Of a stretch of 64,000 nt of DNA, positions 1-64,000 are shown one piece after another. The notes beneath the pieces are model-generated. The model was not told the origin of the DNA. It saw only the letters and a program-made list of their open reading frames with translations, and ran no database searches. The stretch spans positions 186,001 through 250,000 of the forward strand of contig JAQGDQ010000294.1 of the NCBI GenBank assembly GCA_030141605.1. Reading direction: 5' to 3'. The position numbers were made by a program, and so were the translations under genes. The DNA is from Tubiluchus corallicola. Its lineage: Eukaryota > Animalia > Priapulida. Position 1 is the first letter of the stretch; every line of letters begins with the position of its first letter.

Positions 1-415
1 TTGCAAACAGGCAGAAAACACGTCAGTTTTGCAAAAACATCTAACAACACTAATCTCCTCGTTACATTTGGGTTATTTTCATCAAGAGAATCTGAGAAAA
101 GAGAGTGTAATTACTTATAATGTTATAACTAAGAACTATAAGAATGTAGTATAAATGTACCTTTATTGAAAAACTTGAAAATCAAAATTATGGCCAAAGA
201 TGACAAAATTATCAAATATGGGGCATGTCCCGTATATAAGGGACATCTGGCAACCCTAAGCATGCCTGTGCTCCTGTAAACATGCTTGTAAACTTCCTAT
301 AAACTTGTTTAAGTTTTCTTTTTATCTCTGACAACCTTTTGGGCAATACGAAAACTGAATTTGGGTTCTACTTTTCACAAACGAATCAGATGTATAATGA
401 GAGGTAAATGCACTC

Positions 416-1010
416 CAATAATACGATAACAGACGACATCTTGCACACAAAAGCACATAATCGTGATGTGGGTGCTAACGACACCTAGTTAACGTTTTTT
501 GCAATAATAGGATAACAGACGACATCTTGCACACAAAAGCACATAATCGTGATGTGGGTACTAACGACACCTAGTTAACGTTTTTGCAATAATAGGATAA
601 CAGACGACATCTTGCACACAAAAGCACATAATCGTGATGTGGGTGCTAACGACACCTAGTTAACGTTTTTGCAATAATAGGATAACAGACGACATCTTGT
701 GTACAAAAGCACATAATCGTGATGTGGGTGCTAACGACACCTAGTTAACGTTTTTACAATAATAGGATAACAGACGACATCTTGCACACAAAAGCACATA
801 ATCATGATGTGGGTACTAACGACACCTAGTTAACGTTTTTATCAATAATAGGATAACAGACGCCGTCTTGTGTACAAAAGCACATAATCGTGATGTGGGT
901 ACTAACGACACCTAGTTAACGTTTTTTGCAATAATAGGATAACAGACGACATCTTGCATACAAAAGCACACAATCGTGATGAGGGTGCCAACAACACCTA
1001 GTTAACGTTT
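416..1010. repeat. Tandem repeat, 85-86 bp unit, ~7 copies
   Basis: Unit GATAACAGACGACATCTTGCACACAAAAGCACATAATCGTGATGTGGGTGCTAACGACACCTAGTTAACGTTTTTGCAATAATAG recurs at 425, 511, 596, 681, 766, 852 and 938 with few substitutions and no unique spacers. It lies in a presumed DPH1 intron. Confidence 0.95.
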
Positions 1011-1562
1011 CTGAAATCTTTTTCGTTTAACCTTTTTAACTTTGTGACACATTAAGGCCAATCAGATATCAGAAGCCAATTTCAGGTACAGTCTAATAAT
1101 ACGACCTAATTCACATGTTCATACTGACACGTATACGATTATAGCTCTTTCTTCTCTCATAATTCTGGTGAACCCATTAATTGCCATTTTTTGTTATCCA
1201 GGATGCCAGTTTAGTCATCAAATTGCACGTTTTATTAATTTTGATTACATTATCTTACTCTTGTAAATTAACGCAATAATCTCCTATTTGTGCTGTAGAT
1301 CAGAAATCGATTAGGCGATTGGAAACACATATTTTTATTAAGCTGCTGTAATTTGCTATTTTCATTTATTAATCTGTTGATTATTTTTCTATTGTTTGCT
1401 TCTCTTTATTGTTGAATCACATCTCTATACTGAATAAATTAATTTCAGGTTTTTCGCACCAGGTAGCGCCAGGGTTAAAGTTTTCTGTAGGATATTTTAC
1501 CTAGGCACATCCACACATGAAAATAACATTAGCTAACCTAAGATACTGCGAAATTCTGTTAC

Positions 1563-1632
1563 CTTTTGTAGAATTTGTACTTAGTATCCGCCAAATGGTT
1601 TTGTGTACTTCAAAATTGTAGTTTGAAGGCAA
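1563..1632 (-). CDS. DPH1: DPH1 (diphthamide biosynthesis protein 1), coding exon 3; gene continues beyond the left edge
   Basis: tttctttttag|...|gtaacag. Translates LPSNYNFEVHKTIWRILSTNSTK, matching the conserved DPH1 motif LPSNYNFEIPKTIWRI. Phase 0 start agrees with the previous exon. Confidence 0.92.
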
Positions 1633-1717
1633 CTAAAAAGAAAATAATAATTGCAACACGGTGAATGTACTATTGTAAAACAGAAAACCAAGAATATTAC
1701 ATGAAACTACTTATAAA

Positions 1718-2293
1718 CAGTGACGGCTTGTGTATAGGTACAGTGAAACCGCAGCACCCCTAACTTTCACTCAGTATTATCGATAATATTCAATATAATA
1801 AGTCCTTTTTCTTTGGCTCTTCCTTTATGCTTGTACGTAACCAGAGGACGTGAGGGTAGTAATGTTTGCTTCACAGCCCAGCGAAGAGGTGTGTTTGGCT
1901 GTTGTGTGCATGCGGCCAAGAGCATGCAGGGAAGCGGCCATGTGTACATGTCTGAGATAACACACTGTATGTTGCACTGGTTGCACTGCTAGCGGCTGCT
2001 GCTAGATAGAGAAAGTAATGTCTCTCATGCAGTCTGTTGCCAGTTCAAATGCCTAAAAAACGTGTACCGGCATATTCATGAACTATTCATGACATATTTA
2101 TCAGCAAAAAAATATTTGTTTAGTATTTTATCAAGCTTACGTACAAATTTTTGTAAGTTTGTTTGTTTAAAAGTACAATTACAAATACAACGGTAAAATT
2201 ACATATGTCTGCTTCATTCACACAGTATTAAAACAATGGCTAAAAGTTTTCTGATGCGGCACCCCCACTAATTTTAGCTATGAGCTGCCACTG
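1718..2293. mobile_element. hAT-like MITE in DPH1 intron
   Basis: Termini CAGTGACGGCT...AGCTGCCACTG. Flanking 8-mers CTTATAAA/TTTATAAA give an 8-bp TSD with one mismatch. A related inverted copy lies at 59441..59926. Confidence 0.7.
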
Positions 2294-2339
2294 TTTATAA
2301 ACATAAAAGTACTTGTTCAAATACGCTGACAGCTTGTAC

Positions 2340-2410
2340 CTTTTCAATGGCTTTTTGCAGCTCTTTATTATGTAAAATTTCGTCAGGTATTTTGGCTAAA
2401 CTTCTTCCAC
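2340..2410 (-). CDS. DPH1: DPH1 coding exon 2
   Basis: ttttgttttgtag|...|gtacaag. Translates (G)GRSLAKIPDEILHNKELQKAIEK, compare human [20 protein letters not shown]. Phases 1->0 fit both neighbouring exons. Confidence 0.9.
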
Positions 2411-3861
2411 CTACAAAACAAAAGATACCATAAATTCAATTTAGAAAACATTCAGAGGGTACAACAAGTACAGAAAGCGACATGTAATGGTGACCATTCT
2501 GAACTCACACCAAGAACAGGAAAAGGAAAACAAGATAATTAATACAAGCAGCAAATAATCGCATAACTCAAATTTTTGTCTAACACAGAATTTCAGTGGA
2601 ACAGATGATATCCTTCATTTGTTTTCATGAAAAACATCGCTTAACTCAAAATTTCACCTAACTCAAATAAAATATTATGGTTCATTTAATGAAAATACAT
2701 GTAATATACTTTGCCTAACTCAAAAATGCAATTCATACTCTAGCCCCACTGTCATATTGTTTAACAGCGTTGGGTACTATCCTTTTGTAACATAAAAAAA
2801 TCCTGTTTCACTACATAGTTTGTCATTCTTTATGTAATTGTCATCAAATCTCGTCATTTATGTATAGAAGGGTTGACTTTCTGCCTTCTATTTAGCTCAC
2901 CATTTGGAGGAGAGGTTTAGAGATTCTATGCTGGAAAATGGTCAACATTACCTAACTCAAAGTTTTAAGGTCCGGTTAGATATGAGTTGTGCAGAGTTTA
3001 CTATAGCCCGAAACTCTTTTAAGGCTTTCACTCCAGATCTTCATTATTTGGCAGTCACGGCTAGCTTGTACAATACGTTTTTACAATGCTCTTTTCTACA
3101 CTGACAGTAAATCTTTCTACACGAAGCCCATGTTAGTGAAGACTACGTTTTGATTCGTCTTGGAGATAGGAGAAGCCCTAAAGTTTCAAACAGAAATTCT
3201 ATTCATATCTGCAAAAGCAGGCACTGGGGCCACCTGAACTGCAATCGAAAACCTCAAATATTTTCAAACAGTAATAAAGTCACAGGAAAAGTCATGGAAA
3301 AATAACAAATTTTGGCTTGGAAAAAAAGTGCCAATTAATTTTGGGCAGATTCAAGGAAGGGTTAAGATTAGAGCTAGAGTTGGTGTTAAGATTAGGATTA
3401 TGATTAAGGTTATTTCTTTTTTCTTGTGCATTTTTTCCTGTGACTTCTTTCCTGTAACTTTTTTAAATGTGACTTTTTCACCTGGATTTTTTGAACAGGT
3501 AAGAAGCTCTGAAGCAGCACCTGTTTATTGTACAAAAGTAAGTACCACAAACACACAAGAGCAATTAGCAATTTTAAATTAGAAAGACTTAAAAAATTCT
3601 GCACTTCCACCTGGACTGTTCAGTGGGAGAAAATCAAAACCTGTCAGAGAGGTCTTAGCTAATAATAAATTACATCAATTCTGTTTGTCGTTTGTTTATT
3701 TGTTCTGCTTTTCATATATCTAGTTCAACCTTCTGACCTGTACAAGGTGTAAGATTCGCGGTTCTAATGTTGCAGTTTTTCTTTTCATATGTCAGGTCTG
3801 CTAGCTTACATCATTCTTCACGGTTATTTCGTAAAGCCACAAATTTTCTAGCACCACAAAC

Positions 3862-3967
3862 CTTTTCCTCCTGCTCCAGTAAAACGCTTCCTGTTTGACC
3901 TTGCAGAAACAACTAGAGGTCCTGCTGTTCCCGTGGACGTGTAATGCCGTTTGTCTTCACACTCCAT
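3862..3967 (-). CDS. DPH1: DPH1 coding exon 1 (start codon)
   Basis: ttttgctattag|ATG...|gtttgt. Translates MECEDKRHYTSTGTAGPLVVSARSNRKRFTGAGGK, including the RKRFxG motif typical of the DPH1 N-terminus. Ends in phase 1, matching exon 2. Confidence 0.8.
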
Positions 3968-5008
3968 CTAATAGCAAAACATGCATTATTAGTTTCGAAA
4001 ATTTTATACTTTAGCAAAATATCTGATGACTGCACACTTTTCAGTTTATCAGTGCTGAATATAAATATGCTCTATAGGGTGCATTAAGTATTTACCAGTT
4101 TGTAATTACATGAAGCTTGTACAGATTGGCAGTTTATAAAAATAGTTGACACAAAAATGATATCTCACTGGATCACAATTTGTCGGTGGAGCTGCAAAGT
4201 GCAACTGTTACACGGAAAGTGAGATTTATGTGGGATGACATGACAGGATCAATATTAAACATTATTCAGTTTATGATCATCATGTGCCCGTTATGTGTAT
4301 TGTAGACATTGCGCAGCCAGAATTCGAAAATAAAAGAAAACTCCCCTCAATACATGTAAGCACAGCAATAATCCACCAAAAAACTAGACACTGCTATGCC
4401 AGTGGCTTGTCAGCACCACTTCCAATTTCATTGTGCAGTTGATGATCAATGTAAGCCACCACCACAGTAACTAAATCAGAGAAATGGAAAACCAAAAAAT
4501 GATGACCTTCAATGTAAAAAAGACTAAGTAGATGGTAACTAAAATGATCAAAAAAAGAAATATTGAAGAATTAGGGAAGGCGGTGCAATACTGGTACAGA
4601 GAAATGCGCCAGGAAAAACAGAAACATTTTACGAAGAGCAACCACACAAAGTTACAATAAAGAAAGGTTCTTTCTTAACATCCACTAATGACGAGAAAAC
4701 GATAACACGGAATACAACAATGTTCAAGAAGATATCGCACAACCCAGATGAGATACAGAATGACACAACAAGCATAGACGATCGTACAAATGTAAACAAG
4801 GATGATGCATCAGGTAAAACACGCAGTACAGTTGACAGGACGAGTCCAATAAAGAGTGATAATAGTAGACCCATAAGAAACAGACATATATCTGAAAAGT
4901 TTAGATTACATAATTTATTGAACAGAAACTATAACACTTAAAGTATCCTAGAAAAAATCGTATAATGCACATATGCATATAAATTATAAAGAGTAGTTAC
5001 CAAGTACG

Positions 5009-5440
5009 ATGACCAAGCTATACAAATCAATGGTTTGCCCTATATTGGATTATGGTGATGTGATATGGAGCTCAAATCGTCAAGACATGGTAAGGAAAAT
5101 TTAAAGTATACAACGTCGAGCTACTAGACTCTTACCTGCTGTTTCTCATTTATTATATGTTGCAACTCTGAAGTATAGACGCAAAGACAAGTTTTAATTC
5201 AAACATTTCGTATCCTTAAAGGTACAGAAACCATCAACAGCGAAATATTTTTCCATCGACAGACATACCATGGTATCAGAGATCAGTTCTACAAAGTCAA
5301 GAAGAGAACAGTTCCCCAAAGGTGGAGTAGGAGGTTCACATTTGCAAGGCAAATAATTAATGAATTGAACACGCTGCCTAACACTGTAGTTCAAGCCTCC
5401 AATCCTGCCCACTTAAAGGTTCGTCTCGACAGACACTGAA
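5009..5440 (+). mobile_element. Degenerate CR1-clade LINE, RT C-terminal fragment
   Basis: Translates KLYKSMVCPILDYGDVIWS...I*SIQRRATRLLP...TLKYRR, the conserved CR1 ORF2 C-terminal motif (LYKSLVRPxLEYxxxVW...VQRRATK), with stops and frameshifts. Confidence 0.8.
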
Positions 5441-6301
5441 AATGCAATCCTGAAAAATATATAGATCCCAGGTTGCCACAATAGATACAGGAAGTCTTGT
5501 GCCACACTTCGCGATCACAATGTTGTGGCGAATCAGCTAAGTATTTGCGAGAAACGTAGGGAACAACAATTTTACAATGTGAAATTATTTGGCAAGTGGG
5601 CGGAAGAGTTGGGACTACTTTTTTAGCAGACAGAAAGAAAACCGCTTTTCTGTTAAATTTTTTACAGAATTTGGTGTTATTTTGTATCTTTATGAGTTTT
5701 AATAAAAGCGTTTAGAGTTCTTATTAATCCATGTGTCTGATGCATCTGTTTTCGCCTGCCTGCGTTTGTTGTTTGCAGGTTGTCTGTTTTGTTTGAAACA
5801 AGCGCTTACCTGGATATCAGAGGAGGACGCCCATTCCCCCCTCGCAAAGGTAAAGTTTTTTGTTAAATTTAGTCATCAATGACCAATGGTAGAAGTGCTA
5901 CGCAGAACGCAAAAGAGGGGCATTTTCTACAAGTGTGGCCACCTATTTTCTTCATTTTTATTTTTAATAAAGTAAACAAAGAAAAGTGGAGAGGTCCATA
6001 CGCTGTTTATTTTCGACCTCTATCCTTCGACAGTAACGGTTACATTACATATTTAATTATACTACTACTATATTACCAGATCATAGATGTAATACAACTC
6101 AAGACGTAAATGCGCAAGTTTGTCGGTTGTTCAAATTCTACAATTTTGCATTGATACCATGTAAATGTATGATAGCTACTACTGACTTTGAAGGTTTGAA
6201 TCGGTTGTAATTGTAGTTACAAATTTAGAACCGAGTTCAGAATTGTTGAATTACCAATTATTGCTATTTAATCCTCTTTACAACCAAGACGTTATACTAG
6301 T

Positions 6302-6723
6302 TGTTAAGCACATACACGTTTCCCTACCTATTAAATGTGGTCTTGCCCCTTTAACTGTCATCAGTCATGTGACCAGGTAGTTGGCCAGGTAGACATTACC
6401 TGACATGCAATTCAATTGATATGATGTGAATGTTGTTGTTGATTTCTTATTGTTTTTTCTTGCAAGTTATAAGTGCCAAAACTCAGGGAGACCACATGTA
6501 AGTGTCTAATTATGTTTATTGAACTACTTTATGCTATTAGAACAATTTAGCTGTCATTTTTTTGTACAATTGTAGACGATAATCACGTTAGCTAATTTCG
6601 TAATGTACCTTTATCAAACTTACCTTTTTCATTGAAAACTTATTGCTGTAATTTATTATTACAGATAAAACGACAATTGCTGCATGTTAAACATTTGATG
6701 TTCTGGAGTTTAAATGTAGTACA
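6302..6723 (+). repeat. 5' LTR (422 bp)
   Basis: TGTTAAGCAC...TAGTACA. By eye identical to the 3' LTR except T7 versus T6 in one homopolymer (~6557-6563). Confidence 0.97.
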
Positions 6724-6984
6724 GTTTTATATGCCTCGCCGGGAGTTTCATGTTGCCATTAAGCAGTGACCTTGGTTCAGGTGCAGGAAGTTTGACATGC
6801 TTACCTGATAGCTTTGCTCATTATGGGCTTCTACAGCGTAGCTGGTTTCTACAGGTAAAGCTGCATGAACTCTGTGAACTTGGACGCGTCAGCTAATGGG
6901 CAATAGATGGCGCTTCGGTCTTGAAAGGTGATCCTAAAATTTTTGCAAAAATTGACACTAAGAGCAATTTAATTTCAATTGAAA

Positions 6985-9900
6985 ATGGCATCAGTGTTAT
7001 TCACTAAAAGCGAACTGGAAAATAAAGTAGTTGAGAAGCTGATGCAAATTCTTCGTAGTATGTCTTTGTCGGTTTCTGGCAACAAGGCAAATTTAGTGCA
7101 ACGAATTTTGAAGCAACAGGAAACCGGTCCTTGTATACCAGGCGCTCCAGATGAATCAGCTGATTTATCGCCACCCTCAATAGCAACTGACCAACCCATG
7201 CAAGAGAAACGTAGGAGCAAAAAGTCCACCAAATCCTCGAGTGTGACGTCATCGAAGAAGAGTGCCAAGCTAAGAAACCAAGAGCTCATGATTAAAGAAC
7301 AAGAACTCAAACTCCAAGCGATGAGAATACGACATGAATGCATGCAGAATGAGTGTAGTTCTGAAGATGAACGTGATGAAGACAGCTTTGGTTCTGCAGC
7401 TGATGTTGAGACCAGGTTAGTGGACCATGGAACATCAGACTCAAAGGTCAAAGCATGGCTAAGGTCAAGGTCAACATACACGGATCCGACAGTTAAACAT
7501 ACACAAACTACATGCGAAAGCGATGAGAATTACTTGTCTGAGGCCTTTGTTACTTTAGCAACTACTGATAAGTATGCGTTGGGAGCACTTGTTCTTGCTT
7601 CTAGTTTGCGTCGCACAGGAACAATGAGATGCTTAGTCATCATGGTAACAGAGGGTATTTCTTGTGATATTATGACACTTTTGAGAAATGCATTTGATTT
7701 GGTTGAACATGTCAGTATTATTGATAGTCATGAGTTTAAAAGGTTACAATTGTTAGGAAGACCAGAACTTAATGTGAGTTTTACTAAGCTACATTGTTGG
7801 AGGTTGACACAATTTAGCAAATGTGTTTTTGTAGATTCTGATACAATTGTATTAGATAATGTTGATGACATGTTTAGATTTAAAGAGCTTTCAGCTGCCC
7901 CTGATGTAGGCTGGCCAGATTGCTTTAACTGTGGTGTGTTTGTTTACAAGCCAAGTATTGATATGTATAATAAGTTAATGTTGTATGCTAAATCAGAATC
8001 CTGTACTTTTGATGGTGGGGACCAAGGATTATTGAATCAGTTTTTTAAAGACTGGTCAACTAGTTATGAAAAACATTTGCCATTCACTTATAATGCTGTC
8101 ATTCAGGGTCGGTACGGATATTTACCAGCTTTAATGCAATTTGGGAAAAATGTAAAAATTGCTCATTTTTTAGGTCAACATAAACCATGGCACTATATTG
8201 AACACGATTCGCATACAGCTCACGTGGCGCCACCTGTTGGCAAAAAAGGTTATGAATTCGACATAATGAACAAGTGGATACAGATCTTTGATACTGACGT
8301 TAGGCCACTGCTGGAAAACAAAAATATTCGTTTGCCTATGCAGCATCCAAGTTCTGGAAATCAGTGTCTGAATGCATCAGCGTCTGCTTTTATTCCACTA
8401 GCGCATGGCAGTAATGTACCGCGCGAGAATAGGCATGGTTTTAATTCTACTCAACCTACCATTTGTACTGATAATTTAAGCGACATGCCTAATCAATGCC
8501 ATCCACAGAGCAATGACATGGCTATGATCATGAACATCATGCTTGAAGCACAACGTCAACATACCAACATGTACAAAGCAATGCAACTTCCAATAGCAGA
8601 GTTGGACAAATTTGATGGTAGCGTTCTAAACTTTTGGCAATTCATGAGACGTTTTGAAGCCAACGTCGAGAGCTACACACAAGATGAGGCTGCGAGGTTT
8701 CAGAGATTAATGCAATTTTGCACTGGAAAAGCCAAAAAAGTTGTGGAAAGTTGTAGCTACATGGATCCCAGTCGAGCATACAAGCATGCAAAGCAGTTAC
8801 TCGTCGACAGGTTCGGCTCCTCGTTTATGGTTACTCAGGCTTGGATGTCAAAAATAATCGAGTTTGACCAAATCAAGGCCAATGACAACGAGAAGCTGCG
8901 AGAATTTGCTGACTTACTTTTAAGCTGTGTCGAGACGTTGAAAGCAATGAATAATCTCAGCGAAATTAATACACAGACAAGTCTCGTTCAGATTGTTAAA
9001 AAACTGCCATACAAATTCCATGATAAATGGAAAGACGTGGTGTCCAGGATAGCAAAACATGAAATCAGAAACCCATGTATTTATGATTTGCTAACATTCA
9101 TTCAGGAAAATGCTGAAAAAATGAACCACCCTGTGTATGGTAGCCTCGGCGATTGGGAAAAACCTAAACGAAGCATCTCTGCCAAAAATTATGCCACCTC
9201 TGCTAAAGCACCTCAAGTTCAAGCAAACAATGGCAAGGCGAAAACAAATCAAGAAAAGCCGCAAACCAAAAGCGCCCAATTTTGCAAGAAAGTTTGCATA
9301 TTTTGCAACTCAAATGAACATTCTTCTCTTGGACAGTGTGAAGCCTTTGCAGCTATGGACACCCCAGCTAAGTTGATGTTCGTGCGTAAGGAACGCTTCT
9401 GCTTTAATTGTTTGGCGAAAGGAAAACATAGAGCAGCTAGATGTTTCAAACCGTCTTGTAGTGTTAATGAATGCAACAAGAAGCATTCGGCTTTATTGCA
9501 CGATGCAGTCTGGAGGCTGAGCAGTTCTTCTTCAGATGTTAATAGGCTTGCCAGGGATGAGCAGCAAAGAAAAGACGAGACTGAAGCTACAAGCTGTGCA
9601 AATAGGGGCAGTTCTAAAGGAAAGAAGATAGCATTGCCTATGGTCAAAGTTCAAGTACATGTACATGGAAGAAAGCCAGTTGAAGCCATGGCTCTGTTAG
9701 ACCCTGGATCTACAAACACGTTTTGTTCCAGGAAGCTGTTTGACAGCATAGGTGCTGAAGGAAAAGAGGATGTTCTTACCCTAACCACAATCGAGAAACG
9801 CCAAAGTAAAGCAGACACTTTAGTTACAAGTTTCGTTGTTACGGACAGCATTGGTGAAAACAGAATCATGTTGCCTCATGTTTTTGTTCGACAGTCACTG

Positions 9901-10488
9901 ATGCTAGATACAGAATGCTTGGCATCAGTCGCAGATGTTCAAAAATGGCCGCACTTGAAAGAGATAGCGTCATCGTTAGTTGAGTATCACGGACACGATG
10001 AAGACCTAAGCTTACTAATCGGTCTTGACGTACCTGATGCCTTGGCCCCTCTGCAAGTTAGACGTGGTCCTGTAAACGCTCCTTATGCTGTTAAGACGAA
10101 GCTGGGATGGACGTTGAATGGGCCTATAGCGGGTGGCAAAGTACGCAACGTGTCAGTAAATAATTACGTTATGGTCAAAGAGTCGAAACGCTGGAAATTC
10201 GGACCTAGATTCCTGATGCTACCAGAAGATGATTGGCCTCGAACTGATATGACTTCGCAGAAGGATTTATTACAAGGTGACAAAGAAGTGAAGCACTCTC
10301 CAGTTGTTAATACCATAACAGCGACGACAATGGATGACACACAGCGACAGCGTAATATCATAAATGACTTGATGGATTGTTATTCTTCATTCTACAAGTT
10401 GAAGAAAAGTGTTGCATGGTTTCTTCGGTTCAAAACAGTATTAAAGAACAAGTTGCCAAAGAGACTTCGAGCTTTCCAAACAAACTGA
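6985..10488 (+). CDS. Chimeric polyprotein: SAP domain - coiled coil - glycogenin (GT8) domain - BEL Gag - 3x zinc knuckle - aspartic protease - post-RNase H linker
   Basis: First ATG at 6985. SAP-like LENKVVEKLMQILRSMSLSVSGNKANLVQRIL. Glycogenin EAFVTLAT...FTKLHCW...FVDSD...LSAAPDVGWPDCFN...FDGGDQGLLN...YGYLPA...HFLGQHKPW (7540..8313). Gag KFDGSVLNF...RFG from ~8587. Knuckles 9295..9501. Protease ALLDPGS (D at 9700) ...LLIGLD...TKLGWTLNGP. Confidence 0.95.
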   Translation: MASVLFTKSELENKVVEKLMQILRSMSLSVSGNKANLVQRILKQQETGPCIPGAPDESADLSPPSIATDQPMQEKRRSKKSTKSSSVTSSKKSAKLRNQELMIKEQELKLQAMRIRHECMQNECSSEDERDEDSFGSAADVETRLVDHGTSDSKVKAWLRSRSTYTDPTVKHTQTTCESDENYLSEAFVTLATTDKYALGALVLASSLRRTGTMRCLVIMVTEGISCDIMTLLRNAFDLVEHVSIIDSHEFKRLQLLGRPELNVSFTKLHCWRLTQFSKCVFVDSDTIVLDNVDDMFRFKELSAAPDVGWPDCFNCGVFVYKPSIDMYNKLMLYAKSESCTFDGGDQGLLNQFFKDWSTSYEKHLPFTYNAVIQGRYGYLPALMQFGKNVKIAHFLGQHKPWHYIEHDSHTAHVAPPVGKKGYEFDIMNKWIQIFDTDVRPLLENKNIRLPMQHPSSGNQCLNASASAFIPLAHGSNVPRENRHGFNSTQPTICTDNLSDMPNQCHPQSNDMAMIMNIMLEAQRQHTNMYKAMQLPIAELDKFDGSVLNFWQFMRRFEANVESYTQDEAARFQRLMQFCTGKAKKVVESCSYMDPSRAYKHAKQLLVDRFGSSFMVTQAWMSKIIEFDQIKANDNEKLREFADLLLSCVETLKAMNNLSEINTQTSLVQIVKKLPYKFHDKWKDVVSRIAKHEIRNPCIYDLLTFIQENAEKMNHPVYGSLGDWEKPKRSISAKNYATSAKAPQVQANNGKAKTNQEKPQTKSAQFCKKVCIFCNSNEHSSLGQCEAFAAMDTPAKLMFVRKERFCFNCLAKGKHRAARCFKPSCSVNECNKKHSALLHDAVWRLSSSSSDVNRLARDEQQRKDETEATSCANRGSSKGKKIALPMVKVQVHVHGRKPVEAMALLDPGSTNTFCSRKLFDSIGAEGKEDVLTLTTIEKRQSKADTLVTSFVVTDSIGENRIMLPHVFVRQSLMLDTECLASVADVQKWPHLKEIASSLVEYHGHDEDLSLLIGLDVPDALAPLQVRRGPVNAPYAVKTKLGWTLNGPIAGGKVRNVSVNNYVMVKESKRWKFGPRFLMLPEDDWPRTDMTSQKDLLQGDKEVKHSPVVNTITATTMDDTQRQRNIINDLMDCYSSFYKLKKSVAWFLRFKTVLKNKLPKRLRAFQTN
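7540..8313 (+). other. GYG: Captured glycogenin catalytic domain (in frame within the retrotransposon ORF)
   Basis: Colinear with animal glycogenin residues ~3-265. DxD (DSD, 7834-7842), TKLHCW Lys, FDGGDQG Asp pair (8011, 8020), acceptor Tyr in RYGYLP (8113), HFLG His and KPW Lys are all present. No introns. Confidence 0.93.
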
Positions 10489-11846
10489 CTGTTGCAGAAC
10501 TCGACTATGCAGAAGAAGAAATAATCAAGTATGTGCAGAAAGAGAGTTTGCCGAAAGAATATAAAGACTTAAGCACTAGTCAGAACTTTATTAAGTCTAG
10601 TTGTCTGGCGAAACTTGATCCATTCCTATGTGAAAAGCAACTTATTCGTGTAGGTGGCCGAATAAGGCATGCTGATGTCAACTATAATGCTAGGCATCCT
10701 GTTGTTTTACCAAAAGGACATAAATTATCACGTTTAGTCATCCAAGATTTCCACACTACGCATGGACATGCCGGCAAACAGCATGTAATGTCTTTGATCC
10801 GCCAGAAGTTTTGGATTGTTGGAATGCGTGGTATGGTACGCAAGCTTTTAGCTGAGTGCAGACAATGTAGATTGAATAGAGCAACGCCACTGCACCAGAA
10901 GATGGCTGACTTGCCTGTAGACAGATTGCAAAGCTCTGGAGTGTTTGCTACTGTGGGCACTGTTTGCTTTGGTCCAATTATGGTAAAATGTGGTCGCTCA
11001 GAAGTTAAACGTTACGGCATCCTTTTTACATGTATGGCTAGCAGAAGCATCCATCTTGAAGTTTTGTTCACGATGACAACTGATTCGTTCATAAAAGCAC
11101 TAGATAGGTTTTGCTCCAGAAGAGGTAAACCTGACAAACTAATGTCTGATTGTGGAAGTAATTTTCTGGGAGCAAACAAAGAGCTTCAAAAGTCTGTAGA
11201 ATCTTGGAACACCAATGTTGTCACAGAAAACTTACTTCAAAAACATATTGATTGGGACTTTTGTCCTCCTCGGGCATCTCATATGGGAGGAGCTTGGGAA
11301 GCACTAATTAAAAGTGTTAAAAAAGTTCTGCACTCAGTGGCTCAAGAGCAGGTACTTGATGATGAGGGTTTGAGCACCTTATTCTGTATTGTCGAGAACA
11401 TAGTCAATACAAGACCTCTGACCACAGCGTCTGATGATCCGAATGATTATGATTCTTTAACACCTAACCACTTCCTTCTGATGGGCAGAAATGCTCCTCC
11501 AATACTTCCACTGGGTCAGTTTTCTGCAGGAGATGTTTATAGGAAAAAGTGGCGACAGATACAATATCTTTCTAATGTATTTTGGAATCGCTGGAAATTA
11601 GAGTATTTGCCGATGCTCCAACAACGTTCAAAATGGCACAAAGAAAAACAGAATCTCAAGGAGGATGACGTTGTTCTAATTATGGATACAACTCCAAGAA
11701 ATTGTTGGCTGCTTGGACGTGTTGTAAAAACCCACGTCAGTAAGGATGGTCTGGTGAGGAGTGTCACCTTGAAAACCAAAGAGGGGTTTCTTAAACGTCC
11801 TATACACAAGTTGTGTTTCATTGAAGGTCAGATGATGAACGTGTGA
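10461..11846 (+). pseudogene. BEL/Pao integrase region, frameshifted from ORF1, first catalytic Asp mutated
   Basis: LTVAELDYAE...LDPF...IRVGGRI; HHCC finger (HTTHGHAG...CRQC); core GTVCFGP (expected GxDxFGP; codon GTT at 10962), SDCGSNF, GGAWE; C-terminal FWNRWKLEYL...DGLVRSV...RPIHKLC. Its frame is -1 relative to ORF1 at ~10440-10485. Confidence 0.88.
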
Positions 11847-11888
11847 TTGCTTTTTTGTTAGGTGATAAATGCTCGTGGAGACATTTAT

Positions 11889-11896
11889 GGGGGCGG
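11889..11896 (+). promoter_or_regulatory. Polypurine tract (PPT)
   Basis: GGGGGCGG immediately 5' of the 3' LTR TG, as is typical of BEL/Pao elements. Confidence 0.85.
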
Positions 11897-12317
11897 TGTT
11901 AAGCACATACACGTTTCCCTACCTATTAAATGTGGTCTTGCCCCTTTAACTGTCATCAGTCATGTGACCAGGTAGTTGGCCAGGTAGACATTACCTGACA
12001 TGCAATTCAATTGATATGATGTGAATGTTGTTGTTGATTTCTTATTGTTTTTTCTTGCAAGTTATAAGTGCCAAAACTCAGGGAGACCACATGTAAGTGT
12101 CTAATTATGTTTATTGAACTACTTTATGCTATTAGAACAATTTAGCTGTCATTTTTTGTACAATTGTAGACGATAATCACGTTAGCTAATTTCGTAATGT
12201 ACCTTTATCAAACTTACCTTTTTCATTGAAAACTTATTGCTGTAATTTATTATTACAGATAAAACGACAATTGCTGCATGTTAAACATTTGATGTTCTGG
12301 AGTTTAAATGTAGTACA
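11897..12317 (+). repeat. 3' LTR (421 bp)
   Basis: Direct repeat of 6302..6723, followed by TSD CTAGT. Confidence 0.97.
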
Positions 12318-14384
12318 CTAGTTAGAGAGCCTGTTTTCTTAGCATCATTCAGTTAACTCAGACGGGGACTTAAGTTGACAAAATCTAAATCACCAGTGAA
12401 TACTGAAAATACATATACTACTACTACTGAGTACTAGATATACATACGGGTATAATCTTAATCTTGTTAAGACCAATTCTAAGTTGGGAAGGGATGTACT
12501 GTCGCTAGTATGCATGCACCTCGCTCTCTTCCACCTTGGCTGCTCTCTATTATTGTTTGCAAATTAATCTATTTACTTATACATTATTGAGTGTTACGAA
12601 CGACGTTATCCACGCAGACTTCCACAATTGACAGTTCCTCGGACCGTAGCATGACAGTTTGAGCAATGCGAAAAATCTTTGACGTCGGTGCTGTTATCTT
12701 TTGGACAAAAGACGAAGCAAAAATCTGTAGTACATGTAGTTACGTTACTTACTTGCATTTTCACCCCAGTGTTTACTGTTTAGTAGTTATGTTTACAATG
12801 CGCGTTGCTGAAGATGATGGAAAATTGTGGAAAAATTGAAATTTTTCATTTTAGCTGGGTAAGCCACCTGGCAATTATGTAATTTTCCACTGTTTTCTTG
12901 GTATAATCATAATATGAGTGGCCTGCACTAATGACAAAAATAGCATGAAATGTATTTATTTATCTCCTGCATGCTTAATAGTACCCACAAACATTCAGAT
13001 ATTTTTAAAATATAATAAAATATATATATGGTTGGAAAAAATAATAATGTTAAAAATAAATAGTGAAATATAATGTATAACAACAATTAAACAAAATATC
13101 ACTTTTCTGTTTAGGTCTGTTGCGTATTGACATAATAGGTATATAATACCTTTTATCAGTTTTGTGGACTCTCTTTACAATATCTGCATTTTTTGGCAAA
13201 CGTCATTTCTACCAGAAAAGATAGACCTCTTCAACATCGTAAACCTGAACTAAGTGGCTTACCTGACTCACTTCTGTCATGGCCTTAAGTAAAATGACTT
13301 ATTTTTGTTAAAATGTCGTAACGGTTTCATTACTTGAAAAGTGAGAACTATATCAGCAAAGTGTATAAAGAGGATATCAGTGCATAAATTGAGTTGAATG
13401 TGACTGATCTAGTGACTATCGACAGTCAAAAAAGATTTATACCATTGTTTTGGCGCAGTGGAAGACTGGCGGGTGCTTCGAAGGGCAGATTTCTTTTATT
13501 TTAGAATTCCAATGCCTACAATTATAAGTAAGGGTCTCCCTAGTTTGATGGACTTGTGAACGTAATTTTGGACGCGATGGGCATAATTTCGCGCGCCCAT
13601 TCACAAAATAATTTAATGCAAGTAATATACCTATGTAATTGTTGACTCAGTGGGTTTTTATGTATAATGCCAGTTAGACGTTGGTTTAAACGTGATGGAC
13701 TTCATATGAAGTGCAAATCAATTTGATTAGTTTTTGCCACGTGGTTTTTTAACTACGTCCATTAAGTTAAGGACAGGAATGCGTGGCATCAACAAGTGCG
13801 TCATGCCATCTTTTTTAGAAAGTAGCAGCACCGAAACGAAAAAATGTGGATGCTTCGTAGACTTTTTGGCCTTTTTCAAATGGAAATTTGTAGTTTAGTA
13901 GATTTAATTTCATAAAGTAATTATTGACAGTCCTTGTGCTTTAATACTACAAAATTTGCCCTGGAAGTTTAAAAGTATACATTCTTCGAACATGCCTTAC
14001 ACCAACGATCTCAGAGAGTCCCAACTAAAAGGCCCGACTTTGGATATCATTGACCTCAGCCATTCTTCACTTTCAATGATGCATTCCCCTGATGCTGAGG
14101 ACTGTACATAATTATAAAGACGAAAATTTGACAATTGCCCACTACAGTATGTATTTTGCTTTGCAAATCAGTGAACAATTTGATTTCGACCTCCATAAGT
14201 CGTAACAAATTATAACAAATTACATTTGCTTGCATCACATTCAAATTTTAAAACAAGTTACTGTTTCTCGACTTTCTATATACCAAATGCTGTTTATAGG
14301 ACATTTGTAGGATAAATACGAAATAAGTAATAAACGAAGTACTTTCTTTTTCAGAGATGACAAGAGTATGAGTGTCCCTTAGAG

Positions 14385-16034
14385 ATGAGTATTGAAGGCA
14401 TTCCTGGAAAAACCTTTTATGCAAAACACAACAAAATGAGTCTTCCTTGTGAAAAACGGGAAAGCAAGCTTTTAAAGCTAGAGAAATGTACTGAAATGAT
14501 GAGAAAAGAGCCCATCTTCAAGAGCTATGTTCCACAGTTGGCAAGGCATGATCCTCCGTTTTGTTGGAAGAGATTTTATCGACAGCAAGCTGCCTTTGAC
14601 TATATAAAATCCAGCCGCAGCAAAACTCTGCATGTATTTGCTTTTGAGAATGAAACTGGAGATGGTTCCAGGCAATATCTTGTAACATCCTATCAACAAT
14701 TCTGGCATACCTACAGTCAAATGGCACCTGATGATCGTCGTTATTACGAGATAATAGAAACTGGTAAAAAGTGTCATTTATACTTTGATTTGGAGTTTGA
14801 GAAAAGTTTAAATCCTGCCAGTGATGGAGCAAGAATGGTGGAGAGTTTTATTCTCTTTGTCTGTAGTCAGCTGAAAAAGCTGTGGGATATAGACTGTGGT
14901 AGGCAGCATGTTGTTGATTTAGATTCAACAACCGACTCAAAGTTCAGTCGACATTTGATTTTCAATCTACCAGGAAAAATTGCCTTTGAAAACAATTTTC
15001 ACGTTGGAGATTTTGTGAAATTAATAAGTTCAGCCTTGAAAGCTGCTAGAGAAGTGTCTGTTACATCTTTTTCTGTACCAGAATCAAGCATTGATGCAGT
15101 GATACAGTCTTACATAGATTCAAAAAGTCACATGTATATGATTGACCGAATTCATGCAGCCACATTGGACACCAGTATAGAATTATTTGAAGATTCGTGC
15201 ATATTGTCTGAGAGCACAGAGAAAACGTGTGTAAATGATACAACAACCATTTGCCGTTTGAATGCAAGTACTGATTTGATTAGTCCATCTGTCAACTCAT
15301 TTTGTAACAGGCATCAGCGAGTCTATCGTCACCGCCATCATCATCGCCTGACTGTAGATGAACTTTCTTCTTTGTTTGTTAAAGACAAAAATGATGAATT
15401 TCGATTGTTCTGTGACGAGGGTGTTTACACCCGGAACAGAAACTTTAGAATATTTCTTTCGCAGAAATCTGGAAAAAACAATCCTTTAGTGATATCCAAG
15501 GAGAACAAATTTCATCCGCAGAAGCTTCCTGGATGCTCAGATGATGGTGCATTCTTCTTGAGTACACTGGTGTCAAATGTTAGTTTGTCGCCTGACACCG
15601 AGATTCTAATTTGCCGAAAACGGCAGCAGATGGCAGAAGAGTTTGATGCGTCGTCAAGACTACCGGTTGCACATGACGTGCATCACGTTAGTTATGAAAG
15701 TTCGCCATTTCCTAGGATCGATGATTTTGTTTCGTCTGTTGTGAAAAACGAAGAAGGACGGGGTTGCATCAGAAACTGGACATACTTTGAAAAATCTGGG
15801 CTTATATCTTACGATATAACTGGAAATCGTTATTGTGATCATATTAAGCGACAACACAAGAGCAACAATATCATCATTGTTGTTGATTTGAAGAGATGCA
15901 TTTACTATCAAAAGTGCCACGATCCTGATTGCAGATCAGTTAACTTTAAATCACAAGAACATGCCATTCCATGTGCCGTATTTGATGTGTCTTCTGATTC
16001 AGCAGACAAAGGGTTTGTTCATGTGCAGAGTTGA
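14385..16034 (+). CDS. PRIMPOL: DNA-directed primase/polymerase PrimPol (CCDC111)
   Basis: AEP motifs HLYFDLEF (DxE), KFSRHLIF (SxH) and FCDEGVYTRNRNFR. UL52-like zinc finger RYCDHIKRQHKSNN...YQKCHDPDC. Splice acceptor tttctttttcag ends at 14354. Confidence 0.95.
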   Translation: MSIEGIPGKTFYAKHNKMSLPCEKRESKLLKLEKCTEMMRKEPIFKSYVPQLARHDPPFCWKRFYRQQAAFDYIKSSRSKTLHVFAFENETGDGSRQYLVTSYQQFWHTYSQMAPDDRRYYEIIETGKKCHLYFDLEFEKSLNPASDGARMVESFILFVCSQLKKLWDIDCGRQHVVDLDSTTDSKFSRHLIFNLPGKIAFENNFHVGDFVKLISSALKAAREVSVTSFSVPESSIDAVIQSYIDSKSHMYMIDRIHAATLDTSIELFEDSCILSESTEKTCVNDTTTICRLNASTDLISPSVNSFCNRHQRVYRHRHHHRLTVDELSSLFVKDKNDEFRLFCDEGVYTRNRNFRIFLSQKSGKNNPLVISKENKFHPQKLPGCSDDGAFFLSTLVSNVSLSPDTEILICRKRQQMAEEFDASSRLPVAHDVHHVSYESSPFPRIDDFVSSVVKNEEGRGCIRNWTYFEKSGLISYDITGNRYCDHIKRQHKSNNIIIVVDLKRCIYYQKCHDPDCRSVNFKSQEHAIPCAVFDVSSDSADKGFVHVQS

Positions 16035-17954
16035 CACTAGACCAGAAGCAGAAGCTTTGTTTGCTTTATGCTTTGTTTTAAAATTATTTGTTAAATGCGT
16101 ATAGTTTATCGTGATTAATTTCGCACTAATGTATAATGCATTTTTGAAATGTAACCATCTTCATTGCTGAAGTCTTTTAGTTTTATGTAGTTAAATTTTT
16201 AGTCTATTCGATGCAACATTTCTACACTTTTCTACATGTAAGTAGATGTAAGATTTTTTTGACTTCCCTAAAAAATTTTTATGTTACTTGCTAGGTTTAT
16301 TTTGTAAAACAGATATTATCTGATTTGCATTGTGTTCAGAAATTTTGATTAGTTAGTCACATGGATGACTGTGATAGTTTTCATAACAGATTTTTAATAA
16401 TTATTAATTGGTGTTTGGTACTTGTAGTACATTATAAAATCTTGTTGTGTATTAGACCTGTTACTTATATTGTATAGCAAGTTGTCAGAATTATAAGAAA
16501 GCAACAAAATTCATTTACTGTTATTTGTAATAATGTGTAGCAAAAAAATTACTGCTGTCACAGTTGGCAAATCATACATAATGTGGTAAATAAAGGAATC
16601 GTGAAACTTCAATAAAAAAATTCTGGTTATATTGAAGACAGGACCACACAAGTCATAAATGATGTGTTTGAATTACTGTACTTTCTACTCAGTTGATCTT
16701 TTTTAGTTAATTACCGAGTTTAATTACTTGTCTCTTTAAAGTAGTATTTATGTTGCTGATGGATGCGTTTTGCAGGTGCGGAATAGATTACTGAGTCAGT
16801 TTATATTGTTTTCAATGCACCCGTTTATGCAGCCAGTGCATGCATTATTCTTTTTCTGCAGCTATTTCCTATTGATTTTTTTCCACAAACCATTCCGCAG
16901 GTGGAACGCATGTACATACTACATAAACTCCACTTTTAATAGCATTTCTATGCTACTTTTATGTTTAAGACGACTGTAAGTCTTTTTAAATTTCTATAAA
17001 ACTAGTTTTTTCTTTTAAAATTATGCCAGCACTCAGGTCCGTCATAAGGTAATTTTGCTAAAACTGAGTGCTTCTCTAAATGTTATCAAGAGATTGTTTC
17101 TAGGGCTATTCAAAAGGCACTATCATCTGCTATGGCAGTCCCTGTATGAAATGTCTCTAAGCATTGCTTTGCTTTATTATTACTGTCTGGCACTCTGCAT
17201 GTCGAGCGGCTTACTTAGACTTGAACCCATCACCTTATCAACGATAATTCTCCAAGCAGAATTGCCAGACCAGCAGGACTGTTTTAATCAGATTTGGATT
17301 TATCTACAGACTTGATCAGAGGCTCATGGTAAAGAGCAATATAGCAGATAGAATTGTCCAACAGCGGTGCGTAGACCCACCTTTTGAGTCGCCAAATTTG
17401 CGAATCCAGTAGGGTCTGCAAAGAACAAATCTGTGACTTTTTGAAATCCACAGACCAGAGCACAGCACTTACTGATCCATTCCCATCCACTTATTGACCA
17501 CACTCAGCATTGCTTAACTTACTAAGCACATTAGGTGATAACGGTTATCACCTAAACAGTTCTCTCTCGCTTGAATGAATTCGTAGTGTTAACACTCATT
17601 TTATATTTCCAAAAAATTCTGTCATATTTAGGTAGCAGGTAATTTTCTATTAATGGAGTGCTAACAGCTCAGGATTAAGTTATAAAATTACTTACATTAA
17701 GTTATAAAAGACAGACAACGCAATGCCTATCAAGATACACCATTCTCATGTCCTCACTGCAGGAGGAGGTTCTCAGCAAAAATCGGGCTTATAAGCCACC
17801 TCCGTACCCATCCTATGGTGTCAGAATGAAGTCATGGTCCTCTTCGACTATGAAGGACGAACTACAAGTTATAAAATAATACGACTCCGCAATTGTGAAG
17901 ACAGCATTACAAAGTCCAACCTGTTATGCGTTGCGAGAAGGTTATAAAGGGATT

Positions 17955-17959
17955 AAAAA
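17955..17959 (-). terminator. Pol III oligo-T terminator of tRNA-Ala
   Basis: TTTTT on the - strand directly after the discriminator base. Confidence 0.8.
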
Positions 17960-18031
17960 TGGAGATGCGGGGTATCGAACCCCGGGCCTTTCGCATGCAA
18001 AGCGAACGCTCTACCACTGAGCTACATCCCC
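17960..18031 (-). tRNA. tRNA-Ala (anticodon TGC)
   Basis: GGGGATGTAGCTCAGTGGTAGAGCGTTCGCTTTGCATGCGAAAGGCCCGGGGTTCGATACCCCGCATCTCCA. 72 nt, full cloverleaf, A and B boxes, G3:U70 pair, no encoded CCA. Confidence 0.97.
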
Positions 18032-20586
18032 GATCACTGTTTAACATTCTCCACAGCGGTTGATATGTGGGTCACAGTATTGTGGCGCTACCTTCAATAA
18101 GAAATATAAAATTATTTCATTACAATGTACAAAATTATAATAATTCTAAACTTTCATTGTATCCGTTGGCGCGTATTACATTCTCTGATAAAAACAGTGC
18201 TAGTTATTTGCGAATCATGAACTTTTTGCTTGCTAGTCGGCTTTTAGTCTATAGCAGGGGCCTATAACTATTGTTCTTCATTCAATTCATACTTATGACC
18301 CTGATTATAACACAGAATAATCATTTTATGATCTTAACGAGCAATGAAAAAAATCAAAAAATCCAAAATAAACTGCATTATTTTCATGTGAAAGGAACAA
18401 AGAGATTATTTCAATACATAGAATTTAAAACGAGTTATACACAAACGAGTATGGTGATAAACTGTTGTTTCTCATCGTTCAAAAGCATAGATGACTAGGA
18501 ATTTGGATTTAACTTTCATTTGTTATATATTTATAAAAATAATATTATTGGTGTTTAATTTTTTCTTGTTGCTTTCTCTCTTAAAAACCTGCCTAATTCA
18601 ACATTATCCCTCTCCAAATTATTGATACATTTGCAGTTCTGTAAACGTTTGAAAAATACAGGTCTGCATTAATGTTACTTTTTACAAGTGAAATTTCAAT
18701 TGATACTTTTGTGTCATGAGCCTGTTCTTTTTATTCCATATTCCATAAACCATTACACATAAAATCAATACACTTAAATTTATTGTAATTAGACAATTAT
18801 AATCAAATGACCAATCTCGAAAAGACAAATGTACGCCATCTTTTTTCCATAGTGGGACTGCTATATATGCCTACTATATGGCTTATTTATGTAACGTTTA
18901 CACTGTTTGCTAAAAAATGCTATCTTAGTTTTCAGCAAGTTGCATAAATCCATGTGACTTATACAAACTATATATTATGTTTAAGCTGATCAGTGCGTCA
19001 GAATTATAATACTTTGCTAATATGTAACTGCACATAGCCACTATAAAAGAAGTTTCAAAAAACAATAAAATTTATACAGAAGTCACATATTAAATTAGTG
19101 CAACTAATTTTCGTTCTTTTCAATTTATGTAGTGCAAACTCATTTCTTTTTTGTTACAAAAATGAATACAAAAATACAAATTTTGCATGCGAAAACTTAA
19201 ATCTTAAAGTAAACTTAGTTTTACAACTAGGCGTTACATACAGACCATTCTGCCTTGCAGATTTTCAAACCACTAGTCATCATACGGATTGCACAGTTAG
19301 CTCATTCTAAGAATATGTATATATTCCAAGAAATTATTACCCAATAAGTATATATTTTGCAGGAAATGAACTTTAAGTTTTAAAACATCTTAAGCATTTT
19401 CACTTATAATTACTCATATCATTAAAGCTTGAAATAAATTTATGCAGTTTTTGGTGCTAAACTGCTTCGCTGACTGTCATATCACATAAAGGCCCCGTCA
19501 CACCGAACAACAACCATGAAAACTTCACACAAAACAATGAATTTCTTGATTTTGAAGATGGTCAGATCTCCGAAGATCGTGGACCTGGGCAAAGTAAAAA
19601 AGAATTGCCTGATTTGCCTCTTCTGCACTACACTGGTTTCTTCCTCGCGGTCATACAATTCCTATGAACGTAGTCACATCGTACTAAAAGTGTTGTGCAA
19701 ACGTGAACAGACAAATCCAAAATCATAGCCTGACACAAGTGAGATGATACTACACGTACGACAATTTTAGTACAACAGAGTAAAACTCATAGTACGACTA
19801 CAACATTCATACCACACCCATAATGTGCTTCCATGGTGATCTGCTTCTTCCACGATCTCGTGACGATGAATGACCTTGAACATAATCAAAGTTTTTCTGC
19901 AAACATGAAGATCTTCTAGGCTATGATAATACGTCCCTAATCCTTGCCATTTCAACAACGCTTCTGCAAAGATGTAAAAGACTTCACTGACGGAAACTTA
20001 GCCAATTTCTAAAGTTGCACCAAATTCTCCAGTTGGTGTGACGGGTTTTAAGCTAAAAATGCTTATTACGCATACAAAATAACAAGCAATGATAGTGTGA
20101 CAATGTTTACTAAAAGCAGACCTCCAAAAATAAAACGAAATGGTGATAATGCAAGGTTCTTGCTCTAACAAGTAGACAAGTTACCAGAATCATAGTAGAC
20201 ACATCACAGCATTTAATGTAATAATTGAGAAAATGCAATTTACAATTAACAGTGTTTCGTTACTTTTATACTACAGAAATGGGGTAAATATAACTGATAA
20301 AACACAATTAGGCTTGAATGATATACATTTCACTAACGTCACTGCAAATATCATCAAAAAAATTTGTTTTAACTTTAAGTTAAAGACAATCACATTATAT
20401 AAGAAAATGTTGAAAGACCTTGCAGTCTTAAAATAATTATTTTTATTTCTTACACAAACTTTTACCGCAACGGGCTTCATCAGGTGAAAAATTTCAGAAA
20501 ACATGTTAAAAACAGTATATACCAGCATTAGAAACAGAAATAGCAGCTAAACGTCACTGGTTTAAGATACAAAAGATAGAGAAAAA
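18019..20586 (+). repeat. Duplicated block 1, copy A (paralogous to 27769..30097)
   Basis: Near-continuous high identity from GAGCTACATCCCCGAT to AAAAGATAGAGAAAAA. Paired spurious ORFs in the track (e.g. 20271..20528 vs 29783..30040) confirm it. Confidence 0.95.
19491..20048. mobile_element. PIF/Harbinger-like MITE (internally deleted duplicate at 29175..29560)
   Basis: Terminal inverted repeats GGCCCCGTCACACC...GGTGTGACGGGTTT in a TAA/AAA context. Confidence 0.55.
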
Positions 20587-20617
20587 TTTTGCGCGTTATA
20601 TTTGAATAAATACGGTT

Positions 20618-20924
20618 CTTAACTGTATAGATCATTTATTGCGCAAACATTTCTGCAAACTGCTAATGATGCATCTCATATTTCAATTGTTAAAAAAAAA
20701 TTGTACATACTCAAAAAAATAGTCCACACAGTAGAGATTGATACCTAGCATGCACGCAGTAGTTACGAGCAGAAATATATTTAAACTCCTATAGAAAAAC
20801 GTGGAGTCACTCCGATACCGTGACAGATACAAACTAAAATTCTAACGGAGAAACTAAAATATTCCGATGCACGCTACTAGACATTTTAATAAAATTCTGA
20901 TCAAAAAGACGCGAAGCTGTGCAA
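20618..20924 (+). repeat. Duplicated block 2, copy A (paralogous to 34313..34625)
   Basis: CTTAACTGTATAGATCATTTATTG...AAGCTGTGCAA is shared with 34313..34625. Confidence 0.92.
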
Positions 20925-20955
20925 TGGAATAGGCTCGATGTCTGTCAATCGCACG

Positions 20956-21366
<411 letters not shown>

Positions 21367-21979
21367 ACTGACACCTACCAGGGGTAACAAATAGTTTTTT
21401 TGCGCCAGAAAAAATGCTAATGAGTGGTTGTATGCCAAGGAGAATGCAAATTTATATTCAAAGTCACCCATGATCCAGTACCAATATGACAGGCAATAGT
21501 ACGTGAATAAGCGACAGGTAGAAATACGTTAATGCATCTATGAATAATGCATCTTTTCTGCGTGAAGCAGCTTGTGCAGGATTACGCGACATATTTTATT
21601 TTCTATAATACAAAACTGCTGCCATTCACTCGTTAATAAGGATAGCATGGTGATACTACAGTGTGTGTTGTGTTTACCAGCGTATAGAAGTCTCAAAGTT
21701 TTTACGAGCCTCAGATGAACACAAGTTGTGATATAGGAATCAAACAAAACTCCCTTTGGCGCTGCAGTGGTTGAGGCAAATGTTGTGGTAATGCAGGTAG
21801 AACAAAATTACTATTGTAAAAGTGTTTTAGCGGTTGTGAAAAAATAATCGAAATGCGAAAACGTGGTACACCCATGTGTATTCAGTATATATTTGTAAGT
21901 AGTTTCTCTTTTGATAATATTGGAGTTAATTGAACAACCGTTCCCAAAAATGTGCGCAACATCATGCTGCGCTCGTTCT

Positions 21980-22190
21980 GGGTTGAGTGGCCGAATGGTC
22001 TAGATTTTAGGCTGCAACCACATAGTCTCGAGTTCGAATCTAGCGGCTGCAATCGCCAGAACATGTGCCCTACATCTTATTCGTTGTTTCTGCGTGCGCC
22101 CGTGCCGTGTTGTAATTGTAAGTCGATAAATAGCCCTTACTGGTAATGTTGGCTATCAAACAAGCGACGGTAAATTAAAGTAAAAACAAT
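21980..22190 (+). mobile_element. Probable tRNA-derived SINE
   Basis: A box TGGCCGAATGG and B box GAGTTCGAATC at tRNA-like spacing. The acceptor stem does not pair. It is followed by a non-tRNA body and an A-rich end. Confidence 0.5.
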
Positions 22191-23960
22191 TAATTTTGTT
22201 GTATAGTGGATAGTGCGTTGTATTGGTTGTGTGTAAGCTGCTTATTGATGCTTGAGGGATGGCAAAGCTATGAAAAGTCTGATTATAAAACGGCACGTTT
22301 ATTAAACATCAACACAATAAATATAACTGATAGCAATGCCAAAAACCCCTGATCTAACGGCTCTCTGTACGCTCCGGCTCCCAGACTCAATCTCAGACTA
22401 ATTTCTTGAGCTGATGGCCCCGCACGCCTTATATATCGTGCGCGGAGCGCCGGCTCCTCAATTTCTCCTCTCCTTAACTGGCTTCATCATACCATCATCT
22501 ATCAATATAATTATTTATCATAATCTGCTGCTTTTAACGTAATTTAACAGGTTCTCTTTACTCTTCTCTTCCTAATAAAGAATTTATCATCTTGGGGCTG
22601 GCTAATTTAAATCTACATGTGTTATACAGTTGATCACATACATTGTACGATGACAAAATTAAATATTCAGCGTAAACACTCAATAGCTAGCATGGTGATA
22701 GTATTCCTTTAAATACACAGCATTGGCTGTTATAATTCAATCGCAAATACAATATAGTCTCCAAACTAAAGCATATTATGGACATCTGAATGTAAGGATG
22801 AATAGGTTGGTGCGGATATGCCAATCTCAAAATATTAATTATGTTAAAGGTTATAGATTCCAAAATATTATACGTGTTAAAATATGACATGTGTGGAAAT
22901 ATTATACGTGTTGAAGCAAATATTACCACTTGTAATAAAGGGAATTGGAATGGAGAAAAATTATGATCAATGTCATATAAAAATGGAGGGGAGGCGTCAT
23001 TCGAAGGCTCAGGAGGAAGTATTTGCGAATTAGGTCGTAATTAATCTCATATGAGTCGTGGAGTTCCTGAAGCAATTTAGAGATGCTCTCGTCTATGTCT
23101 TGATCATAACTGTATAATAAGATAAAATAAAATGAATAGGGAAGTATAGTCAAAACAAAATTTCTATAGTTAATTTCACGTTGATTCAGATACTGATCAA
23201 TTATCAATTCTAGTTATGTGCTTCAAAACCATATAAGTAGTTAACACTGTAAAGTTGCTGATTGAACATGATTGCGGTGATTACCGTGTAAAAACCTTAA
23301 TTGGGTTCTAGACATCGCAAAAATTACTGTAGTTTAAATAGATTATAAACTTTTAGGAAGTAAACTGTTTAAATCAAAACTCTCAGAAAGCATTGTTGCT
23401 GTGTATGGAGCTAAATTTATGCAATTAACTAACGCATTGTATAGAAAAAACTGATTGGTTAGAATTGCTTCAAGTATCTAGAATCATGAAGTAATAATTT
23501 GTGGTTTCAGTCTTCTTAAATCTAATTTTTATTTGTCTAAATAGTAATAACCTTTAGCACGTTCTTAAGCACTTTTTGTGATCTGTTGTTTTAAAAAGTT
23601 GCAGGTCTATCGCGCAGTTCAACACTGATTTTTGCCGTTTCTTTGCCTGGACTGGGCGCATCCACACACGTTTGTAATATTGGTTACATATATGTTTGTA
23701 ACCCTGTTGTTATCACCCATCATTTGCACCTGCATTGTACTATGTTATTTTCTATCACACTGTTTTCATTTACTAACATGGACTGCACCGTTCGAGTACA
23801 TAATAAAAAATAAATTAATTTGCCTTGTTGCATCATCTCACATAACAGTCACACTTGGTTATAACGCCAAATTCATTTAAAGCCCAACTTTTTTGCAATC
23901 CCAATGTATGCAATAAAGAGAGGATTACGATGCCCTGTTATGATAATGATGAAGAGGGTA

Positions 23961-24573
23961 GACATAGACATAGAACATTTATTTTGTCCAATTAGTTAAA
24001 CATCAAAAGCTTTTTTAAACATTAAGTAATTATAATCACGAAGCAGGGCAGGGAAGGGCCATAGGGTCATCTAGTCTCCTGCCCTTATAAATAGATTAGT
24101 ATATTAAAAATTAACGGTGATGCTGCAGATAACAAAAACAAAAGCAAATAAGAAAAAATAATAATAAAAACAGTATAAATGATACAAATTATCCAAAAAG
24201 AACTGAAAACAAAAAATAATAAAGTTATATACCTAAATCTAAACAAACCAATACAATTATTAAGTGATTAGGATTATTATATGTAGTAGTTTGAAATGAG
24301 ATCTTATTAACAGGGGAATTCGACCAAGGTTAGTGAGTAAAGTTAAAAACTGAGAGTATGGAAAAATAAGTATCAAAAAAGTGTAATATAGAAAAATTTA
24401 CGAGAAAAAGTAAGTATGAGAAAGAACAAGAATTACTTAGGAGATGAGGAGAAAAAAGAAAAGAAAGAAAGAAGTTGCTAGCTTGCTTATTAGTCTTACA
24501 AGTTATGTACTACAGGCATATCCATTTAGCAAGTTTTTGTGTATTTTTTGGAAGCAGAAAATAAGCTACTATA
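23961..24573 (-). mobile_element. 5'-truncated CR1-like LINE 3' end inserted upstream of GT92 copy A
   Basis: Absent from copy B (empty site GAGGGTATGAGG near 51826). TSD AGGGTA at 23955-23960 and 24574-24579. The - strand shows the CR1 3'UTR-like motif GACTAGATGACCCTATGGCCCTTCC, AATAAA and a (CTATGT)n tail. Confidence 0.8.
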
Positions 24574-24666
24574 AGGGTATGAGGACAAAAAATAGCAGGG
24601 CTTCAATCTATTAAGTGTGCAAATGGAACTAAACTCAGTTAATATTGTTCTTTTCAGGAGAAGTTA

Positions 24667-26154
24667 ATGAGTCCTGGCTGCTTGCTATTTATCATTCTTA
24701 CTCTGTCCCTTTATTTGATCATTCGCAGAACAACAGTGTACACCCACAACAAATACAGGGGATATGTCGTCTTCTCTGCAGAAACCTTCTACGAAGGCGT
24801 TGCACCACCGGCAGCTGTTGATAACGAAGAGGCGCAGACAAAATGCAGAACTAAAAAGCCCGGTCCAGAAGAATTGCTCATCAACAACACTTACTGGCAG
24901 ATGGATGAGAGTGAGACAAACTTCTTCTTCAGTGCTTATTGGGATGGCAGAGAGATTAGTGTAGGTGGAGGAAAAGTATACCATGAAAAGGCTAATATTA
25001 TAAGAGTATTTGGCATGAGAGATGTTACACAGGGCAAGCCTAATTTGTTTTGCTATCTTTGGTACGGTGATCACGTGACTGTAGCCAATGTGAATGAGGA
25101 AATTATATGGTTCAATCAGCCAGGTCATATAGACATAGCAAATAAACGATCACAGTACCACCCATATCTCTATAACTGTCCAGTGAAAACTGCTGAGATT
25201 CCAGCCTACATCTCGTTGTCGACATCTTGGTGCAAAATTCCCACAAACTTACTGGAAGTAAAAGCCAGAAATTACACACAGCCCCGGAGAGATTTTGCTA
25301 TATGCGTGAAAGGTCTAAATTATGAAGATGACGTCTCCATAAAATTGATCGAATGGATCGAGATCAATAGAATATTAGGCGCAAAGAAAATTTTCTTCTA
25401 CAAGTACAGCATCAACCCAGCTGTCCAAAAGCTTTTAGACTATTATACCGACCAAGGAGTAGTTGAAGTACACACGTCAACACTTCCGGGACACCAGCCA
25501 AACAATCCCACTAATCGGACAAGATTTCTCGAAGTAAAGGTGTTGCAGACATGGATGGATGAAGTACTCATATATAATGACTGTTTCTATAATCACATGA
25601 AGGAATACAACTATATCATTCCACTAGACATTGATGAAGTTTTAGTGCCAACAAAGCACAGGACTTGGCAAGAAATGCTTCCTTGGGTGATCAAAACTAA
25701 TGTATACAAGGATCCTAACTCAAAATATAACACCATTGTAAAAAGATGCGGATCATACGAATTCAGGAACGTTTTCTTTTTGCCACAAATAAATAAAGAA
25801 CCTATTGACACTGTTCCAAAATATCTAACAACACTTCAGTATATAAAAAGAGTCAAAGAAACCTCAATATTAGGATTAAACATGAAAGGATTCTTTAACA
25901 CAGACTATGTGATTCTAGTCCACAATCACACACCCTTTAAGGTATTCTCCTATGTATGGAGCTGGTGCAGTGTTCAAGAACGCCAAGGGTTGTTGCATCA
26001 TTACCGTGACAAGTGCCCTACTGACGACTACACTCATCGCTGCAAAAATCTCAATGTAACCATAACAGACATGACAATGTGGCGATACACCGACGAACTA
26101 ACACAAAGAACAGAGAAAGCGATGAATGACTTAAGTATTCCAATACCAAAATGA
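24667..26154 (+). CDS. Glycosyltransferase family 92 (DUF23, GALT-1-like), type II membrane protein, copy A
   Basis: N-terminal TM; FSAYWD; FAICVKGL...LIEWIEINRILGAKKIFFY; YNDCFY...PLDIDE (DxD); VHNH; LHHYR. An acceptor ttttcag lies 9 nt upstream of the ATG, so an upstream exon is possible. Confidence 0.9.
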   Translation: MSPGCLLFIILTLSLYLIIRRTTVYTHNKYRGYVVFSAETFYEGVAPPAAVDNEEAQTKCRTKKPGPEELLINNTYWQMDESETNFFFSAYWDGREISVGGGKVYHEKANIIRVFGMRDVTQGKPNLFCYLWYGDHVTVANVNEEIIWFNQPGHIDIANKRSQYHPYLYNCPVKTAEIPAYISLSTSWCKIPTNLLEVKARNYTQPRRDFAICVKGLNYEDDVSIKLIEWIEINRILGAKKIFFYKYSINPAVQKLLDYYTDQGVVEVHTSTLPGHQPNNPTNRTRFLEVKVLQTWMDEVLIYNDCFYNHMKEYNYIIPLDIDEVLVPTKHRTWQEMLPWVIKTNVYKDPNSKYNTIVKRCGSYEFRNVFFLPQINKEPIDTVPKYLTTLQYIKRVKETSILGLNMKGFFNTDYVILVHNHTPFKVFSYVWSWCSVQERQGLLHHYRDKCPTDDYTHRCKNLNVTITDMTMWRYTDELTQRTEKAMNDLSIPIPK

Positions 26155-27768
26155 GAAGAATAAATATTAGCAATCCTATTCATTCCCGCATGGGTCATGG
26201 TTTTCTGTCTTGAGCTTCTGCATACTCAGAATGTGAAGAACAAATATCAAAGAAATTCGTGTATTCGTGCATGCAGTATTTCGAGCATTGGATATCTGGA
26301 AGCAACAATAAAGGGCACGTGGCTGCATAGCTCCAGCGTGATAAATTCAAGTCTTCTTAAATTTCTTAAAACAATTTTGTTATGTTTATAAGTAGTTGTG
26401 CTGTTTTAAGTTGAATGTTACTTAGATTAAATTTATTTAGATGTTTAAACTTAAATTATTGTAAAGTTGAGGAGGGTTTATATTTAGTAGATTTTTTAAA
26501 AGATTTTCAGAAAACCATGGTTTTTCATTATTTTGTAGATATAACTAAAAGGATTTAAAAAAAGTTATAATTACTGATTTTTAAAAAAATTATAAATACT
26601 GGTTTTTAAAATTAAGTTCTTGACAGAATTTTTTGATCAGTTGAGAAATAATTGCTACTTAAATGTAACTTAAAAGGGCAGGAAAATCGGATGTTAAAGT
26701 CAGATTACAAGTTATTTCAGAGAAAAAAATTCGTTAAACAGAGCAGAGTTGTTTTGTTTAGTTTTTTTTAAGCGTTTTCATAATTTTTTTACCAAAATTA
26801 CAATTTAACTGTAATACAGGGTTAAAAGTTCATATAGAGTTTTGAAATGCAGAACAAAATTGAAGTTATAAATACAATTACTTACAACATCAGATGTTCA
26901 GAGATTCCTAGCACCTGCCATTTTCTTTGTTAGTTTCCCTCCAAACCTTAGGATTGAGCTGCCAGGGGGAGTTGAGCTAAATTAATTTTTTATATATACT
27001 TGTATTTTATATTACTTTAATAACTATAACGACTTTAAATTTAATAATGTCTGTTTATAGAAAATCTTTTTTATACGATGTTGGCTAAAATTATTGGTTG
27101 GAAATAATTATTTTAAAACGTGCTAGCTCTCTATTGTGAGCTTACTTCTGCTATAGAGTGTCTGTTAATGAGTGCATGTTGTAGTACAGTGCTATGAGTA
27201 TTATTGTAAAAGTTGTGTTTTATGCAATGGCATGTGTGTTTGTGTAAGCCGGAATTGTTTGAATCATGTTATGTGTGTTTTGTTCTATGTTATTGGCAAT
27301 GTGCCATTTTGTTGTTTGTCTGAAGTGCAATTAAGTACTGTAAAGTTCGTATGGTTGAAATATGTGTTTTGTGGTTCTGTTTGTAAGGTTTTGTTTTTGT
27401 AAAAAATTTTTATATAAAATTTTTATATTTCCAGACTTTTTAAAAATTAAAATTTTTTTAATTTTTTTTAATAAAAGTGTTAATATTTATACATTATTAA
27501 TAATATTATCAGAATTACTAATACTCATCAATTATTAGTAAAAAAATGTTTCCATACATTATTAGTGAAAAAAATTAATTTTTCATATTTTGAAAGGGTG
27601 ATAAGAGATTAGAGTTGGTTGTAGTTAAAAGGAATGTTAGTAGAAAAGGAATAAAGTAAGTCAGCAAACCTTGAAGCGACAGGGGTGTGAACCAAAATTT
27701 TTTGTTTATAAAACTAATGTAAAAATTGGTCCTTGAAATGCGATAACCAAAAAGGTTACGCTGAGTGA

Positions 27769-30097
27769 GAGCTACATCCCCGATTACTGTTTAACATTCT
27801 CCACAGAGCTTGATATGTGGTGCTACCGTCAATGAGAAATATAAAATTATTTCAACACAGTGTACAAAATTATAATATTTCTAAACTTTCAGTGTATCCA
27901 ATAGCGCGTATTACATTCTCTGATAAAAACAGTGCTAGTTATTTGCAAATCATGAACTTTTTGCCTGCTAGTCGGCTTTTAGTCTATAGCAGGGGCCTAT
28001 AACTATTGTTCTTCATTCAATTCATTCTTATGACACTATAATTATAACACAGAATAATAATTTTTATGATTCTTAATGAGCAATGAAAAAAATCAAAAAT
28101 TCCAAAATGAACTGGATTATTTTCATGTGAAAGGAACAAAGAGATTACTTAAATACATAGAATTTAAAACGAGTTATACACAAACGAGCATGGTGATAAA
28201 CTGTTGTTTCTCATCGTTCAAAAGTATAGATGATTAGGAATTTGGATTTAACTTTCATTTGTTATATATTTATAAAAATAATATTATTGGTGTTTAATTT
28301 TTTCTTGTTGCTTTCTCTCTTAAAGACCTGCCTAAATCAACATTATCCCTCCCCAAATTACTGATACATTTGCAGTTCTGTAAACAATTGAAAAAATACA
28401 GGTCTGCATTAATTTTACTTTTTAAAAGTGAAATTTTAATTGATACTTTTGTGACACGAGACTGTTCTTTTTATTCCATAATCCATAACCAATAATACAC
28501 AAAATGAATACACTTAAATTTATTGTAATTAGACAATTATAATCAATCATTCTTGAAAAGACAAATGTACGTCATGTAACTTTTACACTGTTTGCTAAAA
28601 ATGCTATCTTAGTTTTCAGCAAGTTGCATAAATCCATGTGACTTATACAAACTATATATTATGTTTAAGCTGATCAGTGCGTCACAATTATAATACTCTG
28701 CTAATATGTGACTACACATAGCCACTATAAAAGAAGTTTCAAAAAAACAATAAAATTTATACAGAAGTCACATATTAAATTAGTGCAACTAATTTTCGTA
28801 CTTTTCAATTTATGTAGTGCAAACTCATTTCTTTTTTTGTTACAAAAATGAATACAAAAATACAAATTTTGCATGCGAAAACTTAAATCTTAAAGTAAAC
28901 TTAGTTTTACAACTAGGCGTTACATACGGACCACTGTCTTGCAGATTTTCAAACCACTAGTCATCATACGGATTGCACAGTTAGCTCACTCTACGAATAT
29001 GTATATATTCCAAGAAATTATTAGCCAATTGTATATATTTTGTAGGAAATAAACTTTAAGTTTTAAAACATCTTAAGCATTTTCACTTATAATTACTCAC
29101 ATCATTAAAGCTTGAAAAAAAATTATGCAGTTTTTTAGTGCTAAACTGCTTTGCTGACTGTCATATCACATAAAGGCCCCGTCACACCGAACAACAACCA
29201 TGAAAACTTCACACAAAACAATGAATTTCTTGATTTTGAAGATGGTCAGATCTCCGAAGATCGTGGACCTTGGGCAAAGTAAAAAAGAATTGCCTCTTCT
29301 GCACTACGACTACAACATTCATACCACACCCATAATGTGCTTCTATGGTGATCTGCTTCTTCCACGATCTTGTGACGATGAATGACCTTGAACATAATCA
29401 AAGTTTTTCTGCAAACATGAAGATCTTCTAGGCTATGATAATATGTCCCTAATCCTTGCCATTTCAACAACGCTTCTGCTAAGATCTAGAAGATTTCACT
29501 GACAGAGACTTAGCCAATTTCTAAAGTTGCACCAAATTCTCCAGTTGGTGTGACGGGTTTTAAGCTAAAAATGCTTATTACGCATACAAAATAACAAACA
29601 ATGATAGCGTGACAATATTTACTAAAAGCAGACCTCCAAAAATAAAACGAAATGGTGATAATGCAAGGTTCTTGCTCTAACAAGTAGAATCGTTACCAGA
29701 ATCATAGTAAACACATCACAGCATTTAATGTAATAATTGAGAAAATGCAATTTGCAATTAACAGTGTTTCGTTACTTTTATTCTACAGAAATGGGGTAAA
29801 TATAACTGATGAAACACAGTTAGGCTTGAATGATATACATTTCACTAACGTCACTGCAAATATCAACAAAAAATTTTGTTTTAACTTTAAGTTAAAGACA
29901 ATCACATTATATAAGAAAATGTTGAAAGACCTTGTAATCTTAAAATAATTATTTTTATTTCTTACACAAACTTTTACCGCAATGGGCTTCATCAGGTGAA
30001 AAATTTCAGAAAACATGTTAAAAGCAGTATATACCAGCATTAGAAACAGAAATAGCAGCTAAACGTCACTGGTTTAAGATACAAAAGATAGAGAAAA
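27769..30097 (+). repeat. Duplicated block 1, copy B
   Basis: Paralogous to 18019..20586. It begins with only the 5'-most 13 nt of the tRNA-Ala. Confidence 0.95.
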
Positions 30098-30633
30098 AGC
30101 AAAAATGACTATATAGGAAGAAAAAATATAATTAAAGCTTAATTAAAGAAAGTAAAAAGAGCAGAAATAAACTGACATACCTGAGATAAATTGACGTCTT
30201 TTTATTCCCATTCTTTTTACTTTCTTTAATTAAGCTTTTATTTTGGCAAGATATGATTATATAGTGCTCATTTGTTCCTCATATGTGGTCATTTTTACTC
30301 TAACTTATTATATAGCCACGCTTAACTGCTATTTTTGCTTTTAATATCCTTGCTTCACACTGGAATATACCGTTTTTAACATTTTACCTGTAATTTTTCA
30401 ATAGACGAGAAACGCCAGGGTGAAAGCTTCTATAAGAAATAAAAATACGTATTTTGAGACTACAGGGTCATTCAATGTTTTCTTATGTTAAAATGGCAAG
30501 TCTCATGAGAGCTTTTTTCATATTTTACAATCACATTATAATAAATTTTACACAATTTTCATGCAACATAATCACAAAATAAGAATTTATCAATCTGTGA
30601 TTCAATAGCTAAAAACTTCTAAAACAACATAGA

Positions 30634-30912
30634 TTATTGCAATCCATGTAGTTCAATCAGCTGCTTGACTTTTTCAATGTATGCTTTCTCAGCGTCCTCT
30701 TTCGACATGCCTTTTCGACTGTCCCAGGCATCCCATTTTGCCTTCCCTTTCATATCCAGACTTAGCATACCAGGCCGATCAGTAGGGTTGTCTCCGACTG
30801 TTGCCTGCTTATACAGTCCATACAACTCGAGCAGGTCTTTATCATTTGGACGCACCTTCAAATTTTTCGCATCTTCAGCTGCCTTTAAAAATTCGGGGCT
30901 GTTTCCAGACAT
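30634..30912 (-). CDS. DBI: Acyl-CoA-binding protein (ACBP/DBI), 92 aa
   Basis: [16 protein letters not shown]...[31 protein letters not shown] is the canonical ACBP signature. ATG at 30912 directly follows the acceptor ttttctcgttggttgcag. The CDS has no introns. Confidence 0.95.
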
Positions 30913-32272
30913 CTGCAACCAACGAGAAAATCAAATCATTTATGAGACGCATGTCGTTAAAAACAGTAATAAAAATGAAAAATGCAGCATTTTCCCAACT
31001 TCTAGTGAATAGTACAATCAAATCTCTTTATCACCGTGTCTTTGGGACCGGATAAAAAGCTGGCATTACAGTGGAGTTTGGCATCATAACGAATTGTGTT
31101 AAGTTTTGCCATAGACAAATCTTGAAGCAGTCAGAACAAATGTGCACTGGTTAGGCTCCTCAATTATTGATCCATAGGTTAACGAATTAAAAGAAAACCA
31201 TTAAATTATCATTTGTGAATTAATTGCGCAACCTTATTAAGAACTTTTTGTTTACATAATAAACGAGTCATGTACTCAATCTAAATAATAGACTGTATGT
31301 CTCCATTATGTATGTACACATAAAGAAATGAAAATGTCATAACTACAAATTTCTTGTTGTGATTCGCTTAGATGATTCTTAGAAAACAAGCAAAATTTCG
31401 TGCTCCTCTCTGGTGAAAGAAGATCAGTTTCCCTCATATTGCTTGGCGTTGACATAACAAGCACATAGGGCAGCATACCAATGTCAGAATAACCTTATTG
31501 TAATTGTACAATATACAGGACAGCTTGCTGATAATCAAAACATAATAATATGCATTATTTTATACAGCACGTAGCGACTCAGCAAAGAGGACAGTTGGTA
31601 CGGTCTAGGGAAGCCACACGGATGCTAGATGAGACCATCTCACCTTGTAGTAGTCATTCATAAGCTTTGTTGAGACACTGGCAGCATTTCTCCTTGAACA
31701 TGTATATTAATTTGCCTGGCAGATGGCTGACGCGAAGCGGTAAAATGGGTTGTTTTTAAACACAGTTTAATACAGCCGTTTTGTTCCTGACCATTTTATA
31801 GGCGAAAAACAAGTTTGGTGGTAAACGGGGGTGGGTTGGGGGCTTGGGGTGGATAGAATGACGTTTGACTGTAGTTTATTTGAAGATGCAATTAGAACAA
31901 TTAAACACGAGACAAGAGACTCCTTACCATCTACAACATTAGCCTAACTTCTGGCACTAATAGACTTGTACACAGCTAGCAGTTACCTATTCACTGTATG
32001 TACCAAGGATTTATCAAGTGGGTCAGATAGCTCAGTTGGCAGAAGCAGACACATTAAGCACAATATGTCTCACATTCCAATACTGATTCGTAATTTTTAA
32101 TACACTCTTTTGGACAAATCAGCTTCTAGATTAATTACTGCTTCTTAAATAAAACTCGCACAAATGCTAAATATTAAAATGATGCCTGTGCATCAGAAAC
32201 ATAATGTCTGTATCGGTTTACAAATGTCATGTAGTTACATGAAAACGTGAAGGATAACCGAAAGATACTTAC

Positions 32273-32334
32273 TATTACAGCTACTTGGCTCAGTCCTGGG
32301 CTATATTCACTGAAATCAGAGGACGGCTAATGTT
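32273..32334 (-). other. Candidate non-coding 5' UTR exon of ACBP
   Basis: 62 bp flanked by tttttttaatttgcag and gtaagt on the - strand. It has no ATG and an in-frame stop. Confidence 0.35.
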
Positions 32335-34312
32335 CTGCAAATTAAAAAAACGCTCGACATTATTTTACCTACAGTAACTTTAAATTTGCAATTCAAGTTT
32401 ATTTTGTGTGATATGTTACATGATTTTCAGATCTAAATCAAACTACAGTATTAAACCTGAAATATAAAAGAGCTATTTTTACCCCCCGAGACCTTTTGCA
32501 GCACCATTCTAAACCTTTGTAGGATGTATATACCATATACAACCAAATGAAGAAAATAAGACTGTGTCAGATGTACTAGTTAGTTCTGAAATCTAATTCT
32601 GAATATTTTTATTATTCTTTGAGTGCCGTTTTTTATACGGAGTATTACTCCTTACAGTAACAGCATTTACCAAGTTACACTACAGGCTTTGAGCCGTTTT
32701 AAGGAAGCACAAAATGCTCTCAGGAATCATCACTATAGGAAGTTTTCTGTTAATAATGATTAATAATGTGATCACAAAATCAAAAATCTAATCCTAGGTA
32801 AAGCAGCAAAACAATCTTTGCAAAAGACCTTTCTGTTCTAAGGATCATTTACTACAATATATGTACTCTTAAAGATTTGCAATGTTACTGCATAGAGTGT
32901 AACATAGATGTGACCTCGCTTTTTTGGATATCAGAAAAACCGGACAAAATCTGGTCTGTTAAAAGTTCCCGCATACTATGGACAGTCCGGCGTTTCACAA
33001 GCTGACCACTAGTTGGCGGGTCATCACTTAGTTAGTTTACATCATTACATCAGTGTAACCACGTGTATACCTCTGTATATAAAAATATAAAGTCAATTAT
33101 ACGGAGTTCTTTGAGTCAACTGCCGACAGTTTTTATTTACTTTTGCATAGAAGTGGCCCGTAGTAGACGTTTTTGAGACAATTAGGTAATTGATTCTACA
33201 TTACCACTAGTCTAGTACAAGTCGCCTACTGTATAAGCTTAGTATCAGTAAATACGGACAATCAGACAATTCGGACCGACGTCTCCCTGCTTTTGTCCGG
33301 TAAACCGAGATACAAGTGTATATATATTATTTATTAGAAACAAACACTGTGTGTGGCATTTACAGGTGCAAATCACTGGATTACTTTAATATAGACTATT
33401 TTAGTCTTACACAAGAAAAAGATTAAGGATTAACCACACGGGAGCTAGAACACCAAAAGACTAAATTGTAAGATAGTCATTTTGAAAAGATAAAGTTCTG
33501 TAACAGTAAGTATTCTAAAAGTCAACCTCAATGTCATTCTTCAAAATACTTTTAGTCTGTAATATTTAACGCATTTCAATAGATACAAATTTTTCAACGT
33601 TGAGAAATAAAACACGTATGCATTCTTCACAGCCTTAACATAACTGCGCTAGAACATTTAACTATGAATTTCTATAGTGAAGTTGTTTGAAAGTTAAAGA
33701 ACTAACCACACTTGTTGAGATTATTACACAAGTCTTGTGCACGTAGTGCAAAGCAGAAGTGAGTGGTACTCTGGCCTGCTGACTATTAAACTATATATCA
33801 GTAAAGTGCTTAGTTGAGACAACTAAACACACATTACAATCGCAACACAGATTACAAGATAAACGCTTACGCTAACTGTTTAAACAACAGCTGGTACCAC
33901 TAGAAAATACTGAAACTATGTCTATATGGATTTGTGTTACGAACGTTTTAATGGCAGACCTATAGAATCAGCTACTCCCGACACAATGTAAAGTCTAGTA
34001 CATCCGAATAGTCGGTTTTCAATTTTACATATTGATCAATAACTTCATTTCAATCTCGCAAGTAACTACAGCATTACAACCTAGTACCAGTGCATCATAA
34101 TACAGAATAGACAGGCACTATAATATGTCATCTCACGCTCTGGACAAGGTTTGTTCAGTATGTTCGTAAACGCATTTTCTTTCTTTGCGGTTAAAAACAG
34201 ACGACAAGATATAAATTTCATTTAAACCCTCTACTGCTGCAAAAGAACAAAATAAAACTTTGTTCTAATAAAAAAATAGGCTAATTAGCAAATTTAAAGT
34301 TCTTCAAACCTA

Positions 34313-34625
34313 CTTAACTGTATAGATCATTTATTGTGCAAACATTTCTGCAAACTGCTAATGATGCATCTCACATTTCAATTGTTAAAAAAAATCTGTA
34401 CATACTCCACACATACTCCAAAAAAATAGTTCACACAGTAAAGATTGGTACCTAGCAAGCACGCAGTAGTTACGAGCAGAAATATATTTGAACTCCGGTA
34501 GAAAAACTTGGACTCCGATACCGTGACAGATATAAACTAAAATTCTAACGGAGAAACTAAAATATCACGATACACGCTACTAGATGTTTTAACAAAATTC
34601 TACCTAAAGACACGAAGCTGTGCAA
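34313..34625 (+). repeat. Duplicated block 2, copy B
   Basis: Paralogous to 20618..20924. Confidence 0.92.
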
Positions 34626-37600
34626 ATAATTTCTCTTCAATTTTCAATGATTATTACTAACTGAAACTCAAAAGAAGTGCCAGTTATACAATTATAGTTC
34701 CTCTTTTGCCATCTGTTCTTGATCACATGTAGTATTACACACTTACCTAATTCTTTACGTTACTAAACTCATGTAGCACATAAATAAAAGTGGTTTGGCG
34801 TGCTGTATTGGGGAATTTTGCTTAGAAAGTATTAAAACTGTGATACCAATAACTACAATAATTAGAGCTTTAATTGTGAAATTGGAAAAAGTCGGATAAG
34901 AATCTGCAATGGGATGCCAGTTAAACAGTTACTACAGTCAATATCAAAATGTGCTCAACTGCATAGTACTTCTGTAATATATAACTAATAACATGAACCA
35001 AAGTCTTCTGTCAAGTACCAAAAAGAGCAACACACAACAAAAATGTAATCAACTGCTGCCGCATCATTTGCTTCCTAATCACGAAAAACACAGCAAGCAC
35101 GCATTGTTTAGTTTTTAGCCAAAAACCATAGCCAAATAAAAACTGAAAACACTGCCATTTGTGTTAAAGAAAAATGCAAAAAGTGTAAACTTATGTACAA
35201 AAAACAGCATGCTTAAATGTTCGTAAAGAGCAAAAATATGGATTATAAATACAAAAGTTTTCATAAGTCCCAATAGTAAAAAGACGTACATGTCAAAAGT
35301 TAAGCCCGCCAAAAAGTGGTATGCAGCAGTCAATGGAATAGCCTCTTTTACGTAGACGACCAGAACAACACATAACTATACAAGTCTAGTCAAATGAGAC
35401 ACTAGTGTCTTACAGCAGAGATGCCCAGCTTATTATAAGGGGGTTATAGAGGTTTATAAATATAAGTCTTAACCATATTCCGATCCATAAAAAAGAAATA
35501 CTGATGGAGTAACGTAAATAAGTGCGCCAAAAGACAAACTTTTAAACAATCACTTATTCCTGGGCAGGGTAGGCTTTAAATATAGGGCTACTAATACTAA
35601 TCAGTCACTTTGTTAGTTTTGCAGCCAATAGCATACAAACCAGAACCTTGCTCGTACAATAATTCGCTAATCATCCAAATTGTAAGCCAATCACAGTTTC
35701 TCAAACCAATTAGTTGTTAAATTTTAAGTATTAATCTTTTTATTTTATTTTTTACCTTCAAAATTCAAAATTGACGCAAACACCAAAACGCCGAGTAGCG
35801 TGACAGTCAATAAGGCAACATGGGTTATCTTGCTACTCGATGTCTGCACTCAACAGTGAAGTGATTTCGAAATTTTTCTTTAACAGTTCTTTCTTCACAT
35901 CAGCTACACTGAAAGTTTTACCATAAATTTGCATAATTATTCATTGAATCAAGCAAAGTAAAAGCTAGAAAATACATTTTGATTTATAAGGCTTCCAGTA
36001 ATAAATGTATTATCTGCGAATCGTAATTTTGGCAGAAATAAATTTTCCCTGTCAGTCACTCACCACATTTTTGCAAATACATGTACATGTCAGTAGACTC
36101 ATAACTGTTGAAGCAAAACTCACACAAATGAATCAGCACTGTTGTGGCTTTGCGGGTGCTGTTTTTGTGCTAACTGTTTTTTTTTAAATATAAAAATGAT
36201 CTTAAGTGTACTGTGCTGTCTGCACATCATTACATTAAGTTGTAAGAGTGGCTAGCTAGTTTGGAAACAGATTATTGATAATTACTACGTAATCCCTAGA
36301 TAGGACACGCCATTTAAACAACTAGCGGTGAATGCGCGCAATACTTCGCCATATTACGGTTTGTGAGTCATGCCTTATTACTGCAGCTTAAACAGTGTCA
36401 GCCTATTTTTTGTACGAAAGAAGCGTTTAACCCCCTGTTTGCATACTAAAAACAACAGGATTAGGTTAAAAAACCACATTTCTTATATTTTGCTGTACTT
36501 TTAACTTTTTTTCACATATGAATATGTTTATCAATTGAATACATATGCGTCTTCCCATTGTAACAGTCTTATCTCACTAATTAGCATTGCTAGTGCTTGA
36601 ACATTTAATAATGTAATAGATTACATAAGTTAGTGTACTTGCTTGACGTTGGTTAATATTTCTGCTGATAAATACCCTTAAAAAGAATGTGAATATCCTG
36701 TTACTGTGCATGCCCGTTTTAATTTTTAATAATTATAAAATGTTTTTTTTTGCTGGAGTTCTGCTGCTTTACATGTAACTCTAAGGAAATTGAAACAACA
36801 GCGAATCATTGTCTGCACAGTGGCAAAATTACTAGAATTTAATTATTCAGTTAGAACATTTTTTACAAAGTGCAAAATTCTAAAAGATTATTTTTGAAGT
36901 ATCAAAGTGCTTTACTACACTACTACATGAGCATTCTACACTCACAATGCACAAAATTTTATTCACACGCTTCAAACAAACACTTTACATACAGCATAAT
37001 TAAACACATAATTACAGCGATAAGTGGAGCTTATGTTGGGGCAATGGGCATTTGAAGCCTTTAAGTGGTCGAAAAAGGTCAGTTCAGTAAGCAGTTTTTT
37101 AAATGTTTTCCAGCATTAAGGATGCAAAATTTAGGTTTTAATTCACAAACAGCAATTATTGCTTTTTAATCAGTGAATTAACTAGTTTACATCTATTAGC
37201 TTTATACACTTTACACAGTATTCCTCGGCCTATTCAAACCTTTAACCCCGAGGAATCACAACAAAGTGCACTAGTTCCAATTTGTTGACATACTTCTGCT
37301 AAAGACAATCACGCCAGGTGAATACAGGTAAATTTTATTCCAGGAGCCTTTTCTCCTGAAAAGTTGCAACAACAAAGAGGTACTCATTGTTATAGTCTAC
37401 AGTTCAATTTTGTTGACTGAAAGACTGAAATTTTGCTACTAACGTGTGTTACGGACAAGCTCATAGCTAATTAAATGGTGACAGAACTAAATGTGTGACC
37501 CAGTGAGTCGTTGCTTTTTAGGAGCTGGATCTGTAATGTTAGGTTCCGGGCGTGCGGCCCTAACAGATTCGGCACACTTTAAGCACTCATTCCAAAACAA

Positions 37601-38524
37601 AAACAATTGTTTTGTTGTGGATATATTGCCATTAAAACATGTTTGTTAAGAAGTTTATACATTACTGCTAACAACTTTTTTACTCGTGGAAAAACATGTA
37701 GTCCGTACTTGGTAGAAAACTCAAAGAGCACTAATATATTAAGTGAGCTTACAAGAAACAGAAAATAACTGCTACAATTTGAAAACATAGTTCAGAAAGC
37801 TATGGATTGCTATCTTCTGGGTGGCAATCCTTACGATGATCTTCTGGCAAATTGACGTCAAACATATTTGTCTATCGCTCCGCCCCCGCTGCAACGTAAG
37901 CACGCCCAGCAGCATTCGGGAAAACAGCTCACGCAGGACAATAACTGTCTAAGCTAAACTAAACTAAACTAAACAACATGATAGTCACAACTAATGTCTA
38001 ATCAGCAGATAAACGATTGCTCTTTTTCATAAACACAAATTTACAGCAGCCATTTTTACATGAAATTAACACTTCAAGTAAGCAACAAACGATTTTTCAA
38101 TTTAAACAGAATGTAGAGACGAAGTTTCAAAGCACTACAAAATACAGAGACATAAGTATAATAGAGAAACTAAGCCAGTTAGCCTTGCTTTTCAATAAGC
38201 GAGCAACAAAGATATTAAGTCTCTCTTGCATTTAAACATACAAACATCAAGCATGCGATGTATTTTTCTATATTAACTGATCATGTGCTCGCCTGCAAGA
38301 TTTATTAAGTGTTTGTATTTTTTCGTTTGTCGAGCTACGGAAATGGAATAAATTTGACTTTTCCATTCCAAAGACAACTTTATATTGAATGCCCGAGTCA
38401 CATAAGTCCCAATGGTATCTTTTAACCTTGATTATAACCAGAAAAATAGCGTAAAATTAGTTAATATTACATTGATGTATAATATAAGTTTTGACCACAT
38501 TTGAATTAATTTTGACTGTGAAGA

Positions 38525-38555
<31 letters not shown>

Positions 38556-40014
38556 TTAATCTTTTTAAATCCTTTCATCAACGTTCGTCATTCGTTTGTC
38601 CTTATATTGTGGTATTATACTGGCTGGAGCAGAAAAACTTCACAGATGTTTAGGCTTTAATGATACTAAAAGTCCTACAAATTACGTCACCTAATCACCT
38701 TCTTGTTGCGACTTTACAAATATTTTTAAATTATGGAGGAAACACTTAATGTATGTTATAGTATGTTACTTTATAGTACGTTAGAATATTAAATACCGGA
38801 GTAACGTCACCTAATCGTCAAATGAAAAACAGCTACGTTAGCGGATAAAACACTCAATTCACGACAACAAAACAATAACGTGTTAAACTATTTACATCAT
38901 ATTATTCCCTACGAAAAATGAGGCGCTGATTAACATTTGTTGCCAAGAAAAAATGGGACTTCATTTTCTTGAATTTAGCGTCCGGAATTCCCGTAAAGAG
39001 AAAGTGAATTACGGCCGCACGTAGCCACTAGATGCAGAGGCACTAAAGGCAAAAATTGTTGAGTGTAGGATAAAACGTCCTTTAAAAAGTGAGTCACTTA
39101 AAAACTGTATCAGGTACTGGTAATGTATTCGTCTAGGCGTATTGAAAATGGTGTACTGTACACTGTCAGTACTTGCTGTAAATTTTAACACTAGCGACAT
39201 GCGAAAATATTCGGACATTAATTTTTTGGACTTGTTGATTTAAAATTTCTGTGTCTTTGGAAAAATCTTAAGGACTTGAAACTTCTGGTGCTTTGACATA
39301 AAAGTATATAACGTTAGTGTGGCAATTTCTAAGCGATTCCATTATTTCGTCTTATAATATAATCGTTTTTATCGTGCTTTTGAGCACCGAAGTTTTGACT
39401 TTGACAAAACAGGATAAAAATAAAAATGTCAGTGTCTGTTCTTGTTTAGCATATAAAGCATTAAAACAATAGAACAGTTACGAAGTCGGGCACCTTCGCA
39501 GACACGTTCTGAACTGTCACTAAGGCACCTATTTCTATAAAATCATTACACGGAGAGAAGGCCATTCTAAACTACTGTACTTAGAAGGACAGCAGGATCG
39601 AGAAAACCACCGATAATTGGAAAAGCTTGAACACAAAACATTGAAACAGATTAACACAATGGACTAAAAAAACCATTGAAAAGCACGTGCTGAGCAGCAA
39701 GAGCTCATTCAGACAAAAAACTGTCTTGAAGATGCACCGTTTTTTATACCTAGACTTCACTACGATGTCACATAGGTAAGTCATGGTCAATCCATCTGAG
39801 CCAATGCTAAACTGGTGTCAGATTTAGTTGCATGATTATGACGGTATAAGCATCAGAAAGAGTCTAGGTTAACGATGGTTTTTGAACTGACAGCTAGGAT
39901 GGGCTTGATGCCTAGAAGGGTGCCTTACTGCTCAGCTACGATATTTTTTAACAAATTTGCCAATCTAAGAGTTTGCACTAATCCCTGGATCATAATAACC
40001 TATTTACCTACTCG

Positions 40015-40767
40015 TGTAAAAAATCTTGGAGTATTTTTTGATACTTTTTGTACTATGTCAAACCATGTAGCAAACCTTAGTTGGTCAGCATCATTGGCTT
40101 TGTGGAAAATTGGAAAAATCAGACATATTCTCAACCACCAAACAACTGGAAAACTCATACATGCCTTCATAACGTCCAAAATTGATGATTGCAATAGTTT
40201 ACTTTTTGGACTCCCTGAATATGAAAATCGCAAATCCCAACTAATTCAGAACTCTGCGCCCGTCTCATTGTGAAAACCAGAAAATATGATCACCCATTCT
40301 AAGAGAGTTACATTGGTTGCTGATAAAGTTTTGAATTCAATTTAAAATTCTTTGTATGACCTACGAAATACTGCATGGTTTGGCACCTGCATACCTTACC
40401 GATCTTTTAATACACCATAACATATCCCGAACACTTCGTTCTATTGCTAATGAACAAATTAATTCACATCAGCCAATTCCTAATACAGAATTCTATGGTG
40501 AAAAAGCTTTTTCTATCTGTGCTGCACGTCACTGGAATAACTTACCTGTAGCTATACGTTCTAAAAATTGATTGGATTCTTTTAAACAGCATTTTAAAAC
40601 AATAAAACACATTTGTTTAACTTGTACTTACGATGCATGATTCTTAATTTTTAATGTCTGTTAAATTTTATGTTTCTTATGAATTTTAAATGTATTTTAT
40701 TGTTTAGCGTGCTGAGATTTTAAATGGTGTATGTGATATATAAATAAATTTTACATCACATTATATT
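40015..40767 (+). mobile_element. Degenerate L2/CR1-group LINE, 3' end
   Basis: VKNLGVFFD..TMSNHV...IGKIRHIL...LIHAFITSKIDDCNSLLFGLP...IQNSA...LHWL...LHGLAPAYL...KAFS...WNNLP, with frameshifts. AATAAA near 40743. Confidence 0.88.
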
Positions 40768-43700
40768 TTGCGTTTTTGAACAAGCTTATTGACCTAAAAG
40801 CTTTAATGCCAGCAGTGACATGAGTTGGGAGGCTGCCTTTGTGCTGCTTGCATCCCATTTTTTGAAGAAGTTCATCGAAATAAGAGCTAGCATTGACCTA
40901 CTCTCTAAACGACACTTTAGTGCTTTGCTCATGAAGCATGGGTCTGTTACAGAGTTCATTGTTTAGTGCCCATGCACGTTTAGTAAGGTTAATCTATTTG
41001 TCTCTTTCTGGTCGATCTGTCTTCATCGGTTCCCCTTTTCATGGCATGCAATTCTACTCCTTAAATAACACCCTGACTGCTTCATTTTATTTGTTTGGCT
41101 CAATCGTAATTTGAAGCTTAAGTAGAAGATTTAATTTTCGATTAGATACATTCCACTTGAGCATTTGACAATTATATACAGTATGCCCGTTAGAGGAATA
41201 AACAAACTTGATTTATATTTCTATGAAATAAGGTGATCAGTTGATTGTAAAAGTCAGCCTGTAAAAATTAACTCATAGTCAGTGCACACTTGCTAGATAC
41301 ACTTGAGCATAATAATCTACACGTAACCACACTCGACCAGGTATAGTTAAGTGCAAACACGGTCACGCTCCGTTCGCGGATTTGGATCTGAATTCATTCA
41401 ATCTTGTCTTAATTGTCAGAATTTTCCTAAAAATTGTATCTATTCTTGGCATTAAGAATTAAACCTGCGTTATTATGTCACTTTTAAGTTGTATTTTCTT
41501 ATGGTAAGTTTTTAGTACCTTGTCCTTTGCTACATAGGGGGCTTTCTCATAATCTGTTTTCTGTTAAACTATAGACATATATTTATACATTTAAAAAATC
41601 ACTTGTGAAGTAAAACAGCTAAGCAGGTCTAGACTTAACACGATAATAATGGCTCAATTTTCCTAAACTGTTCACAACACAATAGCTTTCGCAATAAGAA
41701 GCAAGTCAAGCACTTTCACTTCACGCCTATTATCATCTACTTTTGAAGAATCTTACTCAACCTTGTTTTCAAAAATGTTCAAAAACTGAAATAATAGGCT
41801 TACAGTAGTTGCTCCAATTACAGTGCATTCTTGTTCATAACAGGCTGGCTGTGACACCAAGGCCTGCATACATGTATTGAAGTAATGAAAGGTCCCGTTT
41901 AGACTGTCGCGCGTCCCCTCAAAGCGAGTGAGTGATACGCATTCGTGATCAGCAGTTCAATTGTCAGTTTTAATCATTCTTTACTAAGTTAAGACTAGAT
42001 ATTTGAAATGGTATTATCGAGAAAGCCTCCAAGACATTATTAAATTACATGCATGGCACATACCAAGTAATAAGCGTTTGATGATAATAATTTATTCGGT
42101 TTATTGTGAAACAAGATATGCGATGAAAAGAACGCGATAGGTAGAGCATGAAGCTATTGGCAAATTCATAATTACATAAACTTGCGAGTTCTAAATAAAA
42201 TACGTAAAGAATTGCTGCAAATATCCACGAGTTCAAATCACCAGTGGCGTATCTAGAGCCAGTGGTGCCCGGTGCGGCACTTGAGTTTGGCGCCCCTCTC
42301 ATAGAAATGTTTATGTAGGAAAATTTTACTTTTGCAAAATTCAGTACTTCTGCATTGCAGTAAGCTGCAGATATAAATTTATGAAATAATAAAGTAGTGC
42401 TTAAAAATCGGTTTGTGAAGAAATAAATTCACCATGTAAGTTTCAAAACTGCTCAAAGACTTCTCAAAATTTATGTTGACCCAGAAAAGAGAGGCATAAT
42501 GATAGTTGAAGTCCATTCTGAAATGATTGCTAAGACGTCGCTGTACTTAACGAGAAATTTGCTGCAGCTGGTTGAAGCAAAGTAAAAGTATACTATCGTC
42601 AAAATGTTACAAAGATAAAGTTGAGATTAGTATTCGTAATTTAAGTTTATAGATCCACAAGTAATTTTGCCAAACCAAGATATTTTAATTCAAATGCTGA
42701 CGCAGATATTCAAAAACTTTTAAGTTACGTTGCAATGACATCAGTGTGATAGAAACCAAACGCCAGGGGCAAGGACATCTTTAAAAAACGAGCGAAATTT
42801 TATGCAAATAATGTGTGATAGGCTTGCAACTACAAGGGTGATTGAATGTATTCCTACGGTTAATTCAAAACGTGTACCGCGATGACAAACTATGTTACAA
42901 CTATACTAATTATTATCATCTTCGCAAGCATTTCCGTGAAAAATGAAATTGTCGCGTGTTTTGCATTTCTATTGTTCTGACAGAATCAACTTTTTCATTG
43001 CCTTGATCAAAATCTGGGCGGACCTACGCCCTCCCCCCGGCTACCCCACTGCATGTCAAATATTGTGGACATTCGGGTGGTTATTAATGAACCGAATTCG
43101 TTGGATTCTGTATACTATACGATTTTATGAAGTACGATATTGTTGTATAATAAGTGTGAATAATTTTTGTAACTAATTATGTTTTCTATAATGATGGCTA
43201 CGTAATTTACTAGATTTACAATGATCCACGGATGCTTGGAGAATCAATTAACTGGGACATCTGCGGTAAATTATACTAACAGCGTCAAAAGTTCATGAAA
43301 TTATAGAGCACGAAAGCGTTATGATTGCAAAAACAAAAGCGACGCAGCTCCCATTGTTTGACTGCGTGTCCAGTTGGCAGCAAACGGGATTAAATCCTCT
43401 TTGGCATCACAAAATTTTATACGAAAATTATTGTGCGAAAAGTTTTTAAAAGATTTTCTTCATCAAGAAAACAAGAGCAACAGGAAATCTAGTGACAAGT
43501 TGTTTAAAATTCTTGAAGCATCTCAGAACAGTTAGGCCAAGCTTAGGTAACACAGATAATAGATGCTCACACGCGCACCTTAGCTCGACAATAATCATGT
43601 AATTTGATTGAATTCAATGTTAACCTTGGTTTATAAATTAGGCTACAAGCGGGGTAGAATTTTACGGCTCATTCTTCACGGGCGAGGGATCCTGTCATTG

Positions 43701-44249
43701 TAAAAGAGCGCAGTGCTTACGACTGTCAGTTCAGTGTTTAGTTTAGTATTATGTTGTGCGCGTAGAAATGCAGTCGTGTGATGGTGGACCTAGAAGACCT
43801 TGTTGTCGACTGTCATACATTAATTACATGACCATGCAATCATGAACCGTGCATGGGTTAGTAATAAATACAGAGTGTCTCGTCCGGTATGTATACTGAG
43901 AGTTTAATCTATATTTATTGCATCTACATTTTCTTTGTCTACATCTTTAAAAGAACTTTTCATCATCGCATCGTTGCCACCATAGGTTTTGTTATCCTAA
44001 AAAGGCCTCTTATAAATGACAGTTCGAATAAAAACGAATTCGCTAAAAATGTAGGTAAGTCTTTTCACACTGCAAGTCATTTTCAGAAATGAGGTTTTAT
44101 TTTTAGCTTAGTTAAGAAACTTCTTATCGAAACACCCAAGGAGACGTTAAGGCCTCCAAGAGGCATTTCAGTCATCCTATAAAGTTCAAGAACTAAGTAT
44201 AAATACGCTTAGGACAAAAAGCATTCTTTATCTCGGATAAGGTCGGATA

Positions 44250-44391
<142 letters not shown>

Positions 44392-45349
44392 CTAACACAT
44401 GTTATATATGTTAATATATGTTAGATATATATATGTTAATATTTCTATACAATTCAATACAAGACGTATTAATATTAATAACACAATTCATATTTTCACC
44501 TTTGAATTTTTTTATAATATCTGAATTATACTATTATTAAATACTAAAAGAAAATTTGAATTGTACAATTATCTGCGATACTCTTTCGACAGCCGTCGTG
44601 CATAGAATCACAAAATTAATATCTTATTAATAGCTCAAGAAACATCGGTAAAACTAGACACAAAACGCGACAGTGGGTCACCGTCCCTAATAATTTTCCG
44701 TGAACTAGTCGCTAGTTTTGATTTTTGATTATAAAACGATAAAACAGTCATAGTTTGAAGTTACAACGATCTACTATCATAAATTAGCAAACGTTCAATG
44801 AAATTCCAAGACCTGCCTTGCGGCTAAATGACCTTATTGTGCTACTTTAGCAATTCTAAGAAGGCCATAAAGTGTTAATGTACATTGGATAATACTTGTT
44901 TACGTTTTGGTTTGCATATAAAAGGTGAAATAAGTGCACATTTCAAATTTAATAAGTTTCACTGAATCAATCTGACAGAATTCGCTCTCTGACTCTCTGT
45001 GTTATTGACTGTATCAAGCTTTGCCTACCTAGAAAACAACATCCCTTTGTTAGTCTTGTTGTTCAATTGTTGGGCCGCTTGTTTATGAAATCAGTGCTAA
45101 AATTCGACTACGACTTATTAACATGTTAATTAAAGGCACCTTCCCATATGTATAACTTACAGGTATCCTGCTTTGATTCACTAAGCCACCTGCCCAAAAA
45201 TCGTTATGAAAACACCCAAACTATTAACGCACAAGAAAAGCCTCCATTTACATAAGGCTAAAAACATTCGTCTTGTAATTTTGTACCACTTACGTACTGC
45301 CTTTTTGCTTATAGGACTTGCGTCGGCAATAACCCTGTATAAAACATGG

Positions 45350-45456
45350 AAATTTAATCTCCCGCGATGACCGTTAGACGAAGCCATTTTGACGATAAAT
45401 CATTTGAAACAAGTTTAGATAACATTGTGTAGTTTGAAAAAATAATCTGAGCATTT
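45350..45456 (+). repeat. Dispersed repeat family fragment (also 47700..47815 and 60748..60856)
   Basis: Shared core AGCCATTTT..GATAA.TCATTTGAAACAAGTTTAGATAACATTGTGT..AGTTTGAAAA.TAATC.GAGCATT. Probably an old non-autonomous DNA transposon. Confidence 0.7.
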
Positions 45457-46738
45457 ATCTGTTAAGGCATTTCTTTTGGTTGTGTCCACTAGGTGGCATT
45501 CAAACAATAAGTGATATGGAGTTTCTCAACCATTCATACATTCGCATATATCAGTATCTGCATATCCAATACGTTCTTTGAAACTACCTTGTCCAGCGAA
45601 AAAACTAAACGCAAATCTTTCTATTTTTCTTTTTCTTAGATTGATGGGCAACTTCAGTTGGTATGGTTCAATTATATTTGGATAAAACACGCATTTTTCC
45701 ATCTAAATACGTTTTTCATTACTGCTGATTCGAACATGTATTCGAAAATCTTTAAAATTGAATTTAATTCGGGTACGAAATTTGGCTTGATTCGAGTTCC
45801 AAAGTCACAAATTCGATTCGAATTCGTTTTCTGGTAGAAAATGCTCGTAACTGTCCCAAACATCGTTTTCCAAACTGTGTGGGAATAAATGTTGTCTGGA
45901 AGGCTGCACTTCTACTTTGTGCCAAGAAAAATTAGCCATTCCAGTTATACGTTTCCGGTCATGATCAAAGCTACATAGTGTGAATAACTGAGAAAAAACG
46001 GCAAGGCAAAATTAGGCTTTTACACAAGAATAAATGCAATTCTCACCTACCAGAAACTACTGAGGAATTATAGGAAGGTTTTCACGTTAATATAGCTAGG
46101 CCTAGGCAGAGAATGTGAAAATTGGTTTTAGCTAAAATCAGCTAAAAACTCCGCCGTAAGGCAACACTGGGTGAAAAACAAAAATGGGCAATTCATGACT
46201 CAATAACTGCCGACAGAGCTAGCTTATTAGTTCAAGGTCGTCATCTTCCGGCGGGTTCTCAACTCGTGTGGGAGGTGCTTGGAAAAACAGCTGCACGGTA
46301 GGCATTGTACAGCAGGGAGGCAGGAAATTGAGGGAGGAGTTGCATGTGTGACTGTATTACAATAAATTCTTAATATGACAGTTCATAATTGTCTAAGAAC
46401 TCTACTTGCTTATTTATAGTGCACAATACAATATGAATTCATACACCGCCGGCTCTAGGTATTGTTTGCATCCTAGGCAGAAGTGCTTTAGCCCCCCCCC
46501 CCAAATGGTCACCTCCTTTACCCCACGTTCCCCAGCCCAACTCAAAATTGAATTTTTGTTGTATATAATAAAGTATAATGGAACCTGTGCATTAACTACC
46601 GCTTCTGTCACAAGGCTTTGATTCTTATAGGTTCTTCTGCCATAATTAGATAAAGCAAAACTAGAAAGTGTTTAAATCCGAGTTAACGTCAGTCTATGTA
46701 TGAAGTCTATATCATCAGTCTAAATATCACCATCGTTG

Positions 46739-46790
<52 letters not shown>
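46739..46790. repeat. (ATC)n microsatellite
   Basis: Directly visible. Confidence 0.95.
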
Positions 46791-49512
46791 TAACATCGTC
46801 ATTATCATCTTCTTGCGTCTGTTTGCTTCGCTCCATTTAACGTATTTTTTGTTGTTTACGTCATTAATTAAGTCTTATCCATGTTGAGTGTAGCGTAGCA
46901 CATAAGTTAATTTCTTCTGCTACGCTCATAGCACTGCAATGCATTGTTAATTTGTTGTGCTAAATGGATAAATAAATAAATCTAAAAATGTTGCTAGGCG
47001 TCGATGAACCAAACATTTTGACAGAAAACTAACGTGCAGTAGTAGTTCAGTTCATATAATGAAAGTGTTATACATTTATTATGAATTACACGTACAATAT
47101 GTTATTACTTATGCTAAACTTAAAAATAAAAAAAAATTACTCCCAGAATTTGGCACCCTAGGCAACTGGCTAGTTTGACTAGTGGAAGGACCGGTACTGA
47201 ATTCATACACTGACTGCTTCATTTTCAGAAGCCACAGCGCAGTTCGGAAACGACTTATTTATATAATTTTAAATAAAAAATCAAAATAAGTAAAGAACTA
47301 AGCAGTTAATCGGGTAAACAAGCTAAATATTTCTGTTCTTGTTGCACTCCACGTCAAAAATTGTAATTTTCCACGGATTATCCTGTCTAAAAACGGAAAA
47401 ATGTGATCGGACAGTAATTAGTGTGTAACAGTAAATGGGATGTTCAAGTTATTGGTTTTAATTAAACGAAATCTGCTATAGATTAATAAAAATGCATTAT
47501 TTATTTTGATGCGGCACAATCCATGATTAGCGCGTTTAATTAGATTTACGTCACTTCCTGTTGAATACCAAAAGTTTTTGTCTGTTGCTTAAAGCACAAG
47601 AACACCCCTCGTAAATAAACGTCTTGAAATTTTACATCATTTACATGCTGCCTTGTTGCATACAGCGCTTGCATTACCAGTAACTTTGTACAAAATTTAT
47701 AAATTTAAACTCCCGCCATGACTGTTAAGCACAGCCATTTTGATGGTAAGTCGTTTGAAGCAAGTTTACCCAACATTGTGTGAAGTTTGGAAAAATAAAA
47801 ACAGCATTCGTAGCACACTCTTCACAAACTAACCAAAAGTGCAAATTACTTTATCTTATCAGTTAGATCAATAATGAGTTTTTTGGTTTTTCTTTTCCAA
47901 TTCCATAAGCTTTTCAAACAGATAAACATAATATAACTTTGTAGAGAACATTTTTTGAGATATTTTTTAAAATTCACTTGTCTACCCCCTTAAGTTGCAC
48001 GAAACGAGAATTCTCATATTTTTAACAGAACCTTATCCTACTTTAATAACAGTAGCGCGTGCCCATACAAATAAGAATAAGATTGAGAAAACAACAGGCG
48101 TCATTCCTTTTTAACTAAATCAATTTCGGGGTAATCATTTAAAACTCCATGATCAGAGATGTACAGTCTGAATAATAAAAATTAGAATGAGAGCAAAGCT
48201 TTCAGTTTTAGCTGAATTAAAACATGTGGGTGATCGAGTTTTTCTTGGGGTGCAAATAGAATCGCGTACCATTCCAAGCAGCAAATCACCCCATTGAAAG
48301 AGCTATCACGTACAAGCTTTAAAAATTTCCCTGACCCAATTCTTTCTGCATCACATGAGGCAGGGAAACAAAAAGATTTTGCACGCCAATTCAATATTCG
48401 GCTGTTCTTCATCCGTGTATACAGAGGGCGGATCCAGATCTAAGCACAAAGATCGACGATGAAGGTGGGCGGTAGTTAGTACTTTGTAGGAAAATCTACA
48501 ATATTATGATGTATGGCTAATTAACTGAGAACATGTGAACGTACTGTAAAGAAGTACTTTAATGAAACTGTAATAGTTAAATATGTAGTTGAGGACACGC
48601 ATTTTAGTGTTATGAGAGGACTTGCATATTGCACGGGTTTTTGGCACCATCGGGGTAGAACTGCCACCTATGCTAACAATAAGATTTCATCGCACCAAAG
48701 GTATAATTATGACGCGTTTAAGTTTTTTGCTGTAATGCGGTACTTAGTGAAAGTGAAATTTCACTAGTGAAGGTAGTAATAATAGCCACGCGTGATTACG
48801 GTAATCCTTTGCGACGTGGTCTGTGAACGTACGTGTCCTACTTGTGAATTAATCTAGCTAAGTGCAGTTCTTAAACCAACAGCATTTGAGCACATCGAAA
48901 TTTATTACACCAAGTTTAAGTTGCTTATAACATCAATAAAACTGGCGTCATGGTCAAGTTTTAATTGTATTTGCAACACTTGAACTTAAACCCATGATAC
49001 TTGATAGGAATAATTAAATCATTATTATCTTAGTACTGACTGTTAATTATTTTTTACGGTTATTAGCGGCTCAAAGTTCAAGCTCAAACTACTAAGGCAT
49101 TTTTACTATTTGTTTATAGACCAGTGGTTCCTAACCTTTTACTAACCGAACTGCCGTGTACCCCTTAACATGTTTTAGCAATATGAGCTTCACGAATTCA
49201 AATCAAAATTAAAAATACATACACTAAATCGTTTTGAAAACCCTACATACGTTAATCATAATATATATACCCATCCGAAAATTTTATTTAGCCACGTCCA
49301 TTTTAAATTGTATGTATATATTGTATATAGTCTACACTATAATTTGCGTGTAACATTGTAATATATATTCTCTTTTAAATTTTTGGCACAGTAGTTTCTA
49401 GTTTGCACTGGACGCATTTGCCTTCAACAGCTGTGTGAATTTCTATTCTCAAGCTGCGATGTTCTTTTATGCTTTTATAGTTATGAATATCGATTTTTAA
49501 TGGCAAATAGAG

Positions 49513-49514
<2 letters not shown>

Positions 49515-49593
<79 letters not shown>
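49515..49593. repeat. (TA)n microsatellite
   Basis: Directly visible. Confidence 0.97.
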
Positions 49594-49596
<3 letters not shown>

Positions 49597-50428
49597 CATT
49601 TTTACTACTATGATTTAACTATACAAGCGTGATTTAATCATACAAGCAAAACCGATAAACGAAACACCAAATTCAAGAACAAAATGCAAGAAAAAAAAAG
49701 CAATCTGATGTCAATTCAGAAGACGAACTTGCAGTCGAACTGTGAAGTAGCTTCAATGGCCGCCTCGTTGACGCTGCTTTTCTGAAAACCGCCAAACTCG
49801 GCTACCCGTCCGTCAACGCATTTGCAGTGCCAAACGTCCATTTTACATAATAAATTAATCCCGTTATAATGCCAGGCAATGCTCAGTGAAACCCGAAAAA
49901 AGCTATTGTGTTGCAAAAGCAATGACCTTTTAAAATCATGATGTTTAAGGGTTTTAATCTAGTAGCACACTCTTTCCTCCCACCACGAGACTGTTGCTCC
50001 CGTAAATTTCGTATTCGGTACTTGTACGCTGTAGGGAAAAAAGAACATGGTGACGTGTTACACGACACAACTTTTGCGTACCTCTAGCTTGGCTGCTTCG
50101 TACCCTCAAGCGGTACTCGTACATCAGGTTAGGAACTACTGTTATAGATTTTACTGACATTTTGTCGTCATACATTAAACGATAACGATGCCTTACATGT
50201 TCCGTGTGTGTGTGTGTGTGCGCGCGCGCGCGCGCGTGTGGATGTGTGTGGGTGTGTGCATAGGTGCGTGCGTGCAAAAACCCTTAACGGAAACCGAAGT
50301 AAAATTAGTTATCCAGAAATTGTAATCAGAATTTTTTATTATCATTTAGTAATTTAGCTACAATGACTTACTAAGAGATTTTAATTAAAAAAATTGTAAT
50401 AAGCGATTTTTGTGTAGAACAGTTAAAC

Positions 50429-50613
50429 GGCATTTAGCAGATGTCCGGAATGCGTTATTGCGTACACAGCTGCGTTTAAACAATCTAATACGAATAGGTA
50501 CAGGAAAAATAATAATAACGCAAAAACGTAGGTCTGATAAACGAGTGCATTAAAAATTATATAAAGTAGTTTTTACGCGTGAACGCACGCATTGCGGACG
50601 TCTGGTAAACGCC
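50429..50613. mobile_element. Small MITE with ~27-bp imperfect TIRs
   Basis: GGCATTTAGCAGATGTCCGGAATGCGT versus the reverse complement of the right end, GGCGTTTACCAGACGTCCGCAATGCGT. Confidence 0.6.
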
Positions 50614-51918
50614 ACTTCACCGTCAGTCATCGAGTTGCGTAAATGAATTAATCGTAACTAGTGTAAACTGTTAGAAATTCTGTAATGTCAGCAAGTAAAT
50701 AGCACGAGTATATGTGTTATGCATAGATTCATGCAACCTAGTTAGTTAAAATATTATTAGTCAATGAGTGCTCGCAAAACCATGTACCACACATCATAGT
50801 CCTATGCATGAAAATGTGAAGTCGTGTCATAGTTGTTTAATCAAACTTGAGAAACTGTTGGTTATGATGGGTTCAGTCTCGTTTTCTAATGTAAAGTTCA
50901 CATTCTCGTTTAGCTCAGGATATTTACGATGAGGATTCAAAAGCAACTGAATTCGTCGGACACAAGTTCCGATTTGGTGTCACCTTTAAGCAAAGTTGCT
51001 TACACAATTATTGGTTTTGCTTCCACAAATCCCTGTTTCGTCTATGAGAAAACAGGCGACTTGTGACAGCTAGTCGATAGTGCGCTAATGTCCAGCAGCC
51101 AGACTGCTTTAAAAAAGAAATTCCAGCTTAAAAACCTGTGCCATTATGTATGTAAAAAATATGGCTATAAAATTCATTATACCTTTATTTCTAGCTCCCT
51201 CACTCTTGTGGAATGTTCGGCTACTTACAGATACATATTCGATTTTATTCGCACATATTACATATGATAACAGTGAAATTGAAGCTGAGATAAAGCTAAT
51301 TAAGTGTCACATCACAGCTTAATTGCTTCTTGTGTCTGACGTCGCAGATACGGATGTTTAGTTATAAAGAATTAGAATTATTGCTCAACTATGCCATGAC
51401 AGTTTAAACGTCTTCTACTACAGACGACTCGGTTTTTCCTTCGTTTGTGTAAGTATGATGTACGTGTAATGTAATTATAATTTATTACACCGTGTGTTTG
51501 AATAATTGTATTATTGTATAATTGTTTACATATGTTTGTAATATTGGTTACATATATGTTTGTAACCTTGTTGTTATCACCCATCATTTGCACCAGAATT
51601 TTTGTACTATATGTTATTTTCTATGTTCACACTGTATTCATTTACTAATATGTACTGTACCATTCGACTACATAATAAATAATAAATTAATTTGTCTTGT
51701 TGCATCATCTCACATAACAGTCACACTTCGTTATAATGCCAAATTCATTTAAAGCCCAACTTTTTTGCAATCCCAATGTAGACATAAAGAGAGGATTATG
51801 ATGCCCTGTTATGATAACGACGAAGAGGGTATGAGGACAAAAAATTGCAGGGCTTCAATCTATTACGTATGCAAATGGAACTAAACTCAGTTAATATTGT
51901 TCTTTTCAGGAGAAGTTA

Positions 51919-53424
51919 ATGAGTCCTGGCTGCTTGCTTTATGGAATTCTTCTGCTCTTTATCATTCTGACTCTGTCACTGTATTTGATCATTCACAGAA
52001 CAACAGTGTGCACCCACAACACATACAGGGGATATGTCGTCTTCTCTGCAGAAACCTTCTACGAAGGCGTTGCACCACCGGCAGCTGTTGACAACGAAGA
52101 GGCGCAGACAAAATGCAGAACTAAAAAGCCCGGTCCAGAAGAATTGCTCATCAACAACACTTACTGGCAGATGGATGAGAGTGAGACAAACTTCTTCTTC
52201 AGTGCTTATTGGGATGGCAGAGAGATCAGTGTAGGTGGAGGAAAAGTATACCATGACAAGGCTAATATTATAAGAGTATTTGGCATGAGAGATGTTACAC
52301 AGGGCAAGCCTAATTTGTTTTGTTATCTTTGGTATGGTGACCACGTTACGGTAGCCAATGTGAATGAAGAAATTATATGGTTTAATAAGCCAGATTTGAT
52401 AGACATAGCAAATAAGCGATCACAATACCACCCATATCTCTATAACTGTCCAGTGAAAACTGGTGAGATTCCAGACTACATCTCGTTGTCGACATCTTGG
52501 TGCAAAGTTCCCACAAACTTACTGGAAGTAAAATCCAGAAATTACACACAGCCCCGGAGAGATTTTGCTATATGTGTGAAAGGCCTGAATTATGAAGATG
52601 ATGTCTCCGTAAAATTGATCGAATGGATCGAGATCAATAGAATATTAGGCGCAAAGAAAATTTTCTTCTACAAGTACAGCATCAACCCAGCTGTCCAAAA
52701 GCTTTTAGAGTATTATACCGACCAAGGAGTAGTTGAAGTACACAAGTCAACACTTCCGGGACACCAGCCAAACAGTCCCAATAATCGGACAAGATTTCTC
52801 AAAGTAAAGCAGTCGCAGAAGCGGCTAGATGAAGTACTCATGTATAATGACTGTTTCTATAATCACATGAAAGAATACAACTATATCATTCCACTAGACA
52901 TTGATGAAGTTTTAGTGCCAACAAAGCACAGGACTTGGCAAGAAATGCTTCCTTGGGTGATCAAAACTAATGTATACAAGGATCCTAACTCAAAAAATAA
53001 CACCATTGTAAAAAGATGCGGATCATACGAATTCAGGAATGTTTTCTTTTTGCAACAAATAAATACAGAACCTATTGACACTGTTCCAAAGTATCTAACA
53101 ACACTTCAGTATATAAAAAGAGTCAACGAAACCTCAATATTAGGATTCAACATGAAAGGATTCTTTAACACAGACTATGTGATTCTAGTCCACAATCACA
53201 CACCCTTTAAGGTATTCTCCTATGTATGGAGCTGGTGCAGTGTTCAAGAACGCCAAGGGTTGTTACATCATTACCGTGACAAGTGCCCTACTGATGACTA
53301 CACTCATCGCTGCAAAAATCTCAATGTAACCAAAACAGACATGACAATGTGGCGATACACCGACGAACTAACACAAAGAACAGAGAAAGCGATGAATGAC
53401 TTAAGTATTCCAATACCAAAATGA
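51919..53424 (+). CDS. Glycosyltransferase family 92 (DUF23), copy B
   Basis: Near-identical paralogue of 24667..26154 with the same motifs and a 6-aa longer TM segment. Flanking homology spans 51534..53626 versus 23670..26356. Confidence 0.9.
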   Translation: MSPGCLLYGILLLFIILTLSLYLIIHRTTVCTHNTYRGYVVFSAETFYEGVAPPAAVDNEEAQTKCRTKKPGPEELLINNTYWQMDESETNFFFSAYWDGREISVGGGKVYHDKANIIRVFGMRDVTQGKPNLFCYLWYGDHVTVANVNEEIIWFNKPDLIDIANKRSQYHPYLYNCPVKTGEIPDYISLSTSWCKVPTNLLEVKSRNYTQPRRDFAICVKGLNYEDDVSVKLIEWIEINRILGAKKIFFYKYSINPAVQKLLEYYTDQGVVEVHKSTLPGHQPNSPNNRTRFLKVKQSQKRLDEVLMYNDCFYNHMKEYNYIIPLDIDEVLVPTKHRTWQEMLPWVIKTNVYKDPNSKNNTIVKRCGSYEFRNVFFLQQINTEPIDTVPKYLTTLQYIKRVNETSILGFNMKGFFNTDYVILVHNHTPFKVFSYVWSWCSVQERQGLLHHYRDKCPTDDYTHRCKNLNVTKTDMTMWRYTDELTQRTEKAMNDLSIPIPK

Positions 53425-53670
53425 GAAGAATAAAGATTAGCAATCATATTCATTCCTGCATGGGTCATGGTTTTCTGCCTTGATCTTCTACATACTCAGA
53501 ATGAGAAGAACAAATATCAAAGAAATTCGTGTATTGGTGCATGCAGTATTTCAAGCATTGGATATCTGCAAGAAACAATAAAGGGCACGTGGCTGCATAG
53601 CTCCAGCGTGTTAAATTCAAGTCTTCAGCTGAAACATTTTTCACAAAGATTGAGAAGTCACAAACAGTCA

Positions 53671-53855
53671 GCCAGATAAAGCAGATCAAACCATCTCTAA
53701 GCTACAAACAAGTGATATGCCAGATAAAGCAGATCAAACCATCTCTAAGCTACAAACAAGTGATATGCCAGATAAAGCAGATTAAACCGTCTCTAAGCTA
53801 CAAACAAGTGATATGCCAGAAAAAGCAGATCAAACCATCTCTAAGCTACAAACAA
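53671..53855. repeat. 48-bp tandem repeat, ~4 copies
   Basis: GCCAGATAAAGCAGATCAAACCATCTCTAAGCTACAAACAAGTGATAT at 53671, 53719, 53767 and 53815. Confidence 0.93.
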
Positions 53856-54354
53856 AATGAACTGATGATTAGAAACTGCTAAGGAAGGACATATTTTTCG
53901 TTTTTCAAAATACCATGAAAGACAAATTTTGCGAGTGCATGGAAAGTAGAATGCACAAAAACATTTCAGTATTATAGGATGACATTTAAAGTTCATGTGC
54001 AGTACTTTTACGGTGCTATAATATAATGCGCTTTTAATCTTTCATTGTACAAGTCAATGTTTGCTAGCTAGTGACAATGACATAGCCTGATAATTGCAAA
54101 AGCTATTATCAACTTTGCAACTGACGCTAGTTAATACATGCTGGGCTGTAATATTGCAACATTTTATTCTTACTGAAACCATGGCTTCAACTGTGATAAG
54201 GTGAAAACGCTGCTGTGATAACTGCATAGGTGTAAAAATCTCCAAGAAAAATGCAAAAAGTGTCTACGAAGATTTTTGGAGCATTGCTTTTATGAAATGT
54301 GCAAAATCCGCATGGCTTACTTCTTACAAAGTGTTTTTACATAGAAGATTAATC

Positions 54355-54858
54355 ATGCGTAGACAGTCTAGACACACGTTGCTGATGTGAAGACAGTCTA
54401 GACACACATTGCTGATGCGTAGACAGTCTAGACACATGTTGCTGATGTGTAGACAGTCTAGACACAAGTTGCTGATGCGTAGACAGTCTAGACACACGTT
54501 GCTGATGTGCAGACAGTCTAGACACACGTTGCTGATGCGTAGACAGTCTAGACACACGTTGCTGATGCGTAGCCAGTCTAGACATACGTTGCTGATGCAT
54601 AGATGTCTAGACACGTTGCTGATGTGTAGACAGTCTACACACATGTTGCTGATGCATAGACAGTCTAGACACACGTTGCTGATGCCGAGACAGTCTAGAC
54701 ACACGTTGCTGATGCATAGACAGTCTAGACACACTTTGCTGATGCGAAGACAGTCTAGATACACGTTGCTGATGCGTAGACAGTCTAGATAGACGTTGCT
54801 GATGCGTAGACAGTCTAGACACACGTTGCTGGTGCATATACAGTCTAGATACACATTG
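54355..54858. repeat. 30-bp minisatellite, ~17 copies
   Basis: Unit AGACAGTCTAGACACACGTTGCTGATGCGT. Confidence 0.96.
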
Positions 54859-55483
54859 GTGATAATTTTTGTTTTGCATTAGTTATTAAAATGAACTTAG
54901 TGTCTTAGTAATTTTTTATAACAAACTGTAAGCTGCTTCATTAAGCAATGTTTTTAATTGACTTCAGGCATTTTATAATAGTAGTTCAAGGAGAAAATAT
55001 TTAATGCTGCTTATTTGTGAAGAAACGTAGAGAACATTAAATATTTTAATATAACAATGATTATAAACATTTATTTGTTTACGTTTGGCATTAACACATC
55101 ACTTTCCAACAACTGTCAACTGATTTTCAAGATTATGGTAATTAACAAGCTATTGTCAGATAATTGCTAAAACATTTTTAACATGAGATTTTGTATCCAG
55201 TAGTGGGCATGGATTTGCATAATTTATGCAGTGCATGTATTTTTCTCCTACTTCTTTCTGTTATTAGATTTTATTTATAACTCTGCTTAGTCAAATGGCA
55301 TGCAGTTGTGTATGCGATAAAACATTGGAGACATAAGCCAGCTGCTTTAAACATTTTGTAACGAACACTAGTAATAAAGATGTAATTAAACACATTCATT
55401 TTTCACAACACCAATGATAATAGTGTTGTGTTCAATTCAACTATGTTACGTCGATTGATCAGTACTTAACGTAGGCTGAGTAA

Positions 55484-57403
55484 CTAACAGGCAGATTCAA
55501 AGAAGCTTGAAGTAAAATCATTTGGATATGTTTTATCTAACAAATTTTTTGTTTCTGCTATTTCCTTTGCCAACAAATCATTTTTGCGCTTTTGAGACAC
55601 AGAAGAATTTTTCACTAAAGACACTTTTCGTTTGCATAATGAAAGAACGACATCTGTCTTGCCCTCGGCCATGTAGAACTTACACATGTCGTTTATCAGA
55701 GTCAACAGAAGAGTGTAATTATTACCGACAATGCGGGTTTGAGCAGTGAGAAGCTCCATTCGTAACTCGTGTTCGTCTCCCCGGGTTACAAGCTTCTGAA
55801 GTTCCTTTGTGTTCTGGCATTCTGGCCTATCCAAATACTCAGGTATACGTACACTGTGTTTAGCTATAACATGCTCAGAATCTGCACATCTTATGTCCAT
55901 AGCTTTAAAAAGACAATGTACTGCACTACCAAAATCCCTCCACCTTAGTGTAGCAACCAACTCCAAAATTTCTGCGGAAAGTTGTTTTGGGCAATCTTTG
56001 CGGGAATGCAAGAAATCTGCAACCTCAATAGCTCCAAACAAAACTGCTCGAATTGCACACGTTCTCAGCTCCGATCCCAAATTAACAGGCTCGTCGGGAA
56101 AAAGGTCGATCAGCATCTTAATCAACAATATGTTGAACCCCTTGTGCGATATGATGACTCTCGTCTCGTTAGCTTTGTTAGCAATATTAAACACAGTGTC
56201 TTCGCATTTTGTTAAAGCGTTTAATATATTTGAGAGATTATTTGGATCGCTTGCCTGAAGTTTATCTACAACATTCTTTATTTTTGTTCCAAAAGCATGA
56301 TTGGCATTTGTTAAGGCATCAACTCGTTCCTTTGCCAGGCAAATTACTGGTTGTAGCCGACGTCGATATGTGCAAACAGTAATCATAGGACACTGGAGTC
56401 CAGAAAAGCTTGCCTCTATATCACAACGCATAAATAGTTGAAGCAGCTTTCTAGCACCAGAATGAGCAGCCTTGTGAAATGGTGTCAGACCTTGGTAGTC
56501 CTCAATACTTGGATTGGCATCGTTTTCTATCAAGTATTTGATAACCGTTTCATTTGTTGTCAGATCTGCACATGCTAGCATCAGCGGCGTTTCTTTAAAT
56601 TTATTTTGCGGGTTCGTATCGCAGTGAACATTTAAAATTAGTTTAACCACCTCAAGTTTTGTAGCAGGTGCATTAGCTCTGCATGCGAGGTGTACTGGCA
56701 GCATGCCATACTTATCTGCCACATTGACGGTAACACCTTTGCCAAGAATAAATTTAATTAGAGATACTTGATCTATGTTAACATCATAGGCTTTTGGGAA
56801 GTCCGTAAGGCTAAAACAAAGTATATGCAGGAGTGTCTTGCCTTGATTGTTTACCACTCCTACAGTAAAATTATTATCATTCAGCAAATGAATCATATCC
56901 ATACTATTTACAAAGTGTATTGCAGTTGATCCATCTAGGGTTGCCTGCTTTTTGTCAACGCTGTTGCCTAGCAGCCATCTGACTGTTTCGGTTTTGTTAC
57001 AATGCACTGCTCCTAGAAGACACGGCAGTGTGCTACCTTGGAAGAAGTTGAGCGTGTCCTGACCCTGGCTTAACATGACAAAGCTCCCAATGTTGATCAG
57101 GTTATAACTTTCTAGGCCGCTTTCTGCCATTTCAAAATTGTTCCGAAGAAAAAGATCTAGCAGATCTAAGTTTCCGGAACAACAAGCCAGTCTAAAGGGC
57201 GTGGTGAAGAACAGAGTCGATTTGTCAGCTCCTTGAAACACAAGGCGAGTTTTACAGTTGCGTAAAGTTTCATGGATGAAATCGAACGTATCACCTTCTA
57301 TTGTAACTTCATCCCATAGGTAGTGCTTGAGGCAGAATGAAAGGTATTTCCTGAAAACTGTAAGAACAAAAGATGGCCGTTTAACTGTTACATAACTGCA
57401 CAT
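55484..57403 (-). CDS. Ankyrin-repeat protein with FEM-1-like helical/TPR region
   Basis: Several ankyrin repeats (TPFRLAC, GSTAIHF, GKTLLHIL, GMLPVHLAC, ETPLMLAC, GLTPFHKAA). The C-terminal AEILELVA...KAMDIR...ELQKL...ELRMELLTAQTRIVG resembles FEM1 ALELLGA...KAMxxR...ELExL...EMRMQALLIRERILG. The 5' end is uncertain. Confidence 0.8.
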   Translation of the reverse strand: MCSYVTVKRPSFVLTVFRKYLSFCLKHYLWDEVTIEGDTFDFIHETLRNCKTRLVFQGADKSTLFFTTPFRLACCSGNLDLLDLFLRNNFEMAESGLESYNLINIGSFVMLSQGQDTLNFFQGSTLPCLLGAVHCNKTETVRWLLGNSVDKKQATLDGSTAIHFVNSMDMIHLLNDNNFTVGVVNNQGKTLLHILCFSLTDFPKAYDVNIDQVSLIKFILGKGVTVNVADKYGMLPVHLACRANAPATKLEVVKLILNVHCDTNPQNKFKETPLMLACADLTTNETVIKYLIENDANPSIEDYQGLTPFHKAAHSGARKLLQLFMRCDIEASFSGLQCPMITVCTYRRRLQPVICLAKERVDALTNANHAFGTKIKNVVDKLQASDPNNLSNILNALTKCEDTVFNIANKANETRVIISHKGFNILLIKMLIDLFPDEPVNLGSELRTCAIRAVLFGAIEVADFLHSRKDCPKQLSAEILELVATLRWRDFGSAVHCLFKAMDIRCADSEHVIAKHSVRIPEYLDRPECQNTKELQKLVTRGDEHELRMELLTAQTRIVGNNYTLLLTLINDMCKFYMAEGKTDVVLSLCKRKVSLVKNSSVSQKRKNDLLAKEIAETKNLLDKTYPNDFTSSFFESAC

Positions 57404-59440
57404 TTGCCTGCTGATAGAGAGTTTCCACTACATCCACAGAACAGTTTATCATGATTGTGGGAGCAGAACTGACGTCACCTTACAGTCACAATGACAGTAG
57501 ACAAGAATCATTTGTACCCTAGAGCGCGTTCTACAATCACAACCTGACTGTAGATTTCTTGTAGTCAGCGCTGACAGTTTCCGCAAGATTTCGAGCTAGG
57601 CAGCACCAACACATATACTTGAGTTTGTAAAATGTGCTTTGTCTCAACTTGCGACAGCTAATGAACTTAAATCACTTAATTTCAAAAATTCATCAAGACA
57701 GTCGGGCTGTATGGAAATGCGCGGGACGTGATGATGACCGTGACTTTGGTGACATCATTTCAGAATCAGAATTGTTTGCTGTTCGACTGTAACAGAAACT
57801 CTCTAACAACGCACCGATTTGTTTGAAGTACATGCCAACAATGTGCAGCGCATTACGCAAGATCTTGTATCGTAAATGTTGAATAACGTGTACACCAACA
57901 GCAACGAAGACAATATCATAATAGCAAAAAACAAACTGATAAACAGACAAAACCGAACATTGAAGGAAAACCAGATGATTGCACAGACATTAGTTCAAAA
58001 TAAAGAATGTTCTAAAATAGTGAAAACTACAATAGGTTTTTTTAAATCAAAGTTTAAGTTAAATAACAATTACCTCAGATAGTTAATTTTGTTAAAGTTT
58101 CAAAGCTATACACAGCTCAGCGAATCCACTAAGACAGGTACTGGCTCCTTTTTATCACATTCACCTTGATGACATCACTGCAGTGATCGTCTGTGACGTC
58201 AGTGTGACGTAGAGCTCATTTTCATGACATCAGCGTCTTATAGCAATCTTTGCTTATGTGAAATGTGCTTGATGTGCAAGAAAGATGTCTACCATTGGAC
58301 AAATTGTGGCTAGTTTGTGACATACGCGATAGCTATATTCGGTTGCCATAAATAGCCTTTCAAAGGTAATCATTCAAATATCAGAAACAATTCCTAACTT
58401 TTATAGGCAAGAAAATGTATATTTAGGACAGTAAATTAAAATGAGATCAAGTTTAAACAATCGTCCGGTTTTCCTTTAATACTGCTAACAGTTGAAATAC
58501 ATCACATTACATTACATATGTAACAACAAAAGCTAAAAACATAAAGAGACATGGGCTGCAAATAAAGTGACTGTAATACTGTACAGATAACACTAGTACA
58601 GTCAAACAGTAAAGTACAATGAAAGCAGCTGGTAGCATACTTTACTTCAGGGTCAGAAGAATTCACACAACTAATCCTTACCTTAAAAAATTAAGGAAAG
58701 TAAAAAAATGACAAGAATTATCAAACTACATGTGTTATACGACAGACACAAAGCCATAAACTTACTAAAAAAGAAAAATTATGTAAACTTAAGAAAAGTG
58801 TGTCGAAACATTTTGCATTTTTCGACTTAATTTATGCAGGTAAAATACATTTACCTGTCACTTCATCTTCTCTTTCTGAGTTTTTATCCTCTGCTGCTTC
58901 TTCATTCATCATGAGAAATTGCACCGAAGCAATTTACAGCACATTTATCACATTACAAGCCACATATTAAATTATGAACATTAACAAATATCAGTGTTAG
59001 GAGTTTCAAATCTTGGATAAGCATGCGACCTTTGAACATGGCACGTACACCATCAGTGGCAGCTCTAGTGGCTATCTACAAAACAACATCTTAGCTTGTG
59101 TTAGCAACAATAGTGTACAAAATATGAACACAAGTTTAATACTGCTAAGAAACCTAAATACTACTTTGCATGTTAATTTTGCCTAATAATAAAAAACTGT
59201 TGTTAATTACCAATAATAATTAGCATGTAATTTGCAGAAGGTCCTGCAACAGTAGCTACTCTGTAACTGGGAGTTGTGTTGTTTCTTCCAACTAATTTAC
59301 CGTGACAAACATAAAATATACAAAAGGTGACTTCATTCCATTGAAGCAGTAACACAAAGTCACCAAAGTATAGAAGCAAAGGCTGAAGCTGCTTCTTTGT
59401 TGGCAGGTGTGAAGTGTCATGTGGAATTATGTATTGTATT

Positions 59441-59926
59441 CAGTGGCAGCTCCTAGCTAAGATTAGTGGGGGTGCTGTTTCAGAAAATGTTTAGCCATTG
59501 TTTTAATATTTTATAAAACCAAACAACACGTGTAATTTTAATGTTGTAATTTTAAACAAACAAACAAACATACGAAAATTTATATTTCACTTGATAAAAT
59601 CCTAAACAAAAAAATATTTTTTGCTCATTAATAGCCCAAATTTGTCGCAGTTCGAGCTTGATCAATTCACGGTAAGCACGTGACAACTGACAACAAACTG
59701 TGTGAGTGACAGTACTTTCTCTACCTGCGCTCAGACTTGTGTGGCATTTGTGTACATGGCTGCATATGCACAACAGCCAACAGTACTACCCTCATGTGCC
59801 CTGTTTCGGTACCAATATAAAGAAAGAACTAAGGAAAAAGAGTTACTATATTGAATATTATTGATAATATCGAGAGAAAATAGGGGGTGCTGCAGTTCCA
59901 CAGTACCTATACATGAGCCGCCCCTG
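59441..59926. mobile_element. hAT-like MITE, inverted relative of 1718..2293
   Basis: CAGTGGCAGCTC...GAGCCGCCCCTG. Both subterminal regions match the reverse complement of 1718..2293. Confidence 0.7.
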
Positions 59927-61898
59927 TACTCCACGCGGTGACATTAAAAGCAGTACTGTTTGCACATGGGCAAATAAAATAGTAAAGCATTTCTAATGTA
60001 ACCAGGAGTGCCACACTTGAGAAAGTATATGTACTTATCACAAATATATGGAACGTGTCTTTCATTAGCAGAAAATAATTTATAACGATGTCAAATTCAT
60101 TATTGCCTTTGTCCAAAACTGCAAAGTCAGATTATGTGATGACATTACTATTTTTTGAAAAATCCGGTAATAAATTAGATTTGGTTATTAAAGAGTCATT
60201 TTTAAAAATAAAAAAACTCTTTTGAATTAAAAATGGCTACGTTTATAACAACCACTATGACTCTGCGCGACTCTCGCAAGTTATTAAAGCCTCACAACTT
60301 TCTTATAATATTTCTTACAAGTTTACAGATTTATTTTGCCCAGTGAGTCAACTTAATTAGTGTCATTTTATAAAATTTGTTTCTTAGACTATTACATACA
60401 AGTTTTCTACTTTCATACTTCTTGACAACTGAGTCTGCACGAGTTACGTAGTTCCTGGAAAACTTTAAAATTACAAAATTGTGGAATAAAAACGTTTTTA
60501 ATTATTCTAATAGTACAAGTATAACATCAGATCTCTGCTAACATGATATTGCAAACTGGTATTTTCAAAAAAAAAATTTATAGAAACAAATAAAATTTTT
60601 ACTTTGTTTAATCTATTTAAAGTACAAGAAAAACTTCCATTTACATTAAGCTTAACAAATTTGTCTTGAAATTTTATACCACTTACATACTACCTTTTTG
60701 CATACAGGGCTTGCATCGGCAGTAATACTGTATAGCACATGTGAACTGAAACTCCAGCAATGAGCATTAGGCAAAGCCATTTTTATGATAACTCATTTGA
60801 AACAAGTTTAGATAACATTGTGTAAAGTTTGAAAATAATCAGAGCATTCGTAGTGCACACGCCAGTAACTAAGTAAAATTTTAAATTACTGTATCTTATC
60901 AATAGCATTAAAAATGCATTTTTGGTAAGTGAGTGGTGCACCCTGGAGGTGAGTCTGATGACATTTTTCCAATTGGTGAAAACATTTTAAATAATTAATA
61001 ATTTTCTTTACTAGTTTCATAAGTCCTTCCAGCAGGTAAGTGCAATGCTAACTAATATAACTTTGTATGGAAAGTTTTTTTGGGATATAGTTTAACATTG
61101 CCTTTTCTTCCCCTGACTGCCATTGTGCTTATATGACGTCATGTAATGGCACGGTCGGAACAGTATTGCGAGAAATTTAAAATGAAAACAAACAAAAATT
61201 CCTTTTGAACATGAGTACAATATACACACAAAATTGCTATTTTATAAAGTAATATAATTTTTTAGGCAGTTTTTCTGAAACCTACTTCAGGCACCCCTTT
61301 TCTTGTCCTTTAAGCCTTACCGATTTATGATTATAGTGCAAAATTATTTTATTTGTAGTCAGTTGTTGCCAAGCGAATAGAGAAATGTTCTGCGCAATTC
61401 TAGATAAAGTTGAAATATTTCTCTATGAGAAATGCGTCTATGTAACCAGAAAACTGAAATTTATTTATTAAGCAAGTAATTGTAGGGAAGCTGACAAGAA
61501 CAAAATGATTGTATTGCAACCCAAGGCCGAGCTCAAACAACTTACAGCGGAATCTAATATACCTACATTTAAAAACATAGAAATTATTGCGCAATTTGTT
61601 TTAAAGTCATTCATGAAAATTAAAAAGTTGTTGTCTTCGGCCAACCGAAATCTCTCTGTGGTCATGTTTAGAATTTATGAGATGAATTGACCAATACAAA
61701 ATGTTTAGAATTTATGACATGAACTGACCAATACAAAAATATAACTGTTTGAAGGTAACACCAAACTTTTCCAGTTCACTCAGAAATGTCACGTATCTAA
61801 ATGTTTAAATCTTTCTGCCTAAATTCATGTTTTTGTAGCTAACAAAATGGTATATTTAATATTGGGTTTGTTTTGATTGTTCATAGTTGATATTAATA

Positions 61899-63009
61899 CA
61901 GTAGGCACTGCTTAATAGACTCACTTTGGGACTGACATGTTTTGACCTAATTAACCGACTAAACCTATTAACTGTGCAGTTAAAAATTTAAAAAAAATAT
62001 TTTAAAATATTAATTAATACAGTAAATTAGTAACAAATTAAAATGTATACTTTTCTAAAAAAATGTTTGCAAAATGACTGTACCTACATCTTTGACTGTT
62101 AACTGATTAAGCGTGAAAGTGTAATTTGCAACGAGAGCTTCAAAAGGAAACTGCTAGGCAAGTGATTAAATGTTTAGCTTCCAGAAATTCTTGAGTAACG
62201 AGGTTAATTGCAGCGGGTAACAGCTAGCGTATTAGCGCATGATAAACGTACCTGCTTACAAACATAACATACTTAACATGACTGTTTCTACAGAGGTTAT
62301 AGTGCACAAAAGCAAAGTAAAGATGACATAAAAGTAGGAAAGGCTGTTTGGCTAACATAGCAAATGTCTTATTTTATGTGAAAGAAAAATATCTAGTCAA
62401 TTGTGCGTAGTTATTTGAGTAAACCGCCCGTTTTCATGTACATTTGAATAGAAGCGGCCTGTACCAGGCGTTTTAAGTCAATAAAGCAATTGAGTCTATT
62501 AACTGTGAGTCTATTAAAAGTGAGTCTACGAAAGCGATTGAGTCTATTAACTGTGAGTCCATTAAGTGATTGAGTCTATTTACTGTGAGTCTACTAAGCG
62601 ATTGAGTCTATTAACTGTGAGTCTACTAAGCGATTGAGTCTATTAACTGTGAGTCTACTAAGCGATTGAGTCTATTAACTATGAGTCTACTAAGCGATTG
62701 AGTCTATTTACTGTGAGTCTACTAAGTGATTGAGTCTATTAACTGTGAGTCTATTAACTGTGAGTCTACTAAGCGATTGAGTCTATTAACTGTGAGTCTA
62801 TTAAGCGATTGAGTCTATTAACTGTGAGTCTACTAAGCGATTGAGTCTATTAACTGTGAGTCTACTAAGCGATTGAGTCTATTTACTGTAAGTCTACTAA
62901 GCGATTGAGTCTATTAACTGTGAGTCAATAAAGCGATTGAGTCTGTTAACTGTGAGTCTATTAAGTGATTAAGTCTATTAACTGTAAGTCTATTAAGCGG
63001 CGTCTACTG
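61899..63009. mobile_element. Tc1/mariner (pogo/Tigger-like) non-autonomous element containing a satellite
   Basis: TA|CAGTAGGCACTGCTTAATAGAC ... GTCTATTAAGCGGCGTCTACTG|TA, i.e. TIRs with a TA TSD. Confidence 0.8.
62487..62998. repeat. 32-bp tandem array (15+17-bp subunits), ~16 copies
   Basis: Unit GCGATTGAGTCTATTAACTGTGAGTCTACTAA, which runs into the right TIR of the surrounding element. Confidence 0.95.
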
Positions 63010-64000
63010 TAAGCGCTATTACAAGAATAACCACTATCAGACGAAACAAATGATTCTATTAGCTTTGACATTACGTTACTGATCACATGACTTCATTATT
63101 GACGTGATCTGAGCAAGCACAAGTATGAAACGATCACAACTAAATTAATTTTACTTACGACATAACATGCGTATCACATTCCTACTGCTAAACCTTTCTA
63201 ACATCTTGCCAGATGAACAATGCCCAAACATTGAAGCCAAACCAAATACCCAGAAATTTTGTCATTTCTTCTGATGTCAGAAGCGATGTCCCCTTACCAG
63301 ACAGCGAAATCATCGTTAAGCAAAATTTATCCCACGACTACATATGATTTTAAAGGCAGAAACAGTGAACAGGACAAACTTTGGCTAAATTTTACAGTTC
63401 ACCATACACAAGAAATTAGTTCGTGAAGCAGACTAGGATTAGGATTGGGGTTAGGGTATTTGAATTGTGTTGGGAATTGTGAACTCTTTCCTAAATTCAG
63501 ATATTTACAACATAACTTAAACAAAATACAGTACTATAATGTTTCATTAATAAGAAAATAAAAAGCTATTTGTGTTTAATACAATACCTTAGCATTTGAT
63601 TTTGCACAACGCCCAGCATGTTCCTGTTGTCATACTATCTGTACTACTTTGTTTGTCCTTGCAGAAAACGAATGACATGGGAGAAAGCTCGCTATCATCA
63701 TACCGTAATAACTGGGATGGTAATTAGCATAAAGTTTCGCATTCCAGCAAACACGTGAACTATGTAGGAGTGAGTCTAGTAGAACAAAACCAGGAAAACC
63801 ACACGATAAAGCTTCATCCACATATGAAGCGGCGGTGACAGTGAGTTCAGAACTGGTTTGAGTTTCCACCCATCTTCCACATGCCTGCCATTAGAGCAAT
63901 AGTAATTAAGTTCTGAGTAGCATACATTTAAAAATGCATTTGTCTACCAAGCAAAAGTAATCATACAATGAGTTCAGCAAACAATTCTTGGCCTAGTAAT

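Follow-up and report, generated by a model that had tools for sequence, protein, structure and literature searches.

The window analyzed here is a 64,000-nt stretch of Tubiluchus corallicola DNA (contig JAQGDQ010000294.1, positions 186,001–250,000, forward strand); all coordinates below follow window numbering. At 6302–12317 it carries a copy of a BEL/Pao LTR retrotransposon with near-identical LTRs and a perfect 5-bp target-site duplication (6297–6301, repeated at 12318–12322). The 5′ LTR (6302–6723, 422 bp, TG...CA) and the 3′ LTR (11897–12317, 421 bp), both on the plus strand like all coding features of the element, are 99.8% identical, with a single 1-nt indel in a T run as the sole difference. 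ORF1 (6985–10488) is one open frame of 1,167 codons that encodes Gag with a glycogenin insert, a protease, and then, past a deletion of reverse transcriptase (RT) and RNase H, the linker that precedes the integrase. A SAP domain lies in the N-terminal region of Gag (7045–7113; PF02037, aa 21–43, E = 1.6e-5) and is listed also for the BEL/Pao proteins P0140 and P0142. It is followed by the glycogenin catalytic (GT8) domain (about 7537–8319, aa 185–445, in frame), the capsid region (8587–9150; DUF1759 at aa 543–686, E = 1e-8), three Cys/His knuckles of the nucleocapsid (9295–9501; patterns at aa 771, 806, and 825), and an aspartic protease region (9649–10176) that gives a weak Asp_protease_2 match (aa 889–948, E = 0.03) and aligns to BEL/Pao polyproteins. 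Over about 550 aa, the capsid and protease part shows 31–39% identity to Gag-protease of BEL/Pao elements, and its top-ranking matches are BEL/Pao polyproteins. A first-pass annotation of this DNA had expected Glyco_transf_8, DUF1759, and DUF1758; the first two were recovered, and DUF1758 was not among the six Pfam families listed. ORF2 (10416–11846) encodes the integrase (H2C2 finger, core, and DUF5641), which is 45–49% identical to database BEL/Pao members; its frame is shifted relative to ORF1, with the frameshift near 10450–10470. BEL/Pao elements are also recognized by an 18-nt primer-binding site for tRNA-Arg or tRNA-Gly and by a polypurine tract, and a short G-rich run precedes the 3′ LTR here.

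The window copy is a non-autonomous BEL/Pao derivative. It departs from the Pol order of protease, RT, RNase H, and integrase by an in-frame deletion of about 575 aa with its breakpoint at 10176–10186, where residues 917–1494 of BEL/Pao P0121 (RT and RNase H) have no counterpart. Its integrase keeps 88 of 98 invariant columns, and the first position of the acidic triad (codon 10962) is replaced. Independent contigs (X1, X3, and X5) are all unlike the window copy at this codon, and at the breakpoint X3 and X5 contigs continue into at least 255 letters unlike the window. The window copy would have been moved in trans by relatives that retain the deleted segment. It is a recent insertion, and the insertion is polymorphic; one contig of X1, another sample, joins 6295 to 12317 as an empty site. 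The window differs from the contigs in 671 rows in all, and its private changes and 1-nt homopolymer indels could be sequencing errors. The first-pass interpretation stands in part: the fusion and its anatomy hold, the roles proposed for it (a glycan coat, targeting to glycogen granules, heterodimers with host glycogenin) are candidates, and the defects of this copy (loss of RT and RNase H, the frameshift, and the changes in the triad and at Ser134) had been overlooked.

Pfam placed Glyco_transf_8 at aa 189–405 of ORF1 (E = 4e-14), and window positions 7528–8328 matched solved glycogenin-1 chains from chain residue 3 to 263, nearly the whole catalytic domain (E = 2.7e-84). These matches bear out the earlier claim of a complete, in-frame glycogenin domain in BEL/Pao Gag between the SAP region and the DUF1759 capsid, and the bounds proposed for it (7540–8313) lie close to those from the glycogenin-1 match. 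None of 20,000 base shuffles of the domain's 263 codons was free of stops. The lack of introns is weak evidence, because the window also contains other long uninterrupted ORFs: a PrimPol gene, an ankyrin gene, and two GT92 genes. Cellular glycogenins were at most 57% identical to the domain among the 361 distinct matches listed by BLASTP. The domain keeps 80 of 86 near-invariant columns vs. 34 of 121 variable columns (p = 2e-22), and only 8 of 62 surface-variable columns match the commonest residue. An AlphaFold2 model built with an alignment reached a pLDDT of 85 and a pTM of 0.88, values driven by the alignment of glycogenins; prediction from the single sequence gave a pLDDT of 33.

Glycogenin, a GT8 enzyme, uses UDP-glucose to build an α-1,4-glucan primer on its own tyrosine (Y195 in the human enzyme) and acts as a dimer. 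The domain keeps 13 of 14 key positions, including metal-binding and acceptor residues; equivalents of K86, D102, D104, D163, Q164, H212, and K218 are all in place, and we take the scored residues to have metal- and UDP-glucose-binding roles. The DxD motif lies at 7834–7842, the acceptor Tyr codon is at 8113, and every motif named in the first pass (TKLHCW, DSD, FDGGDQG, RYGYLP, HFLG, and KPW) is present. At the equivalent of the invariant Ser134, the window copy has Cys, which occurs there in none of 89 cellular rows; the X1, X3, and X5 contigs all differ from the window at this codon, and the change looks private to the window copy. The glycogen-synthase-binding motif, in the form that we assume for it, is absent from ORF1 and ORF2 and present in 278 of the 361 cellular matches. 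Searching the window with the synthase-binding tails of seven glycogenins returned nothing under E = 0.4, again as first proposed. On sequence grounds, what Gag carries appears to be a glycogenin-type domain, not a full glycogenin. The residues that form the inter-subunit contact of GYG1 according to the available text of PMC12267440 (Y195, Y197, D160, and W128) are all kept. The C-loop proline that the same text ties to efficient self-glucosylation has no match in the domain's alignment to GYG1. Motifs do not prove activity, because human GYG2 has the same contact residues yet barely self-glucosylates (PMC12267440, available text).

Contigs of two studies bridge the junctions, and the misassembly that had been a concern did not occur. 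One X3 contig (6696–7810) crosses the 5′ glycogenin–Gag junction, and another (8020–8720) crosses the 3′ junction, with a gap of one base at 8608, where it enters the capsid. An X1 contig (7508–8381) spans the domain and extends beyond it by 29–32 letters on the 5′ side and by about 60 on the 3′ side. Its depth of 1053 equals that of Gag (three contigs, 926–1105) and is about seven times that of the empty-site contig (154); the element family has multiple copies in run X1. For X3 we set depth aside: an adapter-flanked piece near 7844–7950 reaches about 1e5. None of the 11 joints listed skips the domain, and in X5 no contig connects Gag with the glycogenin piece, which is 93% identical.

Between copies, the domain has changed less than the rest of the element. 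X1 and the window differ at 4 of 874 positions in the domain (0.5%) vs. 18 of 1,037 in the three Gag contigs (1.7%; p = 0.009); three of the four domain differences are synonymous, which alone is not significant (p = 0.07). X5 and the window differ at 41 of 591 domain positions (6.9%, no gap) vs. 309 of 2,464 in four Gag/Pol pieces (12.5%; p = 7e-5). In a tree with 66 cellular rows, the domain's branch measures 1.5 changes per site vs. a median of 0.23, and in 4 of the 66 the terminal branch reaches or exceeds about 1. With a branch this long and weak support, the tree gives the domain no firm position, and part or all of that branch could lie in the host lineage. One outcome weighed in the first pass was that this copy would be the only one, captured recently and without selection, with a domain almost the same as host mRNA. 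We found several copies in X1, a long branch over which conserved positions are kept, and less divergence than in Gag and Pol; near identity to host mRNA appears excluded, indirectly, by these comparisons. Third-position GC in the domain (77 of 263) is lower than in the remainder of ORF1 upstream of the deletion (324 of 799; p = 0.001), so the domain lacks the element's composition.

The reading that we prefer, and to which we give about even odds, is that the window holds a recent, RT-less copy of a multi-copy BEL/Pao family that captured a whole glycogenin domain in its Gag long ago, that selection likely maintains this domain, and that the domain is predicted to face outward and glucosylate itself. 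Old capture from a host mRNA is likely, as is retention by selection on the element, and the Gag domain probably self-glucosylates on the particle surface. The coding part of glycogenin would have been taken up from host mRNA by template switching, a plausible route. In a solved belpaovirid capsid, the N terminus of CA points outward and tolerates a fused nanobody (10.64898/2026.03.22.711591, available text); the domain is accordingly predicted to sit outside the immature particle and to build short chains of glucose on its own tyrosine. Gag assembly would crowd the glycogenin domains and let them pair as in glycogenin, and with the tail missing the product would stop at a short α-1,4-glucan instead of growing into a glycogen granule. 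Through this glucan, or by pairing with host glycogenin, particles might then dock on glycogen-handling proteins or granules to the element's benefit in the germline, the least supported step. Against this reading, the protease may remove the domain when the particle matures. A more ambitious form, in which an active BEL/Pao family makes a self-glucosylating shell protein and its α-glucan-coated capsids dock on glycogen stores or evade germline surveillance, strikes us as possible and rather doubtful.

An unlikely alternative, although the best of the rivals, is that the domain is selected as a weakly catalytic or noncatalytic adaptor that pairs with host glycogenin or binds glucan and thereby tethers Gag to granules or damps priming like human GYG2. 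The kept dimer-contact residues and the loss of a synthase-binding motif that most cellular matches have would suit such a role, as would the example of GYG2, which is nearly inactive despite its glycogenin fold and retained acceptor Tyr (PMC12267440, available text). The replaced Ser134 points the same way in the window copy, but the differing codon in the X1, X3, and X5 contigs makes that change look private. Moreover, retention of K86, D102, D104, D163, Q164, H212, and K218 over a branch of 1.5 changes per site goes beyond what an adaptor needs.

Slightly less likely again is that the domain is a passenger, retrocopied fairly recently by an LTR element from a host glycogenin mRNA that is itself very divergent, lying in frame by chance and multiplied with the element without benefit. 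LTR elements, Pao among them, take up pieces of host mRNA, often in frame when young, and remain mobile non-autonomously (PMC5131818, available text), and the domain's distinct base composition fits such an origin. The X1 bin 7672–7905 contains an additional, unexplained piece with a likeness of 85% or higher, which would also fit a passenger; at 7931 and 7935, however, a single contig accounts for all of the X1 depth, and no other sequence at or above that likeness is seen there (filters can hide one). Neutral expectation puts the domain's divergence at or above that of Gag and Pol, whereas it was about half or less in two data sets. The insert also takes in the complete catalytic domain (roughly residues 3–263) and is flanked by in-frame Gag at either end, and the neighboring host PrimPol, about 45% identical to human in two aligned stretches, does not point to an extremely fast-evolving host.

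We regard as improbable that the domain acts in trans, glucosylating another protein (a host restriction factor or Gag elsewhere) or priming glucan for the host, with self-glucosylation incidental. The kept catalytic residues would suit this role, and the long branch and altered surface-variable columns would permit a new acceptor; yet the acceptor Tyr and its neighbors are kept, and a polymorphic, multi-copy insertion fits selection on the element better than a host function. An assembly artifact that joined a host gene to a repeat, for which the private changes and homopolymer indels of the window copy might speak, is largely refuted by the bridging contigs and by a domain depth equal to that of Gag.

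The element resembles Belpaoviridae as described in the available texts of PMC8742986 and PMC3118150 in LTR size (0.2–1.2 kb in BEL/Pao; PMC8742986), DUF1759 capsid with Cys/His knuckles, protease, and DUF5641 integrase; it differs in the 260-aa glycogenin domain in the N-terminal region of Gag and, in the window copy, in lacking RT and RNase H. With animal glycogenin-1 (PDB ID codes 1ZCT and 7Q0B; PMC12267440, available text) the domain shares the whole catalytic domain, key positions, and predicted fold, but it is divergent from all 361 matches listed, tail-less, and embedded in a retroelement polyprotein. Animal LTR-mediated retrocopies likewise place in-frame host coding sequence in an LTR element that is mobile as a non-autonomous copy; those described in the available text of PMC5131818 are young (under 1% from the parent in Drosophila) and replace part of the element's ORFs, whereas here Gag lies on both sides, the RT deletion is elsewhere, and the insert is far from every known glycogenin and more conserved between copies than Gag. 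Also comparable are the stably acquired extra domains of LTR elements, such as CHROMO, env, and, in orchid Ty3/Gypsy, an AlkB demethylase, where a host enzyme domain has become fixed in an LTR family; AlkB, however, is a separate ORF, whereas here a sugar-transferring enzyme lies within the structural polyprotein (PMC9289625, available text). Acquired domains described there act mostly on RNA or DNA, and "glycosyl" occurs zero times in the main text as available (PMC9289625).

Domains retained by LTR elements are read as pointers to host–element conflicts; most of the described ones have RNA, DNA, or membranes as their targets. A sugar-priming enzyme conserved within Gag would connect retrotransposon replication with glycogen metabolism and, if confirmed, would give a retroelement Gag its first known carbohydrate-active enzyme. 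It would also offer a natural test of glycogenin function without the synthase-binding tail and of a capsid lattice as a possible driver of glycogenin pairing.

Searches for other fusions returned glycogenins without Gag throughout: the best 120 of 607 protein matches of 641–2043 aa, the best 120 of 1,858 under 641 aa, and the best 150 of 11,964 in a HMMER search with an 872-aa Gag–glycogenin query. A protein carrying both parts would be expected to rank above these in the HMMER search; proteins over 2043 aa were covered by HMMER alone. The 361 distinct proteins checked by BLASTP come from these matches, and 20 with unusual lengths or N-terminal extensions were scanned by Pfam. None of 80 BEL/Pao Gag-protease relatives has a glycogenin domain, and metagenome and viral contig scans, sensitive to close relatives only, found no relative. 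A targeted search of the published literature found no other glycogenin–retroelement fusion and no link between retrotransposons and glycogen metabolism. Glycogenin-like GT8 genes in insect DNA viruses are presumably a precedent, which the literature search did not confirm. The ESM Atlas gave no usable match for aa 1–860 and, for aa 150–560, nothing but glycogenin or GT8 clusters, all below 0.9; the one viral GT8 cluster was a weak row at 0.81.

ORF1 of the BEL/Pao element runs uninterrupted for 1167 codons (6985–10488, + strand). Pfam placed SAP (ORF1 aa 21–43), Glyco_transf_8 (aa 189–405), and DUF1759 (aa 543–686) along it, all in the forward direction, together with a weak aspartic protease match. 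The middle part matched residues 3–263 of solved glycogenin-1 chains (E 2.7e-84), giving a domain span of ORF1 aa 185–445 (window about 7537–8319). These matches confirm the in-frame glycogenin that the first-pass annotation had placed within the Gag ORF, and the motifs it cited for the domain were all found. Third-position GC was lower in the domain than in the remainder of ORF1 (p 0.001). Its lack of introns is weak proof, since a PrimPol gene, two GT92 genes, and an ankyrin gene elsewhere in the window are likewise uninterrupted ORFs.

The element is bounded by LTRs at 6302–6723 and 11897–12317 (both +) whose sole difference is one 1-nt indel within a run of T, and a perfect duplication of 5 bp flanks the pair; the insertion is therefore very recent. 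Against BEL/Pao polyproteins, Gag-protease showed 31–39% identity and integrase 45–49% (11 inspected of 80 matches). The window copy is defective: an RT and RNase H segment, about 575 aa in full-length relatives, is deleted in frame at 10176–10186, the reading frame shifts near 10450–10470, and the integrase core has lost one invariant acidic residue to substitution (88/98 invariant columns kept). Because of these three defects, it cannot have copied itself and probably moved in trans. Under the ICTV profile of the family (PMC8742986), it is a non-autonomous BEL/Pao derivative, not a complete member.

Six sequencing runs were listed, with at least half of the sampled words present in four; four of the six (X1, X3, X5, and X6) were compared over 5800–12800, with cover from three studies. 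In X1, one contig fusing 6295 with 12317 represents the empty site (depth 154), and a single 874-nt contig covers 7508–8381 (depth 1053), extending about 60 letters beyond the 3′ edge of the domain and only 29–32 beyond the 5′ edge, which is marginal against the 31-letter rule. Three X1 Gag contigs had depths of 926–1105. The depth ratio of 6 to 7 between element and empty site roughly indicates several copies; the matching depth of domain and Gag suggests that most copies in X1 carry the domain. X5 holds a more distant copy whose glycogenin piece (7560–8150) is level in depth (17–25) with the Gag, protease, and integrase pieces; no X5 contig over 5800–12800 joins it to Gag. Relatives retain sequence at the RT/RNase H breakpoint, because an X3 contig over 9667–10184 (99% identical) and X5 contigs at 10140 and 10179 continue there into at least 255 letters absent from the window. 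Summed X1 depth over the LTR (6302–6723), which is not a copy number, was at least 10 times that of the internal part, suggesting many solo LTRs or related families. Separately, a further piece, at least 85% alike and not among the listed contigs, adds about 80 depth units to the main contig in the X1 bin 7672–7905; it is a variant copy or perhaps an exon of host glycogenin.

The domain was at most 57% identical to 361 cellular glycogenins, ten sampled members of which shared 58–79% with one another. In a 67-row tree, which includes long-branched cellular glycogenins, it took no supported position, and its end branch measured 1.5 changes per site versus a median of 0.23. Of the 86 columns that are conserved in 95% of 89 cellular rows it keeps 80, but of the 121 variable columns only 34; in a mostly insect set it keeps 94 of 114 conserved columns. 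Such retention demonstrates purifying selection along the domain branch, whether in the host lineage or in the element. Thirteen of 14 key positions are kept (numbered by alignment to solved glycogenin-1; some of their roles are given in PMC12267440). The sole exception is Ser134, Cys in the window copy; X1, X3, and X5 contigs all depart from the window at this codon.

Comparison between copies can separate selection in the element from selection in the host. Within the listed contigs (23 of 1024) and with sites treated as independent, the window differed from the X1 domain contig at 4/874 sites, 3 of them synonymous, and from three X1 Gag contigs at 18/1037 (p 0.009). The X5 domain piece, presumed to be part of the element, differed at 41/591 sites with no gap, versus 309/2464 for four X5 Gag/Pol pieces (p 7e-5), a sum that excludes a fifth piece of leader and N-terminus (47/471). 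The several X1 copies and the lower divergence of the domain than of Gag and Pol speak against a single recent unselected capture, which the first-pass annotation had named as refuting its proposal. Slower change than in Gag and Pol is not what one would expect of a neutral passenger. Misassembly, also named as refuting, is very unlikely because contigs of independent runs cross the junctions and domain depth in X1 equals that of Gag, with X3 contigs 6696–7810 and 8020–8720 each crossing one junction by hundreds of bases. None of the 11 joints listed skips the domain. The fusion is thus real and family-wide in the compared data, and it is probably under selection; that the domain itself is selected across the family appears likely. 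In the X3 contig at the 3′ junction (8020–8720), one base is missing from the alignment at 8608, where the capsid region starts, and such a copy would terminate shortly past the domain.

Glycogenin-1 uses UDP-glucose to glucosylate its own Tyr195, forms its inter-subunit contact through Y195, Y197, D160, and W128, and binds glycogen synthase with its C-terminal domain (PMC12267440). The element domain keeps all four contact equivalents and ends without the synthase-binding tail. Human GYG2 keeps the contact residues yet hardly self-glucosylates, a difference explained by a C-loop proline tied to efficient self-glucosylation in GYG1 (PMC12267440); this proline has no match in the element domain when aligned to solved glycogenin-1. 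Within Gag the domain precedes the capsid on the N-terminal side, and in the Atlas belpaovirid the CA N-terminus is exposed outside, the capsid assembling even with a nanobody fused there (10.64898/2026.03.22.711591). We infer from these features that the domain would be displayed on the immature, cytosolic particle, where displayed domains would pair with neighbors and build short alpha-1,4-glucans on their own Tyr. The benefit to the element would most likely be docking on glycogen-handling proteins or granules, with shielding a second possibility. Catalytic self-glucosylation has roughly even chances; a lasting glucan coat on particles is less likely than not.

The element works like an LTR-mediated capture, as described in PMC5131818, but one that became fixed; a parallel is the AlkB domain that Gypsy elements of orchids carry, likewise captured and fixed (PMC9289625). 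BEL/Pao elements are also treated in PMC3118150. No further Gag–glycogenin fusion appeared among the best-ranked matches of protein searches, and none is described in the titles and abstract openings covered; the fusion is apparently new to the literature.

A PrimPol gene (14385–16034, +), roughly 2 kb beyond the 3′ end of the element, forms one uninterrupted 549-aa ORF; the human PrimPol gene has many exons. The ORF matched the human PrimPol structure (E 2e-67, PDB) and a Herpes_UL52 zinc finger (Pfam). Two glycosyltransferase family 92 genes, nearly identical and each a single ORF (24643–26151 and 51895–53421, +), lie 27 kb apart, probably a local duplication, and an ankyrin-repeat open frame of 647 aa occupies 55487–57427 (–). 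The window also holds a 2-kb direct repeat (about 18000–20300 and 27770–29810, 92–99% identity, 9.7 kb apart) and a tandem repeat with a period of 85 bp (325–1092).
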